This document shows, one piece after another, positions 1-64,000 of a DNA stretch of 64,000 nt; position 1 is the stretch's first letter; every line of letters begins with the position of its first letter. The notes beneath the pieces are model-generated. The model did no database searches. It was not told the origin of the DNA and worked only from the letters and a program-made list of their open reading frames with translations. The stretch is taken from contig JBBABB010000001.1 of the NCBI GenBank assembly GCA_041657885.1, forward strand, positions 129,094 to 193,093, written 5' to 3'. The position numbers were made by a program, and so were the translations under genes. Source of the DNA: Minisyncoccota bacterium. Its GTDB lineage: Bacteria; Patescibacteriota; Minisyncoccia; Phycocordibacterales; UBA9973.

Positions 1-1
1 T

Positions 2-640
2 TTGGTTGACCGAAAAGTTATTCATTTGCCTGAGTTTAAAACAATCGTGCTTGATGAGGCAGATAGAATGCTCGATATGGGCTTCGTAAATGATATGCGA
101 TTTATTATGGCCAACATGGCGCCGAATCGTCAGACATTGTTATTTTCAGCAACCATCACAAGTGAGATTGATAAATTGATTAAAGAATTTTTGACTAACC
201 CTGAAAAGATTTCGGTTAAAACCGGAGACACCGCGCGAAATGTTGAGCAAGATATTGTGCGTGTAAGAAGTGGTCAAGATAAAATTGGTTCACTTGAATG
301 TTTGCTTTCTAAAAAAGAATTTTCAAAAGTTCTGATTTTTGGGCGTACCAAACACGGTGTTGAAAAACTTTGTCAGATATTAGTTAAAAGTGGTTTTAAA
401 GCAGAATCTATTCATGGTGATAAAAATCAAGGAAGACGTCAAAGCGCGCTGAAAGCTTTTCGTGAAAACCATAGTCAAATACTTGTTGCGACTGATGTCG
501 CAGCACGAGGTCTCGATATTCCAAATGTAACTCATGTTATCAATTTTGATATTCCGGCTACTTATGAGGATTATGTTCATCGAATCGGTCGAACCGGCCG
601 TGCCAATCAAGTTGGAGTAGCACTTACGTTTGTCAGTTAA
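2..640 (+). CDS. DEAD-box ATP-dependent RNA helicase, C-terminal part (5' end outside window)
   Basis: Translation shows motif II VLDEADRMLDMGF, SAT (LFSAT) and motif VI HRIGRTGR. Confidence 0.85.
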   Translation: MVDRKVIHLPEFKTIVLDEADRMLDMGFVNDMRFIMANMAPNRQTLLFSATITSEIDKLIKEFLTNPEKISVKTGDTARNVEQDIVRVRSGQDKIGSLECLLSKKEFSKVLIFGRTKHGVEKLCQILVKSGFKAESIHGDKNQGRRQSALKAFRENHSQILVATDVAARGLDIPNVTHVINFDIPATYEDYVHRIGRTGRANQVGVALTFVS

Positions 641-744
641 AACTAAATTTAAAAATGGCTCAAAAGCCCCTTCAATAAGACTATTCAGAGATACGCCATG
701 ATAAGACTATTTGGAATTTTTTTCCTGTGGTATAATAAAAAGAC

Positions 745-1311
745 ATGGAAAATTTTAAATTTATACTGTCTTCGATTTTAATTGTAGTTTTATTAGGGTT
801 TGCTGGTTATTGGGCGTTTTCTACTATTGAATCAGGGAGTACTCATGTTGATAGTCAGAAACAAAAAGAACTGGAACAAGAAAATAAAAACCTGACAAAA
901 GAAGTGACTGACCTCAAAAAAGAAATTGGTCTTTTACAAGCCGACAAAGAGCAAGCTCTGGCTGATCAAGTACAGGCAAACCTTGAAGCTGAAGCAATTA
1001 AAATACCAGTTGCTACCACTCTTACTCCAGCAAAACCTACGGTTTCAAAAAATCAAAGTTTAATAAATGAATTACAAAAACTTGTTGATGGTAAAATTTA
1101 CCTTAAATTGAAATCTCAAGGCCCTGCTGTTGGAACAGTTCAAAAGTTTTTAAATATTTATAACAAAACTTCCAACAAAATAGATAATGATTATGGGGCA
1201 AGTACAAAAACTACTGTCTTAAATTTTCAAAAAGCTCAGGGTTTAACAGCAGATGGAGAAACGGGACCTAGTACATATAGTAAAATGATCAGCTGGCTCA
1301 AGAGTCATTAA
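745..1311 (+). CDS. Membrane-anchored coiled-coil protein with C-terminal peptidoglycan-binding (PG_binding_1-like) domain
   Basis: N-terminal TM segment, KE-rich coiled coil, and C-terminal GPAVGTVQKFLN...GLTADGETGPSTY resembling the PG-binding domain. TGGTATAAT lies 8 nt upstream of the ATG. Confidence 0.5.
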   Translation: MENFKFILSSILIVVLLGFAGYWAFSTIESGSTHVDSQKQKELEQENKNLTKEVTDLKKEIGLLQADKEQALADQVQANLEAEAIKIPVATTLTPAKPTVSKNQSLINELQKLVDGKIYLKLKSQGPAVGTVQKFLNIYNKTSNKIDNDYGASTKTTVLNFQKAQGLTADGETGPSTYSKMISWLKSH

Positions 1312-1414
1312 AATTTGACTCAACTTGAATATAGAGATACAATTATAAGAAAGATTTTTTGTCTTTATAGCACTCTTGTTTGTTATAAATTATAAAAAAC
1401 AAGAGGAAAGACAA

Positions 1415-1441
1415 AAAAGGGGTGCGCCCGCACCTTTTAAT
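1415..1441 (+). terminator. Rho-independent terminator hairpin (ggggtgcgcccgcacc), A/T flanked
   Basis: GC-rich stem-loop with A-run before and T-run after, downstream of the 745..1311 gene. Confidence 0.5.
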
Positions 1442-1460
1442 TAGTACAGGGATGATTCTC

Positions 1461-1495
1461 ATAGAGCTTGGCTCCCAACCAAGCTCTATTTTTTG
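1461..1495 (+). terminator. Second tandem terminator hairpin (atagagcttgg-ctcccaa-ccaagctctat + T6)
   Basis: 11-bp perfect stem followed by tttttt. Confidence 0.55.
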
Positions 1496-1525
1496 GTTAT
1501 TTTTTATGATATTATATTTAGTGTA

Positions 1526-3031
1526 ATGAATATAGATAATTTACCCATTTTATTATCATTGTTTCCTTTTCTAGTTTTTCTTTTTTTGTTGTTTGTAAAG
1601 AAAGTACCACTGCTTTGGACTTCTATTATAACGCTCGCTATATACACAATCCTTGCTATTTTCTACTGGCAAATTTTTCCATCATTTTTATACACATCTT
1701 ATGGAAAAGGGTTTTTTGTGGCGCTTGATATATTTATAATTATTTTCGGTGCAGTTTTTTTTCTAGAAATATTAAAAGATTTAAAAATTATAAAACACAT
1801 ATCTTATTATTTGGGAGGACTCTCAAAAGATTACAGAATACAAATAATTATTATTGCGTGGTTTCTTGAATGTTTTATTGAGGGAACAGCAGGTTTTGGC
1901 ACTCCAGCTGCAATCGCTGTGCCTATTTTGATCGGGCTTGGGCTCACCCCGATAAAAGCTTTAGTTGTGGGTCTTTTAGGGAATAGTGTTCCCGGTGTTT
2001 TCGGAGCAGCAGGAACACCGATAAAAATGGGATTTGTTGGATTAAATACGGCGCTAGTTCCTCTATATTCAGCACTTCTCAATCTTGTTGGTTTTATTAT
2101 TCCTATTTTTATGCTTTGGATTATTACAGCTGGTAGGCCAAATAGAAAAAAGGAGTTTTTAAGCGCACTACCGTTTGCTATATTTTCTGGTTTAATCTTT
2201 GTGGTGCCATCACTTGTATTTGTTTCTTTGGGGCAAGAATTCCCATCAATTTTAGGTTCTTTATTTGGTTTGATTGTAATTGTAATTTCAGTAAAGTTTG
2301 GATTCTTAGTTCCAAAAGAACAATTATCTCTTGTGGAAAATAAAGAAGAAGAGAAATCTTTTATGTCACCATTTAAATCTTTCTTGCCTTACATTATTCT
2401 TATCATATTATTGATTTTGGGTAAAATTGTTTTAGGAAAATTGGGACTACCATTATCTTTGGGTTTCAATCATACTTTTAGTTTATTTAATCCCGGTTTT
2501 ATTTTTATAATTACTGGCTTGTTGGTTGTTCTAATTTGGAGAGAAAAGTGGAGATTTATTTATAGCTCAATAAAGAGAGCGTCTAAGGGGGCAGTTCGTC
2601 CGTTTTTTGTTGTTTTTTCAATGCTTGCAATGGTTCAAATAATGATAAATTCTGGAAATAATTATTCAGGATTACTTTCTGCAATTAGTCTCATGACCAA
2701 GAGTTTTGAGACGACACTACTTCCTTTCTTTGCTCCGTTCATTGGAGCTTTTGGTGCCTTTATGACTGGGAGTGTGACTGTTTCAAATATTATGTTTGGT
2801 CACTTATTTAGTATGGCTTCTACAAATCTTTCTATGAATACTAGTCTAATATTATCTCTTGGAGTAGTTGGAGCTGCTGCGGGTAATATGATAGCGTTAG
2901 CGGATATATTGACAGCTGAGGCAGTGACAGGAGTGAAAAACGGAGAAATACACGTGCTAAAGGGAGTTATCGTTCCTTGTATTACTTATCTTTTCCTTCT
3001 TGGGGTTATAGGATTTATAATTTTAGGATGA
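1526..3031 (+). CDS. L-lactate permease family (LctP-like) membrane transporter
   Basis: Polytopic membrane protein. GTAGFGTPAAIAVPILIGLG and GNSVPGVFGAAGTPIKMG motifs are typical of the LctP family. ATG at 1526 chosen over the upstream TTG. Confidence 0.55.
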   Translation: MNIDNLPILLSLFPFLVFLFLLFVKKVPLLWTSIITLAIYTILAIFYWQIFPSFLYTSYGKGFFVALDIFIIIFGAVFFLEILKDLKIIKHISYYLGGLSKDYRIQIIIIAWFLECFIEGTAGFGTPAAIAVPILIGLGLTPIKALVVGLLGNSVPGVFGAAGTPIKMGFVGLNTALVPLYSALLNLVGFIIPIFMLWIITAGRPNRKKEFLSALPFAIFSGLIFVVPSLVFVSLGQEFPSILGSLFGLIVIVISVKFGFLVPKEQLSLVENKEEEKSFMSPFKSFLPYIILIILLILGKIVLGKLGLPLSLGFNHTFSLFNPGFIFIITGLLVVLIWREKWRFIYSSIKRASKGAVRPFFVVFSMLAMVQIMINSGNNYSGLLSAISLMTKSFETTLLPFFAPFIGAFGAFMTGSVTVSNIMFGHLFSMASTNLSMNTSLILSLGVVGAAAGNMIALADILTAEAVTGVKNGEIHVLKGVIVPCITYLFLLGVIGFIILG

Positions 3032-3037
3032 TATAAT
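3029..3037 (+). promoter_or_regulatory. Extended -10 box TGATATAAT 8 nt upstream of ATG 3046 (leaderless-type promoter)
   Basis: Sequence motif; one of at least 15 such instances in the window. Confidence 0.45.
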
Positions 3038-3045
3038 AGAATTAT

Positions 3046-3432
3046 ATGAGAAAAATACTTAAGGCAATTCATAAAGTACTTGATGAGATAGAAGACAAAA
3101 CTAGAATTAAATTGGTTCATCATCCAATAATTTATGCTTTTATTGGTAGCGTTGGAATTGTTTCAATCTGGCGAGGAATTTGGCATATTTCAGATGATTG
3201 GGGAGTTTCTAGCTGGGGGTCTTTGATTTTTGGTTTAATAGTTACTGTTTTAACGGGACTTTTTGTCTCATTTTTTATTGGAGAAAATATTATTATTTCT
3301 GGACTTAATAAAGAAAAAAGACTTGATGAGAAAACAGAAGAAGAAATACATAAGGAAAGGACTACATTGACTGATATACAAAAAGATATAAAAGAAATTA
3401 AGGAAATTCTTTCAGAAAATAAAAAACAATAA
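3046..3432 (+). CDS. Hypothetical small membrane protein with C-terminal coiled coil
   Basis: ORF with two hydrophobic helices and a charged KE-rich tail. Confidence 0.35.
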   Translation: MRKILKAIHKVLDEIEDKTRIKLVHHPIIYAFIGSVGIVSIWRGIWHISDDWGVSSWGSLIFGLIVTVLTGLFVSFFIGENIIISGLNKEKRLDEKTEEEIHKERTTLTDIQKDIKEIKEILSENKKQ

Positions 3433-3436
3433 TATA

Positions 3437-4306
3437 TTATTTACGAAAGGGTAATTCAATAAAGAAGGTTGTGCCTTCATTTAAGCCATTTGATTTGGCA
3501 TATATTTTACCGTGATGTCTTTTTATGATTTGTTTAGATAGATATAATCTCAATCCCATTCCATCTGTATTCATAAGCTTGGCTTTTTTATTGCGATAGA
3601 ATTTGGAGAAAATCATCATTTTGTCTATTCTATCTAATCCTATTCCCGTGTCACTTATAAACAATATAAGTTTTTGGGGGTTGGAAATACAATCAATTAA
3701 GATTTTACCATCTTTTTTTGTATAGGAGATCGCATTTTCTATTATTGTATCAATTACAAAAGAAATTTTATTCAAATCTAAGGTTAAAAGAGGGATATCG
3801 GCAAATGTAGAAACTTGAAAAATAATATTTTTTTTATTTATTTTATCCCGATATTTTTTTATAGATTTTTCTATAATTTCTCTTATTGAAATTGCCTTAA
3901 AAAAATACCCTGAAGTATTTTTAATATTCTTTATACCAGTAAGGACTTCTACAATATTTAATATTCTGTTAGCCCCGTTATTTATATTTTGTAAGTACAA
4001 AAATTTTTCGTTTTGGGGAAGATTTTTTTCTAATTCTTTTGCATGCCACAGTATACTTGTAAGTGGAGTGCGGAATGTATGATTTATGATAGAAATAATT
4101 TCCTCCTCAAGTTTATCTTCTTTTATTATAAAAGTTATATATTTATAACAAATATAAAGAATACTTACAAAAAACACTGCTGGGATAATCCACTTAGGTA
4201 AGTTGTAAGATAGTATCATCTGCTCATTTTTCAACATTAAGAGAAAGATTACAATTATATATAGTACAGAAAATAAAATTTTAATTAATCTTTGTATTTT
4301 TTCCAT
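3437..4306 (-). CDS. Sensor histidine kinase (HisKA + HATPase_c), membrane anchored
   Basis: H-box HTFRTPLTSILWHAKEL, N/G boxes DTGIGLD and GMGLRLYLSKQII, N-terminal TM helices. TATAAT 6 nt upstream of the ATG on the minus strand. Confidence 0.8.
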   Translation of the reverse strand: MEKIQRLIKILFSVLYIIVIFLLMLKNEQMILSYNLPKWIIPAVFFVSILYICYKYITFIIKEDKLEEEIISIINHTFRTPLTSILWHAKELEKNLPQNEKFLYLQNINNGANRILNIVEVLTGIKNIKNTSGYFFKAISIREIIEKSIKKYRDKINKKNIIFQVSTFADIPLLTLDLNKISFVIDTIIENAISYTKKDGKILIDCISNPQKLILFISDTGIGLDRIDKMMIFSKFYRNKKAKLMNTDGMGLRLYLSKQIIKRHHGKIYAKSNGLNEGTTFFIELPFRK

Positions 4307-4329
4307 AGTTATATTATAACTCTTTTTCT

Positions 4330-4338
4330 TGCTATAAT
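4330..4338 (+). promoter_or_regulatory. Extended -10 box TGCTATAAT 6 nt upstream of ATG 4345; divergent partner -10 (4313..4318, minus strand) 6 nt upstream of the histidine kinase ATG
   Basis: Two back-to-back -10 boxes in a 38-bp divergent intergenic region. Confidence 0.45.
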
Positions 4339-4344
4339 CTAGGT

Positions 4345-4572
4345 ATGTATATTAAGGTAAAAGTACAAGCTAATGCAAAAAAAGAAAATATAGAGAAAAA
4401 AAGTTCAGATTCTTATTTTATTTCAGTTAAAGAGAAAGCCGAAAGAAATTTGGCCAATAAGAGAATTTGTCAGATTGTGGCATCTTTGTTTGGTGTATCG
4501 ATAAAAAGTGTTAGAATTGTAAATGGACACCAAAGTCCAAATAAAATATTATCAATTAATTTAGTCTTTTGA
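4345..4572 (+). CDS. DUF167/YggU-family small protein
   Basis: 75-aa protein with the YggU-like pattern (..VKV.A.AKKNEI.......I.V.A.A..G.AN..L...LA..L.V....V.I..G..S..K...I). Confidence 0.5.
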   Translation: MYIKVKVQANAKKENIEKKSSDSYFISVKEKAERNLANKRICQIVASLFGVSIKSVRIVNGHQSPNKILSINLVF

Positions 4573-4576
4573 GATT

Positions 4577-4963
4577 ATGAAAACAAATATTAAAGCAACG
4601 AATATGGAGTTGACGGGTGCTATTACTGATTATGTGAACAAGCGATTAGCGGGGATAGAGAAGTTTGTAAAAGGAGGAGAAGAAATGATTGCTTATATAG
4701 AAGTGGGGAAAACAACAAATCATCATAAGCGAGGAGATATTTTTAGAGCTGAATTTAATATAGAGATATCAGGGGCTAAATTTTACACTTTTTCTGAAAA
4801 GGAAGATTTATATACAGCGATAGATGATGCAAAGGAAGAAATAGTCCGCCAGATAAAAACCAATAAAGATCGTAGACAAACTCTTTTCAAAAGAGGAGCT
4901 TCAAGTATAAAAAAAATGCTAAAAGGAGTATCAGACCGTAATCCTTTTACTTCTAAATATTAA
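4577..4963 (+). CDS. hpf: Ribosome hibernation promoting factor / ribosome-associated inhibitor (HPF/RaiA family)
   Basis: MKTNIKATNMELTGAITDYVNKRL...IEKF is a typical sigma54-modulation/HPF N-terminus. Confidence 0.8.
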   Translation: MKTNIKATNMELTGAITDYVNKRLAGIEKFVKGGEEMIAYIEVGKTTNHHKRGDIFRAEFNIEISGAKFYTFSEKEDLYTAIDDAKEEIVRQIKTNKDRRQTLFKRGASSIKKMLKGVSDRNPFTSKY

Positions 4964-5829
4964 TTTTGTCTCAAAAAATCTTCGTAATTAATTTCTTTTT
5001 TACCTTCAGGAGTGACCCTTTTAATGATAAATAGATTATTCTCATATACAGCTTCCTTTATTTTTACTCGTATTTTTTTGTTGTGCTTTGTTACAAAGAA
5101 ATATGTTCCTGGCCAACCGTAAAATGCACGATATTTGTTGTAAATTTTTTTCGGATTACCATCTATATCTATTTCCCCATCTTCTTTATTTATCTTGGAA
5201 CAGTAGGTTGCCTCTTTTTCATCTTGCACTTTAGGAGTGATACTTTTATTTATAATTTTAGGCATAATCTCACAAAGTAAATTTCCCCCCAGATTTATTA
5301 ATTTATTTTTTAAATCTTCTTTTTTTTCATTTATATCTATGGATATTTCTTTCGTGGCTAGTATTGGGCCACTATCTAATTTATATGCCATTTGCTGAAT
5401 ACTTACTCCTGTTCTGCTATCTCCATTTAAAAGTGATGCCTCAAGAGGGGAAGCGCCTCTCCATTTAGGCAGTAAAGAATAGTGAATATTTATTGTTCCT
5501 AGTGTTGGTATATAGATGAGGGCTTCTGGTAAAATTTTTCCATATGCGACAACCACGTAAAGATCTACATTAGTGGATCCACGTGGCAGGTCATCACAGG
5601 ATAGATCAGCAATGAATTCAGGGGTAATTTTTTCTGGTTTAAGGCACTCAATGTTATGTTTTTTTGCCCAGAGAGAAACAGGGCTAGGAGTTAAGTGTAA
5701 ACCTCGCCCAGCTGGTTTATCAGGAGAAGTGATAATAAGCGACGGCATATAGCCATTATTTTTTAATATATCGAGAGTATTACTCGCTATATCCGGAGTT
5801 CCAAAAAATGTAAATTTTAATTTTTCCAT
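4960..5829 (-). CDS. fmt: Methionyl-tRNA formyltransferase
   Basis: MEKLKFTFFGTPDIA...ITSPDKPAGRG...HYSLLPKWRGASP. ATG at 5829 chosen over the upstream TTG. Confidence 0.85.
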   Translation of the reverse strand: MEKLKFTFFGTPDIASNTLDILKNNGYMPSLIITSPDKPAGRGLHLTPSPVSLWAKKHNIECLKPEKITPEFIADLSCDDLPRGSTNVDLYVVVAYGKILPEALIYIPTLGTINIHYSLLPKWRGASPLEASLLNGDSRTGVSIQQMAYKLDSGPILATKEISIDINEKKEDLKNKLINLGGNLLCEIMPKIINKSITPKVQDEKEATYCSKINKEDGEIDIDGNPKKIYNKYRAFYGWPGTYFFVTKHNKKIRVKIKEAVYENNLFIIKRVTPEGKKEINYEDFLRQN

Positions 5830-5836
5830 ATTTTTT

Positions 5837-6373
5837 TTATTCAGCAAGAATTTCTTGTAAATCTTTTGCTTTGTCTATAAAAAGTATTCCATCTAAATGG
5901 TCTATTTCATGTTGGAATATATGGGCAAGTAACCCAGAACCCTCTTTTGTGAATTTCTTGCCATATTCATTATATGCTTCAATAATTACACGTGTTGCTC
6001 GTCGAACTTTCCCATATAATGGTCTTACCGAAAGACATCCCTCAGTCATAAGTTTTTTATCTTTTGATATTTTCTTGATGATTGGATTTATAAATATTAA
6101 ATTTGGTCCTTGTTTTTTATTTAGGTTTTTTTGTTTACTTAGTTTTTCTCCTTTTATAAAATTCTCATCAAAAATTTTACTAGATATTATAAATAATCGT
6201 AAAGATACTCCTATCTGAGGTGCTGCAATAGCCACTCCGTCATATTGTCCATCAAGTGCTTCGTTCATATCGGCAATAATTTTCTGTATCTTTGTTTTTG
6301 TAATACTTTTAATAGGTATTTCTTTTGATATCTTGCGTAATATCTTATCCCCATTTTGAAGAATTATAGCCAT
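5837..6373 (-). CDS. def: Peptide deformylase
   Basis: GVAIAAPQIG, EGCLSV, HEIDHLDG motifs. Confidence 0.9.
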   Translation of the reverse strand: MAIILQNGDKILRKISKEIPIKSITKTKIQKIIADMNEALDGQYDGVAIAAPQIGVSLRLFIISSKIFDENFIKGEKLSKQKNLNKKQGPNLIFINPIIKKISKDKKLMTEGCLSVRPLYGKVRRATRVIIEAYNEYGKKFTKEGSGLLAHIFQHEIDHLDGILFIDKAKDLQEILAE

Positions 6374-6483
6374 CCCAGTACTAAAATTTTAATATTAATT
6401 TATTATTCATTCGACTTTTATTCCTTGTATTATCCCCCTATTTAATTTTTTATAATCAAAAATTTAGTACGGGACAAGTATTT

Positions 6484-7779
6484 TTATTTTAAATTTTTTA
6501 TATATTCTAGCAACTTAGGAAGTTTTATCGTTTCTTGGCATCTATTACTCATATCTCGGAATATAACAGAATCTTCCAGTGCTTCTTTCTGTCCAAATAT
6601 AATAGCGTATTCCATGCCGAGCTTTTCTGCTATGGCTAACTGTGCTCCTAGATTATCTTTTGAGATGGATTGAGCAATAGAAACCTTACCCTTTCTTAGT
6701 ATTTCAATAACATTTAAGGATTTTAATTTAGCGTCAAAACCAAGTTGAATGAAATAAATTTTAGGTTTTTTGATTATTCTTGGTGTTAGTTTTGCAAACC
6801 AAGGAGCTTCTACTATTCTATCTACTCCGATAGATATACCAACAGCAGAAATATCTTTTTTACTACCAAGTTGTTTTCCTAGATAATCATAACGTCCTCC
6901 ACCTGTGATAGTGACTTTCTTACCCGTCTCTTTGTCTTCTTGCATTATTTCAATAACTGTCCTTGTATAATAAGAAAGTCCTCTTACAAGACATTTGTTG
7001 ATAGTATAAGGTATATCCATTTGTTCCAAATATTCTAGAACTTCTTTGAAGTGTTTTTTGCAATTAGGGCAAAGATGCGAAATACTTTCAGGGGCACTTT
7101 GATTTAACTCAATTGTTTTTTCTTCTTTTGAATCAAGAATTCGAAGGGGATTTGTTTTTAACTTTTCTCGGTCTATTGCTGGAAGAATACTGATATTCTT
7201 TTTATAGAAAGAAACTAATTCCTTTATGTATCCGTTACGACACTCCTTATCCCCAATGGAATTAATGTCAATAGAAAGATCTATTGCTCCAGCTTCAGTA
7301 AGTATTGTCCAGGCTGTTTTAATTACAAGAGCATCTAAAATACTTTTTTCACTTCCAATTACATCCATATCAAATTGCCAAAATTGACGATATCGTCCTT
7401 TCTGGGGATTATCATGGCGGAAAACTGGTCCATAGCTGTAAAACATTACAGGCTGTGGAAGGGCTTGCATTCCATGTTCAATGTAACTACGCATTATGCC
7501 TGCTGTGTGTTCAGGACGGAGCGCTAAATGGTCTCCACCTTTTGTTTTTAGAGTGTACATTTCCTTATCTATAATGTCAGTTCCTATTCCAATAGAAGAA
7601 GTGAAGACATCCTCATATTCTACTATTGGTGTTTCTATTGGTTTAAATCCATAATATACAGCAATTTCTTGAGCCTTCTCAAAGAAGCCCTGGAATTGAT
7701 AATATTGAGTGTCAATTATATCTCTCATTCCTTTCACTGAAGATAATGGTCCTCTGTTTGTTTTTTTCTTTTCTGTCAT
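6484..7779 (-). CDS. hisS: Histidyl-tRNA synthetase
   Basis: GMRDI, LRPEHTAGIMR and GGGRYD class II motifs. Confidence 0.9.
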   Translation of the reverse strand: MTEKKKTNRGPLSSVKGMRDIIDTQYYQFQGFFEKAQEIAVYYGFKPIETPIVEYEDVFTSSIGIGTDIIDKEMYTLKTKGGDHLALRPEHTAGIMRSYIEHGMQALPQPVMFYSYGPVFRHDNPQKGRYRQFWQFDMDVIGSEKSILDALVIKTAWTILTEAGAIDLSIDINSIGDKECRNGYIKELVSFYKKNISILPAIDREKLKTNPLRILDSKEEKTIELNQSAPESISHLCPNCKKHFKEVLEYLEQMDIPYTINKCLVRGLSYYTRTVIEIMQEDKETGKKVTITGGGRYDYLGKQLGSKKDISAVGISIGVDRIVEAPWFAKLTPRIIKKPKIYFIQLGFDAKLKSLNVIEILRKGKVSIAQSISKDNLGAQLAIAEKLGMEYAIIFGQKEALEDSVIFRDMSNRCQETIKLPKLLEYIKNLK

Positions 7780-7780
7780 A

Positions 7781-8395
7781 TTATTTTAATTCTTTGTAAT
7801 ATCCTGGTAAGTAAGAAATTTCTTTGAGAGGAAGGAGTCGTAAGTATGCTCTGCCTGTCATTAATTTACGAGGTAATATTCCCCAGACACGAGAATCAGA
7901 GCTTTTATTCCTGTTATCTCCCATTACAAAGAATTCACCTTCTCCTGTTTTATAAGAAGTGGTTGTATTAAATTGCTCATCTATATATGGTTCTTTTAAT
8001 GTAAAGCCATTTGGATTTTCCTTGTTTATGATAATTACTGTGCCATTATTTATTGATATTTCTTCATTTGGCATGCCGATAATTCTTTTTATAAAGAATC
8101 TTTTTGGGTTATTTGGGTAACGGAAAACGATAACATCACCACGATGGGGATTACCAATTATATAAGATAGTTCATCAATTATTAAATATTCTCCATCATG
8201 GAAAGTAGGGAACATTGATTCTCCACTCACTACAAACGGCTGAGCGATAAACATTCTTATTGGAATAACTATAATAAGTGCAATGATTGCAAACTTAAAA
8301 AGATCCCAAGCACTCTCAAGTCCTTTTTTGAGTTTTGTTTTTACTGGAGTGTCAACGTTACTAATTTGGTTATTATCTTTTTCCATATAACTCAT
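7781..8395 (-). CDS. lepB: Signal peptidase I
   Basis: GESMFPTF and GDNRNKSSDSR motifs, N-terminal TM. Confidence 0.85.
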   Translation of the reverse strand: MSYMEKDNNQISNVDTPVKTKLKKGLESAWDLFKFAIIALIIVIPIRMFIAQPFVVSGESMFPTFHDGEYLIIDELSYIIGNPHRGDVIVFRYPNNPKRFFIKRIIGMPNEEISINNGTVIIINKENPNGFTLKEPYIDEQFNTTTSYKTGEGEFFVMGDNRNKSSDSRVWGILPRKLMTGRAYLRLLPLKEISYLPGYYKELK

Positions 8396-8469
8396 ATTTT
8401 ATCACATAAATAGTATTGACAGGATAGGAAAATATGTGTTGTGTTGAGGTGAATTAAATATATTGTATG

Positions 8470-8587
8470 AGCCAGAGTCTGGAATAGTCCTCTCAGAGGG
8501 TACGAAAATTTTTTGCTAAAAATTTTCTCGGTTCTCGCGCCGTCGCGCTCCAAAGCCCCTCTGATAGGACTATTCCAGACTCTGGCT
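8470..8587. repeat. MITE-like structured repeat (family A, copy 1) with about 30-bp terminal inverted repeats
   Basis: agccagagtctggaatagtcctctcagaggg ... cccctctgataggactattccagactctggct. Internal hairpins (aaaattttttgctaaaaatttt; gcgccgtcgcgc). Shares its core with 25990..26084, 27088..27184 and 61021..61115. Confidence 0.7.
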
Positions 8588-8595
8588 TTCTGTGG

Positions 8596-8601
8596 TATTA
8601 T
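8596..8601 (+). promoter_or_regulatory. -10 box (TGTGGTATTAT) 6 nt upstream of pth ATG
   Basis: Motif TGnGGTATTAT-gaaaat-ATG. Confidence 0.4.
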
Positions 8602-8607
8602 GAAAAT

Positions 8608-9195
8608 ATGATGTTAATTGTTGGATTAGGAAATCCAGGAGAAGAATATAAAATTTCGCGACATAATACGGGACAAATAATTGTTGAAAATATTGCAAGT
8701 AGTAATGATTTTTCTGAATGGAAAAATAATATGAAATTAAAATCTCTTTGTGCGAAAGGTGAGATTGGAAAAGAAAAATTTGATTTTATACTTCCTGAAA
8801 CTTTTATGAATAATTCAGGAAATGCAGTGGTTCAGCTTATTGATAATCCTAAAAAGCTCAGAAATTTGATTGTGATTTATGATGATATAGATTTACCCTT
8901 TGGTAATTTGAAGATTTCTTTTAATCGTAGTTCGGGTGGACACAATGGACTTGAATCAGTAATAAAGAAAATTAAGTCAAAGAAATTTATTAGAATTCGT
9001 ATTGGAATTTCGCCACTAACTCCCTCGGGAAAATTACGAAAGCCAAAAGGAGAGAAGGCAGTGTTGAAGTTCTTGCTCGGAAAGTATAAGGAAGATGAAT
9101 TAAAAGAATTAAAAAAGATTTCAAAAACGGTGGCAGAAATCATTATGGTGATTTCTGCCGAAGGAAAAGAAAAAGCGATGAGCGTCTATAATTAA
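8608..9195 (+). CDS. pth: Peptidyl-tRNA hydrolase
   Basis: MMLIVGLGNPGEEY...RHNTG N-terminus. Confidence 0.85.
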   Translation: MMLIVGLGNPGEEYKISRHNTGQIIVENIASSNDFSEWKNNMKLKSLCAKGEIGKEKFDFILPETFMNNSGNAVVQLIDNPKKLRNLIVIYDDIDLPFGNLKISFNRSSGGHNGLESVIKKIKSKKFIRIRIGISPLTPSGKLRKPKGEKAVLKFLLGKYKEDELKELKKISKTVAEIIMVISAEGKEKAMSVYN

Positions 9196-10325
9196 ATACT
9201 AGAACCTGCTTTTGCGTCTTCCAAATACACAAGAGTCATTCTTTGATCTTTAGCTTCGAATAATGTTATTTGGAAATTATATGTTTTACCTAATTCAAGT
9301 ATCTTTTTTAATTTTTCTTCTGAACCAAACCCTGAATTATGTACTAACCCTGCAACACCTTGCTTGATAGAAACAAGCGCGCCGTGTTTATTGAATTTAA
9401 TGACAACCCCGGAGACAATATCTCCTTTCTTGAGAGTGTTTTCAAATTCATTCCATGGATTTTCTTTTAGAGCTTTAATTGAAAGAGATATTTTGCCATC
9501 TTTTATTTCAATTATTTTTGCCTTAACTTTATCTCCAATCTTAAACATTGTTCGTGGGTCTTCTACTAACCCCCAATCAATTTCAGAAATATGGACTAGT
9601 CCCTCAAGGCCCTCTTCTAATTTTAAGAATATACCAAAGTCTACGATTCCCGCAACGACACATTCTAATTCATTACCGACGGTGTATTTACCAACAATTT
9701 CTTTTCTTTCTTCTGGATTATTGTCTTTCTCTGAGAAGATAAGTTTACCTTCTTTTGGTAGAGCTGAAATCATTACGACATTTATACGTTTACCGATAAG
9801 TAATTTTAGCGCTTTTAATATTTTATCTTTATCAGAATCTTCTACGCGTGGATAGTGGTCACTCTTTAGCTGACTTGCAGGAAGAAATCCGGCAATACCT
9901 TGCCATTCCAAAATAAGTCCACCCTTGTTTGCTTCTTTGATTGTAAGTTCAAGAGCTTCCTTTGATTTAATGATTTTCTCTGCTTCGTTCCAGATGAGAG
10001 CTTGTTTTGCTTCTTTGAGTGATAATTCAACATAACCTTCTTCATTGTCAGTTGAAACAACCTTTGCTTTAACAACATCACCAATATTTACTTTCTTGAT
10101 AATATCTTTCGCATTTATAAACTCTCGTCCGTAAATAATACCGGTACCGAATGGTGCTAGGTCAATATAAACAGATGATTTTTGAATTAAGATCACAGGA
10201 CCTTCGACGAGTGCATCTACTTGAGGTGGAAGCTCTGCTCTATCCAACATTTTACCGATACTAGAAAGCTCTTTTTTTGCATGTTCTGCAATGTTTTCTA
10301 TTATATCTTTGTCTTCTTTTTTCAT
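9192..10325 (-). CDS. rpsA: 30S ribosomal protein S1 (reduced, about 4 S1 domains)
   Basis: Repeated S1-domain motifs (G.V.G.V....FG.FV.L..G..GL.H.SE). Confidence 0.8.
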   Translation of the reverse strand: MKKEDKDIIENIAEHAKKELSSIGKMLDRAELPPQVDALVEGPVILIQKSSVYIDLAPFGTGIIYGREFINAKDIIKKVNIGDVVKAKVVSTDNEEGYVELSLKEAKQALIWNEAEKIIKSKEALELTIKEANKGGLILEWQGIAGFLPASQLKSDHYPRVEDSDKDKILKALKLLIGKRINVVMISALPKEGKLIFSEKDNNPEERKEIVGKYTVGNELECVVAGIVDFGIFLKLEEGLEGLVHISEIDWGLVEDPRTMFKIGDKVKAKIIEIKDGKISLSIKALKENPWNEFENTLKKGDIVSGVVIKFNKHGALVSIKQGVAGLVHNSGFGSEEKLKKILELGKTYNFQITLFEAKDQRMTLVYLEDAKAGSSI

Positions 10326-10490
10326 AATAATTTGTTGCTAGGTCTTGCCTAGCAAATAAAAAAACCGCATCTTGCGGCGCAGTTGAAGATCTTTTTGTTT
10401 CTATAAACTAAACACAAAAAGGGTTAACCTTCAAACCGAGCTTATAACAGGTTTAATATATCACAAAAGGGAATATCTTGCAAGCCAGTT

Positions 10491-10515
10491 CAGATAGGGG
10501 CTTAGCCCCTATCTG
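10491..10515. repeat. REP-like 25-bp perfect palindrome cagataggggcttagcccctatctg (copy 1, upstream of RAYT)
   Basis: Perfect inverted repeat. Copies at 10731..10755 and 11236..11260. Confidence 0.8.
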
Positions 10516-10544
10516 GGGAATTTAACTTGTAGTATAATAAAAAT

Positions 10545-11249
10545 ATGAGCATAAGAAAACAACCTTTAGTAACAGGGGAAATGTATCATATTTACAATCG
10601 CGGGGTAGACAAGCGAGATATTTTTTCAGATAAAAATGACATTTATCGTTTTATTGAAAGTATTAAAGAATTTAATAGAATAGAAAAAATAGACAGTCTT
10701 GCAAATCTAAGAAAAATAAAATCAAATTCTCAGATAGGGGCTAAGCCCCTATCTGAAGGACCGTTAGTAGAGATTATAGGATATTGCCTTAATCCTAACC
10801 ACTTTCATTTTATATTAAGACAGTCAAATGATAATGGAATCACTAAATTTATGCATAAACTTCTAGGGGGATATACATCTTATTTTAATATTAAAAATTC
10901 TAGATCAGGGTCTCTATTTCAAGGAACTTTTAAATCACAAACTATAACTAATGAAGATTATTTTAATAAGTTAATAGGTTATGTTAACAAAAACTATCAA
11001 ATTCACAGTATTCCAGAAAATAAAAATGATTTAGTTTTTTCGGGGGATTATGAATATGAAAATAATAAATTCAATATTATTTCTAAAAAAGAAGGGGAAA
11101 ATATTTTAGAGGTTTTTGGAGGTGTAAAAAAATTTAAAAAACATTGTGATGAAATAGTTTCTATTGTTAGAGAGGAAAGAGGTAAAAAATCTTTACTTGA
11201 AGATGAAGATTTGAATGTAATTATAGAAAGTCTCCCAGATAGGGGCTAA
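10545..11249 (+). CDS. REP-associated tyrosine transposase (RAYT; IS200-like HuH-Y1 transposase, COG1943 family)
   Basis: MYHIYNRGVDKRDIF...NPNHFHFIL (HuH) ...GGYTSYFN...SGSLFQGTFKS...YVNKNYQ matches the Y1_Tnp/RayT pattern. Flanked by REP palindromes. TATAAT 6 nt upstream of the ATG. Confidence 0.8.
   Translation: MSIRKQPLVTGEMYHIYNRGVDKRDIFSDKNDIYRFIESIKEFNRIEKIDSLANLRKIKSNSQIGAKPLSEGPLVEIIGYCLNPNHFHFILRQSNDNGITKFMHKLLGGYTSYFNIKNSRSGSLFQGTFKSQTITNEDYFNKLIGYVNKNYQIHSIPENKNDLVFSGDYEYENNKFNIISKKEGENILEVFGGVKKFKKHCDEIVSIVREERGKKSLLEDEDLNVIIESLPDRG
10731..10755. repeat. REP palindrome copy 2, in frame inside the RAYT ORF (encodes QIGAKPLSE)
   Basis: Same 25-mer (one central base differs), codon-aligned. 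Confidence 0.8.
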
Positions 11250-11260
11250 GCCCCTATCTG
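11236..11260. repeat. REP palindrome copy 3, overlapping the RAYT stop codon (TAA in the palindrome loop)
   Basis: Same 25-mer; the stop codon 11247..11249 lies in its centre. Confidence 0.8.
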
Positions 11261-11310
11261 AGAGATTGGGCGTTTTTGAGAGTTTTACGCTTTGATGTTT
11301 ATAAATTATT

Positions 11311-11319
11311 TGATATAAT
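11311..11319 (+). promoter_or_regulatory. Extended -10 TGATATAAT 6 nt upstream of ATG 11326
   Basis: Motif. Confidence 0.45.
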
Positions 11320-11325
11320 AGTAGT

Positions 11326-11952
11326 ATGATTATCACATATTTAGGCAAGCAATTCTTCAAAATCGGACAGGGAAGTTTGACGGTGGCTTTTAATCCTATA
11401 AGTAAGGATTCTAAATTCTCTTCTTTGGCTTCTCATTTTGGCTCTGATATTGCCCTTTCAACTGTAAATCACCCTGATTATAATGGCTTTGACAATGTGT
11501 CTCATGGAGATACTATTCCTTTTGAAATTAATGGCCCTGGGGATTATGAAATTAAAGATATTTTTATAAAAGGAGTCATGACTGAAACAACGCTCTCTGG
11601 CAAAAAATATATCAATACCATTTATTCTCTTTCAATTGAAAATATTTCTTTGTGTTTTCTGGGGGCGATAATGGATGAAAAATTAAGCTCAGCTGTTCTT
11701 GGCCAAATAGGAACTCCTGATATATTATTTATACCAATTGGTAATAATGAATTACTTAGCCCAATAGAAGCATACAAACTCGCTGTGACTCTTGAACCAA
11801 AGATTATTATTCCAATGGATTATGACGAAAAGACATTGAAAGCATTTCTTAAAGAAGCCGGACAAGAAAAAGTAGTACCAATTGAGAAGCTTACAATAAA
11901 AGCAAAAGAATTAGCAAGTCGTGAAGGTGAGATTGTCGTATTATCATCATAA
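11326..11952 (+). CDS. MBL-fold (UPF0173-like) metal-dependent hydrolase homolog with degenerate His motif
   Basis: MIITYLGKQFFKI... and ...IIPMDYDE resemble the UPF0173 family, but the HxHxDH motif is replaced (STVNHPDYNG). Confidence 0.35.
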   Translation: MIITYLGKQFFKIGQGSLTVAFNPISKDSKFSSLASHFGSDIALSTVNHPDYNGFDNVSHGDTIPFEINGPGDYEIKDIFIKGVMTETTLSGKKYINTIYSLSIENISLCFLGAIMDEKLSSAVLGQIGTPDILFIPIGNNELLSPIEAYKLAVTLEPKIIIPMDYDEKTLKAFLKEAGQEKVVPIEKLTIKAKELASREGEIVVLSS

Positions 11953-11970
11953 TTTTTTTTATTTTAATTT

Positions 11971-12303
11971 ATGCGTAAATATATAAAAAAATTACAATCT
12001 AAATCGGAAAATACTCGCAAGCAAATACTTGTCGGGTCTCTTATCATTTGTATGTCTTTTGTTTTTCTAATCTGGATAGGAAGTTTAGGATACAGGTTTA
12101 GCAATAAAGAAACTTCTGCACAAGCAAAAGAAGCCATAAAACCATTTGCACTTTTTGGGAAAACAATTTCTGATACATATAATAATGTAAGTGCAAGTGT
12201 TGGGAATATATCATTACAATTAAAAAAAGAAGAATCAAAAACAGAGATGAAGACAGAAACAAAACAGCAGATAGACCTTATTCCAGTAGAATATCAACAA
12301 TAA
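11971..12303 (+). CDS. Hypothetical small membrane-anchored protein
   Basis: ORF with N-terminal TM. Confidence 0.3.
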   Translation: MRKYIKKLQSKSENTRKQILVGSLIICMSFVFLIWIGSLGYRFSNKETSAQAKEAIKPFALFGKTISDTYNNVSASVGNISLQLKKEESKTEMKTETKQQIDLIPVEYQQ

Positions 12304-12306
12304 TTT

Positions 12307-14760
12307 ATGGCTAAAGAAAAAGAAGAAGAAATAAAAGATAAACATATTAACGTTGTTTCTGTGGACATAAGCACAGAGATGAAAGAATCGTTCATAGATT
12401 ATGCTATGTCAGTTATTACTGACCGTGCGCTTCCTGATGTTCGTGATGGATTAAAGCCAGTTCATAGACGTATTTTATATGCTATGTATGAAATGGGGTT
12501 AACACACCAAGGACGCTTTCGCAAAAGTGCGGCCGTAGTCGGAGATGTGCTCGGGAAATATCATCCACATGGAGATGTCGCAGTTTATGACTCTATGGTG
12601 AACATGGCCCAAGATTTTTCTTATCGTTATCCTTTAATTCATGGTCAAGGAAACTTTGGTTCTATAGATGGCGATGGAGCTGCTGCGATGCGTTATACAG
12701 AAGCTAAAATGTCCAAGGTTTCATCTCTATTACTTTTAAATCTAGAAAAGGAAACTGTAGATTTCCGACCAAATTACGACCAGACCCGCAAAGAGCCAAT
12801 CGTTTTGCCAACTGCCGTGCCAAGTTTGATTTTAAATGGCACTCTCGGTATTGCCGTTGGAATGGCAACTAATATACCACCACATAATTTATCTGAAGTT
12901 ATAGATGCGACTGTTCACTTGATAGACAACAAAGATGCTACAACTGAAGACCTGATGGAATTTATTAAAGGACCGGATTTTCCAGTCGGTGGTGTCGTTT
13001 ATGGTCAGGCAGATTTACTTCATGCTTATTCTACTGGACGCGGAGGAGTAGTTACTCGTGGTGAAGCGGAGATAGTTGAGCAAAAGAGTGAAACTTTTCA
13101 AATAATAATTACCTCAATCCCATATCGTGTAAACAAATCCGCGCTTATTGAATCAATCGCTCTTCTTATTCAAGAGAAAAAACTTGAAGGGATAAAAGGA
13201 CTTCGCGATGAATCAACCAAAGATATTCGCGTAGTTATTGACCTCAAGAGTGGAGTTTTCCCACAAAAAGTTTTAAATTATATTTACAAGCATACTCAAC
13301 TAGAGCAGTCATTTAATTTCAATATTGTGGCATTAGTTGATGGAGTTCCCCAGACCTTATCGCTCAAAAGTTTGCTTAGTGAATTTATTTCCCACCGCGA
13401 GATTGTGGTTCGTCGTCGAACTGAATATGATTTAAGAAAAGCCACAGAAAGAGAACATATACTTTTGGGACTCAAGAAAGCACTTGACCATATAGATAGG
13501 GTTATTTCTGTTATTCGAGCATCAAAAGATACAATAGTGGCTAAATTAAATTTGATGAAAGAGTTTAAGTTTTCTGAAATACAAGCAATTGCAATTCTTG
13601 AAATGAAACTTCAGAAGTTGGCAGGGCTTGAGCGTAAAAATGTAGAACTTGAATTAAAAGAAAAACAAGAATTAATCAAAGAATTAGAAGCTTTACTTGC
13701 AAGCCCCAAAAAAATGATGACTGTTATTTCAGATGAACTCAAAGATATAAAAGAAAAATACAGTGATGTTAGACGTACTCGTATTATAAAAGGAGGGGTA
13801 AAAGCAATTAACGAAGAAGATCTTATTCCAGAAAAAGAATCGGTTCTAGTATTTACCAAGGGTGGCTATGTCAAGCGAACAGACCCATCTGAATATCATA
13901 CACAGAAACGTGGTGGTGTAGGGGTCATAGACATAGAACCAAAAGAAGAAGATTTTGTCACAATGCTAATATCGGCAAATACTCATAGTGATTTATTATT
14001 CTTCACTAATTTGGGCAAAGCATATCAGATAAAGATGTATGATATTCCAGAAGGAAAACGTGCGACAAAAGGTAAGTCCATAATGAATTTCATTTCTTTA
14101 AGTGCTGATGAAAAAGTGACTTCTATCTTACCGATAGATAAAGAAACAAAAAAGATAATAGAAAATTTAATGATGGTCACTAAAATGGGCATAGCTAAAA
14201 AAGTCGGAGCGGAAAGCTTTAAAGATGTTCGTAGAAGCGGTTTAATTGCGATTAAACTTGATAAGGAAGATGAGTTACAAGCAGTTCTTGCCGTAGCAAA
14301 AGGGGATGATGTTGCGCTCGCGACAACTTTAGGGCAATCTATCAGATTTAAAGAAACAGACGTGAGAGAAATGGGACGTGGAGCAGGAGGTGTCAGAGCT
14401 ATTAAGTTAGGCAAAGGTGATTTTGTTATAGGAGTGGATAGGGTGCCTCGCGGAGAAATCAAACTTTCTATTCTTACTTTGAGCTCAAATGGTTTTGGTA
14501 AAAAAACTAATATAAAGGAATATAAGACCCAAAAACGGGGAGGTTCTGGTATCAAAACGGCGAAAGTCACCCCAAAAACAGGCAAGCTAATAGTGGCAAA
14601 AATAGTTGGGGAGGAAAATGAAATTATTGCAGTGTCTCAAAAAGGGCAAGTAATTCGAGTAAGTTTGAGTTCTATTCCTACTTCTGGCCGTCAGACTCAA
14701 GGAGTAACTGTGATGAAGTTAAGAGGTGGGGACAATATTGCATCAATTACGTGTTTGTAA
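12307..14760 (+). CDS. gyrA: DNA gyrase subunit A
   Basis: [30 protein letters not shown]; the GyrA C-terminal repeat motif (Q.RGG.G) occurs several times. Confidence 0.95.
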
Positions 14761-14776
14761 AAAAATAAAATATTTT

Positions 14777-15208
14777 ATGATAAAAATTCCATACTACGAA
14801 AACTCATATTTTGCTTTACATAATTTTTCTGCTCATTCCATTAAATACAATGGCGTTATTTATACAACAGTCGAACATGCATTTCACTCAGTAAAATTTG
14901 ATGATGAAAATATAAAGGAGGAAATTAGAAAGGCTAGAAGTCCATTTGAAGCTTATGAATTAGGGAAGAAATATAAATCATTTAGAAAAACAAATTGGGA
15001 TGAGATAAAAGTGAGTGTTTTGTATGAGATAATTACAGAAAAAGTTAAGCAACATGAAGAAGTTAAGAAAGTACTATTATCTACAAATAAAGAGGAAATA
15101 GTTGAAGATAATCCAAACGATGATTTTTGGGGTAATGGAAAAGATGGTAATGGTCAAAACCAAACTGGCAAAATTTTAATGAAAATTAGGTCAGAGTTAA
15201 AATCTTGA
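14777..15208 (+). CDS. NADAR/YbiA-family (DUF1768) protein
   Basis: YFALHNFSAHSIKYNGVIYTTVEHAFHSVKF...W......M matches the YbiA/NADAR pattern. ATG at 14777 avoids overlap with gyrA. Confidence 0.65.
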   Translation: MIKIPYYENSYFALHNFSAHSIKYNGVIYTTVEHAFHSVKFDDENIKEEIRKARSPFEAYELGKKYKSFRKTNWDEIKVSVLYEIITEKVKQHEEVKKVLLSTNKEEIVEDNPNDDFWGNGKDGNGQNQTGKILMKIRSELKS

Positions 15209-15241
15209 TCAACCATGGTTATTTAAAGTAAAACTAATTTG

Positions 15242-15269
15242 CAATAAATATACAGGGGTGGATTTATTG
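15242..15269. repeat. Palindrome caataaatatacaggggtggatttattg upstream of PaaX-like gene (imperfect copy of 15910..15943)
   Basis: Inverted repeat around a CAGGGG core. Confidence 0.6.
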
Positions 15270-15301
15270 CAAAATAAATTTGTTTATAATAGTATGTAGA
15301 T

Positions 15302-15880
15302 ATGTCTGAAATAGAGAAAGAATTAAGAAAAGAAAGAAAAAAGACAAATATACAAAAAATTATTTTAAGCTCTATTGCTACTGCTGGAATATTAAGTGTT
15401 GCACTTCTGGCACCCAATGCACTTCAAGTATTAAAATCTCTTGGTTTAGATAAAAAATTGAAAAATTTTAGAAATGATACAAATCGTTCACTTTCAAGAC
15501 TCCTATCCTCTGGTTTAGTCGTCTTTATTGAAGAGAATGGGAAAAAATATTTAAAACTTACCGAAAAAGGTAAATTAAAATTAATACGTCTTGAAAAATA
15601 TAATTTTAAATTTAAAAAACCAAGAAAATGGGATAAAAAATGGCGAATAGTGATTTTTGATATTCCTCAAAAAAGAAGATTACAAAGGGATAATTTAAGA
15701 TTCACTTTAAAACAAATTGGATTTATAAAATTACAACATAGTGTTTGGGTTTATCCATATGATTGTGAAGACCTAATTACTTTATTGAAATTAGATTTTA
15801 AAATAGGTAGGGAGATTCTATATATTATTGCTGATAAAATTGAAAATGATAAGATTTTGAAAGAGTGTTTTAAATTATAA
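15302..15880 (+). CDS. PaaX-like winged-helix regulator (paralog of 54462..55007)
   Basis: C-terminal WDKKWRIVIFDIPQKRRLQRDNLRFTLKQIGFIKLQHSVWVYP matches the PaaX_C pattern (WDG.W.LV.F.IPE..R..R..LR..L...GF..L..SVW..P); N-terminal winged-helix-like region. Confidence 0.5.
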   Translation: MSEIEKELRKERKKTNIQKIILSSIATAGILSVALLAPNALQVLKSLGLDKKLKNFRNDTNRSLSRLLSSGLVVFIEENGKKYLKLTEKGKLKLIRLEKYNFKFKKPRKWDKKWRIVIFDIPQKRRLQRDNLRFTLKQIGFIKLQHSVWVYPYDCEDLITLLKLDFKIGREILYIIADKIENDKILKECFKL

Positions 15881-15909
15881 GAATAGGGGATATTAGATTA
15901 TAAAATTTG

Positions 15910-15943
15910 TTACAATAAATCCACAGGGGTGGATTTATTGTAA
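15910..15943. repeat. Perfect 14-bp-arm palindrome ttacaataaatcca-cagggg-tggatttattgtaa downstream of PaaX-like gene
   Basis: Inverted repeat seen in the sequence. Confidence 0.7.
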
Positions 15944-16012
15944 CAGGGAAATAAAAAAAGGGAGGTTTGTTGATAAAAGTTTATACACATTGCTTCTTTT
16001 TTTAATTGCATA

Positions 16013-16021
16013 TGATATAAT
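16013..16021 (+). promoter_or_regulatory. Extended -10 TGATATAAT 6 nt upstream of ATG 16028
   Basis: Motif. Confidence 0.45.
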
Positions 16022-16027
16022 ATATAT

Positions 16028-16555
16028 ATGTTTACTAATCCAGAACAAAATATTTTACATTTAGGACTTACAGAAGGAATGCGTGTAGCAGACTTTGGCG
16101 CAGGGACGGGTTTTTATTCTAAGGCGGCAAGCGCAAAAGTAGGATATACAGGTAAAGTTTATGCCATAGAAGTACAAAAAGATTTAGTGAAAAGGCTTGA
16201 GAGTGAAATAAAAAGTTGGGGTATCTTAAATATAGATTGTATCTGGGGTGATATAGAAAAGAGAAATGGTACAAAAATTTCTGACCAAAGTGTGGATGTA
16301 GTTATTGTGTCCAATGTCTTATTTCAAGCTGAAGACAAGCTTGGGCTTATAGATGAAGCTAAACGTGTTTTAAAGAAAGGCGGTAAGGTTCTTTTGATAG
16401 ATTGGAGTGATTCGTTTGGAGGTATGGGGCCTACAACGGAGAGTGTTGTGACGGAAAGTATGGCAAAAGAATTATTTGAGAAAAGAGGATTTAAATTAGA
16501 AGAAAGTATTTCCACAAGTGCCCATCATTATGGTATAATTTTCAAGTATGAGTAA
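16028..16555 (+). CDS. Class I SAM-dependent methyltransferase
   Basis: VADFGAGTGFYS (motif I), DVVIVSNVL, GGKVLLIDW. Confidence 0.75.
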   Translation: MFTNPEQNILHLGLTEGMRVADFGAGTGFYSKAASAKVGYTGKVYAIEVQKDLVKRLESEIKSWGILNIDCIWGDIEKRNGTKISDQSVDVVIVSNVLFQAEDKLGLIDEAKRVLKKGGKVLLIDWSDSFGGMGPTTESVVTESMAKELFEKRGFKLEESISTSAHHYGIIFKYE

Positions 16556-17855
16556 TTTCCAGACAATTTTAATCGCAATCTTTTTGTCTTTTTTTGTTTT
16601 TGCTGTTTTGATATTCTCGGGAGTTATTAAAATGGGCAGGTCACCTAGTAACAATAGCCCTCAAGGCAAGATTGTTATCTGGGGGATTTTTCCGAATTCC
16701 GCATTAGCAGGTGTGCTTGAGTCTATAAATTCAAATAACGATGGTTTAAGTTCAAGTTATGTAAAAAAAGATGCATCTACTTACCAGCAAGATTTAATAG
16801 AAGCATTTGCAAATGGAAAAGCTCCAGATTTATTCATCATAACTCCGGATATGCTTCTAAATAATGATAATTTTATATATAAAATACCATATGCCAGTTA
16901 TCCCCAAAAGACATTTACTGATTCATTTATTGAAGGAGCAATTATTTATTTAGATGGACAAAATGTTTTAGGTTTTCCAATCGTTGTTGACCCTATGGTT
17001 TTATATTACAACAAAGATATTCTTACAAATGAGGGTATTGTTTATCCCCCAAAAAGTTGGGATGAATTATTTAATCTTAATCCTTCTTTAACAAAAAGAG
17101 ATAACAGTGGGAAAATTTTTCAAAGCATGATTGCTCTTGGTCAATATAGTAATTTGAACAATGCCAAAGATATACTCGCGACATTACTTATTCAAAATAA
17201 TAATAATATAATAGAAAGGGAAAGTGATTCTAGCTATATTTCTACTTTGAATAATAACCCATCAAAAACGTCTGTTTCCCCTATAGAAGCGGTTCTTAAA
17301 TTCTTTGTAGAATTTTCCAATCCATCAAATACAGCTTACTCTTGGAATCGGTCGCTCCCTAATTCTTTAGACATGTTTACAAGTGGTAAGCTTGCTTTTT
17401 ATCTAGGTAGAGCTAGCGAATTGTTTAATATCCAATCAATCAATCCAAATTTAAGTTTTGATGTAACTCAAATTCCACAAATAAAAAATTCTACAAACAA
17501 ACGTACATATGGTGAAATATATACAGTCGTTGTTAATAAAAATTCTAGTAATATAACATCAGCATTTGGGGTGGCAGGAATGCTAAGTCAAGGGGAGAAT
17601 GCCAAGAATTTAAGCATATCTCTATCACTCCCACCCACCTCTCGAGCTCTTCTTGCTGATAAACCAGTTGACAATCCATATTTGTTCACGTTTTTTGATT
17701 CTGCTCTTATCTCAAGGTCTTGGCTTGACCCAGATAAGGGTAAAAGTGATCTAATTTTTAAAGATTTAGTAGAAAACATATTATCAAACAATCTGTCGGT
17801 CAGCGAAGCTATTAGGAAAGCCCAAGGGCAACTTGAGCTTTTACTTAAGAAATAA
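16548..17855 (+). CDS. Extracellular solute-binding protein family 1-like (membrane anchored)
   Basis: N-terminal TM/signal. GKIVIWGIF...GKAPDLFIITPDML resembles SBP_bac_1. Confidence 0.45.
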   Translation: MSNFQTILIAIFLSFFVFAVLIFSGVIKMGRSPSNNSPQGKIVIWGIFPNSALAGVLESINSNNDGLSSSYVKKDASTYQQDLIEAFANGKAPDLFIITPDMLLNNDNFIYKIPYASYPQKTFTDSFIEGAIIYLDGQNVLGFPIVVDPMVLYYNKDILTNEGIVYPPKSWDELFNLNPSLTKRDNSGKIFQSMIALGQYSNLNNAKDILATLLIQNNNNIIERESDSSYISTLNNNPSKTSVSPIEAVLKFFVEFSNPSNTAYSWNRSLPNSLDMFTSGKLAFYLGRASELFNIQSINPNLSFDVTQIPQIKNSTNKRTYGEIYTVVVNKNSSNITSAFGVAGMLSQGENAKNLSISLSLPPTSRALLADKPVDNPYLFTFFDSALISRSWLDPDKGKSDLIFKDLVENILSNNLSVSEAIRKAQGQLELLLKK

Positions 17856-17857
17856 TT

Positions 17858-18307
17858 ATGTTTAAAAAAACACTACCATTTATTTTAGGATTTATAATAA
17901 TTTTTACCCCCCCTCTTTTAGTTTTAGGGGCAGGTTTAGTTCCTGATTGTAATATGGGGGAGATGATAACTGTACCTAGCCATACAGAAGTGATAGACGG
18001 TAAAACTGTAACTATTCCAGAAAATTATCAATACAAAAATCCATGTAATTTTAATGCACTAATGGAATTAGTTAATACAGTTATTAATTTTATACTTGTC
18101 AAACTCGCGACTCCATTATTTGCTCTTATCCTTGTCTATGTTGGCTGGCTATATCTTAGCGATATGGGCAGTGCAACAAATGTTACAAAATCCAAAACAA
18201 TTTTAAAAAATGCTTTCATTGGTTTTGTTATTGCTCTCGCAGCTTGGCTTATTGTAAAAACCATTCTTCTTAGTTTGGGTTTTACCGGCCCGATGTTTTT
18301 GAGCTAG
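17858..18307 (+). CDS. Small secreted two-TM protein, member 1 of pilin-like (VirB2/TrbC-like) paralog array
   Basis: Signal peptide; two C-terminal hydrophobic helices separated by a short polar loop; shared architecture with the five following ORFs. Confidence 0.4.
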   Translation: MFKKTLPFILGFIIIFTPPLLVLGAGLVPDCNMGEMITVPSHTEVIDGKTVTIPENYQYKNPCNFNALMELVNTVINFILVKLATPLFALILVYVGWLYLSDMGSATNVTKSKTILKNAFIGFVIALAAWLIVKTILLSLGFTGPMFLS

Positions 18308-18438
18308 TTATTATTAATTAATCCCGTACGAAGCGTTTATGGCTAATAACGGGAAGTAAAAAATAAAGTTATATTTATGTCGAGTTTATTAAGTTAATGT
18401 AAGTAACGGAAATGTAAACATTTCCTGCTTCGTACGGG

Positions 18439-18915
18439 ATGAAAATTTTCAAAACAAAAAAATATAGTATCCTCTCAAATATTTTAAAATATAGTTTTGT
18501 TGTTATGTTTATGTTTATGTTGATTATCCCCGTTCTATTTGTAAATGCAGAAGTGTGTGCTGATGGAAGTGTTAAAACTGTTTGTCCAGACGGAGGTGGT
18601 GCAAATACTCCTGATGGAGGGGGCACAAATATCACAACCAAAATAGATAACCCCCTAGGACCCAAAATAACAGATATTCCTTCTTTTATACAAGAAGTTA
18701 TAGTCATAGTTCTTACTGTTGGAATTCCAATTATTGCTCTTGCTATTATTTATACAGGATTTCTTTTTGTGGAAGCTCAAGGTAATCCTGAAAAGCTTAC
18801 TAAGGCCAAAAAAGCGCTTCTGTACACTCTGATAGGTGGAGCATTATTGCTTGGAGCGTTCGTTATAGCGAATGCTATTGGTAAAACGGTCGATGAGATT
18901 AAAAGTACAACATAA
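18439..18915 (+). CDS. Pilin-like two-TM paralog 2 (Cys/Gly-rich extracellular segment CADGSVKTVCPDGGGANTPDGGG)
   Basis: Same architecture as the other array members. Confidence 0.4.
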   Translation: MKIFKTKKYSILSNILKYSFVVMFMFMLIIPVLFVNAEVCADGSVKTVCPDGGGANTPDGGGTNITTKIDNPLGPKITDIPSFIQEVIVIVLTVGIPIIALAIIYTGFLFVEAQGNPEKLTKAKKALLYTLIGGALLLGAFVIANAIGKTVDEIKSTT

Positions 18916-18923
18916 TATATTAT

Positions 18924-19277
18924 ATGAATACAATGATTGCTTATGCAGTAGAAAATACAACTGTTGGAGGTGTCGCTTGTGATGTTGCAATAACAAATTT
19001 AACTACTCTTATTAATTTCTTTACTTGCACAATAATGAAAGCAATAGTTCCTTTGCTCGTTTCTTTGGCTATGGCTGGGTTTGTTTATGGGGTCATAAAA
19101 TTTTTTATGAATCCCGATAATGAAGAAAAACGCAAGAATGGGAAAAGTTTTATGCTTTGGGGGGTAGTTTCTTTATTTGTAATAGTAAGTATTTGGGGAT
19201 TGGTCGGGATACTCTCTAATACGTTTTTAAAGGGGGATATTCCAGTTATGCCTTCGCTTCCAGAACCAATAAGGTAG
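18924..19277 (+). CDS. Pilin-like two-TM paralog 3
   Basis: GFVYGVIKFFMNPDNEEKRKNGKSFMLWGVV motif shared with paralog 5. Confidence 0.4.
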   Translation: MNTMIAYAVENTTVGGVACDVAITNLTTLINFFTCTIMKAIVPLLVSLAMAGFVYGVIKFFMNPDNEEKRKNGKSFMLWGVVSLFVIVSIWGLVGILSNTFLKGDIPVMPSLPEPIR

Positions 19278-19408
19278 CGTATTGTATTTTTTATTGATAT
19301 AATGTAATAAGTACGTTTGTGTTTAGTTTTATTTCCTACGGTCGGTGGGATTTAAAAAAATTATTATTAGGTCGTTAATTTATAAAGTTTATATTTAATT
19401 TTTAATTT

Positions 19409-19753
19409 ATGAAAAAAATTATTTCGTTAGGTTTAGTTTTAGGTGCCTTTCCGTTTTTTGTTTTTGCGACAGGAGATGTTGGCAGTATTATATTTCAGAT
19501 AACTGGTTACATTAATTTGATTGTTCCAGTATTAATCACAGTAGCTATTGGTTATTTTATTTGGGGAGTGATTCAATTTATCTCTTCTTCTGAGGAGGAA
19601 GCAAAAAAGAATGGCCGTACAAAGATTATCAATGGACTTATTGGACTCTTTGTTATTGTTGCTTTCTGGGGAATAATTGCTGTTGTTAGAAATACTTTTG
19701 GAATAACTGATAGTAGTGGTACGGCAGGTTCTGACGTAATAATACTTCCATAA
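19409..19753 (+). CDS. Pilin-like two-TM paralog 4
   Basis: GYFIWGVIQFISSSEEEAKKNGRTKIINGLIG. Confidence 0.4.
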   Translation: MKKIISLGLVLGAFPFFVFATGDVGSIIFQITGYINLIVPVLITVAIGYFIWGVIQFISSSEEEAKKNGRTKIINGLIGLFVIVAFWGIIAVVRNTFGITDSSGTAGSDVIILP

Positions 19754-19785
19754 TAATACGTTAGAATTTCTCAATATTAAAATAT

Positions 19786-20109
19786 ATGATTTTCCAAATT
19801 ATACCAGTTGCAGAGGCAAGTATAACAACATTAATGAGAAGTATTGATAAAGTAATTATTAACCCTCTTATTGTTTTGTTGTTTGCTCTTGCTGTGGCGT
19901 TTTTCATTTATGGACTTGCAGAATATTTACTATCTCCAGATAATGAAGAAATACGTAAAACAAGCAAGTCCCGTATGCTTTGGGGAATAATAGGAATGTT
20001 CATAATGATTGCAGTTTTTGGAATTATGGGTTTGATTCTTAACACTTTGGGTGAGAAAAATATACAAGTTTATCCTAGTGGGGATTATGAAATTGGGAAT
20101 CTTAAGTAG
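19786..20109 (+). CDS. Pilin-like two-TM paralog 5
   Basis: FFIYGLAEYLLSPDNEEIRKTSKSRMLWGIIG. Confidence 0.4.
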   Translation: MIFQIIPVAEASITTLMRSIDKVIINPLIVLLFALAVAFFIYGLAEYLLSPDNEEIRKTSKSRMLWGIIGMFIMIAVFGIMGLILNTLGEKNIQVYPSGDYEIGNLK

Positions 20110-20130
20110 TATTAAGAATTTGGTAAAAAA

Positions 20131-20156
20131 AAGCGTCTCACTTCTGTGAGGCGCTT
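20131..20156. terminator. Bidirectional terminator hairpin (aagcgtctcac-ttct-gtgaggcgctt) between convergent genes
   Basis: 11-bp stem (one GU) flanked by A8 and T-rich tracts. Confidence 0.6.
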
Positions 20157-20169
20157 TCTATTTATGAAA

Positions 20170-20595
20170 TTACAATTTTTTGAATTCACATACGACGGTA
20201 ATTTCCTCGTCGTAGAAATAAAGATCAAAATAGGCAACATGTTTACCTGCATCATGGTATTGTCCGTCACCCCAAATTTCTTTTGGACCATTTTGGGCTT
20301 GATGATAGTATTTTTTGCCACCACCAGAACATGTGTAACTGTACCCAGAAGGAACATCAACTTGCTTCACCTCACCTTTTTTTAAAAAGTAATGTTTAGT
20401 GAATCTACTCGGGAGAGTATCTACACTTTTACTTTGTATTTGAGCTTTTGTAGATGATTCGGCTTCAATTTTTGCCTTTTCTTTTTTCTCAGCCCTTTTA
20501 TTTTTACAGGATTTAAATCCAGAAAGAACAAAGAAAAGGAGAACAATTGCTATAAAGCCGGTCCAAAGCCAGCTTTTCAATTTTTGGTCATTCAT
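20170..20595 (-). CDS. Membrane-anchored protein co-transcribed with SPFH protein (possible NfeD-like partner)
   Basis: N-terminal TM; 4-bp overlap with the upstream gene. Confidence 0.25.
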   Translation of the reverse strand: MNDQKLKSWLWTGFIAIVLLFFVLSGFKSCKNKRAEKKEKAKIEAESSTKAQIQSKSVDTLPSRFTKHYFLKKGEVKQVDVPSGYSYTCSGGGKKYYHQAQNGPKEIWGDGQYHDAGKHVAYFDLYFYDEEITVVCEFKKL

Positions 20596-21821
20596 GATTT
20601 ACCTCCTTTCATTATTGATGAAATCAAATCTCCTAATCCGGCAAAATTGCCGAGTGAGCCATCATAAATGAATCCTTTACCATCCTTAATCATTTTCCAC
20701 TTCATGATAAAGTTCAAACATTCTCCTATTGAGATATCAGGTTTGGATACTTCAAGAGCTTCCTTTAGTTTTATAGCCTTTTTAATATCTGTTTCTACCT
20801 CATAGGTTTCAGATTTCCGCTCATTTTCTTCTCTCTGGAAAGCAATGTCTGCTTTGTAAATTTCATTATTTGGGTCTGGGCTAACATCCCCAATCGTTAA
20901 TCTTTGGAGATAAGCTCCGGTTTTAATGATCTTGATTTTGACATTTCCTCGCTGGAGATTTTCAAGAAGAGAAATTCTTACCCTGATTTTTTCTTTCAGA
21001 ACATTGACATTGATATCTAACTCCTTAATTTTCTCTGAAAGTCTTTTCCACTTCGAGTCCATTTCTTTATCCCATTCTTTATCCCATTCTTCACCATCTC
21101 CCCATTGCTTTCTAACAATGGCATTAGGTGGATCTTTTTTCCGATACCAATCTAATAAAATAGGAGTAGGAATATCTTCGTTAATCAATTTTAGATAATC
21201 AAAACCCTCATCAATATTTTTACCTTCTGGATTATTAGGATCTTGACATAAGGCTTTGACTAGAAAATCAATTGTCTGCAACTTAGCTGTTATCATCTCT
21301 TGCCAAGTTGTCGGACCTTCCTCTTTGTGTCTTGAGTATTCACGCAATCTTCCTTCTAAAATGTTTGCGATATGTGCATCAACACCTTTATCTTCTCCGA
21401 TGTTGATATACTCTTCACATGTTTCATCATCAATATTCCAAGCCAGAGAAATGGGAATTTTTATGTCCACATTGTCAGGCGTTAAAATTTGTTGAGGATT
21501 AAGCTCTCTCTGTCTCCGTTCTTTGGAGATAAGAAGAATATCGTAGACTATTCCTTTTAGAAAGACCCAATTAAGTCCCTCTCCTAAAATTACTGCCTTC
21601 TTATCTGTTGTCCAGATTTTTTTACCCAATCTAGTCATAAGACCAATATGGGGAGGCTTGTTAGTGATAGTTACAATTCCCTGAATAATTAATCCACCTG
21701 ATAAACAGGTAGTTAATAAAAGCATAATACTTATATGCGGAATTCCCGCAAATAAGACTATAGTACTGAGAGCAAAGATAGCTATCGATACTATTAATGG
21801 AGTTTTGTCGTCTTTTTTCAT
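20592..21821 (-). CDS. SPFH/band-7 (flotillin/HflK-like) domain membrane protein with coiled-coil tail
   Basis: Two N-terminal TM helices; ILGEGLNWVF...QQILTPDNVDIKIPISLAWNI fits the SPFH core (..G...V...G......PG......P.......R.Q....TKDNV.V.V.AVV.Y.V); long charged coiled coil. Confidence 0.45.
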   Translation of the reverse strand: MKKDDKTPLIVSIAIFALSTIVLFAGIPHISIMLLLTTCLSGGLIIQGIVTITNKPPHIGLMTRLGKKIWTTDKKAVILGEGLNWVFLKGIVYDILLISKERRQRELNPQQILTPDNVDIKIPISLAWNIDDETCEEYINIGEDKGVDAHIANILEGRLREYSRHKEEGPTTWQEMITAKLQTIDFLVKALCQDPNNPEGKNIDEGFDYLKLINEDIPTPILLDWYRKKDPPNAIVRKQWGDGEEWDKEWDKEMDSKWKRLSEKIKELDINVNVLKEKIRVRISLLENLQRGNVKIKIIKTGAYLQRLTIGDVSPDPNNEIYKADIAFQREENERKSETYEVETDIKKAIKLKEALEVSKPDISIGECLNFIMKWKMIKDGKGFIYDGSLGNFAGLGDLISSIMKGGKS

Positions 21822-21942
21822 GATATTTAGTTTTTAATGAATATTTTATTTTGCTTAGATTATATCATTATTATATATAAAAGTCAAGGGGGCTAAAAAT
21901 TAGTTCAACAAGTAAGTGCAACACTTTCACTAAACAATAAAA

Positions 21943-21965
21943 ACGACCCTATAAGGGTCGTTTTT
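21943..21965. terminator. Bidirectional terminator hairpin acgaccct-ataa-gggtcgt flanked by A5/T5
   Basis: Lies immediately 3' of the minus-strand small ORF 21978..22052. Confidence 0.55.
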
Positions 21966-21977
21966 ATTGTTTTTTCT

Positions 21978-22052
21978 TTATTGAGTGGGAGTTTCAGGAG
22001 TTGGACAAGTACAAGGTTGATTGCCACAAACAGGGCATTTTTCTTCGTTCAT
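21978..22052 (-). CDS. Small Cys/Pro/Thr-rich peptide (24 aa: MNEEKCPVCGNQPCTCPTPETPTQ)
   Basis: ATG to TAA ORF (below the ORF-track size cutoff) followed by an intrinsic terminator; CPVC/CTC motifs. Confidence 0.3.
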   Translation of the reverse strand: MNEEKCPVCGNQPCTCPTPETPTQ

Positions 22053-22402
22053 ATTATTAATTAATTTAATAGTAATTAAATGGAGAGATAAAAAGACTAA
22101 TTAGTATCTACCATATCTTTTGAGTATAAACTAAATAAGTAAAAAAAGACAGCAAATAAATCTGAGGAAATATATTTTTGTGACCCTAGGGGGTTGGAAT
22201 TGAAATCAGATTGTGGAGAATATAAGGGGATTTAAGAAATTGAGTATAAATTCAGACTATTGACTTATATTATTAGTAGTTGTATAAATATGATATAAAA
22301 CTAGCTCTTTAACAATAGGTTTCCTTTTCGTCGCCAGACACAAGGTTTCAATACTTTGTGCCTGGCGATGATGAACATTTCTAGGTCTATACTAATGTTG
22401 GT

Positions 22403-23017
22403 ATGGATATTCGGCGGAGAACGTCGAAAAGGAGAAATATTATGGAAGCAATTAAAATTATTATTTTGATGATTTTTTTATTTTTATTTCTTTTTATCTT
22501 TTTTTTAATTCTAGTTTTTAATTGGATAAAAGTAACTAATTTTTTATTTCCTTCATTAAAAAGGTGGAGAGAGAAAAAGTGGAACAAAGAAATACAAGAG
22601 ATAAAAGATTACCAGAAAAAATCAGACGAGGAACATAAATTTATCCAGCTTAGAACTAGTTGTAAAGATACATTTGGTTTTGAATTGGAAACAGTCAACG
22701 AAAGTGGCAATCAAAATGAAGTTATTCGAATTGTTAATCTATTAGCTTATGAAACTTCTGAAGCATGTGTCAAGCAAAATATGGAAAACAGAGGAAAAAA
22801 AGTTAAGAAATATGTTCACCCTAAAGATCAAAATAATCTATTCCCCGATTTTATATCATGGGATACAGTAGTACAAAGAAGAAAAATTTCTTGGGCAGAA
22901 ACGAGAGAATTAGCTTTAAAAATTGTTCCAGAACTGAAAGACCAAATGCCTCACTTTAGTGAGTTTGATCCTTTAAAGAGTTATAGTGCAAAACATCTTC
23001 TCAAAAAGAAAATGTAA
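22403..23017 (+). CDS. Hypothetical membrane-anchored protein
   Basis: ORF with N-terminal TM; followed by a terminator. Confidence 0.35.
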   Translation: MDIRRRTSKRRNIMEAIKIIILMIFLFLFLFIFFLILVFNWIKVTNFLFPSLKRWREKKWNKEIQEIKDYQKKSDEEHKFIQLRTSCKDTFGFELETVNESGNQNEVIRIVNLLAYETSEACVKQNMENRGKKVKKYVHPKDQNNLFPDFISWDTVVQRRKISWAETRELALKIVPELKDQMPHFSEFDPLKSYSAKHLLKKKM

Positions 23018-23035
23018 AATTAAGTAATTAAATTA

Positions 23036-23068
23036 TTAGCATATACTTCGGTGTATGCTAATTTTTTT
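23036..23068 (+). terminator. Rho-independent terminator (ttagcatatac-ttcg-gtgtatgctaa + T7)
   Basis: 11-bp perfect stem, T-run. Confidence 0.65.
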
Positions 23069-23305
23069 ATTTCTACCGGGATTGTGAGTACACTTATTGA
23101 ACCTTATCTTAGGATCACTTAGATATGCTTCGCATTCTAGAATAGTGTAGTCACAAGTTACTAAATCTTTTACTTCTTAAAATCGTAAAAGATGTAAGTA
23201 CTCGCGACTCCAGCTCGGCAATTTTTCTACTGAAAAATTATGCTTGCGCTTTCACAAAAGCGAAAAAGACTGGAGCAGTCCAGTCTTTTTGAATTCACGC
23301 TTTTG

Positions 23306-23377
23306 TGACCCTACTGGGAATTGAACCCAGATTACCGGCTTGAAAAGCCGATGTCCTAACCGTTAGACGATAAGGCC
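23306..23377 (-). tRNA. tRNA-Glu (anticodon UUC)
   Basis: Cloverleaf: acceptor GGCCTTA/TAGGGTC (two G-U), D-arm TCGTC...GAC, anticodon stem TCGGC/GCCGG with loop TTTTCAA, T-arm CTGGG-TTCAATT-CCCAG. No encoded CCA. The overlapping 60-aa ORF is spurious. Confidence 0.8.
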
Positions 23378-23447
23378 CTAAAAAATTTAACAAAAGCATT
23401 GTAGCATTTTTTAATTCAAAAACAAAATTTATAACCATATTATTTTG

Positions 23448-23456
23448 TGATATAAT
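23448..23456 (+). promoter_or_regulatory. Extended -10 TGTGATATAAT 6 nt upstream of gpmI ATG
   Basis: Motif. Confidence 0.5.
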
Positions 23457-23462
23457 ATCTAA

Positions 23463-24974
23463 ATGATCAAAAAACAAATTGCTTTAATTGTGCTTGATGG
23501 CTGGGGATACAGAGAGGATAAAAAAGATAATGCCATAGCGCAGGCGCACAAGCCTATATTTGATAATATTTGGAATACATGCCCGCACACTACACTTAAA
23601 GCTTCTGGATTAGCCGTTGGACTACCTGATAGACAAATGGGTAATAGTGAAGTTGGACATATGACAATAGGTGCCGGTAGAATTTTGGACCAAGATTTAG
23701 TAAGAATAAATAAAGCTATCTTATCTGGTGAATTTAAAAATAGTCCTGCTCTTCACACTTTGTTTGAGCATGTTGTGAAAAATAATTCTACTCTTCATGT
23801 GGCAGGGCTCGTGTCTCCGGGTGGAGTACATAGCCACATGTCGCATCTATTTGCATTTTTGGAAAATGCGAAAGATTATGGGATTAAAAAAATTGCGATT
23901 CATATTTTTACCGATGGGCGTGACACACCATCTCAAGCAGGAGCCGGATATATTAAACAGCTTGAAGATGTTATTGAGAGACTAGGTGTAGGCGAGATTG
24001 CTTCCGTCTCTGGGCGATTATATGCGATGGATAGGGATAAACGTTGGGAGCGTCTTTCTAAAGCAGAACAAGTAATATTTGAAGGAAAAGGAAATATTTG
24101 TGATATAAAACCATCTGTTTATTTAGAAAATTTATATAACACGTCCATTAAGTCGGATGAATACCTAGAGCCGTTTGTTTGTCAAAATAAAGAAGGTGGC
24201 ACCTATACTTTAAATAAAAATGATGGATTCTTTTTATTTAATTTTCGAGCCGACCGTATGAGAATGCTTACAGAAAAAATAGTAAAAAAATCAAAAGAGG
24301 ATAATATTTGTTTAGTGACAATGACAAATTATGGTAAAGAATATAAAAGTTTAATTGTTTTTCCTCCGGTAAAAATAGAAATAACTCTTGGAAAAATAAT
24401 TAGTGAAAATGGTATGACTCAAGTTCATATTGCCGAGACAGAGAAATTTGCTCATGCGACTTATTTCCTAAATTGTGGAGAAGAAACTCCATATAAAGGG
24501 GAAGAACAAATTCTTATTCAAAGTCCAAAAGGGGTATTTACTTATGATTTAGCTCCAAAGATGTCAGCCGAATTAGTTGCGGATGAAGCAATAAAACAAA
24601 TAAAAAAAGGGACAGATTTTGTATTTATAAATTTTGCGAATGCAGATATGGTTGGACATACTGCCAATGTTCCTGCGATAATAACTGCAATAGAAGAAGT
24701 AGACAAACAACTTGGACGAGTACTTGAAGAGCTTCACTCTAATAATGGTATTGCCTGTGTTACGGCTGATCATGGAAATGCTGAAATTAATATTGACCCT
24801 ATTACAGGATTAAAACATACTTCTCATACTACTGATCCCGTACCATTTATAATGACAGATAGTAGTAAGGAGTTAAAAGAAAAAGGGGGTTTAATAGATG
24901 TAGCCCCTACCGTTTTAGACTTATTTGACATAAAAAAACCAGAAGAAATGACCGGAGAAAGTTTAATTATGTAA
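23463..24974 (+). CDS. gpmI: 2,3-bisphosphoglycerate-independent phosphoglycerate mutase
   Basis: LIVLDGWGYRE...GLPDRQMGNSEVGHMTIGAGRI... Confidence 0.95.
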   Translation: MIKKQIALIVLDGWGYREDKKDNAIAQAHKPIFDNIWNTCPHTTLKASGLAVGLPDRQMGNSEVGHMTIGAGRILDQDLVRINKAILSGEFKNSPALHTLFEHVVKNNSTLHVAGLVSPGGVHSHMSHLFAFLENAKDYGIKKIAIHIFTDGRDTPSQAGAGYIKQLEDVIERLGVGEIASVSGRLYAMDRDKRWERLSKAEQVIFEGKGNICDIKPSVYLENLYNTSIKSDEYLEPFVCQNKEGGTYTLNKNDGFFLFNFRADRMRMLTEKIVKKSKEDNICLVTMTNYGKEYKSLIVFPPVKIEITLGKIISENGMTQVHIAETEKFAHATYFLNCGEETPYKGEEQILIQSPKGVFTYDLAPKMSAELVADEAIKQIKKGTDFVFINFANADMVGHTANVPAIITAIEEVDKQLGRVLEELHSNNGIACVTADHGNAEINIDPITGLKHTSHTTDPVPFIMTDSSKELKEKGGLIDVAPTVLDLFDIKKPEEMTGESLIM

Positions 24975-25028
24975 TTTTAATTAGCTTGATAATCATAGTT
25001 TAATTCTGTATAATCAAAAAGTTTATTG

Positions 25029-25118
25029 GGAGGGTTGGCAGAGAGGTTGATTGCACCGCTTTCGAAAAGCGGAATTCTCGAAAGAGGATCACAAGTTCAA
25101 ATCTTGTACCCTCCGCCA
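25029..25118 (+). tRNA. tRNA-Ser (anticodon CGA), type II with long variable arm, CCA encoded
   Basis: GGAGGGT acceptor, anticodon stem CCGCT/AGCGG with loop TTCGAAA, long variable arm, T-arm ACAAG-TTCAAAT-CTTGT, ...ACCCTCC-G-CCA. Confidence 0.9.
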
Positions 25119-25130
25119 TCGTAGTAGCAT

Positions 25131-25203
25131 GCGCGGTTAGCTCAGTTGGTAGAGCGTTCCCTTGACGTGGGAAAGGTCATAGGTTCAAATCCTATACCGC
25201 GTA
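25131..25203 (+). tRNA. tRNA-Val (anticodon GAC)
   Basis: GCGCGGT acceptor, D-arm GCTCAGTTGGTAGAGC, anticodon loop TTGACGT, T-arm ATAGG-TTCAAAT-CCTAT. Confidence 0.9.
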
Positions 25204-25205
25204 CT

Positions 25206-25967
25206 ATGCAAAATACACAAATAATTATTTTAGCAGCGGGGAAAAGTAAAAGAATGGAATCAGATGAGCCCAAGGCACTTGCCATGCTTCGTGGTAAACC
25301 ATTTTTGCAACATATTTTAGACACGCTGTCGCATTTAAATTTACCCATTAAACCGGTTATAGTTGTTGGTCATAAAAAGGAACGTATTTTTGAGGTAATA
25401 GGGCGTGATTATAATTATGCTCACCAAGAAGAACAACTTGGAACAGGTCATGCAGTTATGTCTGCTAAAAGTTCTACTCACCCAGACCACAAAATAGTTG
25501 TTGTCCTTTCTAACGACCAGCCATTGATTTCAAAAGAAACAATTCTAAAAATAATTGAAACTCATAAAAATAATAATGCTGTTATTACATTGGGGACTGT
25601 AGTATTACCTGATTTTAAAGATTGGAGAGCAGGGGCATATTACTTAGGCAGAATTGTTAGAAATGAAAATAATAAGGTTGTTGGTATTATTGAGTATAAA
25701 GATGCAAGTGAAAAAGAAAGAGAAATAAAAGAAATAAACTGTGCTATGTATGCTTTTGATTCAGAGTGGCTTTGGGAAAATATAGATAAAATAAAAAATC
25801 AAAATGTAGCTAATGAATATTACTTAACGGATTTAGTTAAATTAGCAAGTGAGGAAGGGAAGATAATAGAAGCTGTTCAATTAAAAAATATAATGGAACT
25901 TTTCCAACCAAATTCAAAACAAGAATTAGAAATCCTTGAAGGAATACTAGCTAATCAAAATCTGTAA
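25206..25967 (+). CDS. Sugar-phosphate nucleotidyltransferase (GlmU N-terminal domain-like)
   Basis: [39 protein letters not shown] matches the GlmU/NTP_transferase N-terminus. Start moved to 25206 to clear tRNA-Val. Confidence 0.6.
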
Positions 25968-25989
25968 ATAATAAAATCAAAACGAAAAC

Positions 25990-26084
25990 AAATAGTCTTA
26001 TCAAAGGGGCTTTGGAGCGCGTCGGCGCGAGAACTGAGCAAATTTTTAGCAAAAAATTTGAGTACCCTTTGAGAAGAGCTATTT
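25990..26084. repeat. MITE-like repeat family A, copy 2 (inverted orientation)
   Basis: Reverse complement matches the core of 8470..8587; sits between convergent genes. Confidence 0.7.
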
Positions 26085-26102
26085 GTTGTAGTTTTGTGTA
26101 AT

Positions 26103-27029
26103 TTATTTATTTTTATGTATCCAAATGTAGACGTCTTCGAGGGCTTTGACTGCGTCGCCAGCGGCAATATTATTTTGGTGGTATCTACCATTCGTACAAT
26201 CACCCGCGGCCCATATACCAGGGACTGATGTCATTTGCGTCATTGGGTCTACTACAATTTTACCAATTTTATCCATCTCAACGACATTTTTTACAAAATC
26301 AACATTTGGTGTTTGCCCGATTTCTACGAAGATACCCGTTGTTGGAATTGTACTTTCAACTCCTGTAATTTTATCTTTATAAGTTAGAGAACTCACAAAC
26401 TTATCACCATCTACTCTTATTATTTCTGCATTTGTTATTGCTTTAAATTTAGGATTTTCAAAAATTTTCTTAATGGTTATTTCATCGGCTCTGAATTCCG
26501 CACTTCGGTGTATTAATGTTACGCTTTTACAATAGGCGAGGAGTTGAGCCGATGTTTCAAACGCAGCATTGCCCCCTCCTATAACAAGTACATCTTGGTC
26601 TGCAAATAAAGGGCCATCACATGACGCACAATAAGTAATGCCTTTATTTTCAAACTTGTCAGCATTTATAGCAACGAGCTTTCGTCTACCACTACCTGTC
26701 GCAATAAGAACAGCTCGTGAAGTAAATTCTTTCCCTGACTCAGATTTTATTGTAAATATTTTATTGCTTTGAATAATAGAAATAATTTTTTCACTTTCAA
26801 TAATATCTAAATATGATCCCTTATAATAAAGAACATGTTTTTTTAAATTTAAAGCAAGATCTATCCCCGAAATTTCAGGTGTCCCAATCCAGTTATATAT
26901 AAGCTCTGAGACTATAGACTGTCCCCCAAATTCATTGGTGATAATAGCAGTTTTTAGTTGTTTGCGAGCAGAATATACTGTAGCTGCAGTGCCTGCTGGC
27001 CCTCCACCTAATATAATTAAATCGTACAT
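26103..27029 (-). CDS. trxB: Thioredoxin reductase
   Basis: YDLIILGGGPAGTAA (FAD), CASCDG redox-active disulfide, GGGNAAFE (NADPH). Confidence 0.9.
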   Translation of the reverse strand: MYDLIILGGGPAGTAATVYSARKQLKTAIITNEFGGQSIVSELIYNWIGTPEISGIDLALNLKKHVLYYKGSYLDIIESEKIISIIQSNKIFTIKSESGKEFTSRAVLIATGSGRRKLVAINADKFENKGITYCASCDGPLFADQDVLVIGGGNAAFETSAQLLAYCKSVTLIHRSAEFRADEITIKKIFENPKFKAITNAEIIRVDGDKFVSSLTYKDKITGVESTIPTTGIFVEIGQTPNVDFVKNVVEMDKIGKIVVDPMTQMTSVPGIWAAGDCTNGRYHQNNIAAGDAVKALEDVYIWIHKNK

Positions 27030-27087
27030 AGTAGTTATTTTATACTAAAAAATCAAAAATTCATAATAAAAAAATAGGGTCGTCCAT

Positions 27088-27184
27088 AAAATAGCTCTTC
27101 TCAAAGGGTACGCAAATTTTTTACTAAAAATTTGCTCGGTTCTCGCTCCGTCGAGCTCCAAAGCCCCTTTGATAAGACTATTTT
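27088..27184. repeat. MITE-like repeat family A, copy 3
   Basis: aaaatagctcttctcaaagggtac...ctcgctccgtcgagctccaaagcccctttgataagactatttt. Confidence 0.7.
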
Positions 27185-27196
27185 ATTTCCTCCCTC

Positions 27197-28378
27197 TTAT
27201 TTCTTATTTCTCCTTAGAAATGCTGGAACGGTACTCCAGTCATCAGTATCATCGATAAATAAATCATCTTCTACTTTTTCTCCCTTTTTTATATAATCTG
27301 AAGATCCGTTTTTTGTTTCATCTTTTTTAACAGCCTGCAATATTTCCTCTTTTGTAGAGTTTACTATAGTTTGCTCCGTGCCTCTTGCTTGCCCCATTTG
27401 GAAGAGTGATCGCTTTGGCATATCTGTAGGAAAACCAGTGGCGATAACAGTAACTTTCATTTCTCCTTTTTTAAGTTTCTCATCTCGGATTGTTCCAAAA
27501 ATAACCTTAGCATCTTTATCAATGGATTCGGTAATAACTTTTGCGGCTTCTTGAATTTCGTGGATAGTTAGATCATCTCCACCTGAAATAGCAAACAATA
27601 CTCCTCTTGCTCCAGAAATAGATAGGTCAAGAAGAGGGGAATTAATTGCTATAAGTGCGGCTTTCTCGGCACGTCCTTCTCCTGCGGCAATTCCAACTCC
27701 CATCAATGCGCTTCCTGCATCAAACATAACCGCCTTGATATCAGCGAAGTCAACATTTATTATACCGGGAGTTGTTATTAATTCGGAGATACCTTCAACG
27801 GCCTGCTTGAGGACTTCGTCACACATAGCAAAAGCTTGTCTGAATCCGACATCTTTTCCTGAAATGACGATAAGTCTATCATTAGGAATAACTAAAATAG
27901 CATCAACTTCTTTTTCAAGTTCAGCAAGTCCAATATCTGCAATTTTCATTCTTTGATTTCCTTCAAAAGAAAATGGTTTAGTAACAACTGCGACTGTTAG
28001 AATTCCTTGTTCCTTTGCGGCTTGAGCAATAATAGGGGCAGCTCCGGTACCAGTCCCTCCTCCCATCCCGCAAGCGATGAATACCATGTCAGCTCCTTTT
28101 ATGACATCTTGTATCTCGGCTTTAGTCTCTTCTGCAGCACGACGACCCACTTCTGGGTTCATTCCTGCTCCCAATCCATGAGTGAGATTTTTCCCCAAGT
28201 GAACTTTTTTTTCTGCAAGTGCGTTATGTAAGTCTTGAGTATCTGTGTTCATTGCTATGAACTCAACTCCTTTAACTTTAGAATTAATCATATGATTCAA
28301 GGCATTTTTTCCTGAACCACCAAGTCCGATGACTTTAATTCTGGCGAATGATTCAATCTCTGGGTTTATTTTAGGCAT
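27197..28378 (-). CDS. ftsZ: Cell division protein FtsZ
   Basis: [15 protein letters not shown]..., [13 protein letters not shown] tubulin signature. Start at MPKINPE. Confidence 0.95.
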
Positions 28379-28494
28379 ATATTTATTTATAGACAAAAGT
28401 CTTCCATTAATAATAAGTTTATGTAAGTACATAATAGCAGAAATCAAGAAAAAGGGAACATATTGACATATATCTTTTTTATTGTCTTATATTG

Positions 28495-29670
28495 TTAAGG
28501 AAGAAGCTGAGAAAAGATAGATTTGAAAAAACTTTTTACTTCTTTTATATTTCCTCCAACAGAATTATTGGATTGGTCGTTTGAAAATTCATCACTTGAT
28601 GATAGTGCAAGTCCGAGTGCTGTGTACCAAGAGTTGTCACGAATTTTAAATTTATTATTCAGAGAATAATCTGCGGGACCAACTCTAGCTGGAAGTTTTA
28701 ATTGCATACGAGCAATTCCCTCTATGTTATTTATGGCGGAACCTCCACCAGTTATTATAATTCCAGCAGGGAGAAGTTCATTGCGTTTGAGACGTTTTAG
28801 ATTGTTGCCTACAAGTTCAAACATATCATTAAGTCGTGCTTCAACAATTTCATCTACTTTTTTCTTTGAATAATCTCCTCCTGTAACACTACCAAGTTTG
28901 ATACTCTCTGCTTCTTCAAGAGATATCCTAAGCCCTAAAGCAATATCTTTTGTAATATCCATACTGCCAATAGGGAATACCAGGACTGATATAGGCAAAT
29001 TATTTTCAAATACAGCGGTTGATACTGTCTCTGCTCCAATGTCCACAAGGACACACCCAGCTATCTTTTGTTTGTTGCTGAGAAGTATATTTCCAGTTAC
29101 TAGTGGAGATGCTATTATTTCTTCTATGTTTATTTTAGCGAGCGAAAATGCTGTAATGAGATCTTCTACGTTTTGTTTTAGGCAAGTTATAAATAGAGTT
29201 TTAACTTCTAATTTAATACCGCGCAAACCCTCGGGTCTGGCATAAATATCTTTCCCGTCTAGTTTGTATCCTATTGGAATAGTGTGAATTATTTTTTTAT
29301 TTAATATATCAAGATTCTCTTCGCTATTAGCTATGACTTTTGCTACATCAAGATTGGTTATTTCTTGGTCTGCCTTTGAGATTATGACTGAACCAGTTGA
29401 GACTGTTGAGCTGAGACTGATTCCACCTATGGAAACATAAGCTCTGCGAATTTTTATTCCTAAAATATTTTCAGCTTGTTTGACGGCCTTTTTAATACTC
29501 TCGGCAACAGCATCTACATTTGTAATATAATCAAAACGCATTCCTTTTGTTTCAGACGTTCCTGTGGTCAGTATGATAGGTTCATTTTTATTTTTATCAA
29601 AACCCATCACTACAACTTTTGTAGATTGTGTACCTATGTCTATGCCGACTGTAGTGTTATTTTTTATCAT
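28495..29670 (-). CDS. ftsA: Cell division protein FtsA
   Basis: VGIDIGTQSTKVVV actin-fold N-terminus, ...IITGGGS... Confidence 0.85.
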   Translation of the reverse strand: MIKNNTTVGIDIGTQSTKVVVMGFDKNKNEPIILTTGTSETKGMRFDYITNVDAVAESIKKAVKQAENILGIKIRRAYVSIGGISLSSTVSTGSVIISKADQEITNLDVAKVIANSEENLDILNKKIIHTIPIGYKLDGKDIYARPEGLRGIKLEVKTLFITCLKQNVEDLITAFSLAKINIEEIIASPLVTGNILLSNKQKIAGCVLVDIGAETVSTAVFENNLPISVLVFPIGSMDITKDIALGLRISLEEAESIKLGSVTGGDYSKKKVDEIVEARLNDMFELVGNNLKRLKRNELLPAGIIITGGGSAINNIEGIARMQLKLPARVGPADYSLNNKFKIRDNSWYTALGLALSSSDEFSNDQSNNSVGGNIKEVKSFFKSIFSQLLP

Positions 29671-29695
29671 GATGAAGAAAAAGAAAGACAATCTC

Positions 29696-30082
29696 TTATG
29701 AAAAAATTTTAAGATATTTTCTCTCCTGCCTCTCCATTATACTACTATGTTCGAAACCTTTCAAATGTAACATTCCGTGGATAACCAAGTATTTTAAAAA
29801 TTGAGGATAAGACATCTCAAAAAGTAAGGCGTCCTTTTTTACCTTGACGGGGTCAATGGTAATTTCCCCTGACATTTTTGAAAGTGGAAAAGAAAGAATG
29901 TTTGTTGTTTCATTTTTTCCTCTGTATTTTTGATTGATTTGTTTTTGTTTTAAAGAAGAGAGAAAACTTATTCCGAGCTCGTATTTTTCTCCTAGGATTT
30001 TATTTTTAATAGATACAAAAGGCAAGCTTGGAAGCTTGCCTTTTGTATAATTTTTAATTGTACAAAAACCAGTGTCTGACAT
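29696..30082 (-). CDS. ybeY: rRNA maturation RNase YbeY
   Basis: HGMLHLKGFEH zinc-binding motif. Confidence 0.85.
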   Translation of the reverse strand: MSDTGFCTIKNYTKGKLPSLPFVSIKNKILGEKYELGISFLSSLKQKQINQKYRGKNETTNILSFPLSKMSGEITIDPVKVKKDALLFEMSYPQFLKYLVIHGMLHLKGFEHSSIMERQERKYLKIFS

Positions 30083-30088
30083 AAATGT

Positions 30089-30340
30089 TTATTTGTGCCC
30101 TCTCTTTTTGAGAATCTTAGTTACTTTACCTAATTTTATAAGTTTTTCTTGATTTTTCTGACGAATTAATCTCTTCAAAGTAGCTCTCTTAATCTTAACT
30201 TTAGATTCAGTTCTTTCATTATATCGCTTACTTTTGACTTTTTGAATAATACCTGACTCTTGTACTTTGCGAGTAAACCGGCGGATAAGATTCATATTGC
30301 TTTCATTTGCATTTTTCTTTACTTCTATAACTGTAATCAT
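30089..30340 (-). CDS. rpsU: 30S ribosomal protein S21
   Basis: MITVIEVKKNANESNMNLIRRFTRKVQESGII... resembles S21 (MPVIKVRENEP..ALRRFKR). TGATAATAT 7 nt upstream of the ATG (minus strand). Confidence 0.65.
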   Translation of the reverse strand: MITVIEVKKNANESNMNLIRRFTRKVQESGIIQKVKSKRYNERTESKVKIKRATLKRLIRQKNQEKLIKLGKVTKILKKRGHK

Positions 30341-30428
30341 GGTTGTTATATTATCATATACTTATAAAAAAGACAAACAAAAAGCCCAGACATACGTCCG
30401 GGCTTGTTCGTTATTCGAAGAGCAATGC

Positions 30429-31556
30429 TTACTTTGGGCTCTCCGGTGTTGTTACCGAGGCTCCAGCTTTTTCCAGGTCGGCTATGTTAGCATTGTGGTA
30501 TTTCACCACGAGCTTAGCAGCCAATTCAGGATACATCTGGTCTTTCACCTTTTCGTCTGTGTAAACGACCGGGTGGTTTTCTCCGGCGAGCTCAAGACTG
30601 GTGAATTTACCGATTTTTTTCACTTTGCCGGGAGCGCTGACGAATGCATTTTGGCAGAAACTAGCGATCCAACCAAGCTCAACCCATTCCTGCGTATCAT
30701 TGTTCCAGTTGAAACCGACAAGGACAGTTGTTTTGTCGAGACCAGTTATGGCAAATCGATCGTAAGATAATGCCATTTTAACAGCACGGGGTTTTGTGGT
30801 TGCGATGGTTTTAATCACAAGGTCGGGCATCACACCTCTTTCTCCCATAGCTGGATGATCAGTTAGCTTTTCAATCAAATTGTCTTCGGTAATAGCCTCG
30901 CCGATTGGATTGTTATTCTCCAACCATTCATCTGTTACTTTTTCCGGAGCGATGATCGGGAGCTGGTTTTTGAGCTTCTCAATTTGAGCGTCTCTGATCG
31001 CTAATCTGTTATCCAATGAGGAAATTCTTTCGAGGTAATGATTAATCAAAGCCTGAATTCTTTTGTTACATGCTCCCTTATCTTCTTTGCGGAATTTTCG
31101 GGAACGGAGCCAGACAAACAAGAAAATTAAAGTAGATAATCCAAATCCAATACAGAAGAAAATCCAAGCCGGAGAAACTTTTTTCTCGGAGTTTGTCTTG
31201 GTAACTACCGGTGGCTGAGCTTCCTTGGGAACATTTGCTTTAGTCCTATTCACACTCGGCAAAGTAGGCCTAAATGCATAGTCGCGATCCCTTTCGTCAA
31301 GGAATTGACCAACTATGCTGGTTTCCGTTTCGCCCGGCAACACTTCGTGCTCAAATATATCTTCAGCATCAAGCTTGAATGCAAGCAGTTGATTGGGGAA
31401 GATTGAATCGGGGTTCGTTACGCCTCTTTCAGCGTTAATTCCTACCGATCTTGCGATAATATTCGCAATTTCAGTTTCGCGTTTAGATACATCCTGGCTG
31501 AATGCCAGAGTCATGCCCACAACGAGCACAAGCGGAAGATAAAAAAACTTTTTCAT
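30429..31556 (-). CDS. Hypothetical secreted/membrane protein encoded by a GC-rich (about 47%) island
   Basis: Signal peptide, central TM (WIFFCIGFGLSTLIFLFVWL), coiled coil. Composition clearly differs from the flanking genes at about 30% GC. Confidence 0.5.
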   Translation of the reverse strand: MKKFFYLPLVLVVGMTLAFSQDVSKRETEIANIIARSVGINAERGVTNPDSIFPNQLLAFKLDAEDIFEHEVLPGETETSIVGQFLDERDRDYAFRPTLPSVNRTKANVPKEAQPPVVTKTNSEKKVSPAWIFFCIGFGLSTLIFLFVWLRSRKFRKEDKGACNKRIQALINHYLERISSLDNRLAIRDAQIEKLKNQLPIIAPEKVTDEWLENNNPIGEAITEDNLIEKLTDHPAMGERGVMPDLVIKTIATTKPRAVKMALSYDRFAITGLDKTTVLVGFNWNNDTQEWVELGWIASFCQNAFVSAPGKVKKIGKFTSLELAGENHPVVYTDEKVKDQMYPELAAKLVVKYHNANIADLEKAGASVTTPESPK

Positions 31557-31697
31557 CGTTCTTAAGTATTAATTTAACAAAAAACACATATATTCAATTA
31601 TTCAGTAGAACTCTATCATATAATTGACAAAATGTCAAGGATGTGTAATCGTAAAATGAGCTAGGCAAGACCTAACTCATTTTGTAATTTAAGAGTT

Positions 31698-33671
31698 TTA
31701 GAGTAAATCCTCCGGGTCAACATTTATAGAAAAAGATAGAGGAAGGTGAGATAATGTCTCGTAGAGAACTTCATCTATTTTTTTCTCCCCATTTTCTATT
31801 AAAGGCCAAAAATCAGGATTAACTTTGATAACTGTGTTTGTAATATACTGACCTTTTATTTTACTGATGAATGCACTAAATATTTGCGGTTCATAATTAC
31901 TTAATAATTTTTCAATAAAATTTCTGGCCTTTTCTGTATCAGGGGCTGTTCCCTCAAAAGTAATTTTTATTAGTCGTTTAAAAGGAGGATAGCCAAAATC
32001 ACATCTCTCTTTCAAGTCCTCTCGACAAAGTGGAAGGACATTGCCACTGATTATATATTGTAGAATTTTATTTTCTGGCATGCGTGTCTGAATTACGAGA
32101 TTATTGGTAGTTACATAATGTAGCTTTTCTATAATGTGTAATATTTTTTGTGTAATGTTGAAACTGGGTATTGAAAAAAGACCATCAAGTGATATCACTG
32201 CGCTTGAGTGAATTTCATCTTGTAGATAAGAGAATACCATTTCAGTTCCGATTAATATACTTCCTGGAGTTTTGCTAAATTGTGTTATGGCGTTTTTTGC
32301 TTCTTTTGGAGTCGGTGTTGCTTCTTTGTCTATTTGGATAACTTTTACCTTGGGATATAAGCTTTTTATCTCCTCATAAACTTTGTCTGTTCCAATTCCA
32401 AGTGGAGTTAAATTCCAACTTGAACATTTTGGGCAACTAATTTCTGTTTTTTCTTTACGACCACATTTATTGCACATAAAAATTCTTGGGGTTGTAGATT
32501 TAGTTGCAGTTATTTGCTTCGTGCCATATAAGACAATGGGAGTAGAGCAAGAAGGGCATAAAAGAGTATTACCACAATCATTACAAACAGTTATAGGAGC
32601 TAATCCTTTACGAACAGAAAATAAAAAAACTGATTTATTTTTTTTAATCGCCACATCAATCATTTTTTTTGTTGTATTAGAAATTGTTGTAAAAACTTTT
32701 TTACCTTTTTCATTCACTTCTTCTTTCATATCCACAACAATTTGACGTTCTGTTTGAGGAAGACGATATAAGGGAGATAATATTTCTCCAAGTTCTCCTT
32801 GTTCGTGTCTATATAATGTCTCTGGACGAAGTAGTGTGTCTCCCAAAATTAGTTTTGTTTTTTGAATTGAAGATAAAACTTCAGCAAAACTTCTTATATC
32901 TATGTAAGGTCTTGCGATTTGTTTGTATGTGTCAGAGCTTTCATGTTCTAAAATAACTGTTTTTATATCAGAGCGAGGTATAGACATAAATATACCAGTA
33001 CCAATAATGAGAATGGGGTGAGTTTCACTTATCGCAGAATTATACATATTTACCAGTTTCTTTTTTGGCATATCAGAGTGAAAAGTAAAAACGTACTGTT
33101 CTATTCCCTTGGCAAGTTCTTTATTGAAATGGTCTATATCATAATGGTTTGGAACACACATAAAGACGGATTCTTTCTTGGCAAATGCTTCTCTGATAAG
33201 AGTGCGATAAAAAGCTAAACGATCAGGTTGAACTGCTTGGAAAATTAATTTTTCATGCTTCGCCTCGCCGGAGCCTTGTGCAGAGGCGGGTTTCGCCTCG
33301 CTTTCATTTTTACCTTCGTTTTTTTTGAGCTTACTTATATTCTCAATAAAAACTGATGGCAAGAGAGATTTAATAACAGAACCAGTATTACTAACTGTAT
33401 ATTTTTTAATTTTTTGACAAGCGATGAAAAAACTTTTATTGAAAGGTGAATCACCTTTTATTTTAATTATTTTTTTTAATTGATAGTCGGCATTTTTGAT
33501 GTCAGATTTTATATCTCTAGCTTCCTCCATATTAATAACAATTGCATCAAAAACTCTAGATCTAACCGGAATAGAAACAATACTTCCAATAGGGATATCA
33601 TTTGCGGAGAAATAAGATAAATATTCCTTTTGAGCTCCTTTTTGTATTGGTATAACAGTAGCGATATACAT
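31698..33671 (-). CDS. priA: Primosomal protein N' (PriA helicase)
   Basis: Cys4 zinc-binding region CNDCGNTLLCPSCS...CNKCGRKE..CPKCSS, helicase motifs. Confidence 0.85.
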   Translation of the reverse strand: MYIATVIPIQKGAQKEYLSYFSANDIPIGSIVSIPVRSRVFDAIVINMEEARDIKSDIKNADYQLKKIIKIKGDSPFNKSFFIACQKIKKYTVSNTGSVIKSLLPSVFIENISKLKKNEGKNESEAKPASAQGSGEAKHEKLIFQAVQPDRLAFYRTLIREAFAKKESVFMCVPNHYDIDHFNKELAKGIEQYVFTFHSDMPKKKLVNMYNSAISETHPILIIGTGIFMSIPRSDIKTVILEHESSDTYKQIARPYIDIRSFAEVLSSIQKTKLILGDTLLRPETLYRHEQGELGEILSPLYRLPQTERQIVVDMKEEVNEKGKKVFTTISNTTKKMIDVAIKKNKSVFLFSVRKGLAPITVCNDCGNTLLCPSCSTPIVLYGTKQITATKSTTPRIFMCNKCGRKEKTEISCPKCSSWNLTPLGIGTDKVYEEIKSLYPKVKVIQIDKEATPTPKEAKNAITQFSKTPGSILIGTEMVFSYLQDEIHSSAVISLDGLFSIPSFNITQKILHIIEKLHYVTTNNLVIQTRMPENKILQYIISGNVLPLCREDLKERCDFGYPPFKRLIKITFEGTAPDTEKARNFIEKLLSNYEPQIFSAFISKIKGQYITNTVIKVNPDFWPLIENGEKKIDEVLYETLSHLPLSFSINVDPEDLL

Positions 33672-33759
33672 ATTTATATCGTACCATATAGATATAAAAT
33701 AAACACAATTTCTGAATTGATAATTTTATGCTATAATCACTTTGTTTCTATACATAATT

Positions 33760-34773
33760 ATGTCTATATTTTTTAAAAAACTAGGGATAGATCTAGGCAC
33801 GGCGAATACGCTGGTATACCTTCCAAACAAAGGGATTGTTTTAAACGAGCCTTCTGTTGTTGCAGTATCAGAGCAAGATAACACTATTCTAGCAATCGGG
33901 ATTGAGGCGAAAGACATGATAGGTAAAACACCTGAGAATATTATTGTGTATCGTCCTATGAAAGATGGTGTTATCGCTGATTACAGAGTGACAGAAGCAA
34001 TGCTTCGATATTTTATTACTAAAACTCTCGGCAAATATAATTTATTTAAACCAGATGTGATGGTTTCTGTTCCAGCCGGAATTACTTCAACAGAACGTCG
34101 GGCAGTTGTTGAGGCAGCAATTAGAGCTGGAGCAAAAAATGCATACGTTGTGAAAGAGCCGATACTAGCAGCTATTGGTGCAGGTATTCCTATTCAAGAA
34201 TCAAAAGGTTATATGATTATGGATATAGGAGGAGGAACGACTGATATAGCGGTTATTGCTCTTGGAGGAATAGTGGCATCAACTTCTGTAAAATGTGCAG
34301 GGGACAAGATAGACCAAGCTATTACTGATTATATTAAGAAAACTTTTAATCTTGCGATTGGAGATAAAACTGCGGAAGCTATTAAAATAAAAATAGGGGC
34401 AGCAGTCCCACTTGAAGAAGAATTAACTATTACGATTAAGGGACGCGATTATATCCAAGGTCTTCCTCGTACAGCACAAATCTCTACCAATGAAATAGTC
34501 AGAGCTATAGATAAAGAGTTACGCACTATGATTGGGGCCGTTAAAGATGTTTTGGCCCTTACTCCACCGGAATTAGCAGCAGATATTATAGATGATGGAA
34601 TAATTATGACTGGTGGGTCAGCACTGCTTCGAAACATGGCTGATTTGGTTTATCGTCGCACGGGGGTAAAAGCTCGTGTTGCCGATGAACCTCTTTTATG
34701 TGTTGCAAAAGGAACAGGAGAAGCACTCAATCATTTAGATACTTACAAGAAAAGTATTTTAAGCAAAAAATAA
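33760..34773 (+). CDS. mreB: Rod shape-determining protein MreB
   Basis: FKKLGIDLGTANTLVY...NEPSVVA. ATG at 33760 chosen over the upstream TTG. Confidence 0.9.
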   Translation: MSIFFKKLGIDLGTANTLVYLPNKGIVLNEPSVVAVSEQDNTILAIGIEAKDMIGKTPENIIVYRPMKDGVIADYRVTEAMLRYFITKTLGKYNLFKPDVMVSVPAGITSTERRAVVEAAIRAGAKNAYVVKEPILAAIGAGIPIQESKGYMIMDIGGGTTDIAVIALGGIVASTSVKCAGDKIDQAITDYIKKTFNLAIGDKTAEAIKIKIGAAVPLEEELTITIKGRDYIQGLPRTAQISTNEIVRAIDKELRTMIGAVKDVLALTPPELAADIIDDGIIMTGGSALLRNMADLVYRRTGVKARVADEPLLCVAKGTGEALNHLDTYKKSILSKK

Positions 34774-34798
34774 CCTAGCCAAAAGCTATCGCATTTAG

Positions 34799-35506
34799 GT
34801 GGGTAAATCTTTCATGTTTGAAGAAAAATTCCCTAAAAATTTATATCATAGTTATGTAATAGAAGGAGAGCCGAACAGAACAGCGACGGAGTTGCTTAAA
34901 TTTTTGGAAGTTCGTGGTGAAGTAGAAAGTCAGAGTCCGGATGTATTATGTCAAGTTTATGAATCGTTTACAATGGACGATAGTGGAGAAATTAAAGATT
35001 GGCATAGCAGACTTGGTATAAGTAAAAGTAAAAAAATTTGTATCTTAGCTACCAAATTTATAAATCGTGAAGCAGAACAGGCACTTTTAAAAATAATAGA
35101 GGAGCCAGCAATTAATACACATTTTTTTATAATTGTTCCAGATGCTTCTCTTTTATTAGATACGATTATATCTAGAACTCATGTAATAAAAATAAAACAA
35201 CCAGCCGATATTGATTTACAAAAATCTGCACTTGCTTTCTTATCATCAACACCCAAGGATAGAATAAATAAAGTCGCCTTAATTATTAAAGAAAATAAGG
35301 ACGAAGAAAATAGTGGTAAATTAAGGTCTTACGCAACTATTTTTATAAATGAGCTGGAGAGTATTGTTTATCAAAAATTCAAAAAAGACAAAAATAATCA
35401 GAAAATTATTTTTGTCTTAAGCGAATTACAAAAAAGCCGAGAATATTTAAGTACCCCAGGAGCTTCAGTTAAAATGATTTTAGAACATTTAGCACTTGTG
35501 ATATAA
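34799..35506 (+). CDS. DNA polymerase III delta'-like subunit (HolB-like)
   Basis: QALLKIIEEPAINTHFFIIVPDASLLLDTIISRTHVIKI matches NALLKTLEEPP..T.FIL.....LLPTI.SRC. Confidence 0.5.
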   Translation: MGKSFMFEEKFPKNLYHSYVIEGEPNRTATELLKFLEVRGEVESQSPDVLCQVYESFTMDDSGEIKDWHSRLGISKSKKICILATKFINREAEQALLKIIEEPAINTHFFIIVPDASLLLDTIISRTHVIKIKQPADIDLQKSALAFLSSTPKDRINKVALIIKENKDEENSGKLRSYATIFINELESIVYQKFKKDKNNQKIIFVLSELQKSREYLSTPGASVKMILEHLALVI

Positions 35507-35547
35507 TAAAGTGGTTAATAATTTGTTCCGCTTTAAATTTAAAAAAT

Positions 35548-36081
35548 ATGGTATACAACACACAAAATTTTAAAATTGAATTAAAAAAGATTGAAGAATG
35601 GTTAGGCAAAGAATATTCACAAGTCCATACTGGGCGAGCAACTCCTATGGTATTAGATAGTATTCTAGTTGAAAGTTATGGAAGTCATATGCCGATAAAA
35701 AATGTCGCAGGGATTACAATAGAAGACCCGAAAACGCTTCGCATTGCTCCGTGGGATAAAAATCAAATTAAAGATATTGAAAATGCAATTAATGCTTCAA
35801 ACCTTGGTTTGTCTGTAGTTTCAGACAGTGATGGAGTTCGAGTAATTTTTCCAATGCTCACCACTGAGAATCGTACAAAGCTCGTAAAAGTTTTAAAAGA
35901 GAAATTGGAAGATGCTCGTATAAGTGTCCGAAAAGAACGCCAGAATGAAATAGATAAATTAGCTGACTTATCAGAAGACGAAAAGAAAAGAGGTAAAGAT
36001 GATATCCAGAAAGTGGTAGACGAGTCCAATAACAACCTAGAAGCGATATTTAATAAAAAAGAAAATGAAATAATGAATTAG
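35548..36081 (+). CDS. frr: Ribosome recycling factor
   Basis: HTGRATPMVLDSILVESYGSHMPIKNVAGI. Confidence 0.9.
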   Translation: MVYNTQNFKIELKKIEEWLGKEYSQVHTGRATPMVLDSILVESYGSHMPIKNVAGITIEDPKTLRIAPWDKNQIKDIENAINASNLGLSVVSDSDGVRVIFPMLTTENRTKLVKVLKEKLEDARISVRKERQNEIDKLADLSEDEKKRGKDDIQKVVDESNNNLEAIFNKKENEIMN

Positions 36082-36084
36082 GAG

Positions 36085-37230
36085 ATGAACATAATTATTT
36101 TCATCATTATTTTACTTGTGCTTGTCGTTTCCCACGAATTTGGGCATTTTATTGTTGCAAAGATGAATAAGATAAGAGTAGACGAATTCTCTTTTGGTTT
36201 CCCCCCAAAACTTTTTGGTAAAAAAATAGGGGAAACAACTTACAATTTTAATCTATTGCCTCTTGGCGGATATGTGAAAATTTTTGGAGAGAGTCTTGAT
36301 GAAGCTGATTTTTTAGAAGTTGGATTTTTAGACAAAGGAGAAACTCCAGAGAAAGTTGAAATGTCAAAAAGAAGTATGGCCTATAAGCCCAAATACATTC
36401 AAGCAATGGTTCTTTTTGCTGGGATTACGATGAACTTACTGGTAGCATGGTTGCTTCTTTCAATTGGCTTTATGTCTGGCCTTCCTACATCAGTGGGTAA
36501 TGCACCCAAAGGAGCAATTATTCAAAATCAAGCTCTTACCATTACAAGTGTACTCGCAGGTTCGCCCGCAGAAATTGGTGGAGTTAAGGTTGGAGATAAA
36601 ATTATATCACTTGATACTCCTACAGATTCAACTCTTCTTTTATCTTCAAATTTGGGAACTGAAAGCGTTCAAACTTTCGTAAAAACTCACGGTGGCGAAA
36701 AAGTAAACCTATCATTAATTCGTGGTAAAGAACCAATGAATGTGATTGTCGTACCAGAGAAAAGCAAAACTGGCGATAGTGTAATGATTGGTATTTCTAT
36801 GGATACGATTGGGACATTGAAATTGCCAATACACAAAGCGATCTGGGAAGGAGCCAAATTAACTTGGGATGTGACAGTTGGAACTGTCATTGGGTTTTAT
36901 AATTTGATAACAAGTGCTGTTGTTGGTAAAGCAGATATAAACTCTCTCACTGGTCCAATAGGGATTGTTGGAGTTGTTGGTGATGCGGCAAAATTTGGAT
37001 TTATTTATCTACTTTCATTCACTGCACTTATTTCAATCAATCTCGCTGTTATAAATCTCGTCCCATTTCCAGCACTTGATGGAGGACGATTGCTATTCTT
37101 ATTGATAGAAAAAATTAAAGGTTCACGCATCAAACCAAAAATCGCAAATACAGTAAATGCAATTGGTTTTGGTTTACTAATGCTTCTAATGGTCATCATA
37201 ACCTATCACGATATTGTGAAATTGCTCTAA
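36085..37230 (+). CDS. rseP: RIP metalloprotease RseP (site-2 protease)
   Basis: HEFGHFIVAK (HExxH), PDZ region, LDGG motif. AGGAG precedes the ATG. Confidence 0.85.
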   Translation: MNIIIFIIILLVLVVSHEFGHFIVAKMNKIRVDEFSFGFPPKLFGKKIGETTYNFNLLPLGGYVKIFGESLDEADFLEVGFLDKGETPEKVEMSKRSMAYKPKYIQAMVLFAGITMNLLVAWLLLSIGFMSGLPTSVGNAPKGAIIQNQALTITSVLAGSPAEIGGVKVGDKIISLDTPTDSTLLLSSNLGTESVQTFVKTHGGEKVNLSLIRGKEPMNVIVVPEKSKTGDSVMIGISMDTIGTLKLPIHKAIWEGAKLTWDVTVGTVIGFYNLITSAVVGKADINSLTGPIGIVGVVGDAAKFGFIYLLSFTALISINLAVINLVPFPALDGGRLLFLLIEKIKGSRIKPKIANTVNAIGFGLLMLLMVIITYHDIVKLL

Positions 37231-37347
37231 AATTACAACACAAATTAAAATTTTAGTAGTCGGACTACTAAAATTTATTATTTTACATTTTAAAAAATAT
37301 ATGATATACTACTAATACATTTGAACGCCTTTTGGCGATTTTATTTT

Positions 37348-39219
37348 ATGGAAATTAGAAATATAGCAATAATCGCCCACGTGGACCATGGAAAAACCAC
37401 TTTGACTGACCAGATGATGAAGCAATGCGGAATGGTGAAAGAAGGGGTTACCATGGATTCAAACGCTCTTGAACTTGAGCGTGGTATTACTATATATTCC
37501 AAAAACACTTCAGTAATTTATAAAGGAAAAAAAATAAATATTGTAGATACTCCAGGCCACGCGGACTTCGGTTCTGAAGTTGAGCGTGTTCTTCGCGCGA
37601 TTGATTCTGTGCTTCTACTTGTAGATGCGCAAGAAGGTCCAATGCCTCAAACTCGCTTTGTTTTGAAAAAGTCCCTTGAGTTAGGACTTAAACCGATTGT
37701 TGTAATAAATAAAATAGATAAGCCAGCCTCAAACCCAGCTCGCGTTCATGATGAGATACTTGAACTTTTCTTGGAGCTTGGAGCTACTCAAGAACAAATT
37801 GATTTCAAATATTTATACGCTATAAGTCGCCAAGGAATAGCAAAATTAAAACTTGAAGATGAATCCAAAGATTTAACTCCTTTATTTGATCTAATACTTT
37901 CTGAAGTTAAAGAAGCATCTGTCGATAAAAACGCTCCTTTTCGGGCGCAAGTTTTTAATCTTGGCTATGATAACTTTTTGGGGCGTTTGGCTATCGTTCG
38001 CGCTTATGCTGGGTCTATTAAAACTAGCTCTCAAATTATAGTAAAAGATACTGTTGGTAATTCTCGTAATGCTCGCATTTCTAAAATATTTACTTTCCAG
38101 GGGATAGATAGAAAAGAAGTAAGCGTATTAAATACTGGAGATATCGCTATTATCGCTGGAATTCCCGATGTCTATATTGGAGAAACAATTTGTGATGATA
38201 TAAATACGCAAGCTCTTCCCTCTATTGATATAGATGAACCAACAATTTCCTTAAATTTTTTAGTAAATGATTCTCCTTTTGCAGGTCGTGAAGGTAAGTA
38301 TGTGACGGGTAGACAAATAAGAGAGCGTCTCGAAAAAGAACTTGAAATGAACGTTGGTCTTCGAATCAACTTTGATGTTCCAGATGAAGAATTAGGAAAA
38401 GAAGCCCGCCCGAACGACGCAGTCGGGCAGGGATTTCTTGTCTACGGACGTGGTGAATTACATATTGCAGTACTACTAGAAAATATGCGTCGTGAAGGAT
38501 ATGAGCTCCAAGTTTCTCAGCCCCACGTAATTATAAAACCTGCCCGCCCTCACGAAAGTTCGGGAGCAGGCGGGGAAGAAAAAGTAACTATGTTGGAGCC
38601 GTATGAAGAAGCAACCATTGATGTCAGGAGTGAATTTTCTGGTTCAGTTATAGAAAAATTAACTGCGCGCCGAGGAATTATAACAAATATGCATGAGAAA
38701 GAAGGAATTGTTCGAATGTTGATAGAGATACCCACTCGAGGATTGCTCGGATATCGTGGACAATTTATTGTAGATACTAAAGGTGAAGGAATACTTGCTT
38801 CAAGATTTATTGGATTTAAAAATTATGCAGGAGAAATAAAAAAGCGAGATGTGGGGTCTATGACTTCAATGATTAATGGTAAAGTTGTTGCATTCTCACT
38901 TTGGACTCTACAAGAAAGAGGAACTCTGTATGTAGAGCATGGAGATGAAGTATATGAAGGAATGGTTATTGGAAATGTTATAAAAGGAGATGAATTGACG
39001 GTTAATCCAACAAAAGGGAAACAACTTTCCAATATGCGTTCTTCAGGCACTGATGAAGCAATCAATGTTAAGCCACCATATAAGTTGTCTATTGAGCGAG
39101 GACTTGAGGTTATGGCTGAAGATGAATATCTTGAAATTACACCCCAAAATACTCGCTTACGCAAGAAGCTTCTAACGGAACAAGACCGATCAAAATCAAA
39201 AACAGCTAAAAATAAGTGA
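37348..39219 (+). CDS. typA: Translational GTPase TypA/BipA, carrying a 12-aa in-frame insertion ([12 protein letters not shown])
   Basis: [35 protein letters not shown]. Insertion at 38539..38576 relative to E. coli/B. subtilis BipA. Confidence 0.9.
38539..38576. repeat. GC-rich palindromic element (family E) inserted in frame in typA
   Basis: cctgcccgccctcacgaaagttcgggagcaggcgggga; identical 38-mer at 43646..43683 in mnmA. Confidence 0.8.
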
Positions 39220-39322
39220 TACATTTATAAGGTGAATAATAAGGATTTAAATTAGTTGACTTTATTTGATAGTAATGATATTATGGCAAATAGATAATTA
39301 GTTAGGTTAAATTTTAATTCAA

Positions 39323-40354
39323 ATGGCTAATACAATCACATTTAAACCAAAACAAGTTACTAAAAGAATGCTTTCAGGTCTATCACCACGCGCTCATGAG
39401 GTGATTATTAATCGTTTCGGTATTACCGATAATGCAGAACGTAAAACACTAGAAGCAATAGGTCAGAAATATGGCATTACTCGTGAGCGTGTTCGTCAGA
39501 TAGAAAATACAGCTCTGGTTTTTATTCGTAAATCAGAATTTTTCAAGAACGAGAAAGAAGTTTTTGAAGAATTAAAGAAATTAGTGCATACCTTAGGAGC
39601 TATTATTTCGGAACAAGATTTACTCAATCATTTATCTAAAGATAAATTAACTCAGAATCATATAAATTTATTTCTAACTCTAGGGAATGATTTTACTAAA
39701 CACAAAGAAGATGAGAATTTTAAAACTCGTTGGAGTGTTGATGCTGACATAGCAGAACAGATTCACAAGTCATTGAAAAATATTTATGAAGGTCTTTCGG
39801 ATGATGAGTTAATTTCTGAAGGAGAACTTATCGCTCGATTTCTTGAAGAAGTCAAAGATTTATCTGAACAATATAAAAATGAAGAAATCGCTCGCCGCTG
39901 GCTTTCAATGTCCAAGAAGATTAGTAAGAATCCATTAGGAGAATGGGGAAAGTCCACATCTTCTAGTATCAAGACCCGTGGAGTAAAAGATTATGCATTT
40001 TTGATGATGCGTAAACATGGTAGCCCAATGCACTTCAGAGAAGTAGCAAAAGCCGTAGCTAGTACTTTTAATAAGAAATGTCACGTAGCGACTTGTCATA
40101 ATGAACTTATAAAAGACCCTAGGTTTGTCCTTGTAGGAAGAGGAATTTATGCTTTATCGGAATGGGGGTATAAGACAGGAGTAGTTCGCGACGTTATCAA
40201 AGAACTCATAAAGAAAAATGGTCCTATGTTAAAAAATGATATTATTGACCAGGTTATGAAAGAAAGATATTTAAAGAAAAATACCATTTTGGTTAATCTA
40301 CAGAATTCAAAATATTTCAAGAAAAATAAGACTGGACAATACACAATAGTTTAA
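39323..40354 (+). CDS. Sigma-70 region-4-like HTH domain protein with large C-terminal domain
   Basis: LSPRAHEVIINRFGITDNAERKTLEAIGQKYGITRERVRQIENTAL resembles sigma-70 region 4. Confidence 0.45.
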   Translation: MANTITFKPKQVTKRMLSGLSPRAHEVIINRFGITDNAERKTLEAIGQKYGITRERVRQIENTALVFIRKSEFFKNEKEVFEELKKLVHTLGAIISEQDLLNHLSKDKLTQNHINLFLTLGNDFTKHKEDENFKTRWSVDADIAEQIHKSLKNIYEGLSDDELISEGELIARFLEEVKDLSEQYKNEEIARRWLSMSKKISKNPLGEWGKSTSSSIKTRGVKDYAFLMMRKHGSPMHFREVAKAVASTFNKKCHVATCHNELIKDPRFVLVGRGIYALSEWGYKTGVVRDVIKELIKKNGPMLKNDIIDQVMKERYLKKNTILVNLQNSKYFKKNKTGQYTIV

Positions 40355-40361
40355 AAGAAGG

Positions 40362-40398
40362 AAAACCTCTCCGATTATGGTCGGAGAGGTTTTCTTTT
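40362..40398 (+). terminator. Rho-independent terminator (13-bp stem aaaacctctccga...tcggagaggtttt + T-run)
   Basis: Perfect 13-bp stem, 6-nt loop. Confidence 0.75.
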
Positions 40399-40517
40399 GT
40401 AGATATGGTATAATATGTCATATGCAGAGAGGTGTAATTGCAAATATTATTATAGTAATAATTGGTATTATTTTTATAGCCATATTAATCGGATTTTTTA
40501 ATAAACCATAATATTAT

Positions 40518-41816
40518 ATGATAGATAATTTTTTTGCTACACATAATTTTAATTTAATACAAATAATAATAGCTGGCATTGGTTATTTAATGCCACTTCC
40601 TTTGGCATTTATTGCATTCAAATTATGGCATCACTACAAGCAAGAGCGTTTTATAATGAATATAAAATGGGTTTTACTTGAAATACAAGTACCACGCGAT
40701 GTCATAAAAACCCCCGCAACCATGGAACTTATTTTTTCTAATGCTTTTTATCACAAAAGTATAAAGGGGTTTTGGGAAGAATATATGATAGGTGCTCCAT
40801 GGTTATGGTTCTCACTTGAAATTGTTTCTATAGACGGAAGAGTCCATTTTTTTGTTCGAACTCCAACTCGTATACGTGACTTAGTAGAAACACAAATATA
40901 TGCACAATATCCACAAGCCAAAGTGGTGGAGACAGAAGATTATGTTTGGAACATACCTCAATATACAAAAAATGGTGGTTGGAATATGTGGGGTTGTGAA
41001 TTTACCAAGAAGAAAGATGATATTATGCCAATAAGAACATATAAACAGATAGAAGAGATGAAAAGTGGAACCAAAGAAGAATTTAAAGTTGACCCTATTA
41101 CTCCGACAATAGAATATCTCGGCTCACTTCCAAAGGGGCAACAAGTTTGGATTCAGATAGTTATAAGGCAAAATATTAAAAAGTACCATAGTAAGATTAC
41201 AGGTAAACATATTAGTTTTGAAGAGCATGCTGAAGAGTATATGAAAAAGCTTCTTGAACCATATACAAAAATTGGTAAAGGGGGTGGAGTTGGAGGAATA
41301 GATTCTATGGAAATACGTCCACCAGGTTTTCTTGACCTTTCTATCAAACAAATGACTTCAAATTTAGGTCAAATTCATTTTGATTGTGGAATACGTCTAG
41401 TAACATTAGCAGATAAAAAATTATTTTCTGATGAACAATTTAATAGTTTGAGACGTTCCTCTCGTCTTGTCTTTCGTCAATTTGCTCAGCCGTACTCCAA
41501 TGAATTAGACCGTATCAGCTCCACCCAGTTTGATGCTCCTTGGTCTGACCCGACAGGACTTGCATTAACTAAACTCAAAAAACGCATGCTTGATTTTTAT
41601 CGTTTGAGAACATTTTTCCATCCGCCTATTCAATATGCTTTTAAATACCCAGCTGTATTTAGTGTGTTTTTTCCTTCAGGTAAACCTCAGATTTTTGTGC
41701 TTTCCAATGAGGAGTTAGCCTCTCTTTATCATTTCCCAGGTATGGTTTCAGAGACTCCAAGCTTCAAGAGAATAGAGTCAAAGATTGCAAAACCACCTTC
41801 AAACTTGCCTGTATAA
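40518..41816 (+). CDS. Hypothetical membrane protein
   Basis: ORF with N-terminal TM helices; no recognised motif. Confidence 0.3.
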   Translation: MIDNFFATHNFNLIQIIIAGIGYLMPLPLAFIAFKLWHHYKQERFIMNIKWVLLEIQVPRDVIKTPATMELIFSNAFYHKSIKGFWEEYMIGAPWLWFSLEIVSIDGRVHFFVRTPTRIRDLVETQIYAQYPQAKVVETEDYVWNIPQYTKNGGWNMWGCEFTKKKDDIMPIRTYKQIEEMKSGTKEEFKVDPITPTIEYLGSLPKGQQVWIQIVIRQNIKKYHSKITGKHISFEEHAEEYMKKLLEPYTKIGKGGGVGGIDSMEIRPPGFLDLSIKQMTSNLGQIHFDCGIRLVTLADKKLFSDEQFNSLRRSSRLVFRQFAQPYSNELDRISSTQFDAPWSDPTGLALTKLKKRMLDFYRLRTFFHPPIQYAFKYPAVFSVFFPSGKPQIFVLSNEELASLYHFPGMVSETPSFKRIESKIAKPPSNLPV

Positions 41817-41817
41817 T

Positions 41818-42684
41818 ATGCGTATATCAAATATATTCTTAATTTTTTGTTTTATTACCTTATTTTCATTTTTCTTTTTATCTACTCCTTCGGGAAATAA
41901 GGATATAATTTTTCATGTAGCATCTCGGCAATCAATAAATTCTATTACTCAAGAATTAGAAAATAAAAATGTTATTCGAAATGATTTTACTCTAAAAGTT
42001 TTTATTCAATTATTGAAGTCAGGAAAGGGTGTCATCGCGGGCGATTATTTGATTAAGAAAAATTCTCCAGTGTGGATTGTTGCTTGGCAGATAGGTAGAG
42101 GACATCATAAAATGAAACCGATTAGGATAACTATTAGAGAAGGTCTGACAAATGAAGAAATCGCTGTTTTACTTGCAGGCAAATTAACTGGTTTTCGACA
42201 AGATTTATTTTTATCTGGTGTAGAAAACAAACAGGGATATCTATTTCCAGATACATATTTCTTTTTTCCATTAGATACAGCTGACGAAATCATAGAACAA
42301 TTATCAAATAATTTTAAAAAAAGAATTGAAAATCTTTCTCCCTCTATAAATTCAAGTGGTAAAAATTTATCTGAGATTATAACTATGGCTTCAATACTTG
42401 AAGGTGAAGCCGGTGGAGAAGAAGATATTGCAATTATTTCTAGTATTTTATGGAAAAGAATTTCTATGGGAATGTCATTGCAAGTAGATACAGATAAATC
42501 TACTTATACCACAAATGGATTGCCCACTAAACCGCTGAATAATCCCGGATTATTATCTATAAATGCAGCGATAAATCCTATAAATTCTTCTTACTTGTAT
42601 TATCTTCATGATAAAAATGGTAAAGTACATTATGCTGTGACTTTTGAAGAACATAAGCGTAATATAGCTAATTATCTTAAATAA
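41818..42684 (+). CDS. mltG: Endolytic murein transglycosylase MltG (YceG-like)
   Basis: LFPDTYFF, ITMASILEGEAGGEEDIAIISSILWKR, GLPTKPLNNPG. Confidence 0.75.
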   Translation: MRISNIFLIFCFITLFSFFFLSTPSGNKDIIFHVASRQSINSITQELENKNVIRNDFTLKVFIQLLKSGKGVIAGDYLIKKNSPVWIVAWQIGRGHHKMKPIRITIREGLTNEEIAVLLAGKLTGFRQDLFLSGVENKQGYLFPDTYFFFPLDTADEIIEQLSNNFKKRIENLSPSINSSGKNLSEIITMASILEGEAGGEEDIAIISSILWKRISMGMSLQVDTDKSTYTTNGLPTKPLNNPGLLSINAAINPINSSYLYYLHDKNGKVHYAVTFEEHKRNIANYLK

Positions 42685-42742
42685 TCCGCCTTCGCATAAA
42701 ACTACGGCAAGACAAGTCCGCCAAAATTTTTACGAAAAAGAT

Positions 42743-44083
42743 ATGGTGATTAAAAATAATAAAACAGTATTTATTGGGGTTTCCCCGAATAGAAGAGTAC
42801 TTCCTACGGGGCAGGCAGGCGGAGTTAAGCCTACTGTTTTTGTTGGTGTTTCAGGAGGTGTTGACAGTTCGGTTTCCGCGGCCCTTTTAAAAGAGGCTAC
42901 ACCAAAAAATTTTAAAAAATTTTTTGGTCGCCCGACCCCGAAGGGGTTTAGAGGATACAATGTAGTTGGGGTTTTTATTCGTACTTGGACACCGGATTTT
43001 ATAGAATGTACTTGGAAAAATGAGCGTCGTGATGCTATGCGAGTATGTGCGCATCTTAATATTCCTTTTTTAGAATGTGATGCTGAAAAAGAATATAAAA
43101 AAAGTGTGGTAGATTATATGATTGAAGAATATAAAAAAGGTAATACTCCAAACCCCGATGTAATGTGTAATCGAGAAGTTAAATTTGGAGTGTTTTGGAA
43201 ATTTGCACAATCTCACGGGGCAGATTTTATTGCCACGGGGCACTATGCACGCAAATCTCCCCTCCTTGTGGAGGAGGGGGTAGGGGGTGGTGATCCAAAA
43301 GAATTACCACCTCGCCCTGCGGGCACTCCTCCTCGAAAAGGAGGAGAGGAAATGCATAAATTACTAAAAGGTATTGACTCATCCAAAGACCAAGTTTATT
43401 TTTTGTGGACTTTAACGCAGGAAGATTTGTCTCATATTTTATTTCCCATTGGACATTTAAAAAAGACAGAAGTTCGTAAACTTGCAAAGAAATATAATCT
43501 TCCAACTGCGACGAAAAAAGACAGTCAGGGTATTTGTTTTCTGGGGCTACTTGATATGAAGGATTTCTTGAGACACTATATTAAATCAGAAAAAGGGAAT
43601 GTTTTGCTTGCCCGTCACGATAGTGAATTAGGGAATGAAAAGGGACCTGCCCGCCCTCACGAAAGTTCGGGAGCAGGCGGGGAAATAATTGGAAATCATA
43701 ATGGCGCGGTATTTTTCACTCTTGGAGAAAGACATGGATTTACTCTTAATAAACATTCCGAAAATGATGAACCTTTATATGTAATATCAAAAGATATAAA
43801 AAATAACACCATTACTGTTTCCCCTAGGCCTTGCCTAGGGGAAGAAGACGAACCACATAGGACCGTCCTATGTAATAATGCAAACTGGATTTCAGGTATA
43901 CCAGAAAAAGATAAGGTGTATATAGCTCAAATTCGTTATCATGGAGAGTTTTTAGATTGTAAAGTGGTCGTCACAGGTCAGACCTGTGAAATAACTTTTG
44001 ATAAAAATGTAATTGTTGATAAAGGACAATCAATAGTTATTTATGATGGGGATATTTGCCTAGGGGGTGGTGTGGTAATTTAA
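42743..44083 (+). CDS. mnmA: tRNA-specific 2-thiouridylase MnmA with at least 5 in-frame GC-rich insertions
   Basis: VGVSGGVDSSVSA (PP-loop), NPDVMCN, TGHYAR, KDQVYFL, QGICFLG. 446 aa versus about 360 aa for orthologs. Confidence 0.8.
   Translation: MVIKNNKTVFIGVSPNRRVLPTGQAGGVKPTVFVGVSGGVDSSVSAALLKEATPKNFKKFFGRPTPKGFRGYNVVGVFIRTWTPDFIECTWKNERRDAMRVCAHLNIPFLECDAEKEYKKSVVDYMIEEYKKGNTPNPDVMCNREVKFGVFWKFAQSHGADFIATGHYARKSPLLVEEGVGGGDPKELPPRPAGTPPRKGGEEMHKLLKGIDSSKDQVYFLWTLTQEDLSHILFPIGHLKKTEVRKLAKKYNLPTATKKDSQGICFLGLLDMKDFLRHYIKSEKGNVLLARHDSELGNEKGPARPHESSGAGGEIIGNHNGAVFFTLGERHGFTLNKHSENDEPLYVISKDIKNNTITVSPRPCLGEEDEPHRTVLCNNANWISGIPEKDKVYIAQIRYHGEFLDCKVVVTGQTCEITFDKNVIVDKGQSIVIYDGDICLGGGVVI
43646..43683. 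repeat. Family E element, identical copy inserted in frame in mnmA
   Basis: The same 38-mer as in typA. Confidence 0.8.
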
Positions 44084-44104
44084 ATTTTTTGGTATAATAT
44101 ACAT

Positions 44105-44587
44105 ATGGAAAATTTTTTAAGCATAACAACAATAGATATTATAATTCGTCTTTTTGTCGCTTTGTTTTTGGGTATGATTATTGGGACTGAACGTGTCTGG
44201 GCACATAAGACAGCAGGAATGCGGACATATGCACTTGTCGCTATGGGCTCAGCTTTGTTTGTAATTATTTCAAACGAAATGGTCAAGTATTATACAGGAT
44301 TTAGTGGACTAAACCCCCTAATGATTGTTTCTCAAATAGTCGTTGGTGTGGGTTTTATTGGAGCCGGTCTTATTTTTTCCAAAGATTCAAAATTAATGGG
44401 TCTCACAACGGCTACTGGTTTGTGGGTTTCGGCAGGGATTGGTATGGCTGCTGGTTTTAGACTTTTTAATATTGCAATAATTGCAACAGTTCTTACTTTA
44501 TTTATCTTTATAATTTTGTGGTTTGTGGAAGAACAACTTAAAAAATCAAAATTTTTTAAAGAGAATAATGTACAGGATGTAAATTAA
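44105..44587 (+). CDS. MgtC/SapB family membrane protein
   Basis: DIIIRLFVALFLGMIIGTERVWAHKTAGMRTYALVAMGSALF. TGGTATAAT 6 nt upstream. Confidence 0.75.
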   Translation: MENFLSITTIDIIIRLFVALFLGMIIGTERVWAHKTAGMRTYALVAMGSALFVIISNEMVKYYTGFSGLNPLMIVSQIVVGVGFIGAGLIFSKDSKLMGLTTATGLWVSAGIGMAAGFRLFNIAIIATVLTLFIFIILWFVEEQLKKSKFFKENNVQDVN

Positions 44588-44593
44588 ATCTAG

Positions 44594-46414
44594 ATGAAAA
44601 TGCAATCAAGTGAGATTCGTAACAAGTTTTTAAAATTTTTTGAGAAAAGGGGACATGCCTTTGTTCCTTCGGCGTCGCTTGTAACCACCACTGAAGCAGG
44701 TGCTATGGATGCAACTCTCTTTAATACAGCTGGTATGCAACCATTTGTGCCTTATCTTTTGGGTGAACCTCATCCTATGGGTGTGCGTTTAGTCAATGTG
44801 CAAAAATGTTTAAGAACTATTGACTTAAGTGAAGTTGGTGATACTACTCACAATACATTTTTTGAAATGATGGGCAATTGGTCACTCGGAGATTATTTTA
44901 AGAAAGATGCGATAACATGGAGTTACGAATTCTTGACTTCAAAAGTTGAAGGTTTAGGTCTCGATGTAGGTCGCTTATATGTGACTGTTTTTGCTGGTAG
45001 TGAAAAAGTTGAGCGCGATAATGAATCAGTAGAAATTTGGAAGTCGCTTGGTATTCCCGAACATCGCATTTATTATAAAAGTTCAAAATCAAATTGGTGG
45101 AGCGCAGGGCTCAATTCTCCAGCTGGTCCTAGCACTGAAATGTTTTATGATATTACGGGGAAACTCGGAGACTTGACCCAAGAAGAATTTGAGAAAAATG
45201 AAGAAGAACAAAAAGTTATAGAAATATGGAATGATGTATTTATGTCATACCGACTTGTAAATGGTAAAATTGTGGGAGAGCTTCCACAGAAAAATATTGA
45301 TACTGGCGCTGGGCTTGAACGTATTACCACGATGGTGCAAGGCAAAAGAAGTGTTTATGAGACAGATTTATTTTTACCTATCATTAAAAAGATTGAAGAA
45401 TTATCGGGATTATCATACGGAGATAAATCTGATGATGAGTATATAAAAAGTGGAGAAAAATGTTTTGTTGATACAAGAAAGAAAATCAGAATTGTGGCTG
45501 ACCATGTCCGTACGGCAGTTTTCATAATCGCTGATGGTGTGTTGCCGTCAAATACTGGACGAGGTTATATTCTTCGCCGGATTATTCGCCGAGCAGTACG
45601 ATATTCTGATTTGATTTCACTTAAACATGGTTCACTTCTTGCACTTTCTGAAATAATAATTGAAGAATATAAAGATGCATACCCAGAGCTTTTAAAAAAT
45701 ATAGATACCATTAAAAAAGAAATTGAAAAAGAAGAAAATAAATTCCGCCTCACTCTCGAGCTTGGAATTCGTGAGTTTGGAAAAGGTGCCGACCCATTTA
45801 TTTTATTTACAACTTATGGTTTTCCCATTGAGCTTACCGAAGAACTAGCCAAAGAAAAAGGAATTAAAATTGATCTAGACGATTTTAAAAAGAAAATGGA
45901 AGAGCATCAAAAACTTTCTCAGACTTCATCTGCGGGGATATTTAAAGGAGGGCTCGCAAATCACAACGAAAAGACAATAAAACTTCATACCGCTCATCAC
46001 TTACTCCTAGCAGGATTACAGGCCATAGTTAGTCCAGATATAAGACAACGTGGCAGTAATATTACCGAAGAACGTCTACGGATGGATTTTGTGTGTGACC
46101 ATAAACTCACAGATGAAGAAAAACAAAAAGTTGAAAATTGGGTAAATGATAAAATACAGAAAAATTTAAACGTTATATGTCGAGAAATGCCACTAGCCGA
46201 AGCAGAAAAAATCGGAGCTCAGATGGAATTCGGAGCAAAGTATCCAGAAACTGTATCAATATATTTTATAGAAGATAAAGATGGCAACCCAATATCAAAA
46301 GAATTCTGTGGCGGGCCTCATGTATCAAATACTTCTGAATTAGGTCATTTCAAAATCCAAAAAGAAGAAGCTGTAGCTTCGGGTATCCGTCGCATTAAAG
46401 CCATACTTGTCTAA
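44594..46414 (+). CDS. alaS: Alanyl-tRNA synthetase (catalytic + editing domains; lacks C-terminal C-Ala domain)
   Basis: FNTAGMQPF, WSLGDYFK, editing HxxxH/CGGPHV motifs. 606 aa versus about 870 aa typical. Confidence 0.8.
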   Translation: MKMQSSEIRNKFLKFFEKRGHAFVPSASLVTTTEAGAMDATLFNTAGMQPFVPYLLGEPHPMGVRLVNVQKCLRTIDLSEVGDTTHNTFFEMMGNWSLGDYFKKDAITWSYEFLTSKVEGLGLDVGRLYVTVFAGSEKVERDNESVEIWKSLGIPEHRIYYKSSKSNWWSAGLNSPAGPSTEMFYDITGKLGDLTQEEFEKNEEEQKVIEIWNDVFMSYRLVNGKIVGELPQKNIDTGAGLERITTMVQGKRSVYETDLFLPIIKKIEELSGLSYGDKSDDEYIKSGEKCFVDTRKKIRIVADHVRTAVFIIADGVLPSNTGRGYILRRIIRRAVRYSDLISLKHGSLLALSEIIIEEYKDAYPELLKNIDTIKKEIEKEENKFRLTLELGIREFGKGADPFILFTTYGFPIELTEELAKEKGIKIDLDDFKKKMEEHQKLSQTSSAGIFKGGLANHNEKTIKLHTAHHLLLAGLQAIVSPDIRQRGSNITEERLRMDFVCDHKLTDEEKQKVENWVNDKIQKNLNVICREMPLAEAEKIGAQMEFGAKYPETVSIYFIEDKDGNPISKEFCGGPHVSNTSELGHFKIQKEEAVASGIRRIKAILV

Positions 46415-46510
46415 TTTTCCACAAATTATTGAGCTTTTTTATTAATCCTGTAGTATAACCCCGTAGCAGAATTTTGTAAAAATTTCACTACAGGGTATAA
46501 TATAAGTACT

Positions 46511-47698
46511 ATGGGATTTTTATTTGGAAAAGAAAAAAAGGAACACATTGTTGCAATTTTTGATATAGGGTCAGGAAGTGTTGGCGGGGCTATTGTACGT
46601 ATACCTACAGATGATAAGGGGGTGCCTGCGATATTAAAATCTGTCCGTAATGACATAAAATTTCATAAAGATAAAGATTTTAATTTTAATTTATTTATGA
46701 AAGATATGATTTTAGCACTTGGTGGAGCAGCTAATGCTTTATATCAAAAAAAAGCTGGCGCGCCAGATGAAATATTTTGTGTACTTGCATCGCCATGGTA
46801 TTTATCTGAAACTAGAATTATAAAAATGAAGAGAAAAAAACCTTTTATTTTTACAAAACATTTGGCAACTGAATTAATTCAAAAAGAAATATCTGGCCTT
46901 ACAGAATCTTATAAGGATAAATATGGTAGCTTAAATACTTCTCCTGAATTGATAGAGCAACACACTATGGCTGTGTCACTCAATGGATATGCAATTGAAG
47001 ACCCACTAGGCAAGAAATGTGATTTTCTTGAAATGAATATGGTGATGTCTTTGGTCCCTAAATTATGTTTAGATGAAATACGCGAAACCCTATCAAAAAC
47101 ATTTCACCACACAAGTGTCAGTTTCTCTTCTTTTACAGTGGCTACTTATTTGGCAGTGAGAGATAGATATGTAATTCCAGATTCATATCTATTGCTTGAT
47201 ATCAGTGGAGAGATAACAGATGTTGGTATTGTTACAAAAGGAGTTTTAAAATCAGTACTATCATTTCCTTTTGGAAAGAAAACTTTTTTCAATTATATGT
47301 GCACTAAACTAGAAATTGAGTTACGCGATGCGCAGGAAATTTTTAAACTTTATAGTGAAGGTAATCTTTCTTCTGAATTTAAGAAAAAAGTAATTCCTCT
47401 TTTTGAATCAATTGAAAATTCTTGGGGTGAAGCTTTCAGACAATGTATAATCACTCTTCCTCGAACACTTATTCTTCCTAGCACCATATTTTTAACTGCA
47501 GATAATGATATAAAAAATTGGTTTGCTGATGTTTTAAAAAACCAAGAATATATTCAATCTATGGTTTCTGGTAACAAGTGCACTGTGGTAACTCTAAATG
47601 GACCTGAGTTTTTAAATATGTGTAATATTGAGGAGGGCGCATGTGATCCATTTTTAATGATAGAAGCCATAGCGATAATGAGAAAAATGGGTAAATAA
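46511..47698 (+). CDS. Hypothetical actin-like ATPase-fold protein (PilM/FtsA-like N-terminus)
   Basis: IVAIFDIGSGSVGGAIVRI resembles ASKHA-fold phosphate-1 motif. GGGTATAAT 9 nt upstream. Confidence 0.3.
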   Translation: MGFLFGKEKKEHIVAIFDIGSGSVGGAIVRIPTDDKGVPAILKSVRNDIKFHKDKDFNFNLFMKDMILALGGAANALYQKKAGAPDEIFCVLASPWYLSETRIIKMKRKKPFIFTKHLATELIQKEISGLTESYKDKYGSLNTSPELIEQHTMAVSLNGYAIEDPLGKKCDFLEMNMVMSLVPKLCLDEIRETLSKTFHHTSVSFSSFTVATYLAVRDRYVIPDSYLLLDISGEITDVGIVTKGVLKSVLSFPFGKKTFFNYMCTKLEIELRDAQEIFKLYSEGNLSSEFKKKVIPLFESIENSWGEAFRQCIITLPRTLILPSTIFLTADNDIKNWFADVLKNQEYIQSMVSGNKCTVVTLNGPEFLNMCNIEEGACDPFLMIEAIAIMRKMGK

Positions 47699-47699
47699 T

Positions 47700-48980
47700 A
47701 TGGCAAGAATTATTTTAGAAGATATAAAACTAAAAAAGGAAAAAAAACAAATCATCATTAAAAAAGAGGTTCTATCTTCTAATAGACAAAGATTACAAAG
47801 AACACCCCAAGTAAAAACCAAATCCAGAGTATTAAATAAATATGTCCTTATAATTTTCATTCTAGTAATTATTATTGGGGGAATTTATTGGGCTGGAAAT
47901 TTCTTTCAAAAAGCGGATATAACTTTAACTTCCAAACATCAACTTATTACTTATAATAATAAGCAATTTACCGCTTCAAAAAATTCAAATGATAATGCAA
48001 TTGATTTTGAAATAATGATTACTTCCGATAAGAAAACAAAAAACATTATATTAACAGAGCCAAAAGATGTATCAATAAAGGCCACGGGGAGTATAACCTT
48101 ATATAATGAATTTAGCATTACCCCCCAAAAATTATTAGCAGGAACATTTCTTTCAGATAGTAGTGGTAAGGCATACAAGACAGATACCACAGTTATTATT
48201 CCGGGATATAAAACAGATAGTAGTAAAAAAATAATTCCTGGACAGATAGTTGTCAACATAAGTTCTTTTCTTGCAGGAGAAACTTACAATGGATCTACGG
48301 CAGATTTTTATATAAATTCTTTTAAAGGAACTACAAAATATAATAAAATTTATGGAAAATTAAAAAGCCCACTTGTAGGGGGTGTTTCAGGGTTGGTCTA
48401 TACATTAAATGATAAAGATAAAATCAATATTGATAAAATTGCGCAATCTTCTTTTAAAGGAGATTTATCTCGACAAGTTCTAGCACAAGTTCCACCTGGG
48501 TATATATTGTATCCAAATGCTATGACCTTTTCTTATAAGATAGGAGATAATAGTGTTTTTTCTAAAACTCCGGAAGCAGAAGTTCTGATTGAAGGAGTTT
48601 TGTCTGTTGTTTTATTGAAAGAGAAAAGTCTGCTAGATAATATAATTAAAGTTTCTCTGCCAGAAATTAAAGGAGAAGAATTGAAAGAAATTAAAATTCC
48701 AGATTTAAGTAAACTTTCTTTTAGTTTTACCAACAAAGACCAACTTATCACAAAAGATATGAATTCGCTCTCTTTCTTTTTTACAGGTGAATTAGATGCT
48801 ATATGGAATCCAAACAAAGAATTGCTCAAGACAAAATTAATAGGAATCTCTAAAAATGACGTTTTGCCAATCTTTCGCCTTGACCCCGGAATTTCATCCG
48901 CACTCGTCAAAATATTTCCACCATGGCAGAAATATATTCCAAATGACTTGTCAAAAATTAATATTATAGTTGACGAATAA
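47700..48980 (+). CDS. Hypothetical bitopic membrane protein
   Basis: Single TM after about 50 aa; overlaps/abuts the upstream gene. Confidence 0.3.
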   Translation: MARIILEDIKLKKEKKQIIIKKEVLSSNRQRLQRTPQVKTKSRVLNKYVLIIFILVIIIGGIYWAGNFFQKADITLTSKHQLITYNNKQFTASKNSNDNAIDFEIMITSDKKTKNIILTEPKDVSIKATGSITLYNEFSITPQKLLAGTFLSDSSGKAYKTDTTVIIPGYKTDSSKKIIPGQIVVNISSFLAGETYNGSTADFYINSFKGTTKYNKIYGKLKSPLVGGVSGLVYTLNDKDKINIDKIAQSSFKGDLSRQVLAQVPPGYILYPNAMTFSYKIGDNSVFSKTPEAEVLIEGVLSVVLLKEKSLLDNIIKVSLPEIKGEELKEIKIPDLSKLSFSFTNKDQLITKDMNSLSFFFTGELDAIWNPNKELLKTKLIGISKNDVLPIFRLDPGISSALVKIFPPWQKYIPNDLSKINIIVDE

Positions 48981-49010
48981 TTCTTTTTTTGTTATACTAA
49001 ACAAGCATTA

Positions 49011-49226
49011 ATGAATCAAAAAGACGACAAAAATATTGTTATAGGAACTGTTACTGAGGCTCTTCCTAATACTCTTTTTAGAGTTGATATAGGGAATGGG
49101 AAAATAATTATTTCTTATCTTGCTGGTAAAATGCGTATACATAGGATAAAAGTATTAGTTGGAGACAAGGTTGAAGTACTCCTTGATCCTTATGGTGGTA
49201 AAGGTAGGATCGTTAAAAGGAATTAG
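49011..49226 (+). CDS. infA: Translation initiation factor IF-1
   Basis: GTVTEALPNTLFRVDIGNGKII...GKMR...VGDKVEV. Confidence 0.9.
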   Translation: MNQKDDKNIVIGTVTEALPNTLFRVDIGNGKIIISYLAGKMRIHRIKVLVGDKVEVLLDPYGGKGRIVKRN

Positions 49227-49229
49227 GCT

Positions 49230-49302
49230 TGCCCCCACACCTATATTTTTATAGTTTTCAACGCAGGTTTTAACCTGCAATAAAAATATAGGTGTGGGGG
49301 CT
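49230..49302. repeat. Long hairpin element (22-bp arms gcccccacacctatatttttat / ataaaaatataggtgtgggggc with nested hairpin) flanked by cttgc direct repeats
   Basis: Perfect inverted repeat immediately 3' of infA. Confidence 0.6.
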
Positions 49303-49400
49303 TGCTTATTTTATTAAAGTAGTGTATTATGAAAGGATATATGCTTACGTAAAAATACAGGGTGATAGCCCTATATTTTTCTTTAGCATTTAGATAAAGC

Positions 49401-49511
49401 ATGAAAATTAGATCTGCAGTTAAGAAAATTTGTACGAAATGTAAATTGATTAAGCGAAGTGGTCATCTTCGTGTTATTTGTTCTAATCCTAAACACAAAC
49501 AAAAACAATAA
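49401..49511 (+). CDS. rpmJ: 50S ribosomal protein L36
   Basis: [36 protein letters not shown] (short, absent from the ORF track). Confidence 0.85.
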
Positions 49512-49517
49512 TTTTAT

Positions 49518-49898
49518 ATGAGAATTTTCGGTATAACTATTCCAAATAATAAACATTTAGATGTAGGTTTAACATGCCTCTATGGTATAGGTATCTCTCG
49601 CGCCAGGAAAATTTTAGCTCAAGCTGACATTGCTCGAAACATTAAAGGTGATGCTCTGACTGTAGAACAAGAAAACGCAATACGAAAAATAATAGAAACA
49701 ATGTCCATAGAAGGTGGACTTAAACGTGAAGTTGCTTCAAATATAAAAAGATTAAAAGATATTAAAGCATATAGAGGGGTAAGACATATGCGCCGATTAC
49801 CTGTTCGTGGACAAAGAACAAAGACCAATTCCCGCACAGTCAGAGGCAATGTTCGTAAGACTATGGGTAGTGGTAGAAGAAAAGCAGAAAAGACTTAA
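49518..49898 (+). CDS. rpsM: 30S ribosomal protein S13
   Basis: MRIFGITIPNNKHLDVGLTCLYGIGISRA. Confidence 0.95.
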   Translation: MRIFGITIPNNKHLDVGLTCLYGIGISRARKILAQADIARNIKGDALTVEQENAIRKIIETMSIEGGLKREVASNIKRLKDIKAYRGVRHMRRLPVRGQRTKTNSRTVRGNVRKTMGSGRRKAEKT

Positions 49899-49970
49899 AA
49901 CCAGGTTACAGGGAATAGGTTATAGGTTATAGAGATTAATTCACTATAACCCATAACCTACCAAAATTAT

Positions 49971-50420
49971 ATGGGAAAGATAAAAATTATAACAAAAAAA
50001 GAAGAAGAAACGGAAATCTCTGAAAAGGTGATAGAGAATACTCCGAAACCAGGCGTGAAAGTTCCAAAGAAAAAAATTGTTTCAGGTACTTTACATGTAG
50101 AGGCCACTTTTAATAATACAAAAGTTGTTTTATCTGACAAAGAAGGAAATACTTTATTCTGGACTTCTGCTGGGGCCTTGGGGTTTAAGGGAGCCAAAAA
50201 GGGCACACCTTTTGCCGCCTCGAAAGCTGGCGCTGTCATAGGAGAAAAAGCTAAAGCACTCGGGGTTAAAGAAGTTGATGTCAAAGTAAAGGGAGTAGGT
50301 AGTGGTCGTGAGCCTACAATTCGTGCTTTTATGGCTTATGACATAGATATTACAGGAGTTAATGATGTCACTCCAGTTCCTCACAACGGACCAAAACCTA
50401 AAAAACCAAGAAGAGTATAA
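49971..50420 (+). CDS. rpsK: 30S ribosomal protein S11
   Basis: HVEATFNNTKVVLSDKEGNTLFWTSAG...GFKGAKKGTPFAA. Confidence 0.9.
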   Translation: MGKIKIITKKEEETEISEKVIENTPKPGVKVPKKKIVSGTLHVEATFNNTKVVLSDKEGNTLFWTSAGALGFKGAKKGTPFAASKAGAVIGEKAKALGVKEVDVKVKGVGSGREPTIRAFMAYDIDITGVNDVTPVPHNGPKPKKPRRV

Positions 50421-50434
50421 ATACTTGAAAAATT

Positions 50435-51043
50435 ATGAAACCTGTTAAAAAATATAAAATTGGGAGAAGATTAGGTTCAGGTGTGTTTGAAAAATGTCAA
50501 ACAACTAAGTTTGCTATGTCAGAAGCGCGTCACGCTAAAAATGCAAAAAATAAACGTCCCAAACCCCTTTCTGGTTATGCTCAGCAATTTATAGAAAAAC
50601 AAAAGGTTCGTTTTATGTATGGCATAAGTGAACGTCAATTCTCAAATTATATTAAAGAAGCTGTTGCACATAAAGGTACAACGGCTACCGAATATCTTTT
50701 TGAATTATTAGAAAACCGATTAGACAATGTTGTTTATAGATTGGGTTTGACTCACTCTCGTCGTCTTTCTCGTCAAATGGTTTCTCATGGTCATATTACT
50801 GTTAATGGAAAGAAAACAACTGTAGCGTCTCAACGTGTGAAAGTTGGAGATATAATAGCAGTCCGAGAAGGAAGCAAAAAGAGCGTACTCTTTTCCGATA
50901 TGGTTAACAAAATGAAAGAATATACTTGTCCAAACTGGTTGACATTTAATGCAGAGAGTCTTTCAGGAAAAATACAAGGTAAGCCTAAAAATATTGAGGG
51001 ATATATAGACCTCAATACAGTGTTAGAGTTTTATAGTCGTTAA
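50435..51043 (+). CDS. rpsD: 30S ribosomal protein S4
   Basis: LENRLDNVVYRLG...SRRLSRQMVSHGHITVNGKK. Confidence 0.9.
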   Translation: MKPVKKYKIGRRLGSGVFEKCQTTKFAMSEARHAKNAKNKRPKPLSGYAQQFIEKQKVRFMYGISERQFSNYIKEAVAHKGTTATEYLFELLENRLDNVVYRLGLTHSRRLSRQMVSHGHITVNGKKTTVASQRVKVGDIIAVREGSKKSVLFSDMVNKMKEYTCPNWLTFNAESLSGKIQGKPKNIEGYIDLNTVLEFYSR

Positions 51044-51111
51044 GAGTAGCGTATGGTTAATTTTTAATAAATAATAATGAAGGCCTACAGTCTTCCAAAT
51101 ATCATATATCT

Positions 51112-52092
51112 ATGTCTGATTTAAATATTATATTACCATCAAAATTATCTATTGTCTCTGAAGCAGACAATAAAGGTGTCTATGAGATAGATGGTCTTTA
51201 TCCTGGGTATGGACACACCTTGGGTAATTCACTTCGCCGTATTATATTGTCATCTTTAACAGGTGCTGCCATTACATCTTTAAAAATAGATGGAGTAGAC
51301 CATGAATTTTCAGTTATTGATGGAGTAAAAGAGGATGTTATTACAATACTTCTTCATCTCAAACAAATTCGTTTTCGTTTAAATACTGATGAACCTCAAA
51401 CGGTTCGTCTTCACGTAAAAGGTCCTAAGCAAATCACAGCAAGTGATATAGAAGTAGGAGGTCAAGTAGAAGTTTTAAATGGTGATTTATACATTGCAGA
51501 AGTTACTGGTAAAAATGCTCTTTCTATAGAAATGACGGTGGAAAAAGGTTTAGGATTTCTTCCAAAGGAAATGCATCAAAAAACAAAAAACGAAGTAGGA
51601 ATTATATCTCTCGATGCAATATTCACTCCTATTCGTCGCGTAGCTTATGAAGTTGAGAATATGCGTGTTGGTGATAAAACAAACCACAATCGTCTACGTA
51701 TGACAATCGAAACTGATGGAACACTCTCTCCACGTGAAGCACTTGAAAAAGCTATCACAATTATGGTAGAACAATTACAATCCATTGTTGGTTTTACTAT
51801 TTCTCATAAAACTATTGAAAAAGAGACCGGGAAAGAAGAATCAAAAAAGGATGAAAAAGAAGAATCAAAAAAAGGAGAAAGTAATGAGTTTACAGATATA
51901 TTAAAAACCAGGATTGATACTCTTGATTTATCAACTCGCACACTTAACGCTTTAACTGATGCAAATATCAGAACAATAGGAGGAGTAGCAAGAAAGAAAA
52001 AAGAAGATTTATTAGAAATTGAGGGAATCGGTGATAAAGGTATCCAAGAGATCAAGAAAGTTCTCGGAGTGTACGGAATAACCCTAAAATAA
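51112..52092 (+). CDS. rpoA: DNA-directed RNA polymerase alpha subunit
   Basis: GYGHTLGNSLRRILLSSLTGAA; C-terminal alpha-CTD HhH region. Confidence 0.9.
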   Translation: MSDLNIILPSKLSIVSEADNKGVYEIDGLYPGYGHTLGNSLRRIILSSLTGAAITSLKIDGVDHEFSVIDGVKEDVITILLHLKQIRFRLNTDEPQTVRLHVKGPKQITASDIEVGGQVEVLNGDLYIAEVTGKNALSIEMTVEKGLGFLPKEMHQKTKNEVGIISLDAIFTPIRRVAYEVENMRVGDKTNHNRLRMTIETDGTLSPREALEKAITIMVEQLQSIVGFTISHKTIEKETGKEESKKDEKEESKKGESNEFTDILKTRIDTLDLSTRTLNALTDANIRTIGGVARKKKEDLLEIEGIGDKGIQEIKKVLGVYGITLK

Positions 52093-52115
52093 TTAAGAAT
52101 TAAGAATTAAGAAAT

Positions 52116-52469
52116 ATGCGACACCATAATAACATTAGAAAATTTGGAAGAACTAGAAGTCAACGCAATGCCTTATTGAAGGGTCTTATGCTTGCGCTTA
52201 TTGCTCATGGAAAAATAGAAACTACAGAAGCTAAGGCTAAAGAACTCCGTCCTGCAATAGAAAAAATGATTACAAAGGCAAATGTTGGAACTCTTGCCTC
52301 ACGTCGTTTAGTTATTTCACGTTTATACAATCTTACTGCCGAAGCAAATAAGTTAATCAATGAGATAGCCCCAAAATACAAAAATCGTACAGGTGGTTAT
52401 ACTCGCATTACCAAGCTCCCACGTCGAGGGGGAGATGCAAGTAAAATGGCAGTAATAGAGTTTGTTTAA
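52116..52469 (+). CDS. rplQ: 50S ribosomal protein L17
   Basis: MRHHNNIRKFGRTRSQRNALLKGL. Confidence 0.9.
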   Translation: MRHHNNIRKFGRTRSQRNALLKGLMLALIAHGKIETTEAKAKELRPAIEKMITKANVGTLASRRLVISRLYNLTAEANKLINEIAPKYKNRTGGYTRITKLPRRGGDASKMAVIEFV

Positions 52470-52491
52470 TTAGTAATAAGTAATTATTAAA

Positions 52492-52842
52492 ATGGCTACT
52501 ACATATACAATTGATGCGAGTGGGAAAGTATTTGGTCGTGTTGCAAGCGAGGTTGCGAAGAATCTTATGGGTAAAAATTTACCAGATTACACAGCAAATA
52601 AAGTCGCTGATGTAAAGGTCATAATCATAAATGCAAGTAAGACAAAAATGACAGAACGACGCATGAATGAAACTTTACACGAAAGATACTCTGGACAACC
52701 CGGAGGTTTTAAACAAGAAACAAATGCTAAGATTTTAGAGAAAAAGGGATGGATAGGTTTGTATGAATTAGCCGTCTATGGAATGTTACCATCAAACAAA
52801 TTAAGACCGCTTATGATGAAGCGTTTAATAATAAAAGATTAA
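52492..52842 (+). CDS. rplM: 50S ribosomal protein L13 (short form)
   Basis: ATTYTIDASGKVFGRVASEVAKNLMGK. Confidence 0.85.
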   Translation: MATTYTIDASGKVFGRVASEVAKNLMGKNLPDYTANKVADVKVIIINASKTKMTERRMNETLHERYSGQPGGFKQETNAKILEKKGWIGLYELAVYGMLPSNKLRPLMMKRLIIKD

Positions 52843-52852
52843 TAAATATATT

Positions 52853-53314
52853 ATGGAAAAAAAAGCAACAAAAACAACAAAACCTGCCCGCAGTGCTTCG
52901 AGCACAGCTCGTGCAGGCGGGGAAAAGAAATATGTTAGAGCTATTGGTCGTCGTAAGACAGCTGTAGCCGTTGTTCGTCTTTATAAAGCAACAAAAAATT
53001 CATATTCTATAAATGGAAAAGATTTAACCGAATATTTTAAAACAGCTGACTTGAAAAAGATTGTAACTTCTGCATTTGAAACAGCCGTACCAGTAGGGAA
53101 ATTTGAAGTTGTTGTCACAACCAAAGGTGGTGGAATTCATTCACAAGCTGAAGCGGTTCGCCATGGTATATCCCGCGCATTAGTATTACATGATGGAGAA
53201 CTTCGTCATGTTCTTAAGAAAGCCAAAATGCTTAAACGTGACCCTCGTCAAGTTGAACGTAAAAAATTCGGGCTCAAGAAAGCAAGAAAGTCACCGCAGT
53301 GGTCTAAACGATAA
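52853..53314 (+). CDS. rpsI: 30S ribosomal protein S9 with N-terminal extension containing a family-E-like element
   Basis: YVRAIGRRKTAVAVVRL...GGGIHSQAEAVRHGISRAL...ERKK.GLKKARK..QWSKR. Extension encodes KPARSASSTARAGGEKK. Confidence 0.9.
   Translation: MEKKATKTTKPARSASSTARAGGEKKYVRAIGRRKTAVAVVRLYKATKNSYSINGKDLTEYFKTADLKKIVTSAFETAVPVGKFEVVVTTKGGGIHSQAEAVRHGISRALVLHDGELRHVLKKAKMLKRDPRQVERKKFGLKKARKSPQWSKR
52883..52923. repeat. Family E variant element (shared termini cctgcccgc ... caggcgggga, different palindromic core) in frame in rpsI 5' end
   Basis: Termini identical to the typA/mnmA element; core gtgcttcgagcac is a palindrome. Confidence 0.65.
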
Positions 53315-53319
53315 TAAGA

Positions 53320-53347
53320 AAAACTCCCCGTTCCGGGGAGTTTTTTG
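53320..53347 (+). terminator. Rho-independent terminator (ctcccc-gttcc-ggggag + T6) ending the ribosomal operon
   Basis: Stem-loop + tttttt after rpsI. Confidence 0.75.
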
Positions 53348-53373
53348 TTAGGTGTTGCTTTAATTACAAAAAG

Positions 53374-53652
53374 TTGTACAATTTTAAGAAACTAAAAATG
53401 GAGGGTATTATGAGTCATGAAATTGGAGTTGATATGAGGTCTGATTCTGAAAAACAAACCTCATTTTACAAGGGGATAAAAACAGTGCAAAAAATAAAGT
53501 GTGGCACAAGCGGATGTGAATATGAAAGTTCTTATCGATTCCGCATTTGTCCCCATTGCAAAAAAATCGATAACTTGTATGAAAAACCTACCGCAAAAGA
53601 AGGAGTGTCTGACCCCGAACTTGAGGGATATAATGGGTTCATACACAAATAA
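53374..53652 (+). CDS. Hypothetical zinc-ribbon protein (CxxxxC...CPHC) upstream of grpE
   Basis: KCGTSGCEYE...RICPHCKK four-Cys arrangement. Confidence 0.3.
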   Translation: MYNFKKLKMEGIMSHEIGVDMRSDSEKQTSFYKGIKTVQKIKCGTSGCEYESSYRFRICPHCKKIDNLYEKPTAKEGVSDPELEGYNGFIHK

Positions 53653-53735
53653 CATTTACAGGAGACAATTTCGATGAAAGTGTCTCCTGTTTTTAATTTT
53701 GCAAAATTGCATATTTTTTGTATACTAGTATCAAT

Positions 53736-54368
53736 ATGGATGAAGAAGAAATATCCGCCTCCGCTAAAAGCTACGGCGAGACAAAGGAAAATAAAATTGC
53801 AAATGAAGAAGATGAAACTGGTGAGAATTTTATTGACCTTGATGTTGTTGAGAGTACTGAAGATGGGGAAGAATTACCAGTGAAGGATGTCACAAAAAAA
53901 CTTCGCCAAGAAATAAAGAAACTCCAAAAAGAAAAAGAGGAATATTTGACTGGTTGGCAGAGAGCAAAAGCTGACTATATCAACCTCCAGAAAGAGCTCG
54001 ACCTCGTTCGGGTTAATGTTTCAATTTTAACGAGAGAAAAAATGACAGAAAAATTATTGCCTACCCTTGATAGTTTTGAGATGGCTTTCGCCAATAAAGA
54101 ACACTGGGAGAAAATAGATAAAGATTGGCAAGATGGAATTACTTCTATTTATCAGCAATTTATATCAGGGCTAGCCAATTCTGGAATTGAAAAAATAGAA
54201 GAGGCAGAAATTCCATTTGACCCAAATATTCACCAGTCAATAAGCGTGACTGAGACTAATGATGAATCAAAAAATCACACCGTAGAAAAAATACTCCAAG
54301 TTGGGTACAAAATAGGCGAGCGTGTTATCCGCCCAGCGAAAGTAACAATTTACGATTATAAGAAATAA
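53736..54368 (+). CDS. grpE: Nucleotide exchange factor GrpE
   Basis: C-terminal ...IEEAEIPFDPNIHQSISV...GYKIGERVIRPAKV matches GrpE. ATG at 53736 (TGTATACT 9 nt upstream); the ORF track starts at a TTG. Confidence 0.8.
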   Translation: MDEEEISASAKSYGETKENKIANEEDETGENFIDLDVVESTEDGEELPVKDVTKKLRQEIKKLQKEKEEYLTGWQRAKADYINLQKELDLVRVNVSILTREKMTEKLLPTLDSFEMAFANKEHWEKIDKDWQDGITSIYQQFISGLANSGIEKIEEAEIPFDPNIHQSISVTETNDESKNHTVEKILQVGYKIGERVIRPAKVTIYDYKK

Positions 54369-54370
54369 TA

Positions 54371-54455
54371 GTCGTTCCGCAGGATTATTAAAATTATTCG
54401 CGTTTTACCCAGAGTACTGGGTCCTACGCGACTCATAATTTAAACAATCCTGCTT
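54371..54455. repeat. About 90-bp multi-stem structured repeat (family D, copy 1) 3' of grpE
   Basis: gtcgttccgcaggattattaaaattattcgcgttttacccagagtactgggtcctacgcgactc...aatcctgc; near-identical copy at 57162..57248. Confidence 0.7.
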
Positions 54456-54461
54456 CACTAA

Positions 54462-55007
54462 TTATTTACACGATGAGAGAAATTCTTTTTTGGTGGCTTC
54501 GTCAATTTTATCCGTTACAATAATCATCATTTCTGATGTGAGGTTTAAATCTTTTTTAATATTTATAAAAAGATGCTCATATGGATATATTGAAACCCAA
54601 ACAGAATTTTTTATACAAATAAATCCAGCTTTTTTAAGAAGATATCGAAGAGCTTCGCGTTCGCTTTTTCTTTCTTCAGGAAGGTCAAGAATGATTATTC
54701 TCCAATAGCCGTCCCAATTATTAGAAACAAGAGCTGTATCATCATCTAAAGCATTATTATTAAGACGCTTTTTACCCTCTTCTGATAGTCGGAAATATGG
54801 TTGGTAGTCCGACTGGAAACACTCTACAAGCCCGTCTGACGCTAGATTCTTTATAGAACGGGATATTGCATATTCTGGCCTATTTTTGCTTGTATAGACG
54901 CCTTTTATTGTATTTTCAACCTCTTTTTTAAGAGAATCGAAAGAAACTGCCTTTTTTCTGGCTAGGGTTTTGAAAATTGCCTTCTGGATTGATGATTTTT
55001 TCTCCAT
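54462..55007 (-). CDS. PaaX-like winged-helix regulator paralog, antisense between grpE and dnaK
   Basis: WDGYWRIIILDLPEERKSEREALRYLLKKAGFICIKNSVWVSIYP (PaaX_C pattern). Start at MEKKS (55007), with TGATATAAT 7 nt upstream on the minus strand. Confidence 0.5.
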   Translation of the reverse strand: MEKKSSIQKAIFKTLARKKAVSFDSLKKEVENTIKGVYTSKNRPEYAISRSIKNLASDGLVECFQSDYQPYFRLSEEGKKRLNNNALDDDTALVSNNWDGYWRIIILDLPEERKSEREALRYLLKKAGFICIKNSVWVSIYPYEHLFINIKKDLNLTSEMMIIVTDKIDEATKKEFLSSCK

Positions 55008-55219
55008 GTTGACAATTATATCACTATAATATATATTACACAATAATTTCGTGGTCACGAAATACTTGTCAAAAATAAAAGATGAGTATATAATTGGTTT
55101 AGATTCTCCTCTTGAGGAGTACCCGTAGGGGGAGGTGGAGTATTCAAATGCATCCACCCCGGCTTTCAGCCACCCCTCAAGAGGGGAATTAATACAAAAT
55201 TATTAATAATTAAAAATAG

Positions 55220-55251
55220 CCGCCTACGCTTGAAGCTATGGCGAGCCAAAG
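55220..55251 (+). promoter_or_regulatory. Conserved 32-nt GC-rich motif ccgcctacgcttgaagctatggcgagccaaag 8 nt upstream of dnaK (copies at 53753..53784 in grpE 5' end and 42686..42716 upstream of mnmA)
   Basis: Three-way alignment conserved at nucleotide level in different reading frames or none. Confidence 0.5.
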
Positions 55252-55259
55252 AAAAATAT

Positions 55260-57161
55260 ATGGCAAAAATCATAGGTATAGATTTGGGTACAACAAATAG
55301 TGCGGTCGCAATAATTGAAGGTGGACAACCAAAAATTATAGAAAATATAGAAGGTGGTCGTACAACACCATCAGTAGTTGCTATTACCAAGAATGGTGAT
55401 CGAATGGTAGGACTTTTAGCAAAACGCCAAGCAGTCACAAATCCAGAAAATACTGTTTATGGGATTAAAAGATTTGTTGGTCATTTATATGATGACCCAG
55501 AAATAAAAAAAGATGAAAAAACTATTCCGTATAAAATTCAAAAAGGTTCAACTGGAGGTGTGGAAGTAAAAATGGGTGATCAATGGTTTCGTCCAGAAGA
55601 AATTTCAGCAAAAATTTTAGGAAAAATAAAAGCCGATGTTGAAGCAAAGCTCGGAGAGAAAATTACAGAAGCAGTTATCACTGTTCCTGCTTATTTTAAT
55701 GATGCTCAAAGAAAAGCAACCAAAGATGCTGGAATTATTGCCGGGCTGAGTGTTATGCGTATTATCAATGAACCTACTGCTGCCGCTCTTGCTTACGGGT
55801 TTAATAATAAAAAAAATGAAAAAATAGCTGTGTACGACTTTGGAGGTGGAACTTTTGATATTTCTGTTCTTGAAGTTGGAGATGATGTTATTGAAGTGAA
55901 ATCTACTGATGGCGACTCGCACATGGGTGGTGAAGATATTGACCAGAAAGTTGTAAAATGGATTGCTGATGAATATAAAAAAGAATCAGGTATTGATGTT
56001 ACAAAAGATATGCTTGCTCTACAGAGATTGAAAGAGGCGGCAGAAAAGACAAAGCATGAACTTTCCACAACCATGGAATCAGAAATAAATATTCCATTTA
56101 TTACTTCAGACGCCTCAGGTCCTAAGCATTTACTTTTGAAAATGACTAGAGCAACTCTTGAATCATTAGCCGAAGAATATATCACTCGCTCAATCGAAAT
56201 AACTAAAAGGGCATTTGAAGCTTCGCCATTTAAGATGAATGAAATTAATGAACTAATTCTTGTTGGCGGACAAACCAGAATGCCAGCTATATACGAAGCT
56301 GTTAAGAAATTGTTTGGACGTGAACCAAATCGTTCAATCAATCCAGATGAAGTTGTCGCACTCGGTGCTGCAGTTCAAGCAGGGGTTCTTCAAGGAGATG
56401 TTCGTGACGTTCTACTTCTTGATGTTATTCCATTATCTCTTGGAATTGAAACGTTAGGTGGAGTTGCTACTAAATTAGTTGACCGCAATACCACTATTCC
56501 AAGCTCAAAATCGCAAACATTTTCTACTGCGGCCGATAATCAAACATCTGTAGAAATTCATATTACTCAAGGTGAACGCCCAATGGCCTCTGATAACAAA
56601 TCTCTTGGAAGATTTATATTAGATGGAATTCCTCCAGCACCACGTGGCATGCCTCAAATTGAAGTTACTTTTGATGTAGATGCCAATGGAATACTTAATG
56701 TTAAGGCGAAAGATAAGGCCTCTGGCAAAGAACAATCTATTCGTATTGAAGCAAGTTCAGGGCTTACTGAAGCAGATATAAAGAAAATGCGTGATGAAGC
56801 GGAAGCACATGCTGGAGAGGACTTAAAGAAAAAAGAATTGGCAGATGAGAAAAATACAGCTGAGATGATAATCTTTACAGCCGAGAAATCATTAAAAGAA
56901 TATGGTGATAAAGTTCCAGCAGAAACAAAAACATTAATTGAAGAAAAGTTAGGAGCTGTTAGAACTGCAAAAGAAGGGTCTGATATAGGAGCAATCAAAA
57001 CTGCTATTGAAAACTTAACGACAGAACTTTCTAAAATTGGTGAAATAATGAATAAAGCAAATCAAGAAGCAAGTGCAAATGCAAATCAAAATCCAACCCC
57101 AGAAGAAAAAGGGGAAGAAATAAAAGATGCGGAAGTAAAAGAAGGGGAACAAAATAAATAG
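55260..57161 (+). CDS. dnaK: Chaperone DnaK (Hsp70)
   Basis: [40 protein letters not shown]-like C-terminus. Confidence 0.95.
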
Positions 57162-57248
57162 AGTCGTTTCGCAGGATTATTAAAATTATTCGCGCTTTAC
57201 CCAGAGTACTGGGGCCTACGCGACTCATAATTTCAACAAATCCTGCTC
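57162..57248. repeat. Family D structured repeat copy 2, between dnaK and dnaJ
   Basis: About 90% identical to 54371..54455. Confidence 0.7.
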
Positions 57249-57277
57249 CACTCTTTTAAATTATATTAATATATTCC

Positions 57278-58366
57278 ATGCCTAAAAATTATTACGAAAC
57301 ACTTGGAGTAAATAAAAATGCTTCGAAAGATGAGATAAAAAAAGCATTTCATAAACAAGCTCATAAATATCATCCTGATAAAAATAAGGGTGATGATAAA
57401 AAGTTCAAGGAAGTAAATGAAGCTTACCAAGTTCTTTCTGATGACCAAAAACGCTCTAGATATGATCAATTCGGCTCTGCTGATGGGCCCTCCTTCGCCG
57501 GAGGCTACGGCGGGGCGCAGCAAGGATTTGGAGGTTTTGACTTCTCAGGGTTCCAAAATGGCCAAAGTTACGATATGGGAGACCTTGGTGATATCTTTGG
57601 AGATTTTTTCGGAGGTGGTATGGGGCGTGGAACTAAAAATTCTCGTCGCGGGAGAGATATTCAAACAGAGATTGATTTAACTTTTGAAGAATCTATTTTT
57701 GGAGTAAATCGCAGAGTTTCAATTACAAAACAAGCAACTTGTGATATTTGTAAAGGAACTGGTGGAAAAGTTGGAACAAAAATGAATACTTGTAGGACTT
57801 GTAATGGACAAGGACAGATTCGTGAGATTCGCCGTTCTATTTTAGGGTCATTTTCTACGACGAAAATTTGTGACATATGTCTTGGAACTGGAAAAATTCC
57901 ATCGGAAAAATGTTCAAATTGTCATGGAGCTGGTGTATATAGGAAACAAAAAGAAATAGAATTAAATATTCCAGCTGGTATTAATAATGGAGAAATGCTT
58001 AAAATGTCTGGTGCTGGGGAGGATATCCAAGGAGGGCAATCTGGCGATTTATATATAAAAGTAAAAGTCAAACCACACCCATTATACAAACGCGACGGAC
58101 TCAATTTAACTATGGATTTACAGATTAAACTCACTGATGCCCTCCTTGGTATGACTTATAATTTAAGAATATTAGAAGGGAATACAATAGAAATTAAAAT
58201 TCCAGAAGGAATAAATCACAATGAATTACTTCGTGTGCGTGGCAAAGGTGTGCCATCTAGTCGTGGACGAGGAGATATAATTCTAAGAATAAAAGTGAAG
58301 ATGCCATTAAAACTTTCTCGTAAATCAAAAGAAATAATTGAAGAACTCAAGAAGGAGGGTGTATAA
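57278..58366 (+). CDS. dnaJ: Chaperone DnaJ
   Basis: J-domain YYETLGV...HPD, G/F-rich region, four CxxCxGxG repeats. Confidence 0.9.
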   Translation: MPKNYYETLGVNKNASKDEIKKAFHKQAHKYHPDKNKGDDKKFKEVNEAYQVLSDDQKRSRYDQFGSADGPSFAGGYGGAQQGFGGFDFSGFQNGQSYDMGDLGDIFGDFFGGGMGRGTKNSRRGRDIQTEIDLTFEESIFGVNRRVSITKQATCDICKGTGGKVGTKMNTCRTCNGQGQIREIRRSILGSFSTTKICDICLGTGKIPSEKCSNCHGAGVYRKQKEIELNIPAGINNGEMLKMSGAGEDIQGGQSGDLYIKVKVKPHPLYKRDGLNLTMDLQIKLTDALLGMTYNLRILEGNTIEIKIPEGINHNELLRVRGKGVPSSRGRGDIILRIKVKMPLKLSRKSKEIIEELKKEGV

Positions 58367-58369
58367 AAT

Positions 58370-58413
58370 CAGACAGTGCCTAAAGCGCTATGTAGCGCTT
58401 TAGGCACTGTCTG
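58370..58413 (+). terminator. Long perfect hairpin (about 19-bp stem cagacagtgcctaaagcgc...gcgctttaggcactgtctg) after dnaJ
   Basis: Perfect inverted repeat; a weak T-tract follows. Confidence 0.55.
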
Positions 58414-58500
58414 GAATTCCTTTACATATTTCACATTTTTGCTATCATTGGTAATATTATTATTTATTGCGGGCAAAACAATTTTGCTTGATATAAAGAG

Positions 58501-59889
58501 ATGAATAAAAGTTCTAAGGCTGCGAAGAAGCTCTGGAAGATTGGTTCTAAAGATTTCAACACTCAATATTTTGATTACAATAAAGAGGGCGATCTAATTA
58601 TTAAAGAAGGACATAATATTTATAACGTTCGTTATTTAGCAGAGAAATTCAGCACATCACTCGAAATTCTTATGCCTTTTGTTATTGAAGAGAGGTTAGA
58701 AGATTTCTTGGATTTAGTAACCGCCTTGTCAAAAAAAGTAGGATATAAGGGAAAATTCTTTTATCATTATCCGATGAAAGTAAACCAAAGTAAGGAAATA
58801 GTAATGGCTGTTGCTGGCGAAGGTGCTCATCTTGAAACATCTTCATACAATGAATTATGGATGGTTAAGAAAATGCTTGAACAAGAAAAATTTAATCCAA
58901 ACATTCGTATTCTTTGCTCTGGACCAAAAACTAATAATTATATAAATTTAATAGATGACCTTCAGCATAAAGGTGTTAAGATTTTCCCACTCATTGAAGG
59001 TCCAAATGAATTAAAATTTTTACAATATTCAAAATATGATGTGGGCATTCGTATAGATATACCGGTAAAAGCAAGTTCTCGTTGGAACAAAGCAGTAGAT
59101 AGGTTTGGTTTTTCCGCTAAAGAAATTTTAAGTATGGGCTCATTTAAAAATTTAAAGATTCTTCACTATCATATTGGTTCACAAATTGAGAAACTTTCAG
59201 ATGTTCTTATCCCTATTAAATACGCCCTCAATGTTTATTTCAAACTCAAAGAGAAAAATCCTTCACTTGATACACTTGACATTGGGGGTGGAATGCCGAT
59301 TCCTTACACCAGAGAAAAAATTTATCGTATAGAGAACTTAATGGAGAAAATTTTTAAACTTGTGAAGTCAGAATCAGAAAAAAAGGGAATGTCACATCCA
59401 AATTTAATATGCGAATGGGGAAGGTATATGGTAGCCCCCGCGCAAATAACAATTTATAAAGTTATTGATACAAAAAGAATAAAAAGTAAAAAAAGTCCTG
59501 CCAAGAAATGGTACGTTATAGATGGAAGTTTTATGAATGACCTTCCGGACACTTGGGCGATTGACCAAAAATGGGCTATTTCCCCAGTAAACGATAAAAG
59601 AGATGGGAATTTGAATGAAGTTTGGCTTGCAGGGTCTTCTTGTGACTCAGATGATATATATAAAGGGCTGAATGGAACAGTAACTCTCCCTGACTTTGAT
59701 ACAAATGGAGATAATGATGGAGGGTCAATGTATATTGCGGTATATGATACAGGAGCGTATCAGACATCACTCGCAGCTCAACACTGCATGCTTTCTTCCC
59801 CTATGAAAATCGTAGTAGAAAATGGTCATATTGTAGTGGCTCGTAAACACGAATCAGCTGATGAAGTTGGAAAAAATTTTGGCTGGTAG
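58501..59889 (+). CDS. PLP-dependent decarboxylase, Orn/DAP/Arg decarboxylase (fold III) family; probable arginine decarboxylase
   Basis: LDIGGGMPIPY and GSSCDSDD motifs (cf. SpeA ..CDSDG); adjacent agmatinase supports the ADC role. Confidence 0.55.
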   Translation: MNKSSKAAKKLWKIGSKDFNTQYFDYNKEGDLIIKEGHNIYNVRYLAEKFSTSLEILMPFVIEERLEDFLDLVTALSKKVGYKGKFFYHYPMKVNQSKEIVMAVAGEGAHLETSSYNELWMVKKMLEQEKFNPNIRILCSGPKTNNYINLIDDLQHKGVKIFPLIEGPNELKFLQYSKYDVGIRIDIPVKASSRWNKAVDRFGFSAKEILSMGSFKNLKILHYHIGSQIEKLSDVLIPIKYALNVYFKLKEKNPSLDTLDIGGGMPIPYTREKIYRIENLMEKIFKLVKSESEKKGMSHPNLICEWGRYMVAPAQITIYKVIDTKRIKSKKSPAKKWYVIDGSFMNDLPDTWAIDQKWAISPVNDKRDGNLNEVWLAGSSCDSDDIYKGLNGTVTLPDFDTNGDNDGGSMYIAVYDTGAYQTSLAAQHCMLSSPMKIVVENGHIVVARKHESADEVGKNFGW

Positions 59890-59895
59890 TAGAAT

Positions 59896-59972
59896 ATAAT
59901 TAATAATTAATAATTAATAATTAATAATTAATAATTAATAATTAATAATTAATAATTAATAATTAATAATTA
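59896..59972. repeat. Heptanucleotide microsatellite (ataatta)x11 in the intergenic region
   Basis: Perfect tandem 7-mer repeats. Confidence 0.9.
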
Positions 59973-59998
59973 AGAATTAAAGCGAAACAAATTATTTT

Positions 59999-61015
59999 AT
60001 GAATACAAATTTAAACACATTAGAATTTATTCTAAAAAATTATAAGAACTTCAATGCTCGCGCAACGAAAGACGCGATGATTTCATATTGGCGTCATATT
60101 GAAAAAGGAGGCAAAATGTTTTGGGCTATGGGAGGAGCCATGTCTTCAGCTCAGCTTGGGATTACTCTTGCTCCAGCAATCAGGAATGGATTAATTTCAG
60201 GAATGTCTGTGACTGGGGCTAACCTTGAGGAGTCATTGTTCCGTCTCGTTGCCCACAAGAGCTACAAAGACTTTCCTGATTATAGATATTTTACAAAAGA
60301 AGATGATACAAAGATTTTAGAAGACCGTATGCGACGTGTGACAGATACAAGTATTCCTGAAGACGAAGCATTTCGTGTTGTTGAAAAACAAATTGTTCCT
60401 ACATGGAAAAAAGCTACAGTAGATGGGACAAGAAAATTTTGGCATGAATACTTTTATGAACTTATCCAATCAATTGATAAGAGTAAACACGAAGGAAGAG
60501 CAGATGAATGTTGGTTGCTTGCTGCAGCAGAGAAAAATATTCCAATAGTGGTACCTGGTTATGAGGACTCAACATTTGGAAATATTTTTGCTTCTTATGT
60601 AAAGACCGGTGAATGTAGTGCAAATATTGCTAAATCGGGTGTTGAATACATGGTGGCATGGTACGATCAGTATCAAGATTTGTCTAAGGATAAAGGAGTT
60701 GGACTTTTTCAAATTGGTGGAGGAATTGCGGGTGATTTTCCAATTTGTGTTGTTCCTTCTATAAAATATGATTTAAAAAAAGAAGTAAAACCATGGGCTT
60801 ATTTCTGCCAGATTTCAGATTCTACAACTTCTTATGGTTCATATTCCGGAGCAACCCCAAATGAAAAAATTACTTGGGATAAGCTTACGAAAGACACTCC
60901 GATGTTCGTCATTGAATCAGATGCTACTATTGTTGCCCCACTTATACTTACGGCACTTCTTGAGTGTAAAGCAAATCCAGGTGGAGCTAATAAATTAATA
61001 GAACAAATGGGTTAG
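59999..61015 (+). CDS. Deoxyhypusine synthase-like protein (possible homospermidine synthase)
   Basis: FWAMGGAMSSAQLG...GMSVTGANLEESLF resembles the DHS family. Confidence 0.55.
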   Translation: MNTNLNTLEFILKNYKNFNARATKDAMISYWRHIEKGGKMFWAMGGAMSSAQLGITLAPAIRNGLISGMSVTGANLEESLFRLVAHKSYKDFPDYRYFTKEDDTKILEDRMRRVTDTSIPEDEAFRVVEKQIVPTWKKATVDGTRKFWHEYFYELIQSIDKSKHEGRADECWLLAAAEKNIPIVVPGYEDSTFGNIFASYVKTGECSANIAKSGVEYMVAWYDQYQDLSKDKGVGLFQIGGGIAGDFPICVVPSIKYDLKKEVKPWAYFCQISDSTTSYGSYSGATPNEKITWDKLTKDTPMFVIESDATIVAPLILTALLECKANPGGANKLIEQMG

Positions 61016-61020
61016 GTTTG

Positions 61021-61115
61021 AAATAGCTTTTCTCAGAGGGTACACCAATTTCTTGGTAGAAATTCGTTCAGTGTTCGCTCCGTCGAGCTCACAAGCCCCT
61101 CTGATAAAACTATTT
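61021..61115. repeat. MITE-like repeat family A, copy 4
   Basis: aaatagcttttctcagagggtac...gctccgtcgagctcacaagcccctctgataaaactattt. Confidence 0.7.
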
Positions 61116-61135
61116 CAGACCTAACCCTCAATACT

Positions 61136-62200
61136 ATGAAAGGTAATAAAGAAAAAAAGAAAATATTAGAAGAAAAAATTTCAAAGTTTAATCCCAGTGA
61201 TAGTGGAGCTCTTCATCATGGAATTTTTGGATTACCATTTAACCCTGAAGAATCAAGGGTTATTTTGGTTCCGGTGCCATGGGAATCCACAGCAACTTAT
61301 GGCGTTGGAACCGCCTTGGGACCAAAAGCAATTTTAGATGCATCGCAGCAAATTGATCTATATGACCCGATAAATCCCGATGGTTGGAAAGAGGGAATTG
61401 CTATGCAAGATATTCCTTCTAGTATTTTCTATAAAAATCAACAAGTTAGAGAAAAAATTTTAAAATATTTTGAAAAATATATTGAAAAAGATATAGATAA
61501 AGGATTACAAGATGAAATAAATGTAAGTTGTCTTGAGCTTAATGATTATGTTAAAGAAACCACCAGAAAATTTTTGGAAGATGATAAAATTGTCGGATTA
61601 GTTGGAGGGGACCACAGTGTAATTCTTGGATATCTGAAGGCGTTATCTAAAAAGTATAAAGATTTTGGAGTACTTCATATTGATGCCCATTGTGACTTAA
61701 GAAATGCTTATCTTGGACTTGAATATTCTCATGCCTCAATATTTTTTAATGCTTTAAAGATAAAAAATATTTCTAAATTAGTCCAAGTGGGAATTCGAGA
61801 TTTTAGTCATGCAGAAAATGATTTTATAAAGAAAGAAAAAAATAGAATATCTCTGTTCACAGATTATGAAATCAAAAAAGCAGTATTTTCAGGAGTAACT
61901 TTGAAAAAAAAGTTTGATGAAATTATTAAAAAACTTCCTAAGAATGTCTATATTTCTTTTGATGTTGATGGGTTAATGCCATATCTAAGCCCAAACACTG
62001 GCACGCCTGTCGTTGGTGGATTTACAATAGAAGAAATGGTTTTCCTATTTGAGGAAATGATAGCTTCAGGTAGAAAAATTATCGGTTTTGATTTGTGTGA
62101 AGTTGCTCCAGGAAAAGATGGCCAGTGGGACGGTAACGTCGGGGCAAGAATCTTGTATAAATTGTGTTTATTGACACTCAAAAGCCAAAAAATAAAATAA
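61136..62200 (+). CDS. speB: Agmatinase (ureohydrolase/arginase family)
   Basis: GGDHSVILGYL, LHIDAHCDL, SFDVDGLMP manganese-binding motifs. Confidence 0.75.
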   Translation: MKGNKEKKKILEEKISKFNPSDSGALHHGIFGLPFNPEESRVILVPVPWESTATYGVGTALGPKAILDASQQIDLYDPINPDGWKEGIAMQDIPSSIFYKNQQVREKILKYFEKYIEKDIDKGLQDEINVSCLELNDYVKETTRKFLEDDKIVGLVGGDHSVILGYLKALSKKYKDFGVLHIDAHCDLRNAYLGLEYSHASIFFNALKIKNISKLVQVGIRDFSHAENDFIKKEKNRISLFTDYEIKKAVFSGVTLKKKFDEIIKKLPKNVYISFDVDGLMPYLSPNTGTPVVGGFTIEEMVFLFEEMIASGRKIIGFDLCEVAPGKDGQWDGNVGARILYKLCLLTLKSQKIK

Positions 62201-62213
62201 AAAATTAATTTTG

Positions 62214-62222
62214 TGATATAAT
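62214..62222 (+). promoter_or_regulatory. Extended -10 TGTGATATAAT 6 nt upstream of ATG 62229
   Basis: Motif. Confidence 0.45.
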
Positions 62223-62228
62223 TATCAT

Positions 62229-62414
62229 ATGTCATGGTTTTTTATTGCACTCGGGGCTCCATTTTTATGGGCAATTGTAAATATTGCTGACCAGTATCTT
62301 GTTAAAAAATATGCTATTGGGCACAAAGGTTCAGGTGGGCTTGTGCTTTTTTCTAGTTTGATTGGGATTGTGAAGAAAATGGTTTGGATTTATCAAAAAC
62401 AAGAACATGTATAA
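62229..62414 (+). pseudogene. Truncated N-terminal fragment of an EamA/DMT-like transporter (61 aa)
   Basis: MSWFFIALGAPFLWAIVNIADQYLVKK resembles the first TM of DMT transporters, then terminates. Confidence 0.3.
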
Positions 62415-62556
62415 AACCAAGCAGGACACACTGTGGAACTTGTCCTTGTTGTTGGGATAGAAGAAGATGTTATTTATTAGCAGGAATTAATGATAAAACT
62501 AAGTATTTGAAACCATACCCCAAAAAGTCTAGTGGATATTATTAAGATACAATAAA

Positions 62557-63087
62557 ATGAATAAAGAAATAGAAATTAAAATTGAAATCGATAAGAAACT
62601 ATTTATATATTTTACAAAAGGTAAGTCTTTTCAGTATGAAAAAACTTATGGTTATTTTACTGACAACTATGAAAATATGGGGAGGGGAGTTTTTCCTAGA
62701 ATTAAAACTATGGGTAATACCTCTTTAGTTTCAGTGAAGGTTAAGATAAAAGAAACTAAAATGTTTGAAAGAGATGAATATGAATTTGAAATAGAAACGC
62801 ACAAAATAGAATCTGTAAGGAGTATGTTTAGAGTTTTAGGATATTCAATAGAGCACATTTTTGAGAAAAAACGTTATAAATTAAAATCCATAAATGAGTG
62901 TGAATTTGTTGTGGATGAATTACCTTTTGGTTATTTTATAGAGCTAGAAGGAGAAGAAAAAAATATCGAAAAATCAATTGAAGAATTAAAACTACAAGAT
63001 AATGAAAAAATAAATGGTGCATATCTTAAATTATGGGAAAAATATAAAAAAGATAATAATTTATCAGGTGAGTGTCTTTTTTCTTAA
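62557..63087 (+). CDS. CYTH domain protein (class IV adenylyl cyclase/triphosphatase-like)
   Basis: N-terminal EIEIKIEI (ExExK signature of CYTH), acidic motifs downstream. Confidence 0.55.
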   Translation: MNKEIEIKIEIDKKLFIYFTKGKSFQYEKTYGYFTDNYENMGRGVFPRIKTMGNTSLVSVKVKIKETKMFERDEYEFEIETHKIESVRSMFRVLGYSIEHIFEKKRYKLKSINECEFVVDELPFGYFIELEGEEKNIEKSIEELKLQDNEKINGAYLKLWEKYKKDNNLSGECLFS

Positions 63088-63094
63088 ATAATTT

Positions 63095-63250
63095 ATGTTA
63101 ATTTATGTAGCAGGAATACCGGGTGTTGGAAAGACTACTATAATCAAAAAACTAGTGGAGAAACTTAATTTAAATAAACAGAAATCCGAGTCTGTAAGTG
63201 GCTTACCAATATTATGTAAGCTTGCTGGAGATAATTCAATCCGTATTTAA
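63095..63250 (+). pseudogene. Truncated P-loop NMP-kinase-like fragment (51 aa, Walker A AGIPGVGKTT)
   Basis: Walker A motif, then a stop after about 50 codons. Confidence 0.35.
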
Positions 63251-63251
63251 A

Positions 63252-63353
63252 GAGCATAAAATAGTTGAAATAGATTGTTCTAAAATAATTTATGGTGGCG
63301 GGGGACTTCATTGTATTACAATGCAACAACCAGATATTAATCTTAATCTTTAG
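63252..63353 (+). pseudogene. C-terminal remnant of agmatine deiminase/PAD-type amidinotransferase (...IYGGGGLHCITMQQP)
   Basis: GGG.HCIT.QQP is the characteristic C-terminus of agmatine deiminase (PF04371); no upstream body. Confidence 0.4.
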
Positions 63354-63446
63354 GTGTTAATAATATTTTCGATTGACATTGCAATAAATGATATTGTGTT
63401 GTATAATTGAAACAAATAACAAAGTTTTAAATAAAAATCTTGTACC

Positions 63447-64000
63447 ATGAAAACTACAAATTCAAATCAGATTGTCCTTACAGGCATTCGTCCAACAAGC
63501 AATCTTACGATTGCAAACTATATTGGAGCTATAATGCCAATCCTTGCTTTCCAAGAAGAAGGACTAAGACCCTATGTTTTTGTCGCTGATATTCACGCAC
63601 TTACGGACAATGAACCGGAAGTGTTAAAATATGGTGATGAAATATTAATTGACCTATTAGCCGCTGGTGTTGATCCGGTAAAGACAATTGTATATAAACA
63701 ATCGTCTATTGCTAATGAAATCGGTGTGTTGACACTACTGCTTGCACGTCATGTTTCTGTTACAGAGTTATTGAGATTACCTACGTTAAAAGAAAAGGTA
63801 AAATCAGATAATGTTGAAAATGCAAATGCGTTACTTTTGATGTATCCCGTGATGATGGCAGCCGATATTCTTGTGCAAAGGGCAACCACTATTCCAGTCG
63901 GAAAAGACCAGACTGCTCATATTGAAATAGCCAGAAAAATTGCAAGGCGTTTCAATAAAGAAGTGGGGGATATTTTCCCTGAACCTGTAACTCACGTTAT
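63447..64000 (+). CDS. trpS: Tryptophanyl-tRNA synthetase (3' end outside window)
   Basis: TGIRPTSNLTIANYIGA (HIGH-region equivalent), class I fold; ORF open to the window end. Confidence 0.85.
   Translation, partial: MKTTNSNQIVLTGIRPTSNLTIANYIGAIMPILAFQEEGLRPYVFVADIHALTDNEPEVLKYGDEILIDLLAAGVDPVKTIVYKQSSIANEIGVLTLLLARHVSVTELLRLPTLKEKVKSDNVENANALLLMYPVMMAADILVQRATTIPVGKDQTAHIEIARKIARRFNKEVGDIFPEPVTHV

Follow-up and report, generated by a model that had tools for sequence, protein, structure and literature searches.

A conserved tandem array of five divergent VirB2-like T4SS_pilin paralogues in a Paceibacteria (CPR) chromosome

A large part of the bacterial diversity that has not been cultured belongs to the Patescibacteria, which live in attachment to other cells. 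To our knowledge, Southlakia is their only genetically tractable member, and there the T4SS and the pilin array are essential for the attached lifestyle. The array of Southlakia epibionticum ML1 (SEML1_0014–0019) consists of six PF18895 pilins, all of them essential, and lies beside homologues of VirB4, VirB6 and PrgI (Wang 2023, PMC10633639). A broader survey catalogued 441 VirB2-like arrays in Patescibacteria, whose copies are highly divergent (mean 25%, maximum 54%; Quinonero-Coronel 2025, PMC12102498). Arrays of VirB2 paralogues are also described for Bartonella and Anaplasma, where they are interpreted as recent amplification for antigenic variation (as cited in PMC12102498). Publications thus already cover divergent VirB2-like arrays of Patescibacteria, and the locus described here adds no new kind of system. 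What the present analysis adds is the conserved gene block that contains the array, the fixed order of its five paralogues, the lack of virB4 nearby, the adhesin fusions and the polyproteins; the survey does not mention a linkage to gyrA or to a binding-protein gene, a fixed paralogue order or adhesin fusions (PMC12102498).

The array, from an ultra-small Paceibacteria bacterium, occupies positions 17858–20109 of the 64-kb window (the whole stretch of DNA analysed), with all genes on the + strand. The initial annotation had described six consecutive ORFs of 107–158 aa in this region. We count five same-strand ORFs, named A to E, whose lengths (149, 158, 117, 114 and 107 aa) agree with the given size range. 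No + strand ORF of at least 20 aa between 17858 and 20109 provides a sixth paralogue with the same architecture, and an iterative HMM built from the five proteins and their relatives matched A–E only when run against the whole window. The array is thereby partly confirmed, with five genes in place of six. Paralogue A (17858..18307) has a signal-peptide-like helix, an ectodomain of about 40 aa with Cys31 and Cys63, and a TM1–loop–TM2 module. Paralogue B (18439..18915) combines a long, Lys-rich putative leader with a Cys/Gly-rich ectodomain (Cys40, Cys49), in which we located the Cys/Gly-rich segment CADGSVKTVCPDGGGANTPDGGG pointed out previously, and again TM1–loop–TM2; in the public annotation the gene begins at 18505 and yields 136 aa, and the longer ORF of 158 aa adds a basic n-region. 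Paralogue C (18924..19277) carries no signal peptide and two conserved cysteines (19 and 35). Paralogue D (19409..19753) shows what resembles a classic short signal peptide (…VFA–TGD), an ectodomain of about 12 aa and TM1–loop–TM2, and paralogue E (19786..20109) is again devoid of a signal peptide.

According to a hydropathy scan, A, B and D contain an N-terminal signal-peptide-like helix in addition to two TMs, and C and E contain the two TMs only. The description of each protein as having a signal peptide or TM therefore holds in a loose sense, with the leader missing in two members. The N-terminus of C (MNTMIAYA) corresponds to just the tail of a leader that is present in more distant C orthologues, and in an alignment with 18 homologues both the truncation of the leader and the cysteines are conserved. 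Cysteine pairs are confined to those segments of A, B and C that are predicted to lie outside. The charged loop motif that had been attributed to the whole array is found in C (PDNEEKRKNGK) and E (PDNEEIRKTSK) and in related form in D (SSEEEAKKNGR), while A and B have other charged loops; similarly, the WG..G ending after TM2 is literal in C only, with WGIIA in D and FGIMG in E. AlphaFold2 predicts C to be a helical hairpin (H26–62 and H67–102) with a core pLDDT of 85–90. Pairwise identities among the five paralogues are 22–43%, and the GC and GC3 of the array genes are those of the neighbouring housekeeping genes.

Profile searches assign all five proteins to one family. PF18895 (T4SS_pilin), whose model covers TM1–loop–TM2 in 71 positions and has a curated gathering score of 26.6 bits, is the top match for every paralogue (C 45.0, D 31.9, E 28.9, B 28.3 and A 25.5 bits); four of the five pass the cut-off, and A, aligned over profile positions 6–71, falls 1.1 bits short. 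The assignment extends to relatives, as all 100 array members from 20 genomes match PF18895 (E ≤ 0.01), and 28 of these 100 also match PF04956 (TrbC/VirB2) at the same threshold, with a best E-value of 4.2e-10. In the array itself, B is the most TrbC/VirB2-like member with a weak PF04956 match (18.7 bits, E 0.002); A, C, D and E show no match to this model, and none of the five reaches its gathering score of 27.9 bits. By this measure A–E are related to the TrbC/VirB2 family but are not members of it. The NCBIfam model NF045849 (Mbov_0395 family pilin-like conjugal transfer protein, from Mycoplasma ICEs) likewise matches all five at 16.6–33.7 bits, below its curated cut-off of 40 bits, and such scores indicate a related family, not an equivalog. 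PF18895 and PF04956 are exactly the families that had been named for checking the pilin-like (TrbC/VirB2, T4SS_pilin) interpretation, and the searches returned T4SS_pilin, not an unrelated family or a DUF only. Together with NF045849, these results uphold the interpretation. The array is not a chance assembly of small ORFs, because the same Pfam model is matched independently by all five over TM1–loop–TM2, the same block of five genes is found again in 80 further species genomes, and GC and GC3 agree with the neighbours. With 6,624 cluster representatives (E ≤ 1e-10) the family is a large one, and it includes proteins with 2–17 fused pilin modules.

Comparisons with solved structures were far less specific. 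A Foldseek search of the PDB with the AlphaFold model of C gave nothing significant (best E 0.55); the Aeropyrum conjugation pilus 8dfu appeared at rank 47 (E 5.3, TM 0.51), a two-helix hairpin being too simple to discriminate. Sequence searches of the PDB with a C-family profile and with a 100-member profile retrieved TM noise only, for example GPCRs and designed channels. Aligned with hhalign, the array profile showed a weak similarity to pCF10 PrgF (E 0.0035, 9% probability) and no match to the neighbouring PrgG.

The locus qualifies as a Patescibacteria VirB2-like array, for which at least two tandem or near-tandem PF18895/PF04956 genes in a CPR genome are sufficient and of which it has five; an identical protein at NCBI is listed under "Candidatus Paceibacterota bacterium". 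It resembles the Southlakia array and the 441 catalogued arrays in consisting of tandem same-strand PF18895 genes of 100–185 aa, some with weak PF04956 matches, in a CPR bacterium with a reduced genome, and the divergence of its copies is likewise strong. In contrast to Southlakia, the genome belongs to the class Paceibacteria and not to Saccharimonadia, and the five genes (versus six) are neither in nor beside a virB4/virB6/prgI cluster nor next to dnaA but joined to a block of gyrA, methyltransferase and binding-protein genes. With the TrbC/VirB2/TraA pilins of diderm T4SSs, the proteins share a signal-peptide-like leader in A, B and D, two hydrophobic helices with a short basic loop in between, a small mature size, and a weak but specific profile similarity. 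They differ in scoring under the family cut-off, in their monoderm host, in the leaderless C and E, and in the lack of a demonstrated structural match; moreover, TrbC/VirB2 systems have one major pilin gene beside virB3/virB4, whereas here five paralogues are unlinked to such genes. The order of TM1, charged loop and TM2 is also that of small components of MPF-FATA T4SSs in monoderms (pCF10 PrgF; Mbov_0395 and ICE_MMCAP2_0565, NF045849), and the probably orthologous genes of a Nomurabacteria genome were labelled VirB2/FATA_PrgF in the 2025 survey (PMC12102498). PrgF-type genes, however, are single-copy and lie within the transfer operon, and the hhalign link to them is weak. As in Bartonella and Anaplasma, several VirB2-family genes stand in tandem in a host-dependent organism; compared with those arrays as described in PMC12102498, the A–E paralogues are ancient, order-conserved and position-specific.

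Upstream of the array on the + strand are a gene for a class I SAM-dependent methyltransferase (16028..16555, 175 aa, assigned by Pfam families), with which the apparent operon begins, and a gene for a membrane-anchored solute-binding protein of the MalE/sugar-binding type (16548..17855, 435 aa) with an N-terminal TM helix. The two genes overlap by 8 nt, and the stop codon of the second lies 2 nt before pilin A. A TATAAT motif is placed immediately 5' of the methyltransferase ATG, with a palindromic hairpin farther upstream (15908–15945), and a terminator-like 12-bp hairpin (20130..20157, +), which follows E and precedes the convergent gene downstream, probably marks the operon end. The binding protein matches SBP_bac_8 (1.2e-18) and SBP_bac_1 (2.6e-18) in Pfam, and among solved structures it is closest to 1eu8, a trehalose/maltose-binding protein (E 3.5e-9). 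The NCBIfam matches of the methyltransferase are generic (ArsM/UbiE-like) and far under the cut-offs. Of 72 related loci whose sequence reaches 1.5 kb or more upstream, 70 have the binding-protein gene in front of the array, at most 60 nt away in 64 of them; the stop codon of this gene touches or runs into the first pilin gene (median gap across related loci, 2 nt). The two loci in which the array is present and the binding protein absent are L069 and L072. In nearly all related loci, the methyltransferase gene directly precedes that of the binding protein (median gap 3 nt), and it might be linked in function to the pilins.

The arrangement is deeply conserved. A block of gyrA, methyltransferase, binding protein and then four to seven pilins is kept in 80 species representatives, the nearest of which belong to Paceibacterota and Nomurabacteria, and the conserved synteny reaches upstream through gyrA and two more genes. 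Intergenic gaps of 2–18 nt point to an operon. When each position was labelled by its best-matching paralogue of the window, 46 of 86 loci had exactly the order ABCDE; in the others this order is truncated, or a paralogue type is repeated or replaced. The copy number is nearly constant at five. Across genomes with GyrA identities of only 67–93%, every array position keeps an orthologue of its own, and positional orthologues are at median 49–60% identical (A: 52%) versus the much lower identities between paralogues. The fixed order argues that the set is old and position-specific and not a recent amplification, so that its multiplicity goes back to old paralogues of conserved order and not to copy-number changes between strains. 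The sole other sample with the array of the same strain (L002) is 100% identical over 4.8 kb and is uninformative on strain variation.

Conservation differs strongly along the proteins. Among positional orthologues of A–D, ectodomain columns are 21–27% conserved compared with 54–65% for the two-TM module, which bears out the proposal of diversified N-termini on a conserved anchor; the seven-residue ectodomain of E is 44% conserved. In relatives, proteins at position A range from 119 to 702 aa and include TIG and fn3-like domains, and those at position E often have a C-terminal extracellular extension of 200–560 aa. Large extensions are N-terminal of the module in the A/B type and C-terminal in the E type, in which the pilin module takes up residues 1–120 and the extension follows; under an N-out/C-out topology, both placements would be extracellular. 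The extension domains comprise InlB B-repeat, TIG, fn3-like and DUF5018. As Ig-like adhesin domains are fused to positions A, B and E in some relatives, these positions appear to act as adhesin carriers there.

Genes for a secretion machine are not linked to the array. The window, whose ends lie 17.8 kb before and 43.9 kb after the array, encodes no secretion ATPase and no homologue of VirB4, VirD4, VirB3, VirB6 or PrgI, and none is found within ±10 kb of the array in the 80 relatives. When all large or Walker-A ORF clusters of the 80 flanks were compared with Pfam, they proved to encode IF-2, ClpB, ABC, P-type ATPase and LeuRS proteins but no VirB4 or VirD4, and tblastn and phmmer searches of the 80 related loci with pCF10 PrgJ, PcfC, PrgI and a PrgH-like protein gave no matches. 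All four array-bearing relatives that could be matched to Table S1 of the survey are listed there as "VirB4: Yes" (PMC12102498), which is indirect evidence on the initial annotation's condition that secretion-ATPase genes be present in the genome. Table S1 also contains entries marked "No", among them Vogelbacteria RIFOXYB1_FULL_42_16 and Parcubacteria Greene0416_79. For one VirB4-positive relative, VirB4 is CDS 546 and the VirB2/PrgF-type genes are CDS 787–789, marked as not in VirB4 proximity (PMC12102498).

On balance, we think it probable that the five VirB2-like T4SS_pilin (PF18895) paralogues of this Paceibacteria chromosome are subunits of a surface filament or stalk built by a VirB4-type T4SS. 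The pilin genes would probably be co-transcribed with the SAM methyltransferase and the membrane-anchored MalE-like binding protein. Each product would form a helical hairpin whose short basic loop, between TM1 and TM2, faces the cytoplasm, with both termini and the variable ectodomain facing outward. For A, B and D the entry route would be Sec, by means of a cleavable leader; C and E, which have none, would need YidC-type N-tail insertion. The subunits would most likely be drawn from the membrane by a monoderm-style VirB4-type T4SS encoded elsewhere in the genome, and could then make up a filament or stalk in contact with the host cell; from the homology with the essential six-pilin array of S. 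epibionticum and with VirB2/TrbC we infer a T4SS-filament function and a role in epibiosis. The missing linkage to T4SS genes, the failure of any window protein to reach the TrbC/VirB2 cut-off, the lack of a significant PDB match and the leaderless C and E were counted against this explanation.

What the subunits would build depends on how the five paralogues relate to one another. The authors of the survey suggested variation for CPR arrays (PMC12102498), which would make the array a cassette of interchangeable pilin variants, tandemly amplified for surface diversity (host range, evasion). The low identity of the paralogues, the ectodomains as their least conserved parts and the great differences in ectodomain size between species would suit such a cassette, but the separate orthologue of every position and the preserved A-B-C-D-E order argue for ancient duplications whose copies are not interchangeable. 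Given also the steady copy number, the identical array of the second sample and the lack of repeats or recombination signals around the array genes, we hold a cassette to be quite improbable. Because each of the five positions is orthologously conserved, the array is better read as a hetero-oligomer of specialised subunits than as a pool of interchangeable antigenic variants. The natural polyproteins of 2–17 modules fit poorly with a free homopolymeric pilus, and published work on Patescibacteria arrays reports no pilus of the PF18895 family in any Patescibacteria. Tentatively, we suggest as possible, though not likely, that the five VirB2-like proteins are the specialised subunits of a single hetero-oligomeric envelope structure (short stalk, channel or anchor), encoded in a housekeeping-linked operon with the membrane-anchored sugar-binding protein, in which A, B and E would serve as adhesin sockets and which in some lineages would be made as one polyprotein of up to 17 modules. 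If true, such a structure, with or without a distant VirB4, would mean that monoderm epibionts put the conjugative-pilin fold to a new architectural use.

A T4SS could also be dispensable altogether, with the pilin-like proteins and the sugar-binding protein (perhaps also the methyltransferase) forming an envelope complex of fixed stoichiometry that anchors adhesin- or lectin-like ectodomains or captures host glycans, with no ATPase-driven pilus. The near-constant position of the binding-protein gene directly before the array, the lack of a virB4 near the arrays of this group, the fixed order of five distinct subunits, the Ig-like ectodomains joined to the module in relatives and the fused polyproteins, which imply side-by-side packing of modules, would all be expected of such a complex. 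We nevertheless regard it as unlikely: the synteny spans gyrA and two further genes and may be frozen gene order of streamlined genomes, two loci keep the array without the binding protein, the homologous Southlakia array has no binding protein and lies within a T4SS cluster, no ABC permease or ATPase partner is encoded near the array, and homology at the family level speaks for T4SS components. The initial annotation had also left bacteriocin- or holin-like peptides as an alternative. Small membrane peptides of holin, bacteriocin or immunity type with no relation to secretion would likewise be small, two-TM and tandemly encoded, and a single weak PHROG match of E ("minor tail", E 0.0018) could be taken in their favour. 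PHROGs, Pfam and NCBIfam returned no match to any such family, PHROG holins included, phage, lysin, ABC-exporter, immunity and lysis genes are absent next to the array, the genes sit in a housekeeping block kept in 80 species, and all five match the T4SS pilin profile, which makes this origin extremely improbable.

With regard to the T4SS-built filament or stalk that we prefer, the comparative picture sharpens the question of what Patescibacteria pilins build. The Paceibacteria pilin set is a five-subunit, order-conserved operon apart from virB4, tied to a sugar-binding protein and sometimes equipped with Ig-like domains or condensed into a polyprotein, a picture that favours a hetero-oligomeric, adhesin-bearing structure and disfavours simple antigenic variation. 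This picture also provides concrete targets for complex structure prediction, surface proteomics and cryo-ET in Paceibacteria enrichments.

Further features of the locus concern its flanks and the intergenic region behind A. The array neighbours are gyrA, the methyltransferase, the binding protein and an SPFH protein; the downstream pair of TM protein and SPFH protein was considered as a conserved partner and rejected as a general component, since of the 57 loci that extend far enough downstream just 8 contain it. Rfam gave no match anywhere across the operon, the A–B spacer (18308..18438, +, 131 nt) included. This spacer is predicted to be a strongly structured RNA with an MFE of -36.3 kcal/mol (z = -4.84; none of 200 shuffles folds as well), closed by a perfect 12-nt inverted repeat (18323–18334 and 18427–18438) that ends 1 nt before the ATG of B and is unique in the window. 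In the closest relative (L010), the A–B spacer comprises only about 21 nt.

The region from 17858 to 20109 contains five paralogous genes, all on the + strand, which we designate in gene order A (17858–18307, 149 aa), B (18439–18915, 158 aa), C (18924–19277, 117 aa), D (19409–19753, 114 aa) and E (19786–20109, 107 aa). The initial annotation had counted six consecutive ORFs here; the ORF listing shows five, and an HMM grown iteratively from A–E and their relatives found no sixth array copy in the whole 64-kb window. Pairwise identity among A–E is 22–43%. According to hydropathy scans, A, B and D combine a leader-like helix with two TM helices, and C and E have two TM helices without a leader. 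The Cys/Gly-rich stretch and the PDNEE(K/I)RK loop described in the initial annotation are both present, the former in B, the latter in C and E. C starts 8 nt past the stop of B in a different frame, and its first residues, MNTMIAYA (18924–18950), align with the end of the complete signal peptides that more distant orthologues possess; the shortened form is kept throughout a clade sharing 54–79% identity. The N-terminal region of E (19786–19820) is also devoid of a signal peptide.

The five proteins are very probably members of the T4SS_pilin family. PF18895 (T4SS_pilin) is the best Pfam match for all of them across the conserved module of TM1, loop and TM2, scoring 45.0 bits for C, 31.9 for D, 28.9 for E, 28.3 for B and 25.5 for A, which falls below the cut-off of 26.6 bits. 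In addition, B matches PF04956 (TrbC/VirB2) at 18.7 bits, and all five match NF045849 (NCBIfam “Mbov_0395 family pilin-like conjugal transfer protein”, Mycoplasma ICEs) at 16.6–33.7 bits, below its cut-off of 40 bits. A Pfam scan of 100 array members from 20 genomes yielded PF18895 in all 100 and also PF04956 in 28 (best E 4.2e-10), and PHROGs contained no holin match for the window proteins. In the AlphaFold2 model of C, computed from an alignment of 21 sequences, helices 26–62 and 67–102 form a hairpin (core pLDDT 85–90, mean 71). Searching this model against solved structures with Foldseek gave a best E of 0.55 and reached an archaeal conjugative pilin only at rank 47, and PDB profile searches returned TM noise only. 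Because the comparison with solved structures is uninformative, family membership rests on sequence profiles and not on structure. The pilin-like reading of the initial annotation was right in kind, the proteins being best described as VirB2-like T4SS_pilin proteins with variable outward segments on a conserved two-TM anchor.

The array is probably the distal part of a seven-gene operon. It is preceded by a gene for a 175-aa SAM-dependent methyltransferase (16028–16555), with a hairpin on its 5′ side, and by an overlapping gene for a 435-aa MalE-type binding protein with an N-terminal TM anchor (16548–17855), whose stop lies 2 nt ahead of A; a terminator-like hairpin (20130–20157) follows E. 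None of the seven genes has a Shine-Dalgarno-like motif ahead of its start, and a TATAAT box lies directly ahead of the methyltransferase ATG (16000–16030), which suggests a leaderless transcript or one with a very short leader. The 131-nt A–B spacer (18308–18438) has an unusually stable fold (MFE −36.3 kcal/mol, z −4.84); it is closed by a 12-nt inverted repeat without mismatches, CCCGTACGAAGC, whose end lies one base ahead of the B ATG. Rfam offers no match to this structure, and the closest relative does not have it; it may act in attenuation or processing, or represent a small insertion. The C–D spacer is also exactly 131 nt long but unstructured (z −0.92). Past this last hairpin, a convergent pair on the − strand (20170–21821) encodes a 141-aa single-TM Lys-rich protein and an SPFH/Band 7 protein. 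This pair recurs behind the array in just 8 of 57 loci, among them a distant Lloydbacteria locus (L069) in which the binding-protein linkage is lost. GC and GC3 of the array equal those of gyrA, dnaK and alaS and therefore give no hint of foreign DNA. The remainder of the window is ordinary chromosome (gyrA, ftsZ/ftsA, mreB, dnaK/dnaJ/grpE, alaS, hisS, rpoA, ribosomal proteins, RRF, BipA and others). The window sequence is also found in ENA ERZ27247322 (contig k141_114272), and an NCBI protein identical to C is annotated as hypothetical in a “Candidatus Paceibacterota bacterium” MAG (locus tag WC908_00795).

To place the array among relatives, we scanned one genome per GTDB species and kept the best 80 of 492 confirmed matches, all of which are Paceibacteria-type CPR (Paceibacterota, Nomura-, Wolfe-, Lloyd-, Campbell- and Vogelbacteria and generically labelled MAGs). 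In these best 80 loci, wherever the contig is long enough, the order is conserved as MBL-fold hydrolase, 110-aa protein, gyrA, methyltransferase, binding protein and four to seven pilin genes, with median gaps of 3 nt between methyltransferase and binding protein, 2 nt between binding protein and first pilin, and 18 nt between pilins. When pilins were typed by their best-matching window paralogue, 46 of 86 loci showed the exact order A-B-C-D-E, and most others showed this order truncated by the end of the contig or containing a single duplicate. Median identity to the window proteins is 49–60% for positional orthologues, similar to the binding protein (54%) and methyltransferase (59%), with GyrA at 85%. 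Judged by these identities, the five paralogues predate the radiation of the compared genomes and diverge much as the adjacent genes do, which speaks against a cassette that is hypervariable or was amplified recently. Two labelling anomalies emerged from the scan. One contig (L056, JBLHIK010000009.1), from a MAG that is labelled Flavobacteriaceae, bears a Paceibacteria-type binding protein and pilin array and is probably mis-binned, and many TPA records titled “uncultured Candidatus Saccharibacteria” (e.g. loci L013, L020 and L021) show Paceibacteria gyrA-linked synteny, so that this label looks generic.

The proposal of variable segments on a conserved anchor is borne out by column conservation, which is 21–27% in the outward segments (ectodomains) of A–D versus 54–65% in the module; the 7-residue ectodomain of E reaches 44%. 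Among the array members of relatives, 46 of 413 are 300–1033 aa long, and positions A, B and E can bear presumably extracellular extensions of 200–900 aa fused to the module, on its N-terminal side in A/B-type and its C-terminal side in E-type members (L007:5737–8838, L016:7414–9522, L056:1472–6407, L019:1311–3122, L039:7985–9355 and L032:10818–12827). The extensions include six InlB B-repeats (L007), three TIG domains (L016), fn3-like segments and DUF5018. Both sides would be extracellular if the hairpin is oriented N-out/C-out, a topology in keeping with the basic loop and with the Cys pairs, which occur in A, B and C and there in the N-terminal segment alone. A profile built from A–E, searched against 1.84 billion cluster representatives, matched 52,016 at E ≤ 1e-3, of which 6,624 reached E ≤ 1e-10. 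The top scorers (among representatives P0121–P0270) are single polypeptides with 2–17 tandem T4SS_pilin modules, such as P0122 (three modules without a leader), P0137 (a leader and two modules) and P0129 (1775 aa, 17 modules), and represent natural fusions of what the window encodes as separate genes. N-out/C-out is the sole topology permitting such fusions; they imply modules packed side by side and are awkward to reconcile with a classical pilus of free monomers unless the chain is processed.

The bacterium is dependent on another organism, and its array lies apart from any recognizable secretion machine: VirB4, VirD4, VirB6, PrgI and a type IV pilus ATPase are absent from the 64-kb window, and the ±10 kb flanks of the arrays in the best 80 of 492 loci yielded neither VirB4 nor VirD4, either when every ORF cluster that was large or had a Walker-A motif was scanned with Pfam or in tblastn and phmmer searches with pCF10 PrgJ, PcfC, PrgI and a PrgH-like protein. 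The main rival reading is an envelope complex that works independently of a T4SS and is tied to the co-transcribed binding protein, which precedes the array in 70 of the 72 loci with enough upstream sequence (exceptions L069 and L072); we consider it rather improbable. All four array-bearing relatives that we found in Table S1 of Quinonero-Coronel et al, 2025 (PMC12102498) are scored VirB4-positive (Nomurabacteria GW2011_GWE2_34_25 and RIFCSPLOWO2_02_FULL_42_17, Parcubacteria LiPW_30 and Campbellbacteria RIFCSPLOWO2_02_35_12), which makes a T4SS partner in trans plausible but unproven for the window genome. For GW2011_GWE2_34_25, Table S3 of that study lists VirB4 as CDS 546 and the consecutive CDS 787–789 as VirB2/PrgF/PrgF with “VirB4 proximity: No”; these three probably correspond to the array that our scan found in this relative. 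The likeliest mechanism, which we hold with some confidence, is that the window proteins would insert into the membrane as hairpins and that a VirB4-type T4SS encoded elsewhere would then assemble them into a surface structure for host contact. We favour a hetero-oligomer of specialized subunits over a pool of variants because the order of the five paralogues is fixed, certain positions carry adhesin domains and polyproteins exist.

Such arrays have already been published. In Ca. Southlakia epibionticum, a T4SS cluster that includes a predicted pilin series is essential for epibiotic growth; its six tabulated PF18895 proteins (SEML1_0014–0019, 103–185 aa) adjoin VirB6-, PrgI- and VirB4-like genes near dnaA (Wang et al, 2023; PMC10633639). 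VirB2-like pilins occur in 1,948 VirB4-positive CPR assemblies, near virB4 in 1,135 of them, with 441 arrays of 2–11 genes at a mean identity of 25%, for which antigenic or host-range variation was suggested; PrgB-like adhesins were not found in CPR T4SS (Quinonero-Coronel et al, 2025; PMC12102498). A 2025 FEMS review repeats the array picture. Some comparative details appear undescribed, as these three accounts make no mention of the gyrA/binding-protein linkage, the fixed paralogue order or the adhesin-domain fusions.

Several further features lie elsewhere in the window. An IS200-like Y1 transposase gene (10545–11249), flanked by 35-bp inverted repeats (10490–10523 and 11227–11261), is placed between the genes for an S1 protein and the MBL-fold hydrolase and is missing from syntenic relatives such as L006. 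Genes for a NADAR-domain protein and a PaaX_M (Cas2-like domain) protein (14726–15880) separate gyrA from the methyltransferase gene, an insertion that most relatives lack at this position; a second PaaX_M gene lies at 54462–55157 on the − strand. Inverted repeats of ~100 bp with 92–94% identity (25984–26084 and 27089–27189) bracket a thioredoxin-reductase-like gene (26103–27029). Finally, adjacent genes for a PLP-dependent arginine/ornithine decarboxylase, a deoxyhypusine-synthase-like protein and an arginase/agmatinase-family protein (58501–62200) resemble a compact polyamine module, here in a reduced genome.

Follow-up and report, generated by a model that had tools for sequence, protein, structure and literature searches.

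The occurrence of one GC-rich palindrome, base for base, inside unrelated and essential protein genes raises the question of how such a sequence enters coding DNA and is tolerated there. The question is posed by the window (the whole 64 kb stretch of DNA analysed here, from a small uncultured bacterium with an AT-rich genome), in which a first-pass annotation had described a 38-nt palindromic element in frame in typA and mnmA. These insertions probably belong to a family of miniature, non-autonomous, GC-rich selfish coding palindromes, which combine invariant termini (5'-CCTGCCCGC...GCAGGCGGG-3') with a variable palindromic core. They are insertions with both filled and empty alleles, and their stems keep pairing by means of compensatory change.

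Element copies in the window

An exact repeat search places the 38-mer CCTGCCCGCCCTCACGAAAGTTCGGGAGCAGGCGGGGA at 38539-38576 and again at 43646-43683, both on the forward strand and with 0 mismatches, and yields 0 matches in 100 shuffles, which bears out the base-for-base identity of the typA and mnmA copies. The inserted unit is not the 38 nt originally proposed, since the final 'GA' of the 38-mer is part of the next GAA codon; it measures 36 nt in typA and mnmA (39 nt in rpsI). Copy 1 (38539-38574, forward strand, typA) has the 36-nt architecture CCTGCCCGC CCTCACGAAAGTTCGGGA GCAGGCGGG, in which the core is itself palindromic, and copy 2 (43646-43681, forward strand, mnmA; 36 nt) is identical to it. 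The pattern CCTGCCCGC-N-GCAGGCGGG, for which 0 hits are expected by chance, returns a third copy with the same termini and another palindromic core (52883-52921, forward strand, 39 nt) in the N-terminal tail of rpsI, where a same-termini variant had indeed been annotated.

Translation of each ORF confirms that the elements are in frame in all three genes; 12 residues each are predicted for copies 1 and 2, and the S9 protein reads TTK-PARSASSTARAGG-EKK. The reported contrast in composition likewise holds, with 69-70% GC in the elements against 34% in the window, and the predicted hairpin energies are -18.5 kcal/mol for copy 1 and -21.3 kcal/mol for the rpsI copy. The proposed A-rich insertion site applies to typA and rpsI but not to mnmA (...AAGGGA|). 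Alignments of TypA, MnmA and S9 homologues corroborate the absence of the inserts from orthologues, and by this sequence comparison all three are lineage-specific insertions.

Filled and empty alleles

The typA/bipA gene (37348-39219, forward strand; 623 aa from the MEIRNI start; NCBI MFA5773216.1) is identified by homologues named TypA and by the Pfam domains GTP_EFTU and BipA_C. Its product matches solved BipA with E 2e-175, the structures being gapped at both of the inserts that the gene contains. The site of copy 1 is occupied in only 3 of 121 TypA sequences (the window's own and its 120 best homologues), and copy 1 is missing from the otherwise near-identical alleles P0001/L121 and P0362, which stem from independent assemblies; the filled allele is known from a single contig. 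The second insert is a divergent 27-nt member at 38405-38431 on the reverse strand (CCTGCCCGA CTGCGTCGT TCGGGCGGG), in the opposite orientation to copy 1, which was recovered by a scan with fuzzy termini (at most 2 mismatches per arm; 0.3 hits expected from shuffles) and has a hairpin z-score of -3.7. It reads ...ARPNDAVGQ... and adds 9 aa that most TypA homologues do not have, an insertion common to P0001 and P0087.

Both typA elements lie inside a recombination tract of ~280 bp (38325-38604), within which identity between the window and strain L121 is 88% in the left part and 59% in the right 32 nt, as against 99.8-99.9% in the remainder of the gene. Because copy 1 is located inside this homologous-recombination tract, it probably came or went by allele exchange and not necessarily by fresh transposition; the recent presence/absence difference in typA would then be a product of such exchange, as judged from the sequence, and not a direct capture of transposition. 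An AlphaFold model of TypA was set aside for loop mapping, given its mean pLDDT of 51.7 (40-sequence alignment) and values below 50 in the C-terminal half. Loop placement was taken instead from aligning the sequences with the solved structures of BipA and MnmA, in which the inserts correspond to gaps or turns.

The mnmA gene (42743-44083, forward strand) encodes 446 aa, compared with ~380 aa in many relatives, and holds several additional GC-rich hairpin inserts. Among 120 MnmA homologues, a count that includes the protein of the window itself, 5 have an element-like insert at the copy-2 site. The site is empty in L300 and L123 and carries other subfamilies in L297, L298 and L299, the cores differing by lineage (PARPHESS-, PARPHDNS- and PARNASSIAD-type, plus a nested 27-nt palindrome); copy 2 is found also on the independent JGI contig L170. 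In rpsI (ribosomal protein S9; 52853-53314, forward strand), the insert occurs in only 3 of 121 S9 sequences, the other 118 being empty, and the protein with the insert is recorded on 2 contigs from four sources. Degenerate copies (P0002, P0085 and P0244) have lost the palindrome and kept the frame.

Distribution of the family

In pattern scans with exact termini, the GTDB species genomes contributed at least 120 loci and the metagenomes at least 118. The matches listed are mostly from Patescibacteria, including Saccharibacteria, Paceibacterota, Nomura-, Moran-, Levy- and Microgenomates, and identical copies are present in unrelated genes and unrelated genomes. The constancy of the termini is in part a matter of ascertainment, as both scans demanded exact termini. 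Identical termini across phylum-level lineages are an uncommon feature among REP-like elements, which as a rule are confined to one species. Up to 3 copies are found per locus of ~7-15 kb, with different subfamilies on one contig. The length ranges from 27 to 42 nt with a mode of 36 nt, and 123 of 146 unique elements (84%) among the matches listed are a multiple of three, namely 27, 30, 33, 36, 39 or 42 nt.

Searches of the full-text literature, with the element sequence included as a query, returned no description of the family from a library that is incomplete. The claim that the element had not been described for this lineage is thus supported as far as the silence of the literature goes, but the family is not peculiar to the lineage, being found across Patescibacteria; a family spread over many Patescibacteria (CPR) lineages is apparently undescribed so far. 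An Rfam scan at gathering thresholds of the window and 20 element-bearing loci detected only tRNAs and no family over the element, and a BLAST search with the canonical 37-mer met only partial chance matches among PLSDB plasmids and GenBank phages. GC-rich matches were not counted towards the family. Such matches make up most of the 53 loci from IMG/VR, whose contigs of 50-70% GC do not allow dependable ORF calls, and they include some from GC-rich genomes (Prosthecobacter, Bifidobacterium) that resemble ordinary coding sequence, one instance being a T-C-P-x-C zinc-ribbon motif.

These scans bear on the notion that the insert is either a peptide module selected as a useful loop or an assembly or chimera artefact. 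A similar peptide does appear at every occurrence, and the filled typA allele has its single contig; the same GC-rich codons, however, recur base for base in a 34% GC genome, the DNA is palindromic and the host proteins are unrelated. Further, independent assemblies also contain the mnmA and rpsI copies, the typA copy sits in frame within the diverged tract and away from the contig edge, and the copies in assemblies of other projects number in the hundreds. The probability of this notion is close to negligible.

The wide host range over which the sequence is conserved, together with the difference between strains in the typA copy inside its recombination tract, could also be accommodated by a DNA-uptake or transformation-drive signal that spreads by homologous allele replacement in naturally competent CPR cells, as DUS/USS do. 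USS within coding regions likewise show frame preferences, and DUS/USS occur at a density of ~1 per kb. They are single 10-12-mers that arise by point mutation, are tolerated in particular frames and are spread by recombination; here, no such abundant single motif is found. The exact terminal 9-mers occur 3 times per arm in the 64 kb, every time inside a full element and never alone, the density of ~1 element per 16-21 kb is far lower and the copies are clean insertions instead of motifs built by point mutation. Moreover, identical copies reside in non-homologous genes, so that allele replacement cannot be their source. Competence has been reported for Saccharibacteria (PMC10187176). An uptake signal is considered very unlikely.

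Hairpin structure and insertion site

The element folds into one imperfect hairpin, in which the mismatches T3.G34, C7.A30 and T12.G25 are conserved, and the cores are predicted to fold more stably than shuffled versions of themselves (mean z -1.3). A C-G/G-C swap at pair 13-24 distinguishes subfamilies, and in L122 the stem CCCGC/GCGGG has become CCAGC/GCTGG by compensatory change. The flanks follow a simple rule, with a purine at -1 (~88%) and G followed by A/G after the element, which is the same for coding and non-coding copies. Comparison of filled with empty alleles revealed no target duplication in typA (AAA|GAG) or mnmA (AAG GGR|GAA), and none is seen in rpsI (AAA|GAA), where the judgement is based on the protein alignment and the window DNA only. 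Some non-coding copies adjoin tRNA-like fragments (GCCCCATCGTCTAACGGTTAG|el|GAC; GGTTC|el|ATTCC). Insertion into tRNA genes was considered and rejected, as in-silico removal of the element never gave a tRNA detectable by ARAGORN.

Reading frame and predicted translation

Genic copies favour one sense frame (frame 0, reading PAR...AGG), which is used by 47 of 59 copies in one set of the matches listed and by 67 of 103 in the second, a share of 65-80%. This frame contains the fewest stops (6 of 125, leaving 119 open), compared with up to 38% of elements with stops in other frames. Its peptides take the form P-A-R-(polar/Gly/Ser)-A-G-G, are rich in G/A/P/R/S and have a hydropathy of -0.75; in the remaining five frames, stops are more numerous or the peptides are rich in Leu, Cys or Arg. 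At locus L229, two copies on opposite strands are each sense to their own gene, so that orientation there follows the gene. From the 3n lengths and the open frames, we infer that the insert is translated.

An RRR|GRR target would by itself yield 45% of copies in frame 0. In the second of the sets above, frame-0 genic copies number 67 and intergenic copies ~20, more than random insertion followed by purging would leave under a naive model; this excess may indicate some targeting or benefit.

The same figures speak to the idea that the insert never reaches the protein, whether through intron-like removal or through ribosome skipping as with the byp elements of Magnusiomyces mitochondria. Byp elements are 27-55 nt long, and the present element is of similar size, a GC-rich hairpin in an AT-rich message, some copies of which lie in non-coding or tRNA-fragment contexts. 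Byp elements, which are GC-cluster-derived inserts in coding regions, are however untranslated and not 3n, whereas here 84% are 3n and the frame is almost always open. A 3n length, an open frame with stops in so few elements and the in-frame decay of the degenerate copies would all be unneeded if the insert were removed, which makes removal or bypass extremely unlikely. Translational bypassing is mentioned alongside GC clusters (PMC8811140).

A function at the level of the nucleic acid has also been weighed, be it an mRNA structural signal (stability, an RNase site or ribosome pausing between domains), an antisense terminator or a recombination hot spot. The sense orientation is dominant, and the stem is kept by compensatory change. 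Upstream A-runs would furnish an antisense hairpin with a T-run, the rpsI copy being terminator-like on the minus strand, and two elements are located within or beside the ends of recombination tracts; in yeast, GC clusters act as hot spots of recombination (PMC8811140). Against such a function, no difference in folding stability separates the sense and antisense strands (Wilcoxon p = 0.48 over 146 elements), the antisense-terminator pattern is seen in only 1 of the 3 window copies, and most orthologues manage without the insert, whose sites are dispersed among unrelated genes and follow no positional logic. Furthermore, the 3n rule and the frame bias imply a constraint from translation and not from RNA function. 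A nucleic-acid role is distinctly unlikely.

Relationship to known palindromic repeats

The Rickettsia palindromic elements (RPEs; Ogata et al., 2000, 2002) and the coding palindromes of Wolbachia are selfish sequences that occupy, in frame, essential genes of reduced AT-rich genomes, where they are translated and tolerated at protein surfaces; RPE-type palindromes occur in non-coding DNA and RNA genes too. Elements of the RPE-1 type comprise 105-146 bp with 12-bp terminal inverted repeats, contribute ~35-50 residues and are known only from Rickettsia (PMC2229807). The likeness drawn in the first-pass annotation stands as regards behaviour, for GC-rich palindromic repeats lie in frame in conserved protein genes, are absent from orthologues and are identical across unrelated genes. 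The present elements are nevertheless not RPE members: they measure ~36 nt instead of 105-146 nt, their sequence is unrelated and they have no CGTC tag. In comparison with RPE-1, the 27-42 nt of the Patescibacteria element encode 9-14 residues, and its host range is the whole radiation, as represented by Patescibacteria MAGs.

In size, the element resembles REPs, short (20-40 bp) palindromic stem-loops repeated in a genome, as is the case here. Di Nocera et al. (2013) described REPs of 20-40 bp within ORFs that add ~10-30 residues, sometimes twice per gene; such short intragenic REPs, which include RPE-4 and RPE-6 of Rickettsia and the GTAG REPs of Opitutus terrae, are presumed to be miniature transposons (PMC3733652). 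The REP superfamilies carry a terminal GTAG or CGTC tetranucleotide and are mostly extragenic and species- or genus-specific (PMC3733652). No such tag is present in the termini of the Patescibacteria element, (R)CCTGCCCGC / GCAGGCGGG(GR), or on the other strand, CCCGCCTGC / GCGGGCAGG, and, unlike tagged REPs, the element is mostly genic, adheres to one frame and has the same termini over many candidate phyla.

Yeast mitochondrial GC clusters offer an analogy of behaviour only. They are GC-rich palindromes of 30-80 bp in a strongly AT-rich genome, with shared termini and differing interiors, found in frame in var1/rps3, and display fast-mutating loops, merging and nesting, as well as a link to gene conversion and recombination (PMC4464245, PMC8811140). 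GC-richness, shared termini and a polymorphic in-frame insertion in a ribosomal-protein gene are common to both. The yeast clusters differ in being organellar and mostly intergenic, in the terminal AG/TAG repeats that are interpreted as target duplications and in their unrelated sequence; the Patescibacteria elements have no flanking direct repeats, are mostly genic and belong to a bacterial chromosome with ribosomal, ftsZ and gyrA genes.

MITEs (Correia, ERIC and RUP; 70-300 bp, with terminal inverted repeats and a target-site duplication that is often TA) are excluded by the small size of the element, and no such duplication is seen at the typA, mnmA and rpsI sites. PARCELs, at ~100 nt, are tandem repeats in particular surface-protein genes, unlike the Patescibacteria element. 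The PARCELs of Mollicutes are described as palindromic repeat-coding DNA with horizontal spread (PMC2996958).

Possible routes of mobilisation

As a version of the main explanation, the elements could be true REP/REPIN units mobilised by a RAYT/Y1 HUH transposase through single-strand 'peel and paste', 3' of a bottom-strand ..TC|. The window contains a Y1/IS200-like gene (Y1_Tnp, REP-associated tyrosine transposase-like) at 10545-11249, with HUH (HFH) and Tyr motifs and hairpins of its own. Lack of target duplication is typical of IS200/IS605 and REP elements, for which a hairpin is the unit recognised; no duplication is found at typA, mnmA or rpsI, the present element is one imperfect hairpin whose mismatches are conserved, and the G A/G flank is conserved at one end. 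Insertion of the IS200/IS605 type occurs beside a fixed target of 4-5 nt, with its orientation set by the lagging-strand template. The Y1 match is nonetheless weak (27.7 bits against an NCBIfam cutoff of 80), the GTAG/CGTC tag is missing and, in contrast to REPINs, the copies are mostly singletons without inverted pairs, with a conserved target of only R|G(A/G) instead of 4-5 nt. In addition, a cognate RAYT gene would be bordered by copies of its own REPs, but the six Y1 genes considered, namely the window's one and five homologues from loci totalling ~2 Mb, all have cognate hairpins of their own on either side, unrelated to CCTGCCCGC...GCAGGCGGG. On the evidence of these loci, Y1 transposase is an improbable mobiliser. 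This version is rated unlikely.

Under the preferred explanation, that of selfish coding palindromes, a trans-acting activity would copy the element at the DNA level, probably in the form of a single-stranded hairpin; an HUH/Y1-type transposase or replication-linked template switching are candidates for this activity. The element would land without target duplication, after a purine and directly 5' of G(A/G); with purine-rich runs coding for Lys/Glu, 45-58% of these sites would already coincide with codon boundaries of the sense strand, and purifying selection would purge the other five frames. Surviving copies would form flexible loops at surface turns, even in essential proteins, and would subsequently spread, vanish or be swapped between strains through homologous recombination, with cores that diversify, nest and get replaced at the same sites. 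A benefit to the host would not be required.

A more far-reaching version, which is advanced tentatively and regarded as possible if rather doubtful, holds the elements to be radiation-wide 'frame-adapted' coding palindromes, in which a 9-nt clamp (CCTGCCCGC/GCAGGCGGG) would combine with interchangeable cores and with an activity conserved in Patescibacteria. They would preferentially enter the codon boundaries of Lys/Glu-rich loops on the sense strand, or be preferentially converted into them, and would act as a recombination hot spot in the manner of the var1 GC cluster, with targeting that goes beyond purifying selection.

Implications

Protein-coding palindromic selfish DNA has so far been seen as a curiosity of Rickettsia, Wolbachia, a few REP-rich species and some mitochondria, and a 2024 review of MITEs considers the occurrence of coding palindromes elsewhere merely 'conceivable'. 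If the preferred explanation is correct, many odd GC-rich insertions of 9-14 residues, rich in Pro/Ala/Arg/Gly, in CPR proteins would be accounted for; such insertions would inflate protein length and disturb alignments, phylogenies and structure predictions. In uncultured bacteria, filled and empty alleles would serve as natural markers by which to follow recombination between strains and the dynamics of populations, and the inserts would provide a natural experiment on the tolerance of essential proteins to loop insertion. A widely conserved enzyme that handles hairpin DNA, new to knowledge, would also be implied. Should the frame-adapted reading apply, the surface loops of translation factors, tRNA modifiers and ribosomal proteins would be systematically remodelled by a selfish element. 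On a practical note, the identity of 36-38-mers in different genes means that short-read assemblies can break or mis-join.

Copies of the element in the window

Both base-for-base copies of the 38-mer reported in the first-pass annotation were recovered on the + strand, within typA (38539-38576) and mnmA (43646-43683), with 0 mismatches (0 matches in 100 shuffles); the element itself is 36 nt long, the final GA belonging to the following GAA codon. The same-termini variant reported in rpsI was also found, since the pattern CCTGCCCGC-N5-35-GCAGGCGGG matches exactly three window sites, the third being a 39-nt copy at 52883-52921. As annotated, the three are GC-rich (69-70% GC against 34% for the window) and all are in frame on translation (TypA, MFA5773216.1; MnmA; S9, which reads ...TTK PARSASSTARAGG EKK... 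across the element), while hairpin folding of each gives -18 to -21 kcal/mol. A divergent 27-nt fourth copy lies in typA in the opposite orientation (38405-38431), as a 9-aa insertion that the window shares with the TypA homologues P0001 and P0087.

Filled and empty alleles

Absence of the inserts from orthologues, proposed earlier, was borne out. Among the window and its 120 best TypA homologues (623 aa in the window, 602 aa in most homologues), only the window, P0002 and P0085 carry anything at VIIK|EE; the window copy is pristine, those of P0002 and P0085 are decayed, and residues downstream of the insert are altered in all three (VTM or PRM versus GEK). The closest relative, P0001 (on the JGI contig L121), lacks exactly the 36 nt, and its empty allele is also present in an ENA assembly, as P0362. 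Within typA, the window and L121 differ at 1/977 positions upstream and 1/610 downstream; over the 214 nt to the left of the insert 12% of positions differ, as do 13 of the 32 immediately to its right. This ~280-bp stretch (38325-38604), which holds two elements, is a recombination tract, so that the typA copy was probably acquired or lost when one allele replaced another by homologous recombination. Across 6.3 kb (37251-43538), identity to L121 is ~99.9% outside three tracts, namely 38325-38604, 40619-41405 and 42962-43066, the last beginning right behind a GC-rich hairpin (42925-42955), and this mosaic divergence suggests frequent short-tract recombination in the population. Alignment with solved BipA places both typA inserts in gaps, which lie at the EIDGRK turn and in the ET-EDA loop.

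At the mnmA site, two fetched loci (L300 and L123) are empty (AAG|GGG GAA...) and four other lineages are filled. Compared with solved MnmA, the site lies within the turn ahead of the conserved G-x-H-x-G segment, and it occurs in four states: the window's 12-residue type; PARPHDNSGAGG in L299; PARNASSIADAGG in L297 (P0163), where a different subfamily core occupies exactly the same position; and, in L298 (P0155), a copy of the PARPH-type core subfamily with a second, 27-nt palindrome (GCCAGCCTGCCCTACGAGAGCTGGCAG) nested in its loop. The rpsI insert is absent in 118 of 121 S9 sequences; among relatives with it, P0241 has a copy and P0244 a decayed one. The states of the mnmA and typA sites point to repeated use of these positions, or to replacement of the core, plus exchange of filled alleles between lineages.

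MnmA of the window is 446 aa long (~380 aa in relatives), and its gene harbours four or more additional GC-rich hairpin inserts, which belong to other sequence families (e.g., CTCCCCTCCTTGTGGAGGAGGGG, CCCCTAGGCCTTGCCTAGGGG; 43233-43360, 43821-43868, 42920-42960) and have related copies in unrelated CPR loci (L227, L117, L002). At the N-terminus (42766-42850), an imperfect 20-nt direct repeat (ACAGTATTTATTGGGGTTTC and ACTGTTTTTGTTGGTGTTTC), whereby the TVF(I/V)GVS motif is duplicated, encloses a ~48-nt insert (PNRRVLPTGQAGGVKPT) that is partly like the 3' end of the element and is found in 8/120 MnmA homologues.

Distribution across Patescibacteria

Going beyond the first-pass annotation, the element belongs to a single-frame family that is widespread in Patescibacteria and is not a local oddity. 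Run over GTDB species, one genome each, the pattern ACCTGCCCGC-N-GCAGGCGGGGAA matched at least 120 loci, the matches listed being mostly Patescibacteria MAGs from many candidate phyla, and a search of metagenomes for the PARPH-type subfamily gave at least 118; no match from a GC-rich genome or a viral contig was taken as a family member, since such matches are ambiguous and some are ordinary coding sequence. The constancy of the termini is partly due to the patterns, which demand them. The cores are variable yet palindromic themselves (e.g., AATGCTACGCATAGCGTT, CCTCACGATAGTTCGGGA, CGAAGCCTCGGC) and are more stably folded than shuffled ones (mean z -1.3). Pair 13-24 is C-G in one of the two main subfamilies and G-C in the other, and the decayed typA copy in L122 carries a compensatory change (CCCGC/GCGGG to CCAGC/GCTGG). 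Identical 37-mers recur across unrelated contexts and projects (the most frequent 12 times among the metagenome matches listed), with up to three copies in single loci of ~7-15 kb and different subfamilies together on one contig.

Several non-coding copies adjoin tRNA-like fragments (L126, L214, L142, L167, L200, L209; L133, L204, L215, L237; L181). One set sits behind a tRNA-Glu-like 5' half (GCCCCATCGTCTAACGGTTAG|el|, el being the element), ~300 nt from a real tRNA-Glu; in another, a duplicated tRNA-Leu T-loop has the element where its G would be (GGTTC|el|ATTCC); and L181 has three tandem copies with an 80-bp period beside tRNA-Leu. Removing the element from the non-coding copies restored no detectable tRNA.

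Signs of translation

Lengths of 27, 30, 33, 36, 39 or 42 nt account for 123/146 unique elements (loci below 50% GC). Within long ORFs, 47/59 and 67/103 copies (two sets, among the matches listed) are in sense orientation and in the frame read as P-A-R...A-G-G, in which only 6/125 elements have stops and the peptides are G/A/P/R/S-rich, with almost no Cys and a hydropathy of -0.75; in the other five frames, up to 38% of elements contain a stop, or else the peptides are rich in Leu, Cys or Arg. Decayed copies have lost the palindrome and kept the frame. The length rule, the frame bias, the open frame and the in-frame decayed copies speak against removal of the insert from the mRNA or its bypassing by the ribosome. 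Length, frame and decay fit purifying selection on inserts that are, judging from sequence, translated.

Target site and mobilisation

Filled and empty junctions compare as AAA|GAG in typA, AAG GGR|GAA in mnmA and AAA|GAA in rpsI (the last from protein alignment and window DNA, the empty rpsI allele being compared as protein), with no target duplication at the three sites. Across 110 distinct flanks, the base preceding the element is a purine in ~88% and that following GGGG is A or G in ~95%, preferences shared by coding and non-coding copies; coding copies have Lys before the element in 44%, and Glu, Asp or Gly after it. In the window's own genes, a sense-strand codon boundary coincides with 45% of strand-specific RRR|GRR targets and with 58% of AAAGAA sites (random, 17%), so that target preference together with selection can account for the frame bias with no need of a frame-aware mechanism. 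Folding is equally good for the sense and the antisense strand, a point in favour of a palindrome at the DNA level rather than a function of the sense RNA.

A Y1/IS200-like (RAYT-like) HUH transposase gene (10545-11249, + strand; Pfam PF01797, E 9e-7) was considered as the mobiliser. The gene is mobile, since in the relative L123 it occupies another position, between priA and mreB. On either side it is bordered by the palindrome CAGATAGGGGCT(T/A)AGCCCCTATCTG (hairpins 10487-10516 and 11233-11262), and the homologues in L066, L123, L037, L222 and L171 have hairpins of their own on their flanks, different in each case; as all of these, in the window and the fetched loci, are unrelated to the element, the gene is probably not its mobiliser. 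Confidence in any specific transposition chemistry for the element is low.

Comparison with known systems

The behaviour likened at first to that of Rickettsia palindromic elements (RPEs) proved essentially right, the inserts being palindromic, in frame, probably translated and mostly lacking from orthologues. RPEs are likewise in frame, translated and tolerated at surfaces; however, they are 105-146 bp long and Rickettsia-specific (PMC2229807). Short intragenic REPs (RPE-4/-6, Opitutus) are the closest bacterial kind, but their defining feature is a GTAG or CGTC tag, and this family has neither (PMC3733652). Yeast mitochondrial GC clusters are the closest behavioural analogue (PMC4464245, PMC8811140): these too are GC-rich palindromes in AT-rich DNA, with common termini, variable interiors and nesting; they are polymorphic in frame within the var1/rps3 gene and are associated with gene conversion, although they are organellar and have terminal target duplications. 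DUS/USS, byp elements, PARCELs and classical MITEs were each mismatched to the element on the features tested. The element is classed as an intragenic REP/RPE-like coding palindrome and is likely to be selfish. The earlier impression that such elements had not been described for this lineage agrees with the full-text literature, in which no account of the elements in CPR, the sequence itself included, was found (most subscription journals lie outside this coverage).

Other features of the window

A conserved intergenic repeat of ~75 nt (AAATTTTTTGCTAAAAATTTGCTCGGTTCTCGCGCCGTCGCGCTCCAAAGCCCCTTTGATAAGACTATTT) occurs three times, at 8510-8585 (+), 25985-26065 (-) and 27112-27185 (+), with partial copies in L202, L110 and L145; it may serve as a promoter/leader or be a further mobile repeat. 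The - strand gene priA has a 24-nt, 75% GC insertion (33267-33290; PASAQGSG) relative to its L123 orthologue, and a similar sequence is found in L228. Directly after dnaJ lies a perfect palindrome with a 21-bp stem (58369-58414; TCAGACAGTGCCTAAAGCGC TATG ...; -39 kcal/mol), for which no repeat was found elsewhere in the window or the fetched loci. Five tandem small genes (17858-20109) each match the Pfam T4SS_pilin family. Finally, Orn/Arg decarboxylase-like, deoxyhypusine-synthase-like and arginase/agmatinase-family genes are clustered at 58501-62200, giving this reduced CPR genome a putative pathway of the polyamine or (homo)spermidine type.

Follow-up and report, generated by a model that had tools for sequence, protein, structure and literature searches.

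Bacterial MITEs include the Correia/NEMIS and ERIC elements and the Anabaena MITEs, which fuse in frame. The GC clusters of yeast mitochondria are mobile, GC-rich and palindromic elements of a very AT-rich genome, and some of them lie in frame in var1. In-frame Rickettsia palindromic elements (RPEs) are documented as RPE-1 to RPE-10 (PMC10969869, summarising Ogata et al. 2000, 2002), and REPs inside genes have been reported from some species (Di Nocera et al. 2013, PMC3733652). Until now palindromic selfish DNA in reading frames has been an oddity of Rickettsia, apart from scattered intragenic REPs elsewhere, and elements of a known kind have apparently not been reported before in CPR bacteria.

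Here we describe an mnmA gene in a 64-kb window (the whole stretch of 64,000 nucleotides that was analysed) that carries several such elements. They resemble RPEs in being small palindromic repeats that sit in frame in housekeeping genes with no relation to one another, in a genome that is reduced and AT-rich, with a single stop-free frame, tolerated as extra loops and patchy among relatives. They differ in that the host belongs to another phylum, Patescibacteria, that the elements measure 36 to ~100 nt compared with about 100-150, that they are markedly GC-rich relative to the genome, and that several unrelated families are piled up in one gene.

Results

Five in-frame insertions account for the length of mnmA

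The MnmA protein encoded in the window is 446 aa long, whereas the shortest close orthologues have 352-353 aa. Alignment with orthologues revealed that the excess of 94 aa (relative to 352) corresponds exactly to five discrete in-frame blocks of 23, 18, 32, 9 and 12 aa, referred to as ins1, ins2, ins3, ins4a and ins4b (Table 1). Four of the blocks are GC-rich and form hairpins; the 9-aa ins4a does neither. The GC content of the inserts was 0.41-0.72, compared with 0.348 for the rest of mnmA, and DNA folding relative to shuffled sequences gave z-scores of -1.95 for ins1, -4.35 for ins2, -4.62 for ins3, -2.45 for the 38-mer that contains ins4b and -6.1 for region 5, which holds palindrome 5a. 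A scan for perfect hairpins with a stem of at least 9 bp identified 21 in the window, where first-order Markov simulations gave 3.3 +/- 2.2. Of its length, mnmA makes up 2% but holds four of the 21 hairpins (binomial P = 9e-4). Peptides encoded by the inserts include ELPPRPAGTPPR and NFKKFFGRPTPK.

An earlier note on this DNA had described mnmA as a mosaic of five palindromic insertions. The mosaic was confirmed by presence and absence of the blocks at the same sites and by their conservation as DNA. Four of the listed insertions are real and essentially correctly placed, except that the first begins ~7 nt earlier. The fifth (43821..43841) adds no length compared with insert-free orthologues or with S. 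pneumoniae MnmA; the true fifth insertion is the non-palindromic ins4a (fold z -0.3), which the list lacked, as it did the coding palindromes 5b and 6.

Table 1. Coordinates of mnmA, its insertions and palindromes, and related features in the window
Feature	Position	Strand	Description
RAYT-like Y1 (HUH) transposase gene	10545..11249	+	Pfam Y1_Tnp 29.5 bits (cut-off 23)
Second copy of the 36-nt element	38539..38574	+	Identical; in frame in bipA (assigned by Pfam), between AAA and GAA codons
mnmA CDS, tRNA 2-thiouridine(34) synthase	42743..44083	+	Intact ORF; Pfam, PDB and AF2 matches
ins1	42770..42838	+	69 nt, in frame; VFIGVSPNRRVLPTGQAGGVKPT; GC-rich hairpin core 42783..42832
ins2	42896..42949	+	54 nt, in frame; ATPKNFKKFFGRPTPKGF; AT-rich 13-bp perfect palindrome and CCCCGAAGGGG hairpin
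ins3	43259..43354	+	96 nt, in frame; PLLVEEGVGGGDPKELPPRPAGTPPRKGGEEM; MITE-like, four hairpins, terminal inverted repeats
ins4a	43607..43633	+	27 nt, in frame; LARHDSELG; non-palindromic, fold z -0.31
ins4b	43646..43681	+	36 nt, in frame; '38-mer' hairpin element; clean insertion relative to orthologues
Palindrome 5a	43819..43843	+	TTCCCCTAGGC CTT GCCTAGGGGAA; perfect 11-bp stem; no net length gain
Palindrome 5b	43855..43873	+	ACATAGGAC C GTCCTATGT; encodes HRTVLC; from hairpin scan and orthologue comparison
Palindrome 6	43971..43989	+	TCACAGGTC A GACCTGTGA; from hairpin scan
Related element in rpsI	52879..52921	+	CCTGCCCGC...GCAGGCGGG around a different loop; lies in frame close to the N-terminus; fold z -3.52
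Relative of the ins3 element	55103..55190	.	Diverged, non-coding, four hairpins; upstream of dnaK; fold z -4.34

The MnmA core is intact

The product of mnmA is 100% identical to a protein from a 'Candidatus Paceibacterota' MAG. It contains the three Pfam domains PF03054, PF20259 and PF20258, and a PDB sequence search matched 2hma/2der with an E-value of about 1e-65. The motifs SGGVDSS, NPDVMCN, TGHYAR and QGICFLG were all found. The PP-loop SGGxDS motif (SGGVDSS, residues 37-43) is invariant in 113 orthologues; the catalytic cysteines C142 and C265, equivalent to C102/C199 of E. coli and located in the NPDxxCN and GICF motifs, are likewise invariant and align to 2hma/2der. An AF2 model built from the 113-sequence alignment (pLDDT 79.5) matched E. 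coli MnmA-tRNA structures, with a TM-score of 0.87 (target-normalised) and an rmsd of 3.1 against 2deu_A. Model confidence dropped below a pLDDT of 50 only at residues 1-25, 175-201 and 294-311, which correspond to ins1, ins3 and ins4a/b, and these segments look disordered. The ins2 segment was predicted to be ordered (a short helix with pLDDT 88-95) and may have been selected as part of the protein instead of being junk.

Compared with the relative L001, the mnmA core is 76% identical overall, with 86% identity at codon positions 1 and 2 and 57% at position 3, a substitution pattern that indicates purifying selection. The earlier view that the conserved motifs are intact and the gene probably functional agrees, for sequence and model alike, with the four motifs, three domains and MnmA fold retained here. 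The frameshift that would have marked a pseudogene is absent: the reading frame is uninterrupted and all domains were found. The source is a MAG, and repeats can produce chimeric joins, but every type of insert is found again, at an unchanged position, in independent assemblies from ENA, JGI, NCBI and Logan. With this recurrence, the complete domains and the signature of selection on the core, it is highly improbable that the mosaic is an assembly artefact or a decaying gene.

Inserts are patchy among orthologues and conserved as DNA

Among 120 MnmA orthologues the inserts were present or absent at the same site in a patchy manner: ins1 occurred in 6, ins2 in 10, ins3-type inserts in 9 and ins4b in 4. 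Within the close relatives, ins1 is missing from L001/L002 and present in L003, while ins4a is missing from L001-L003, L245 and L246, with variants in other orthologues. The alignment with relatives proposed in the earlier note yielded patchy segments, four of the five with a palindromic, GC-rich signature. The minimum number of state changes on a core tree was close to the random expectation; this UPGMA tree, built from sequences that share 65-80% identity, is weakly resolved, and its poor resolution may contribute to the seemingly random distribution.

Comparison of the insert DNA revealed much higher identity than that of the surrounding gene. The ins3 DNA is identical to that of L001 at 90/93 nt (96.8%), including all 31 of 31 third codon positions, compared with 76% and 57% for the gene core; ins2 is identical to that of L003 at 57/60 nt (95%), compared with 75% for the core. 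For both elements the identity to relatives drops off within ~10 nt beyond the element.

The flanks of ins1 form an imperfect 20-nt direct repeat (42764..42783 and 42833..42852, 16/20 identical), and this lead-in is present as a single copy in insert-free orthologues. The duplication noticed earlier and taken for a target-site duplication is thus real, but it does not establish an origin by transposition. At the other mnmA inserts target-site duplications were absent or undetectable. For ins1, ins2 and ins4a, 1.6 Mb of fetched DNA yielded no further copies, a protein search with their peptides joined into one 49-aa query gave no candidate, and ins2 was found in none of the IMG/VR contigs.

ins3 and the 38-mer belong to dispersed families

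The ins3 element is bounded by inverted arms of 21 nt (43257-43277 and 43328-43348) that are 86% complementary. At least 20 non-redundant full copies of this ~100-nt family were collected from low-GC metagenome contigs. On CPR-like contigs it lies in frame in FtsK, TsaD, KsgA, PurD, MurB, PolA and other ORFs, and among the metagenome matches listed it occupies at least 8 to at least 10 different gene families as well as intergenic DNA. An exhaustive HMMER search with the ins3 peptide returned a single significant representative, the unrelated protein P0121. Terminal inverted repeats, a non-coding length within 70-300 bp and multiple copies are the features by which MITEs are recognised, and all were found in the ins3 family, which also resembles MITEs in having no coding capacity of its own and in its mixture of intergenic and intragenic copies. 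It differs from them in its four conserved internal hairpins. Among 20 copies no consistent target-site duplication appeared, the flanks being T-rich and ending in ...CT on the 5' side and A-rich on the 3' side, nor did a parent IS with matching ends come to light. The left hairpin, CCCCTCCTT-N4-AAGGAGGGG-N3-GGGGGTGGT, was met in contigs of 28-69% GC. The left end occurred in only 1 IMG/VR contig, which does not support viral carriage.

In-gene copies of the ins3 family always lie in + phase 0, and frame +0 is the only stop-free frame (17/20 copies), while two intergenic copies have stops in every frame; since the in-gene copies keep the frame and are free of stops, read-through of the inserts is indicated. 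Length variants of 85, 86 and 88 nt encode different peptides from conserved DNA, and the consensus fold retains all four hairpins with compensatory pairs. Because the length variants alter the peptide while the hairpins are kept, the comparison indicates that conservation acts on the nucleic acid and not on the peptide.

Insertion site 3 acts as a hotspot, carrying at least three other, different palindromic inserts in relatives (fold z -3.45, -5.15 and -2.69). The MnmA of P0047 has two ins3-type copies.

The 38-mer reported earlier within mnmA as a member of a repeat family was recovered as ins4b. Its region is identical at 40/40 nt to 38538..38577 in bipA, and the 36-nt element in mnmA and bipA, like its relative in rpsI, is read as PAR...AGG between A-rich codons. 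The CCTGCCCGC...GCAGGCGGG family occurs in many ORFs of Patescibacteria, including Nomurabacteria, Saccharibacteria, Paceibacterota and Magasanikbacteria; among the genome matches listed for the 38-mer pattern, 83/127 came from loci whose GC content was 45% or higher, and high-GC genomes gave chance or unrelated matches. The ins3 family and the 38-mer share with RPEs the occurrence of in-frame palindromes in unrelated genes with one open frame. Copy-number comparison, as the earlier note had advised, found these two families to be multi-copy and yielded no additional copies of ins1 and ins2 in the fetched DNA; within this genome the counts cover the 64-kb window, with 2-3 copies per family.

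These distributions bear on the alternative that selection at the protein level maintains the additional segments as functional MnmA loops or domains peculiar to the lineage (for example for binding a partner or tRNA in CPR bacteria), so that they would not be mobile DNA. In its favour, no insert disrupts the frame, insertion recurs at the same sites, ins1 and ins2 were met in MnmA only within the fetched DNA, and ins2 is modelled as an ordered appendage. Yet most close orthologues lack the inserts and keep all catalytic motifs, ins3 and ins4b also occur in unrelated proteins, and frame-shifted ins3 variants give different peptides from conserved DNA. The complete identity of third codon positions in ins3, compared with the core, and the restriction of low model confidence to ins1, ins3 and ins4 argue in the same direction, and we consider functional loops a very unlikely explanation.

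Palindromes that add no length

Palindromes 5a, 5b and 6 do not lengthen mnmA. In L244, L245 and L246 both arms of palindrome 5a are altered with pairing retained, and the same holds for palindrome 6, whose site in L001/L002 reads TGCACAGGTCAGACCTGTGCA. The HRTVLC motif of palindrome 5b was found in 23/120 orthologues. The palindromes at 10338 and 31661, put forward earlier as relatives of the one in region 5, have the core CTAGGYCTTGCCTAG in common with it and nothing else; one extra match was found at up to 2 mismatches compared with 0.02 expected, a suggestive but weak sign of kinship in these sequences.

Joint change of both arms is what template switching predicts, and palindromes could have been made in place by quasipalindrome template switching and replication slippage, with similar sequences arising by convergence and no transposition. 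The absence of a length gain at 5a, 5b and 6 fits this, as does the 20-nt duplication around ins1, which resembles slippage or duplication more than a classical transposon target-site duplication; nor was a transposase partner tied to the elements found. In-place origin fails, however, to explain the 40-nt identity between bipA and mnmA, the occurrence of one ~100-nt sequence with four hairpins in at least 10 gene families and intergenic DNA, and the clean insertions of 36 and 96 nt compared with empty orthologous sites. As a general explanation it is improbable, and because two families have paralogous copies whose non-palindromic loops are identical it is tenable for no more than palindromes 5a, 5b and 6, with ins1 a possible addition.

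Other known classes of sequence were considered and set aside. A k-mer census of the window revealed no single hyper-abundant GC-rich motif of the kind expected for a DNA-uptake signal. Rfam searches (gathering threshold for the window and 10 loci, permissive E-value for the gene) identified only tRNAs and, elsewhere, Acido-Lenti-1. Inteins, introns and translational bypass were rejected, as the inserts encode 9-32 aa and neither a Pfam domain beyond MnmA nor an Rfam intron or ribozyme was detected. The TIR motif GGGGWSAS of TIRYT elements (PMC3733652) is missing from these elements.

A RAYT-like Y1 transposase gene in the window

The window contains a RAYT-like gene whose product has the motifs YHIYNRG, NHFHFIL and GYVNKNY, is conserved at 70-88% identity and has 2642 homologues, named RayT by JGI; its score for NCBIfam REP_Tyr_transpos was 27.7 bits, below the cut-off of 80. 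A 25-nt palindrome occurs upstream of this gene (10491..10515), inside it (10730..10756, a conserved copy) and across its stop codon (11236..11260). The window and REP/REPIN-RAYT systems have in common short, imperfect, GC-rich palindromes and a palindrome that overlaps the stop codon of the flanking ORF, and intragenic REPs have precedents in some species. With copies of its own palindrome on either side, the RAYT-like gene recalls a RAYT gene between cognate REPs. In contrast to REPs, which are predominantly extragenic, the copies described here are mostly inside genes; there are no head-to-head doublets among the mnmA elements, and the RAYT-like assignment falls under the NCBIfam cut-off. 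The palindrome of the RAYT-like gene is unlike every mnmA element. No GTAG/CGTC tag of REPs, which are palindromes of 20-40 nt, was found in the 38-mer (which starts CCTGCCCGC), 5a (CTAGG) or 5b (ATAGG), and no CGTC end tag of the RPE type was found at the ends of the mnmA elements.

A tblastn search with the RAYT-like protein against ~245 fetched loci matched only L112, which places the gene near an element at 1 locus, and no autonomous partner with ends matching the mnmA elements was found. We infer it only as a candidate mobiliser.

The conservation of this protein, as expected of a domesticated gene, and of the palindrome inside its gene can also be read as a sign that the hairpins are nucleic-acid signals selected within coding sequences, with the peptide a tolerated by-product; mRNA stability or processing signals, pause sites, binding sites of a domesticated RAYT-like protein and uptake or recombination signals are candidates. 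Such a role would fit the two-sided changes that keep pairing even at amino-acid cost, and the conservation of insert DNA far above synonymous expectation. On the other hand, most orthologues lack the inserts and have no visible replacement, no single motif of the uptake-signal type is over-represented, no Rfam family matches, and selection could be mimicked by templated repair, recent spread or terminator-free hairpins inconsistently placed relative to gene ends. We judge selected signals an unlikely basis for the mosaic.

Discussion

We consider it likely that the intact mnmA of this Paceibacterota (CPR) bacterium was colonised at permissive loop positions by several unrelated families of hairpin elements. 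The hairpin-forming insertions, their patchiness, their conservation as DNA and the dispersal of two of their families over housekeeping genes, together with the intact enzyme core, are best read as palindromic elements, RPE-like or intragenic-REP-like, that code for protein and would be translated as surface loops. For ins1, ins2 and ins4a, it is patchiness and DNA conservation that point to mobility.

The colonisers would be small, GC-rich, non-autonomous hairpin DNA elements of 36 to ~100 nt, REP/MITE-like in build and similar in behaviour to Rickettsia palindromic elements. Inside genes a copy would survive only if it preserved the frame and contained no stop codon, and because the surviving copies are of this kind, the elements would be translated as extra peptide loops, three of which look disordered in the model while ins2 may be structured. 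We infer both translation and neutrality of the inserts. At the same sites the elements would turn over faster than the gene itself, whether they are gained, lost or spread, and this would explain the patchy distribution among orthologues and the near-identical insert DNA. Mobilisation would most plausibly involve a single-strand, hairpin-recognising HUH/Y1 transposase, for example the RAYT-like gene in the window, and the arms would stay complementary through templated repair within the hairpin. Yeast GC clusters are similarly mobile GC-rich palindromes; they differ in being organellar, in their unrelated sequence and in their presumed mechanism.

It is also possible, more tentatively, that Patescibacteria (CPR) as a whole harbour diverse REP/MITE-like hairpin elements that routinely reside in essential genes, where they would be translated. 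A conserved, domesticated Y1 transposase of the RAYT-like type would drive or curate them, and their hairpins would be maintained, in coding sequence too, by selection or templated repair. If so, hairpin elements would be a major overlooked source of the length variation and 'CPR-specific insertions' of housekeeping proteins in this group, and the insertion of loops into proteins could be studied in them as a tractable natural system.

The presence of several unrelated families in one conserved enzyme extends in-frame palindromic DNA to the largest uncultured bacterial radiation, and the same families occur in FtsK, PolA, MurB, TsaD, KsgA, BipA and S9 of CPR bacteria. Since the elements are clean (36-100 nt, with filled and empty sites) and a conserved RAYT-like gene is at hand, the question of how DNA enters coding sequence without destroying it becomes experimentally approachable. 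Such elements inflate and scramble the protein alignments behind CPR phylogeny and annotation, yield spurious 'lineage-specific' loops, and flag permissive insertion sites in well-known enzymes.

Extra blocks and palindromes in an intact mnmA gene

The window is AT-rich (34% GC), and its MnmA has a 100% identical counterpart in a 'Candidatus Paceibacterota' MAG, encoded on a 362-kb contig. Orthologues ranged from 352 to 465 aa (median 388), with identities of 59-71% by BLAST and 65-80% over aligned columns; the neighbouring genes were syntenic in L001, L002, L003 and L244-L246 (loci of relatives or metagenome contigs). Insert borders were defined by codon alignment with L002 (352 aa, insert-free) and the partly filled L001 and L003. 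This analysis revealed that the 94 extra residues form exactly five discrete in-frame blocks (see table), with a GC content of 0.41-0.72 compared with 0.348 in the remainder of mnmA. Single-stranded DNA folding exceeded shuffles for ins2 (z -4.35), ins3 (z -4.62) and ins4b (z -2.45) and less clearly for ins1 (z -1.95); no excess was detected for ins4a (z -0.31). Where the earlier note described at least five palindromic insertions, five blocks were recovered and four form hairpins (ins1 less clearly), while ins4a is not palindromic. A duplicated PP-loop lead-in proposed at ins1 was confirmed as a 20-nt direct repeat (16/20 identical) bracketing the block; empty orthologues have this stretch only once.

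The last of the proposed insertions is a perfect palindrome with an 11-bp stem, followed by a second with 9 bp (5a and 5b; region z -6.1), but it adds no length: the stretch is equally long in insert-free orthologues and Streptococcus pneumoniae MnmA, and it is therefore not an insertion. The window contained 21 perfect hairpins whose stems reached 9 bp or more, compared with 3.3 +/- 2.2 in Markov simulations, and 4 of the 21 lie inside mnmA (P = 9e-4). Both arms of palindromes 5a, 5b and 6 were altered together in orthologues, with pairing kept and amino acids changed, which could be explained by hairpin-templated repair without selection. These three palindromes and the ins1 duplication may have been generated in place; such genesis cannot explain the multi-copy families described below.

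The gene is intact, with an uninterrupted ORF, three domains, and all motifs (read as intact in the earlier note) and both catalytic cysteines invariant among orthologues. Codon positions 1+2 were 86% identical to relatives and third positions 57%. Sequence comparison with solved MnmA proteins (2hma, 9hlv, 2der; E ~1e-65) gave alignments in three stretches, and the gaps between them coincide with inserts. An AlphaFold model built from a 113-sequence alignment (pLDDT 79.5, pTM 0.79) superposed with E. coli MnmA-tRNA complexes at a target-normalised TM of 0.87. In this model, pLDDT fell below 50 only at residues 1-25, 175-201 and 294-311, corresponding to ins1, ins3 and ins4a/b, and ins2 was modelled as an ordered appendage that includes a short helix. 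Judged by sequence and model, mnmA still looks functional despite the inserts. An assembly artefact or pseudogene was ruled out by recurrence in independent assemblies and the intact ORF.

The mnmA inserts and other features of the window
Feature	Position	Description
mnmA ORF	42743..44083 (+)	446 aa; PF03054, PF20259, PF20258
ins1	42770..42838	23 aa
ins2	42896..42949	18 aa
ins3	43259..43354	32 aa
ins4a	43607..43633	9 aa
ins4b (38-mer)	43646..43681	12 aa
Coding palindrome 5a	43819..43843	
Coding palindrome 5b	43855..43873	
Coding palindrome 6	43971..43989	
bipA insertion 1 (bipA 37321..39219)	38392..38433	GC-rich in-frame hairpin, LGKEARPND..., z -2.9
bipA insertion 2	38539..38574	exact 36-nt element of mnmA
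rpsI relative of the 38-mer (rpsI 52853..53314)	52879..52921	other loop; in frame near S9 N-terminus, KPARSASSTARAGGE
Diverged non-coding element	55103..55190	four-hairpin layout as ins3; between PaaX-like gene and dnaK; z -4.3
RAYT-like Y1/HUH transposase ORF	10545..11249	motifs YHIYNRG, NHFHFIL, GYVNKNY
~120-nt intergenic repeat	8456..8575, 27064..27183, 60996..61115, 25997..26044 (reverse strand)	GC-rich core (…CTCGCGCCGTCGCGCTCCAAAGCCCCTCTGATAGG…)
78-nt direct repeat	54370..54447, 57162..57239	95% identical; GC-rich hairpin (TACCCAGAGTACTGGGT)
Conserved motif	42685..42725, 53753..53784, 55217..55249; L003 8908..8939	TCCGCCTTCGCATAAAACTACGGCAAGACAAG
Tandem array	59898..59980	14-nt AT-only period (AATTAATAATTAAT); between genes

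The inserts behave as DNA elements

The 36-nt ins4b recurred in bipA within a 40-nt identity (38538..38577) and, with a different loop, in rpsI. All three copies are clean insertions between A-rich codons, read as PAR...AGG, and both GC-rich in-frame insertions of bipA are window-specific. Searching one genome per species for the pattern CCTGCCCGC-N12-26-GCAGGCGGG gave at least 44 hits at loci of low GC, whose record titles were mostly of Patescibacteria type; those listed included Nomurabacteria, Saccharibacteria, Paceibacterota and Magasanikbacteria. The listed low-GC matches had a recognisable consensus and lengths mostly in multiples of three, and many were contained in a long ORF, with several frames and either orientation represented.

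The ins3 peptide was present in an unrelated 362-aa protein (P0121) and twice in another MnmA (P0047). A metagenome scan with the ins3 left end identified, in low-GC contigs, at least 20 non-redundant full ins3-type elements of ~100 nt, the window copy included. Among the copies listed, several were intergenic and at least 11 sat within ORFs 240 aa or longer, in every case on the + strand and in phase 0; from their sequences, the host ORFs were read as FtsK (two contigs), TsaD, KsgA, PurD, MurB, PolA and a recurrent hypothetical protein. Frame +0 was the only usually stop-free frame (17 of the 20 copies listed), and two intergenic copies had stops in every frame. In variants of 85, 86 and 88 nt the reading frame changes within the element, giving ...HHLALKGTPPQKGG or ...ITTSPFGHSSSTRR. 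The consensus folds into four hairpins, two of them with compensatory pairs. The conserved entity in the inserts is the nucleic acid. A functional nucleic-acid signal in the hairpins is a possible alternative.

The ins3 left hairpin followed by GGGGGTGGT was also seen in more than 120 metagenome contigs of 28-69% GC among loci L124-L243 (for example L131, L150, L153, L217 and L222). In high-GC contigs it formed double hairpins between genes, with a conserved tail after them (…TGTTGTAAAGAATTAGCCGGGACGCCACACTAGC); L217 and L222 additionally carried an Acido-Lenti-1 RNA. Certain CPR genes held two different or two opposed elements: a MurB-like ORF (L206) combined an ins3-type insert with one of the 38-mer type in which an extra segment is nested (KPARPHDISASLPYGSRQGAGGE), and an FtsK-like ORF (L126) had a full ins3-type copy and a second region with ins3-like peptide motifs (…RPPRPSGTPPQRGGEAPLLNKEG…).

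Carriage was patchy among 120 MnmA orthologues (ins1, 6; ins2, 10; ins3 type, 9; ins4b, 4), and the minimum number of insert state changes on a weakly resolved UPGMA tree of the core alignment was close to the random expectation. Site 3, directly after TGHYAR, was an insertion hotspot; at least three different inserts occupied it in other orthologues, each palindromic (z -3.45, -5.15 and -2.69). Between the window and L001, ins3 was identical at 90/93 nt and at 31/31 third codon positions, compared with 76% and 57%, respectively, for the mnmA core; ins2 matched L003 at 57/60 nt (core 75%). Identity stopped ~10 nt or less beyond the element, which argues against a long recombination tract. The reading of the inserts as selected protein loops of MnmA is contradicted by this identity at third codon positions, by the multi-copy dispersal into unrelated genes and by the frame-shifted variants; for ins2 it is possible. 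The mnmA inserts behave as DNA elements rather than protein features.

Other repeats were observed in the window. The ~120-nt intergenic family has four copies in 64 kb. The first 78-nt repeat precedes the dnaK ORF (55230..57161) by ~0.8 kb, with a PaaX-like gene intervening, and the second immediately follows the end of that ORF. The TCCGCCTTCGCATAAAACTACGGCAAGACAAG motif is directly upstream of mnmA, also at the orthologous place in L003, and near the predicted starts of ORF 53718.. and dnaK, inside both as called; possible explanations are a promoter, a leader signal or a further repeat family.

A candidate mobiliser

The RAYT-like protein (REP-associated tyrosine transposase) scored above the Pfam Y1_Tnp cut-off and below the NCBIfam RAYT cut-off. 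It had 2642 homologues; the best 120 of these were 68-88% identical, and named entries among them were Nomurabacteria or Paceibacterota, some labelled RayT by JGI. Conservation of this family was higher than that of MnmA. A 25-nt palindrome (CAGATAGGGGCTWAGCCCCTATCTG) lies upstream of, inside (in frame) and across the stop of the ORF (10491..11260); the internal copy encodes SQIGAKPLS and was kept in 12/12 aligned homologues. Because Y1/HUH transposases work on single-stranded hairpins, this enzyme is a reasonable candidate mobiliser of the mnmA elements. Its palindrome differs from those elements, and no physical association between gene and elements was found, with a homologue of the gene detected at 1 of ~245 loci.

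We propose, as the most likely mechanism, that the elements are short non-autonomous DNAs rich in hairpins, which would insert or multiply at A/T-rich sites within coding sequences. Selection would purge every copy that breaks the frame or falls in a structured protein part; the survivors would lack stops, occupy permissive loops and be translated into additional peptide. The same in-frame, loop-tolerated behaviour has been described for Rickettsia palindromic elements (PMC10969869), which the proposed stop-free, translated loop copies resemble; the proposed behaviour inside genes is also like that of the intragenic REPs which several species have been noted to carry (PMC3733652). The kind of element is already known; a full-text literature search of incomplete coverage identified no earlier account of them for CPR/Patescibacteria. 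What stands out here is that a single gene of 1.3 kb carries at least four element families alongside three coding palindromes, that an insertion hotspot is shared, and that a terminal hairpin module recurs in contigs whose GC content spans 28-69%.
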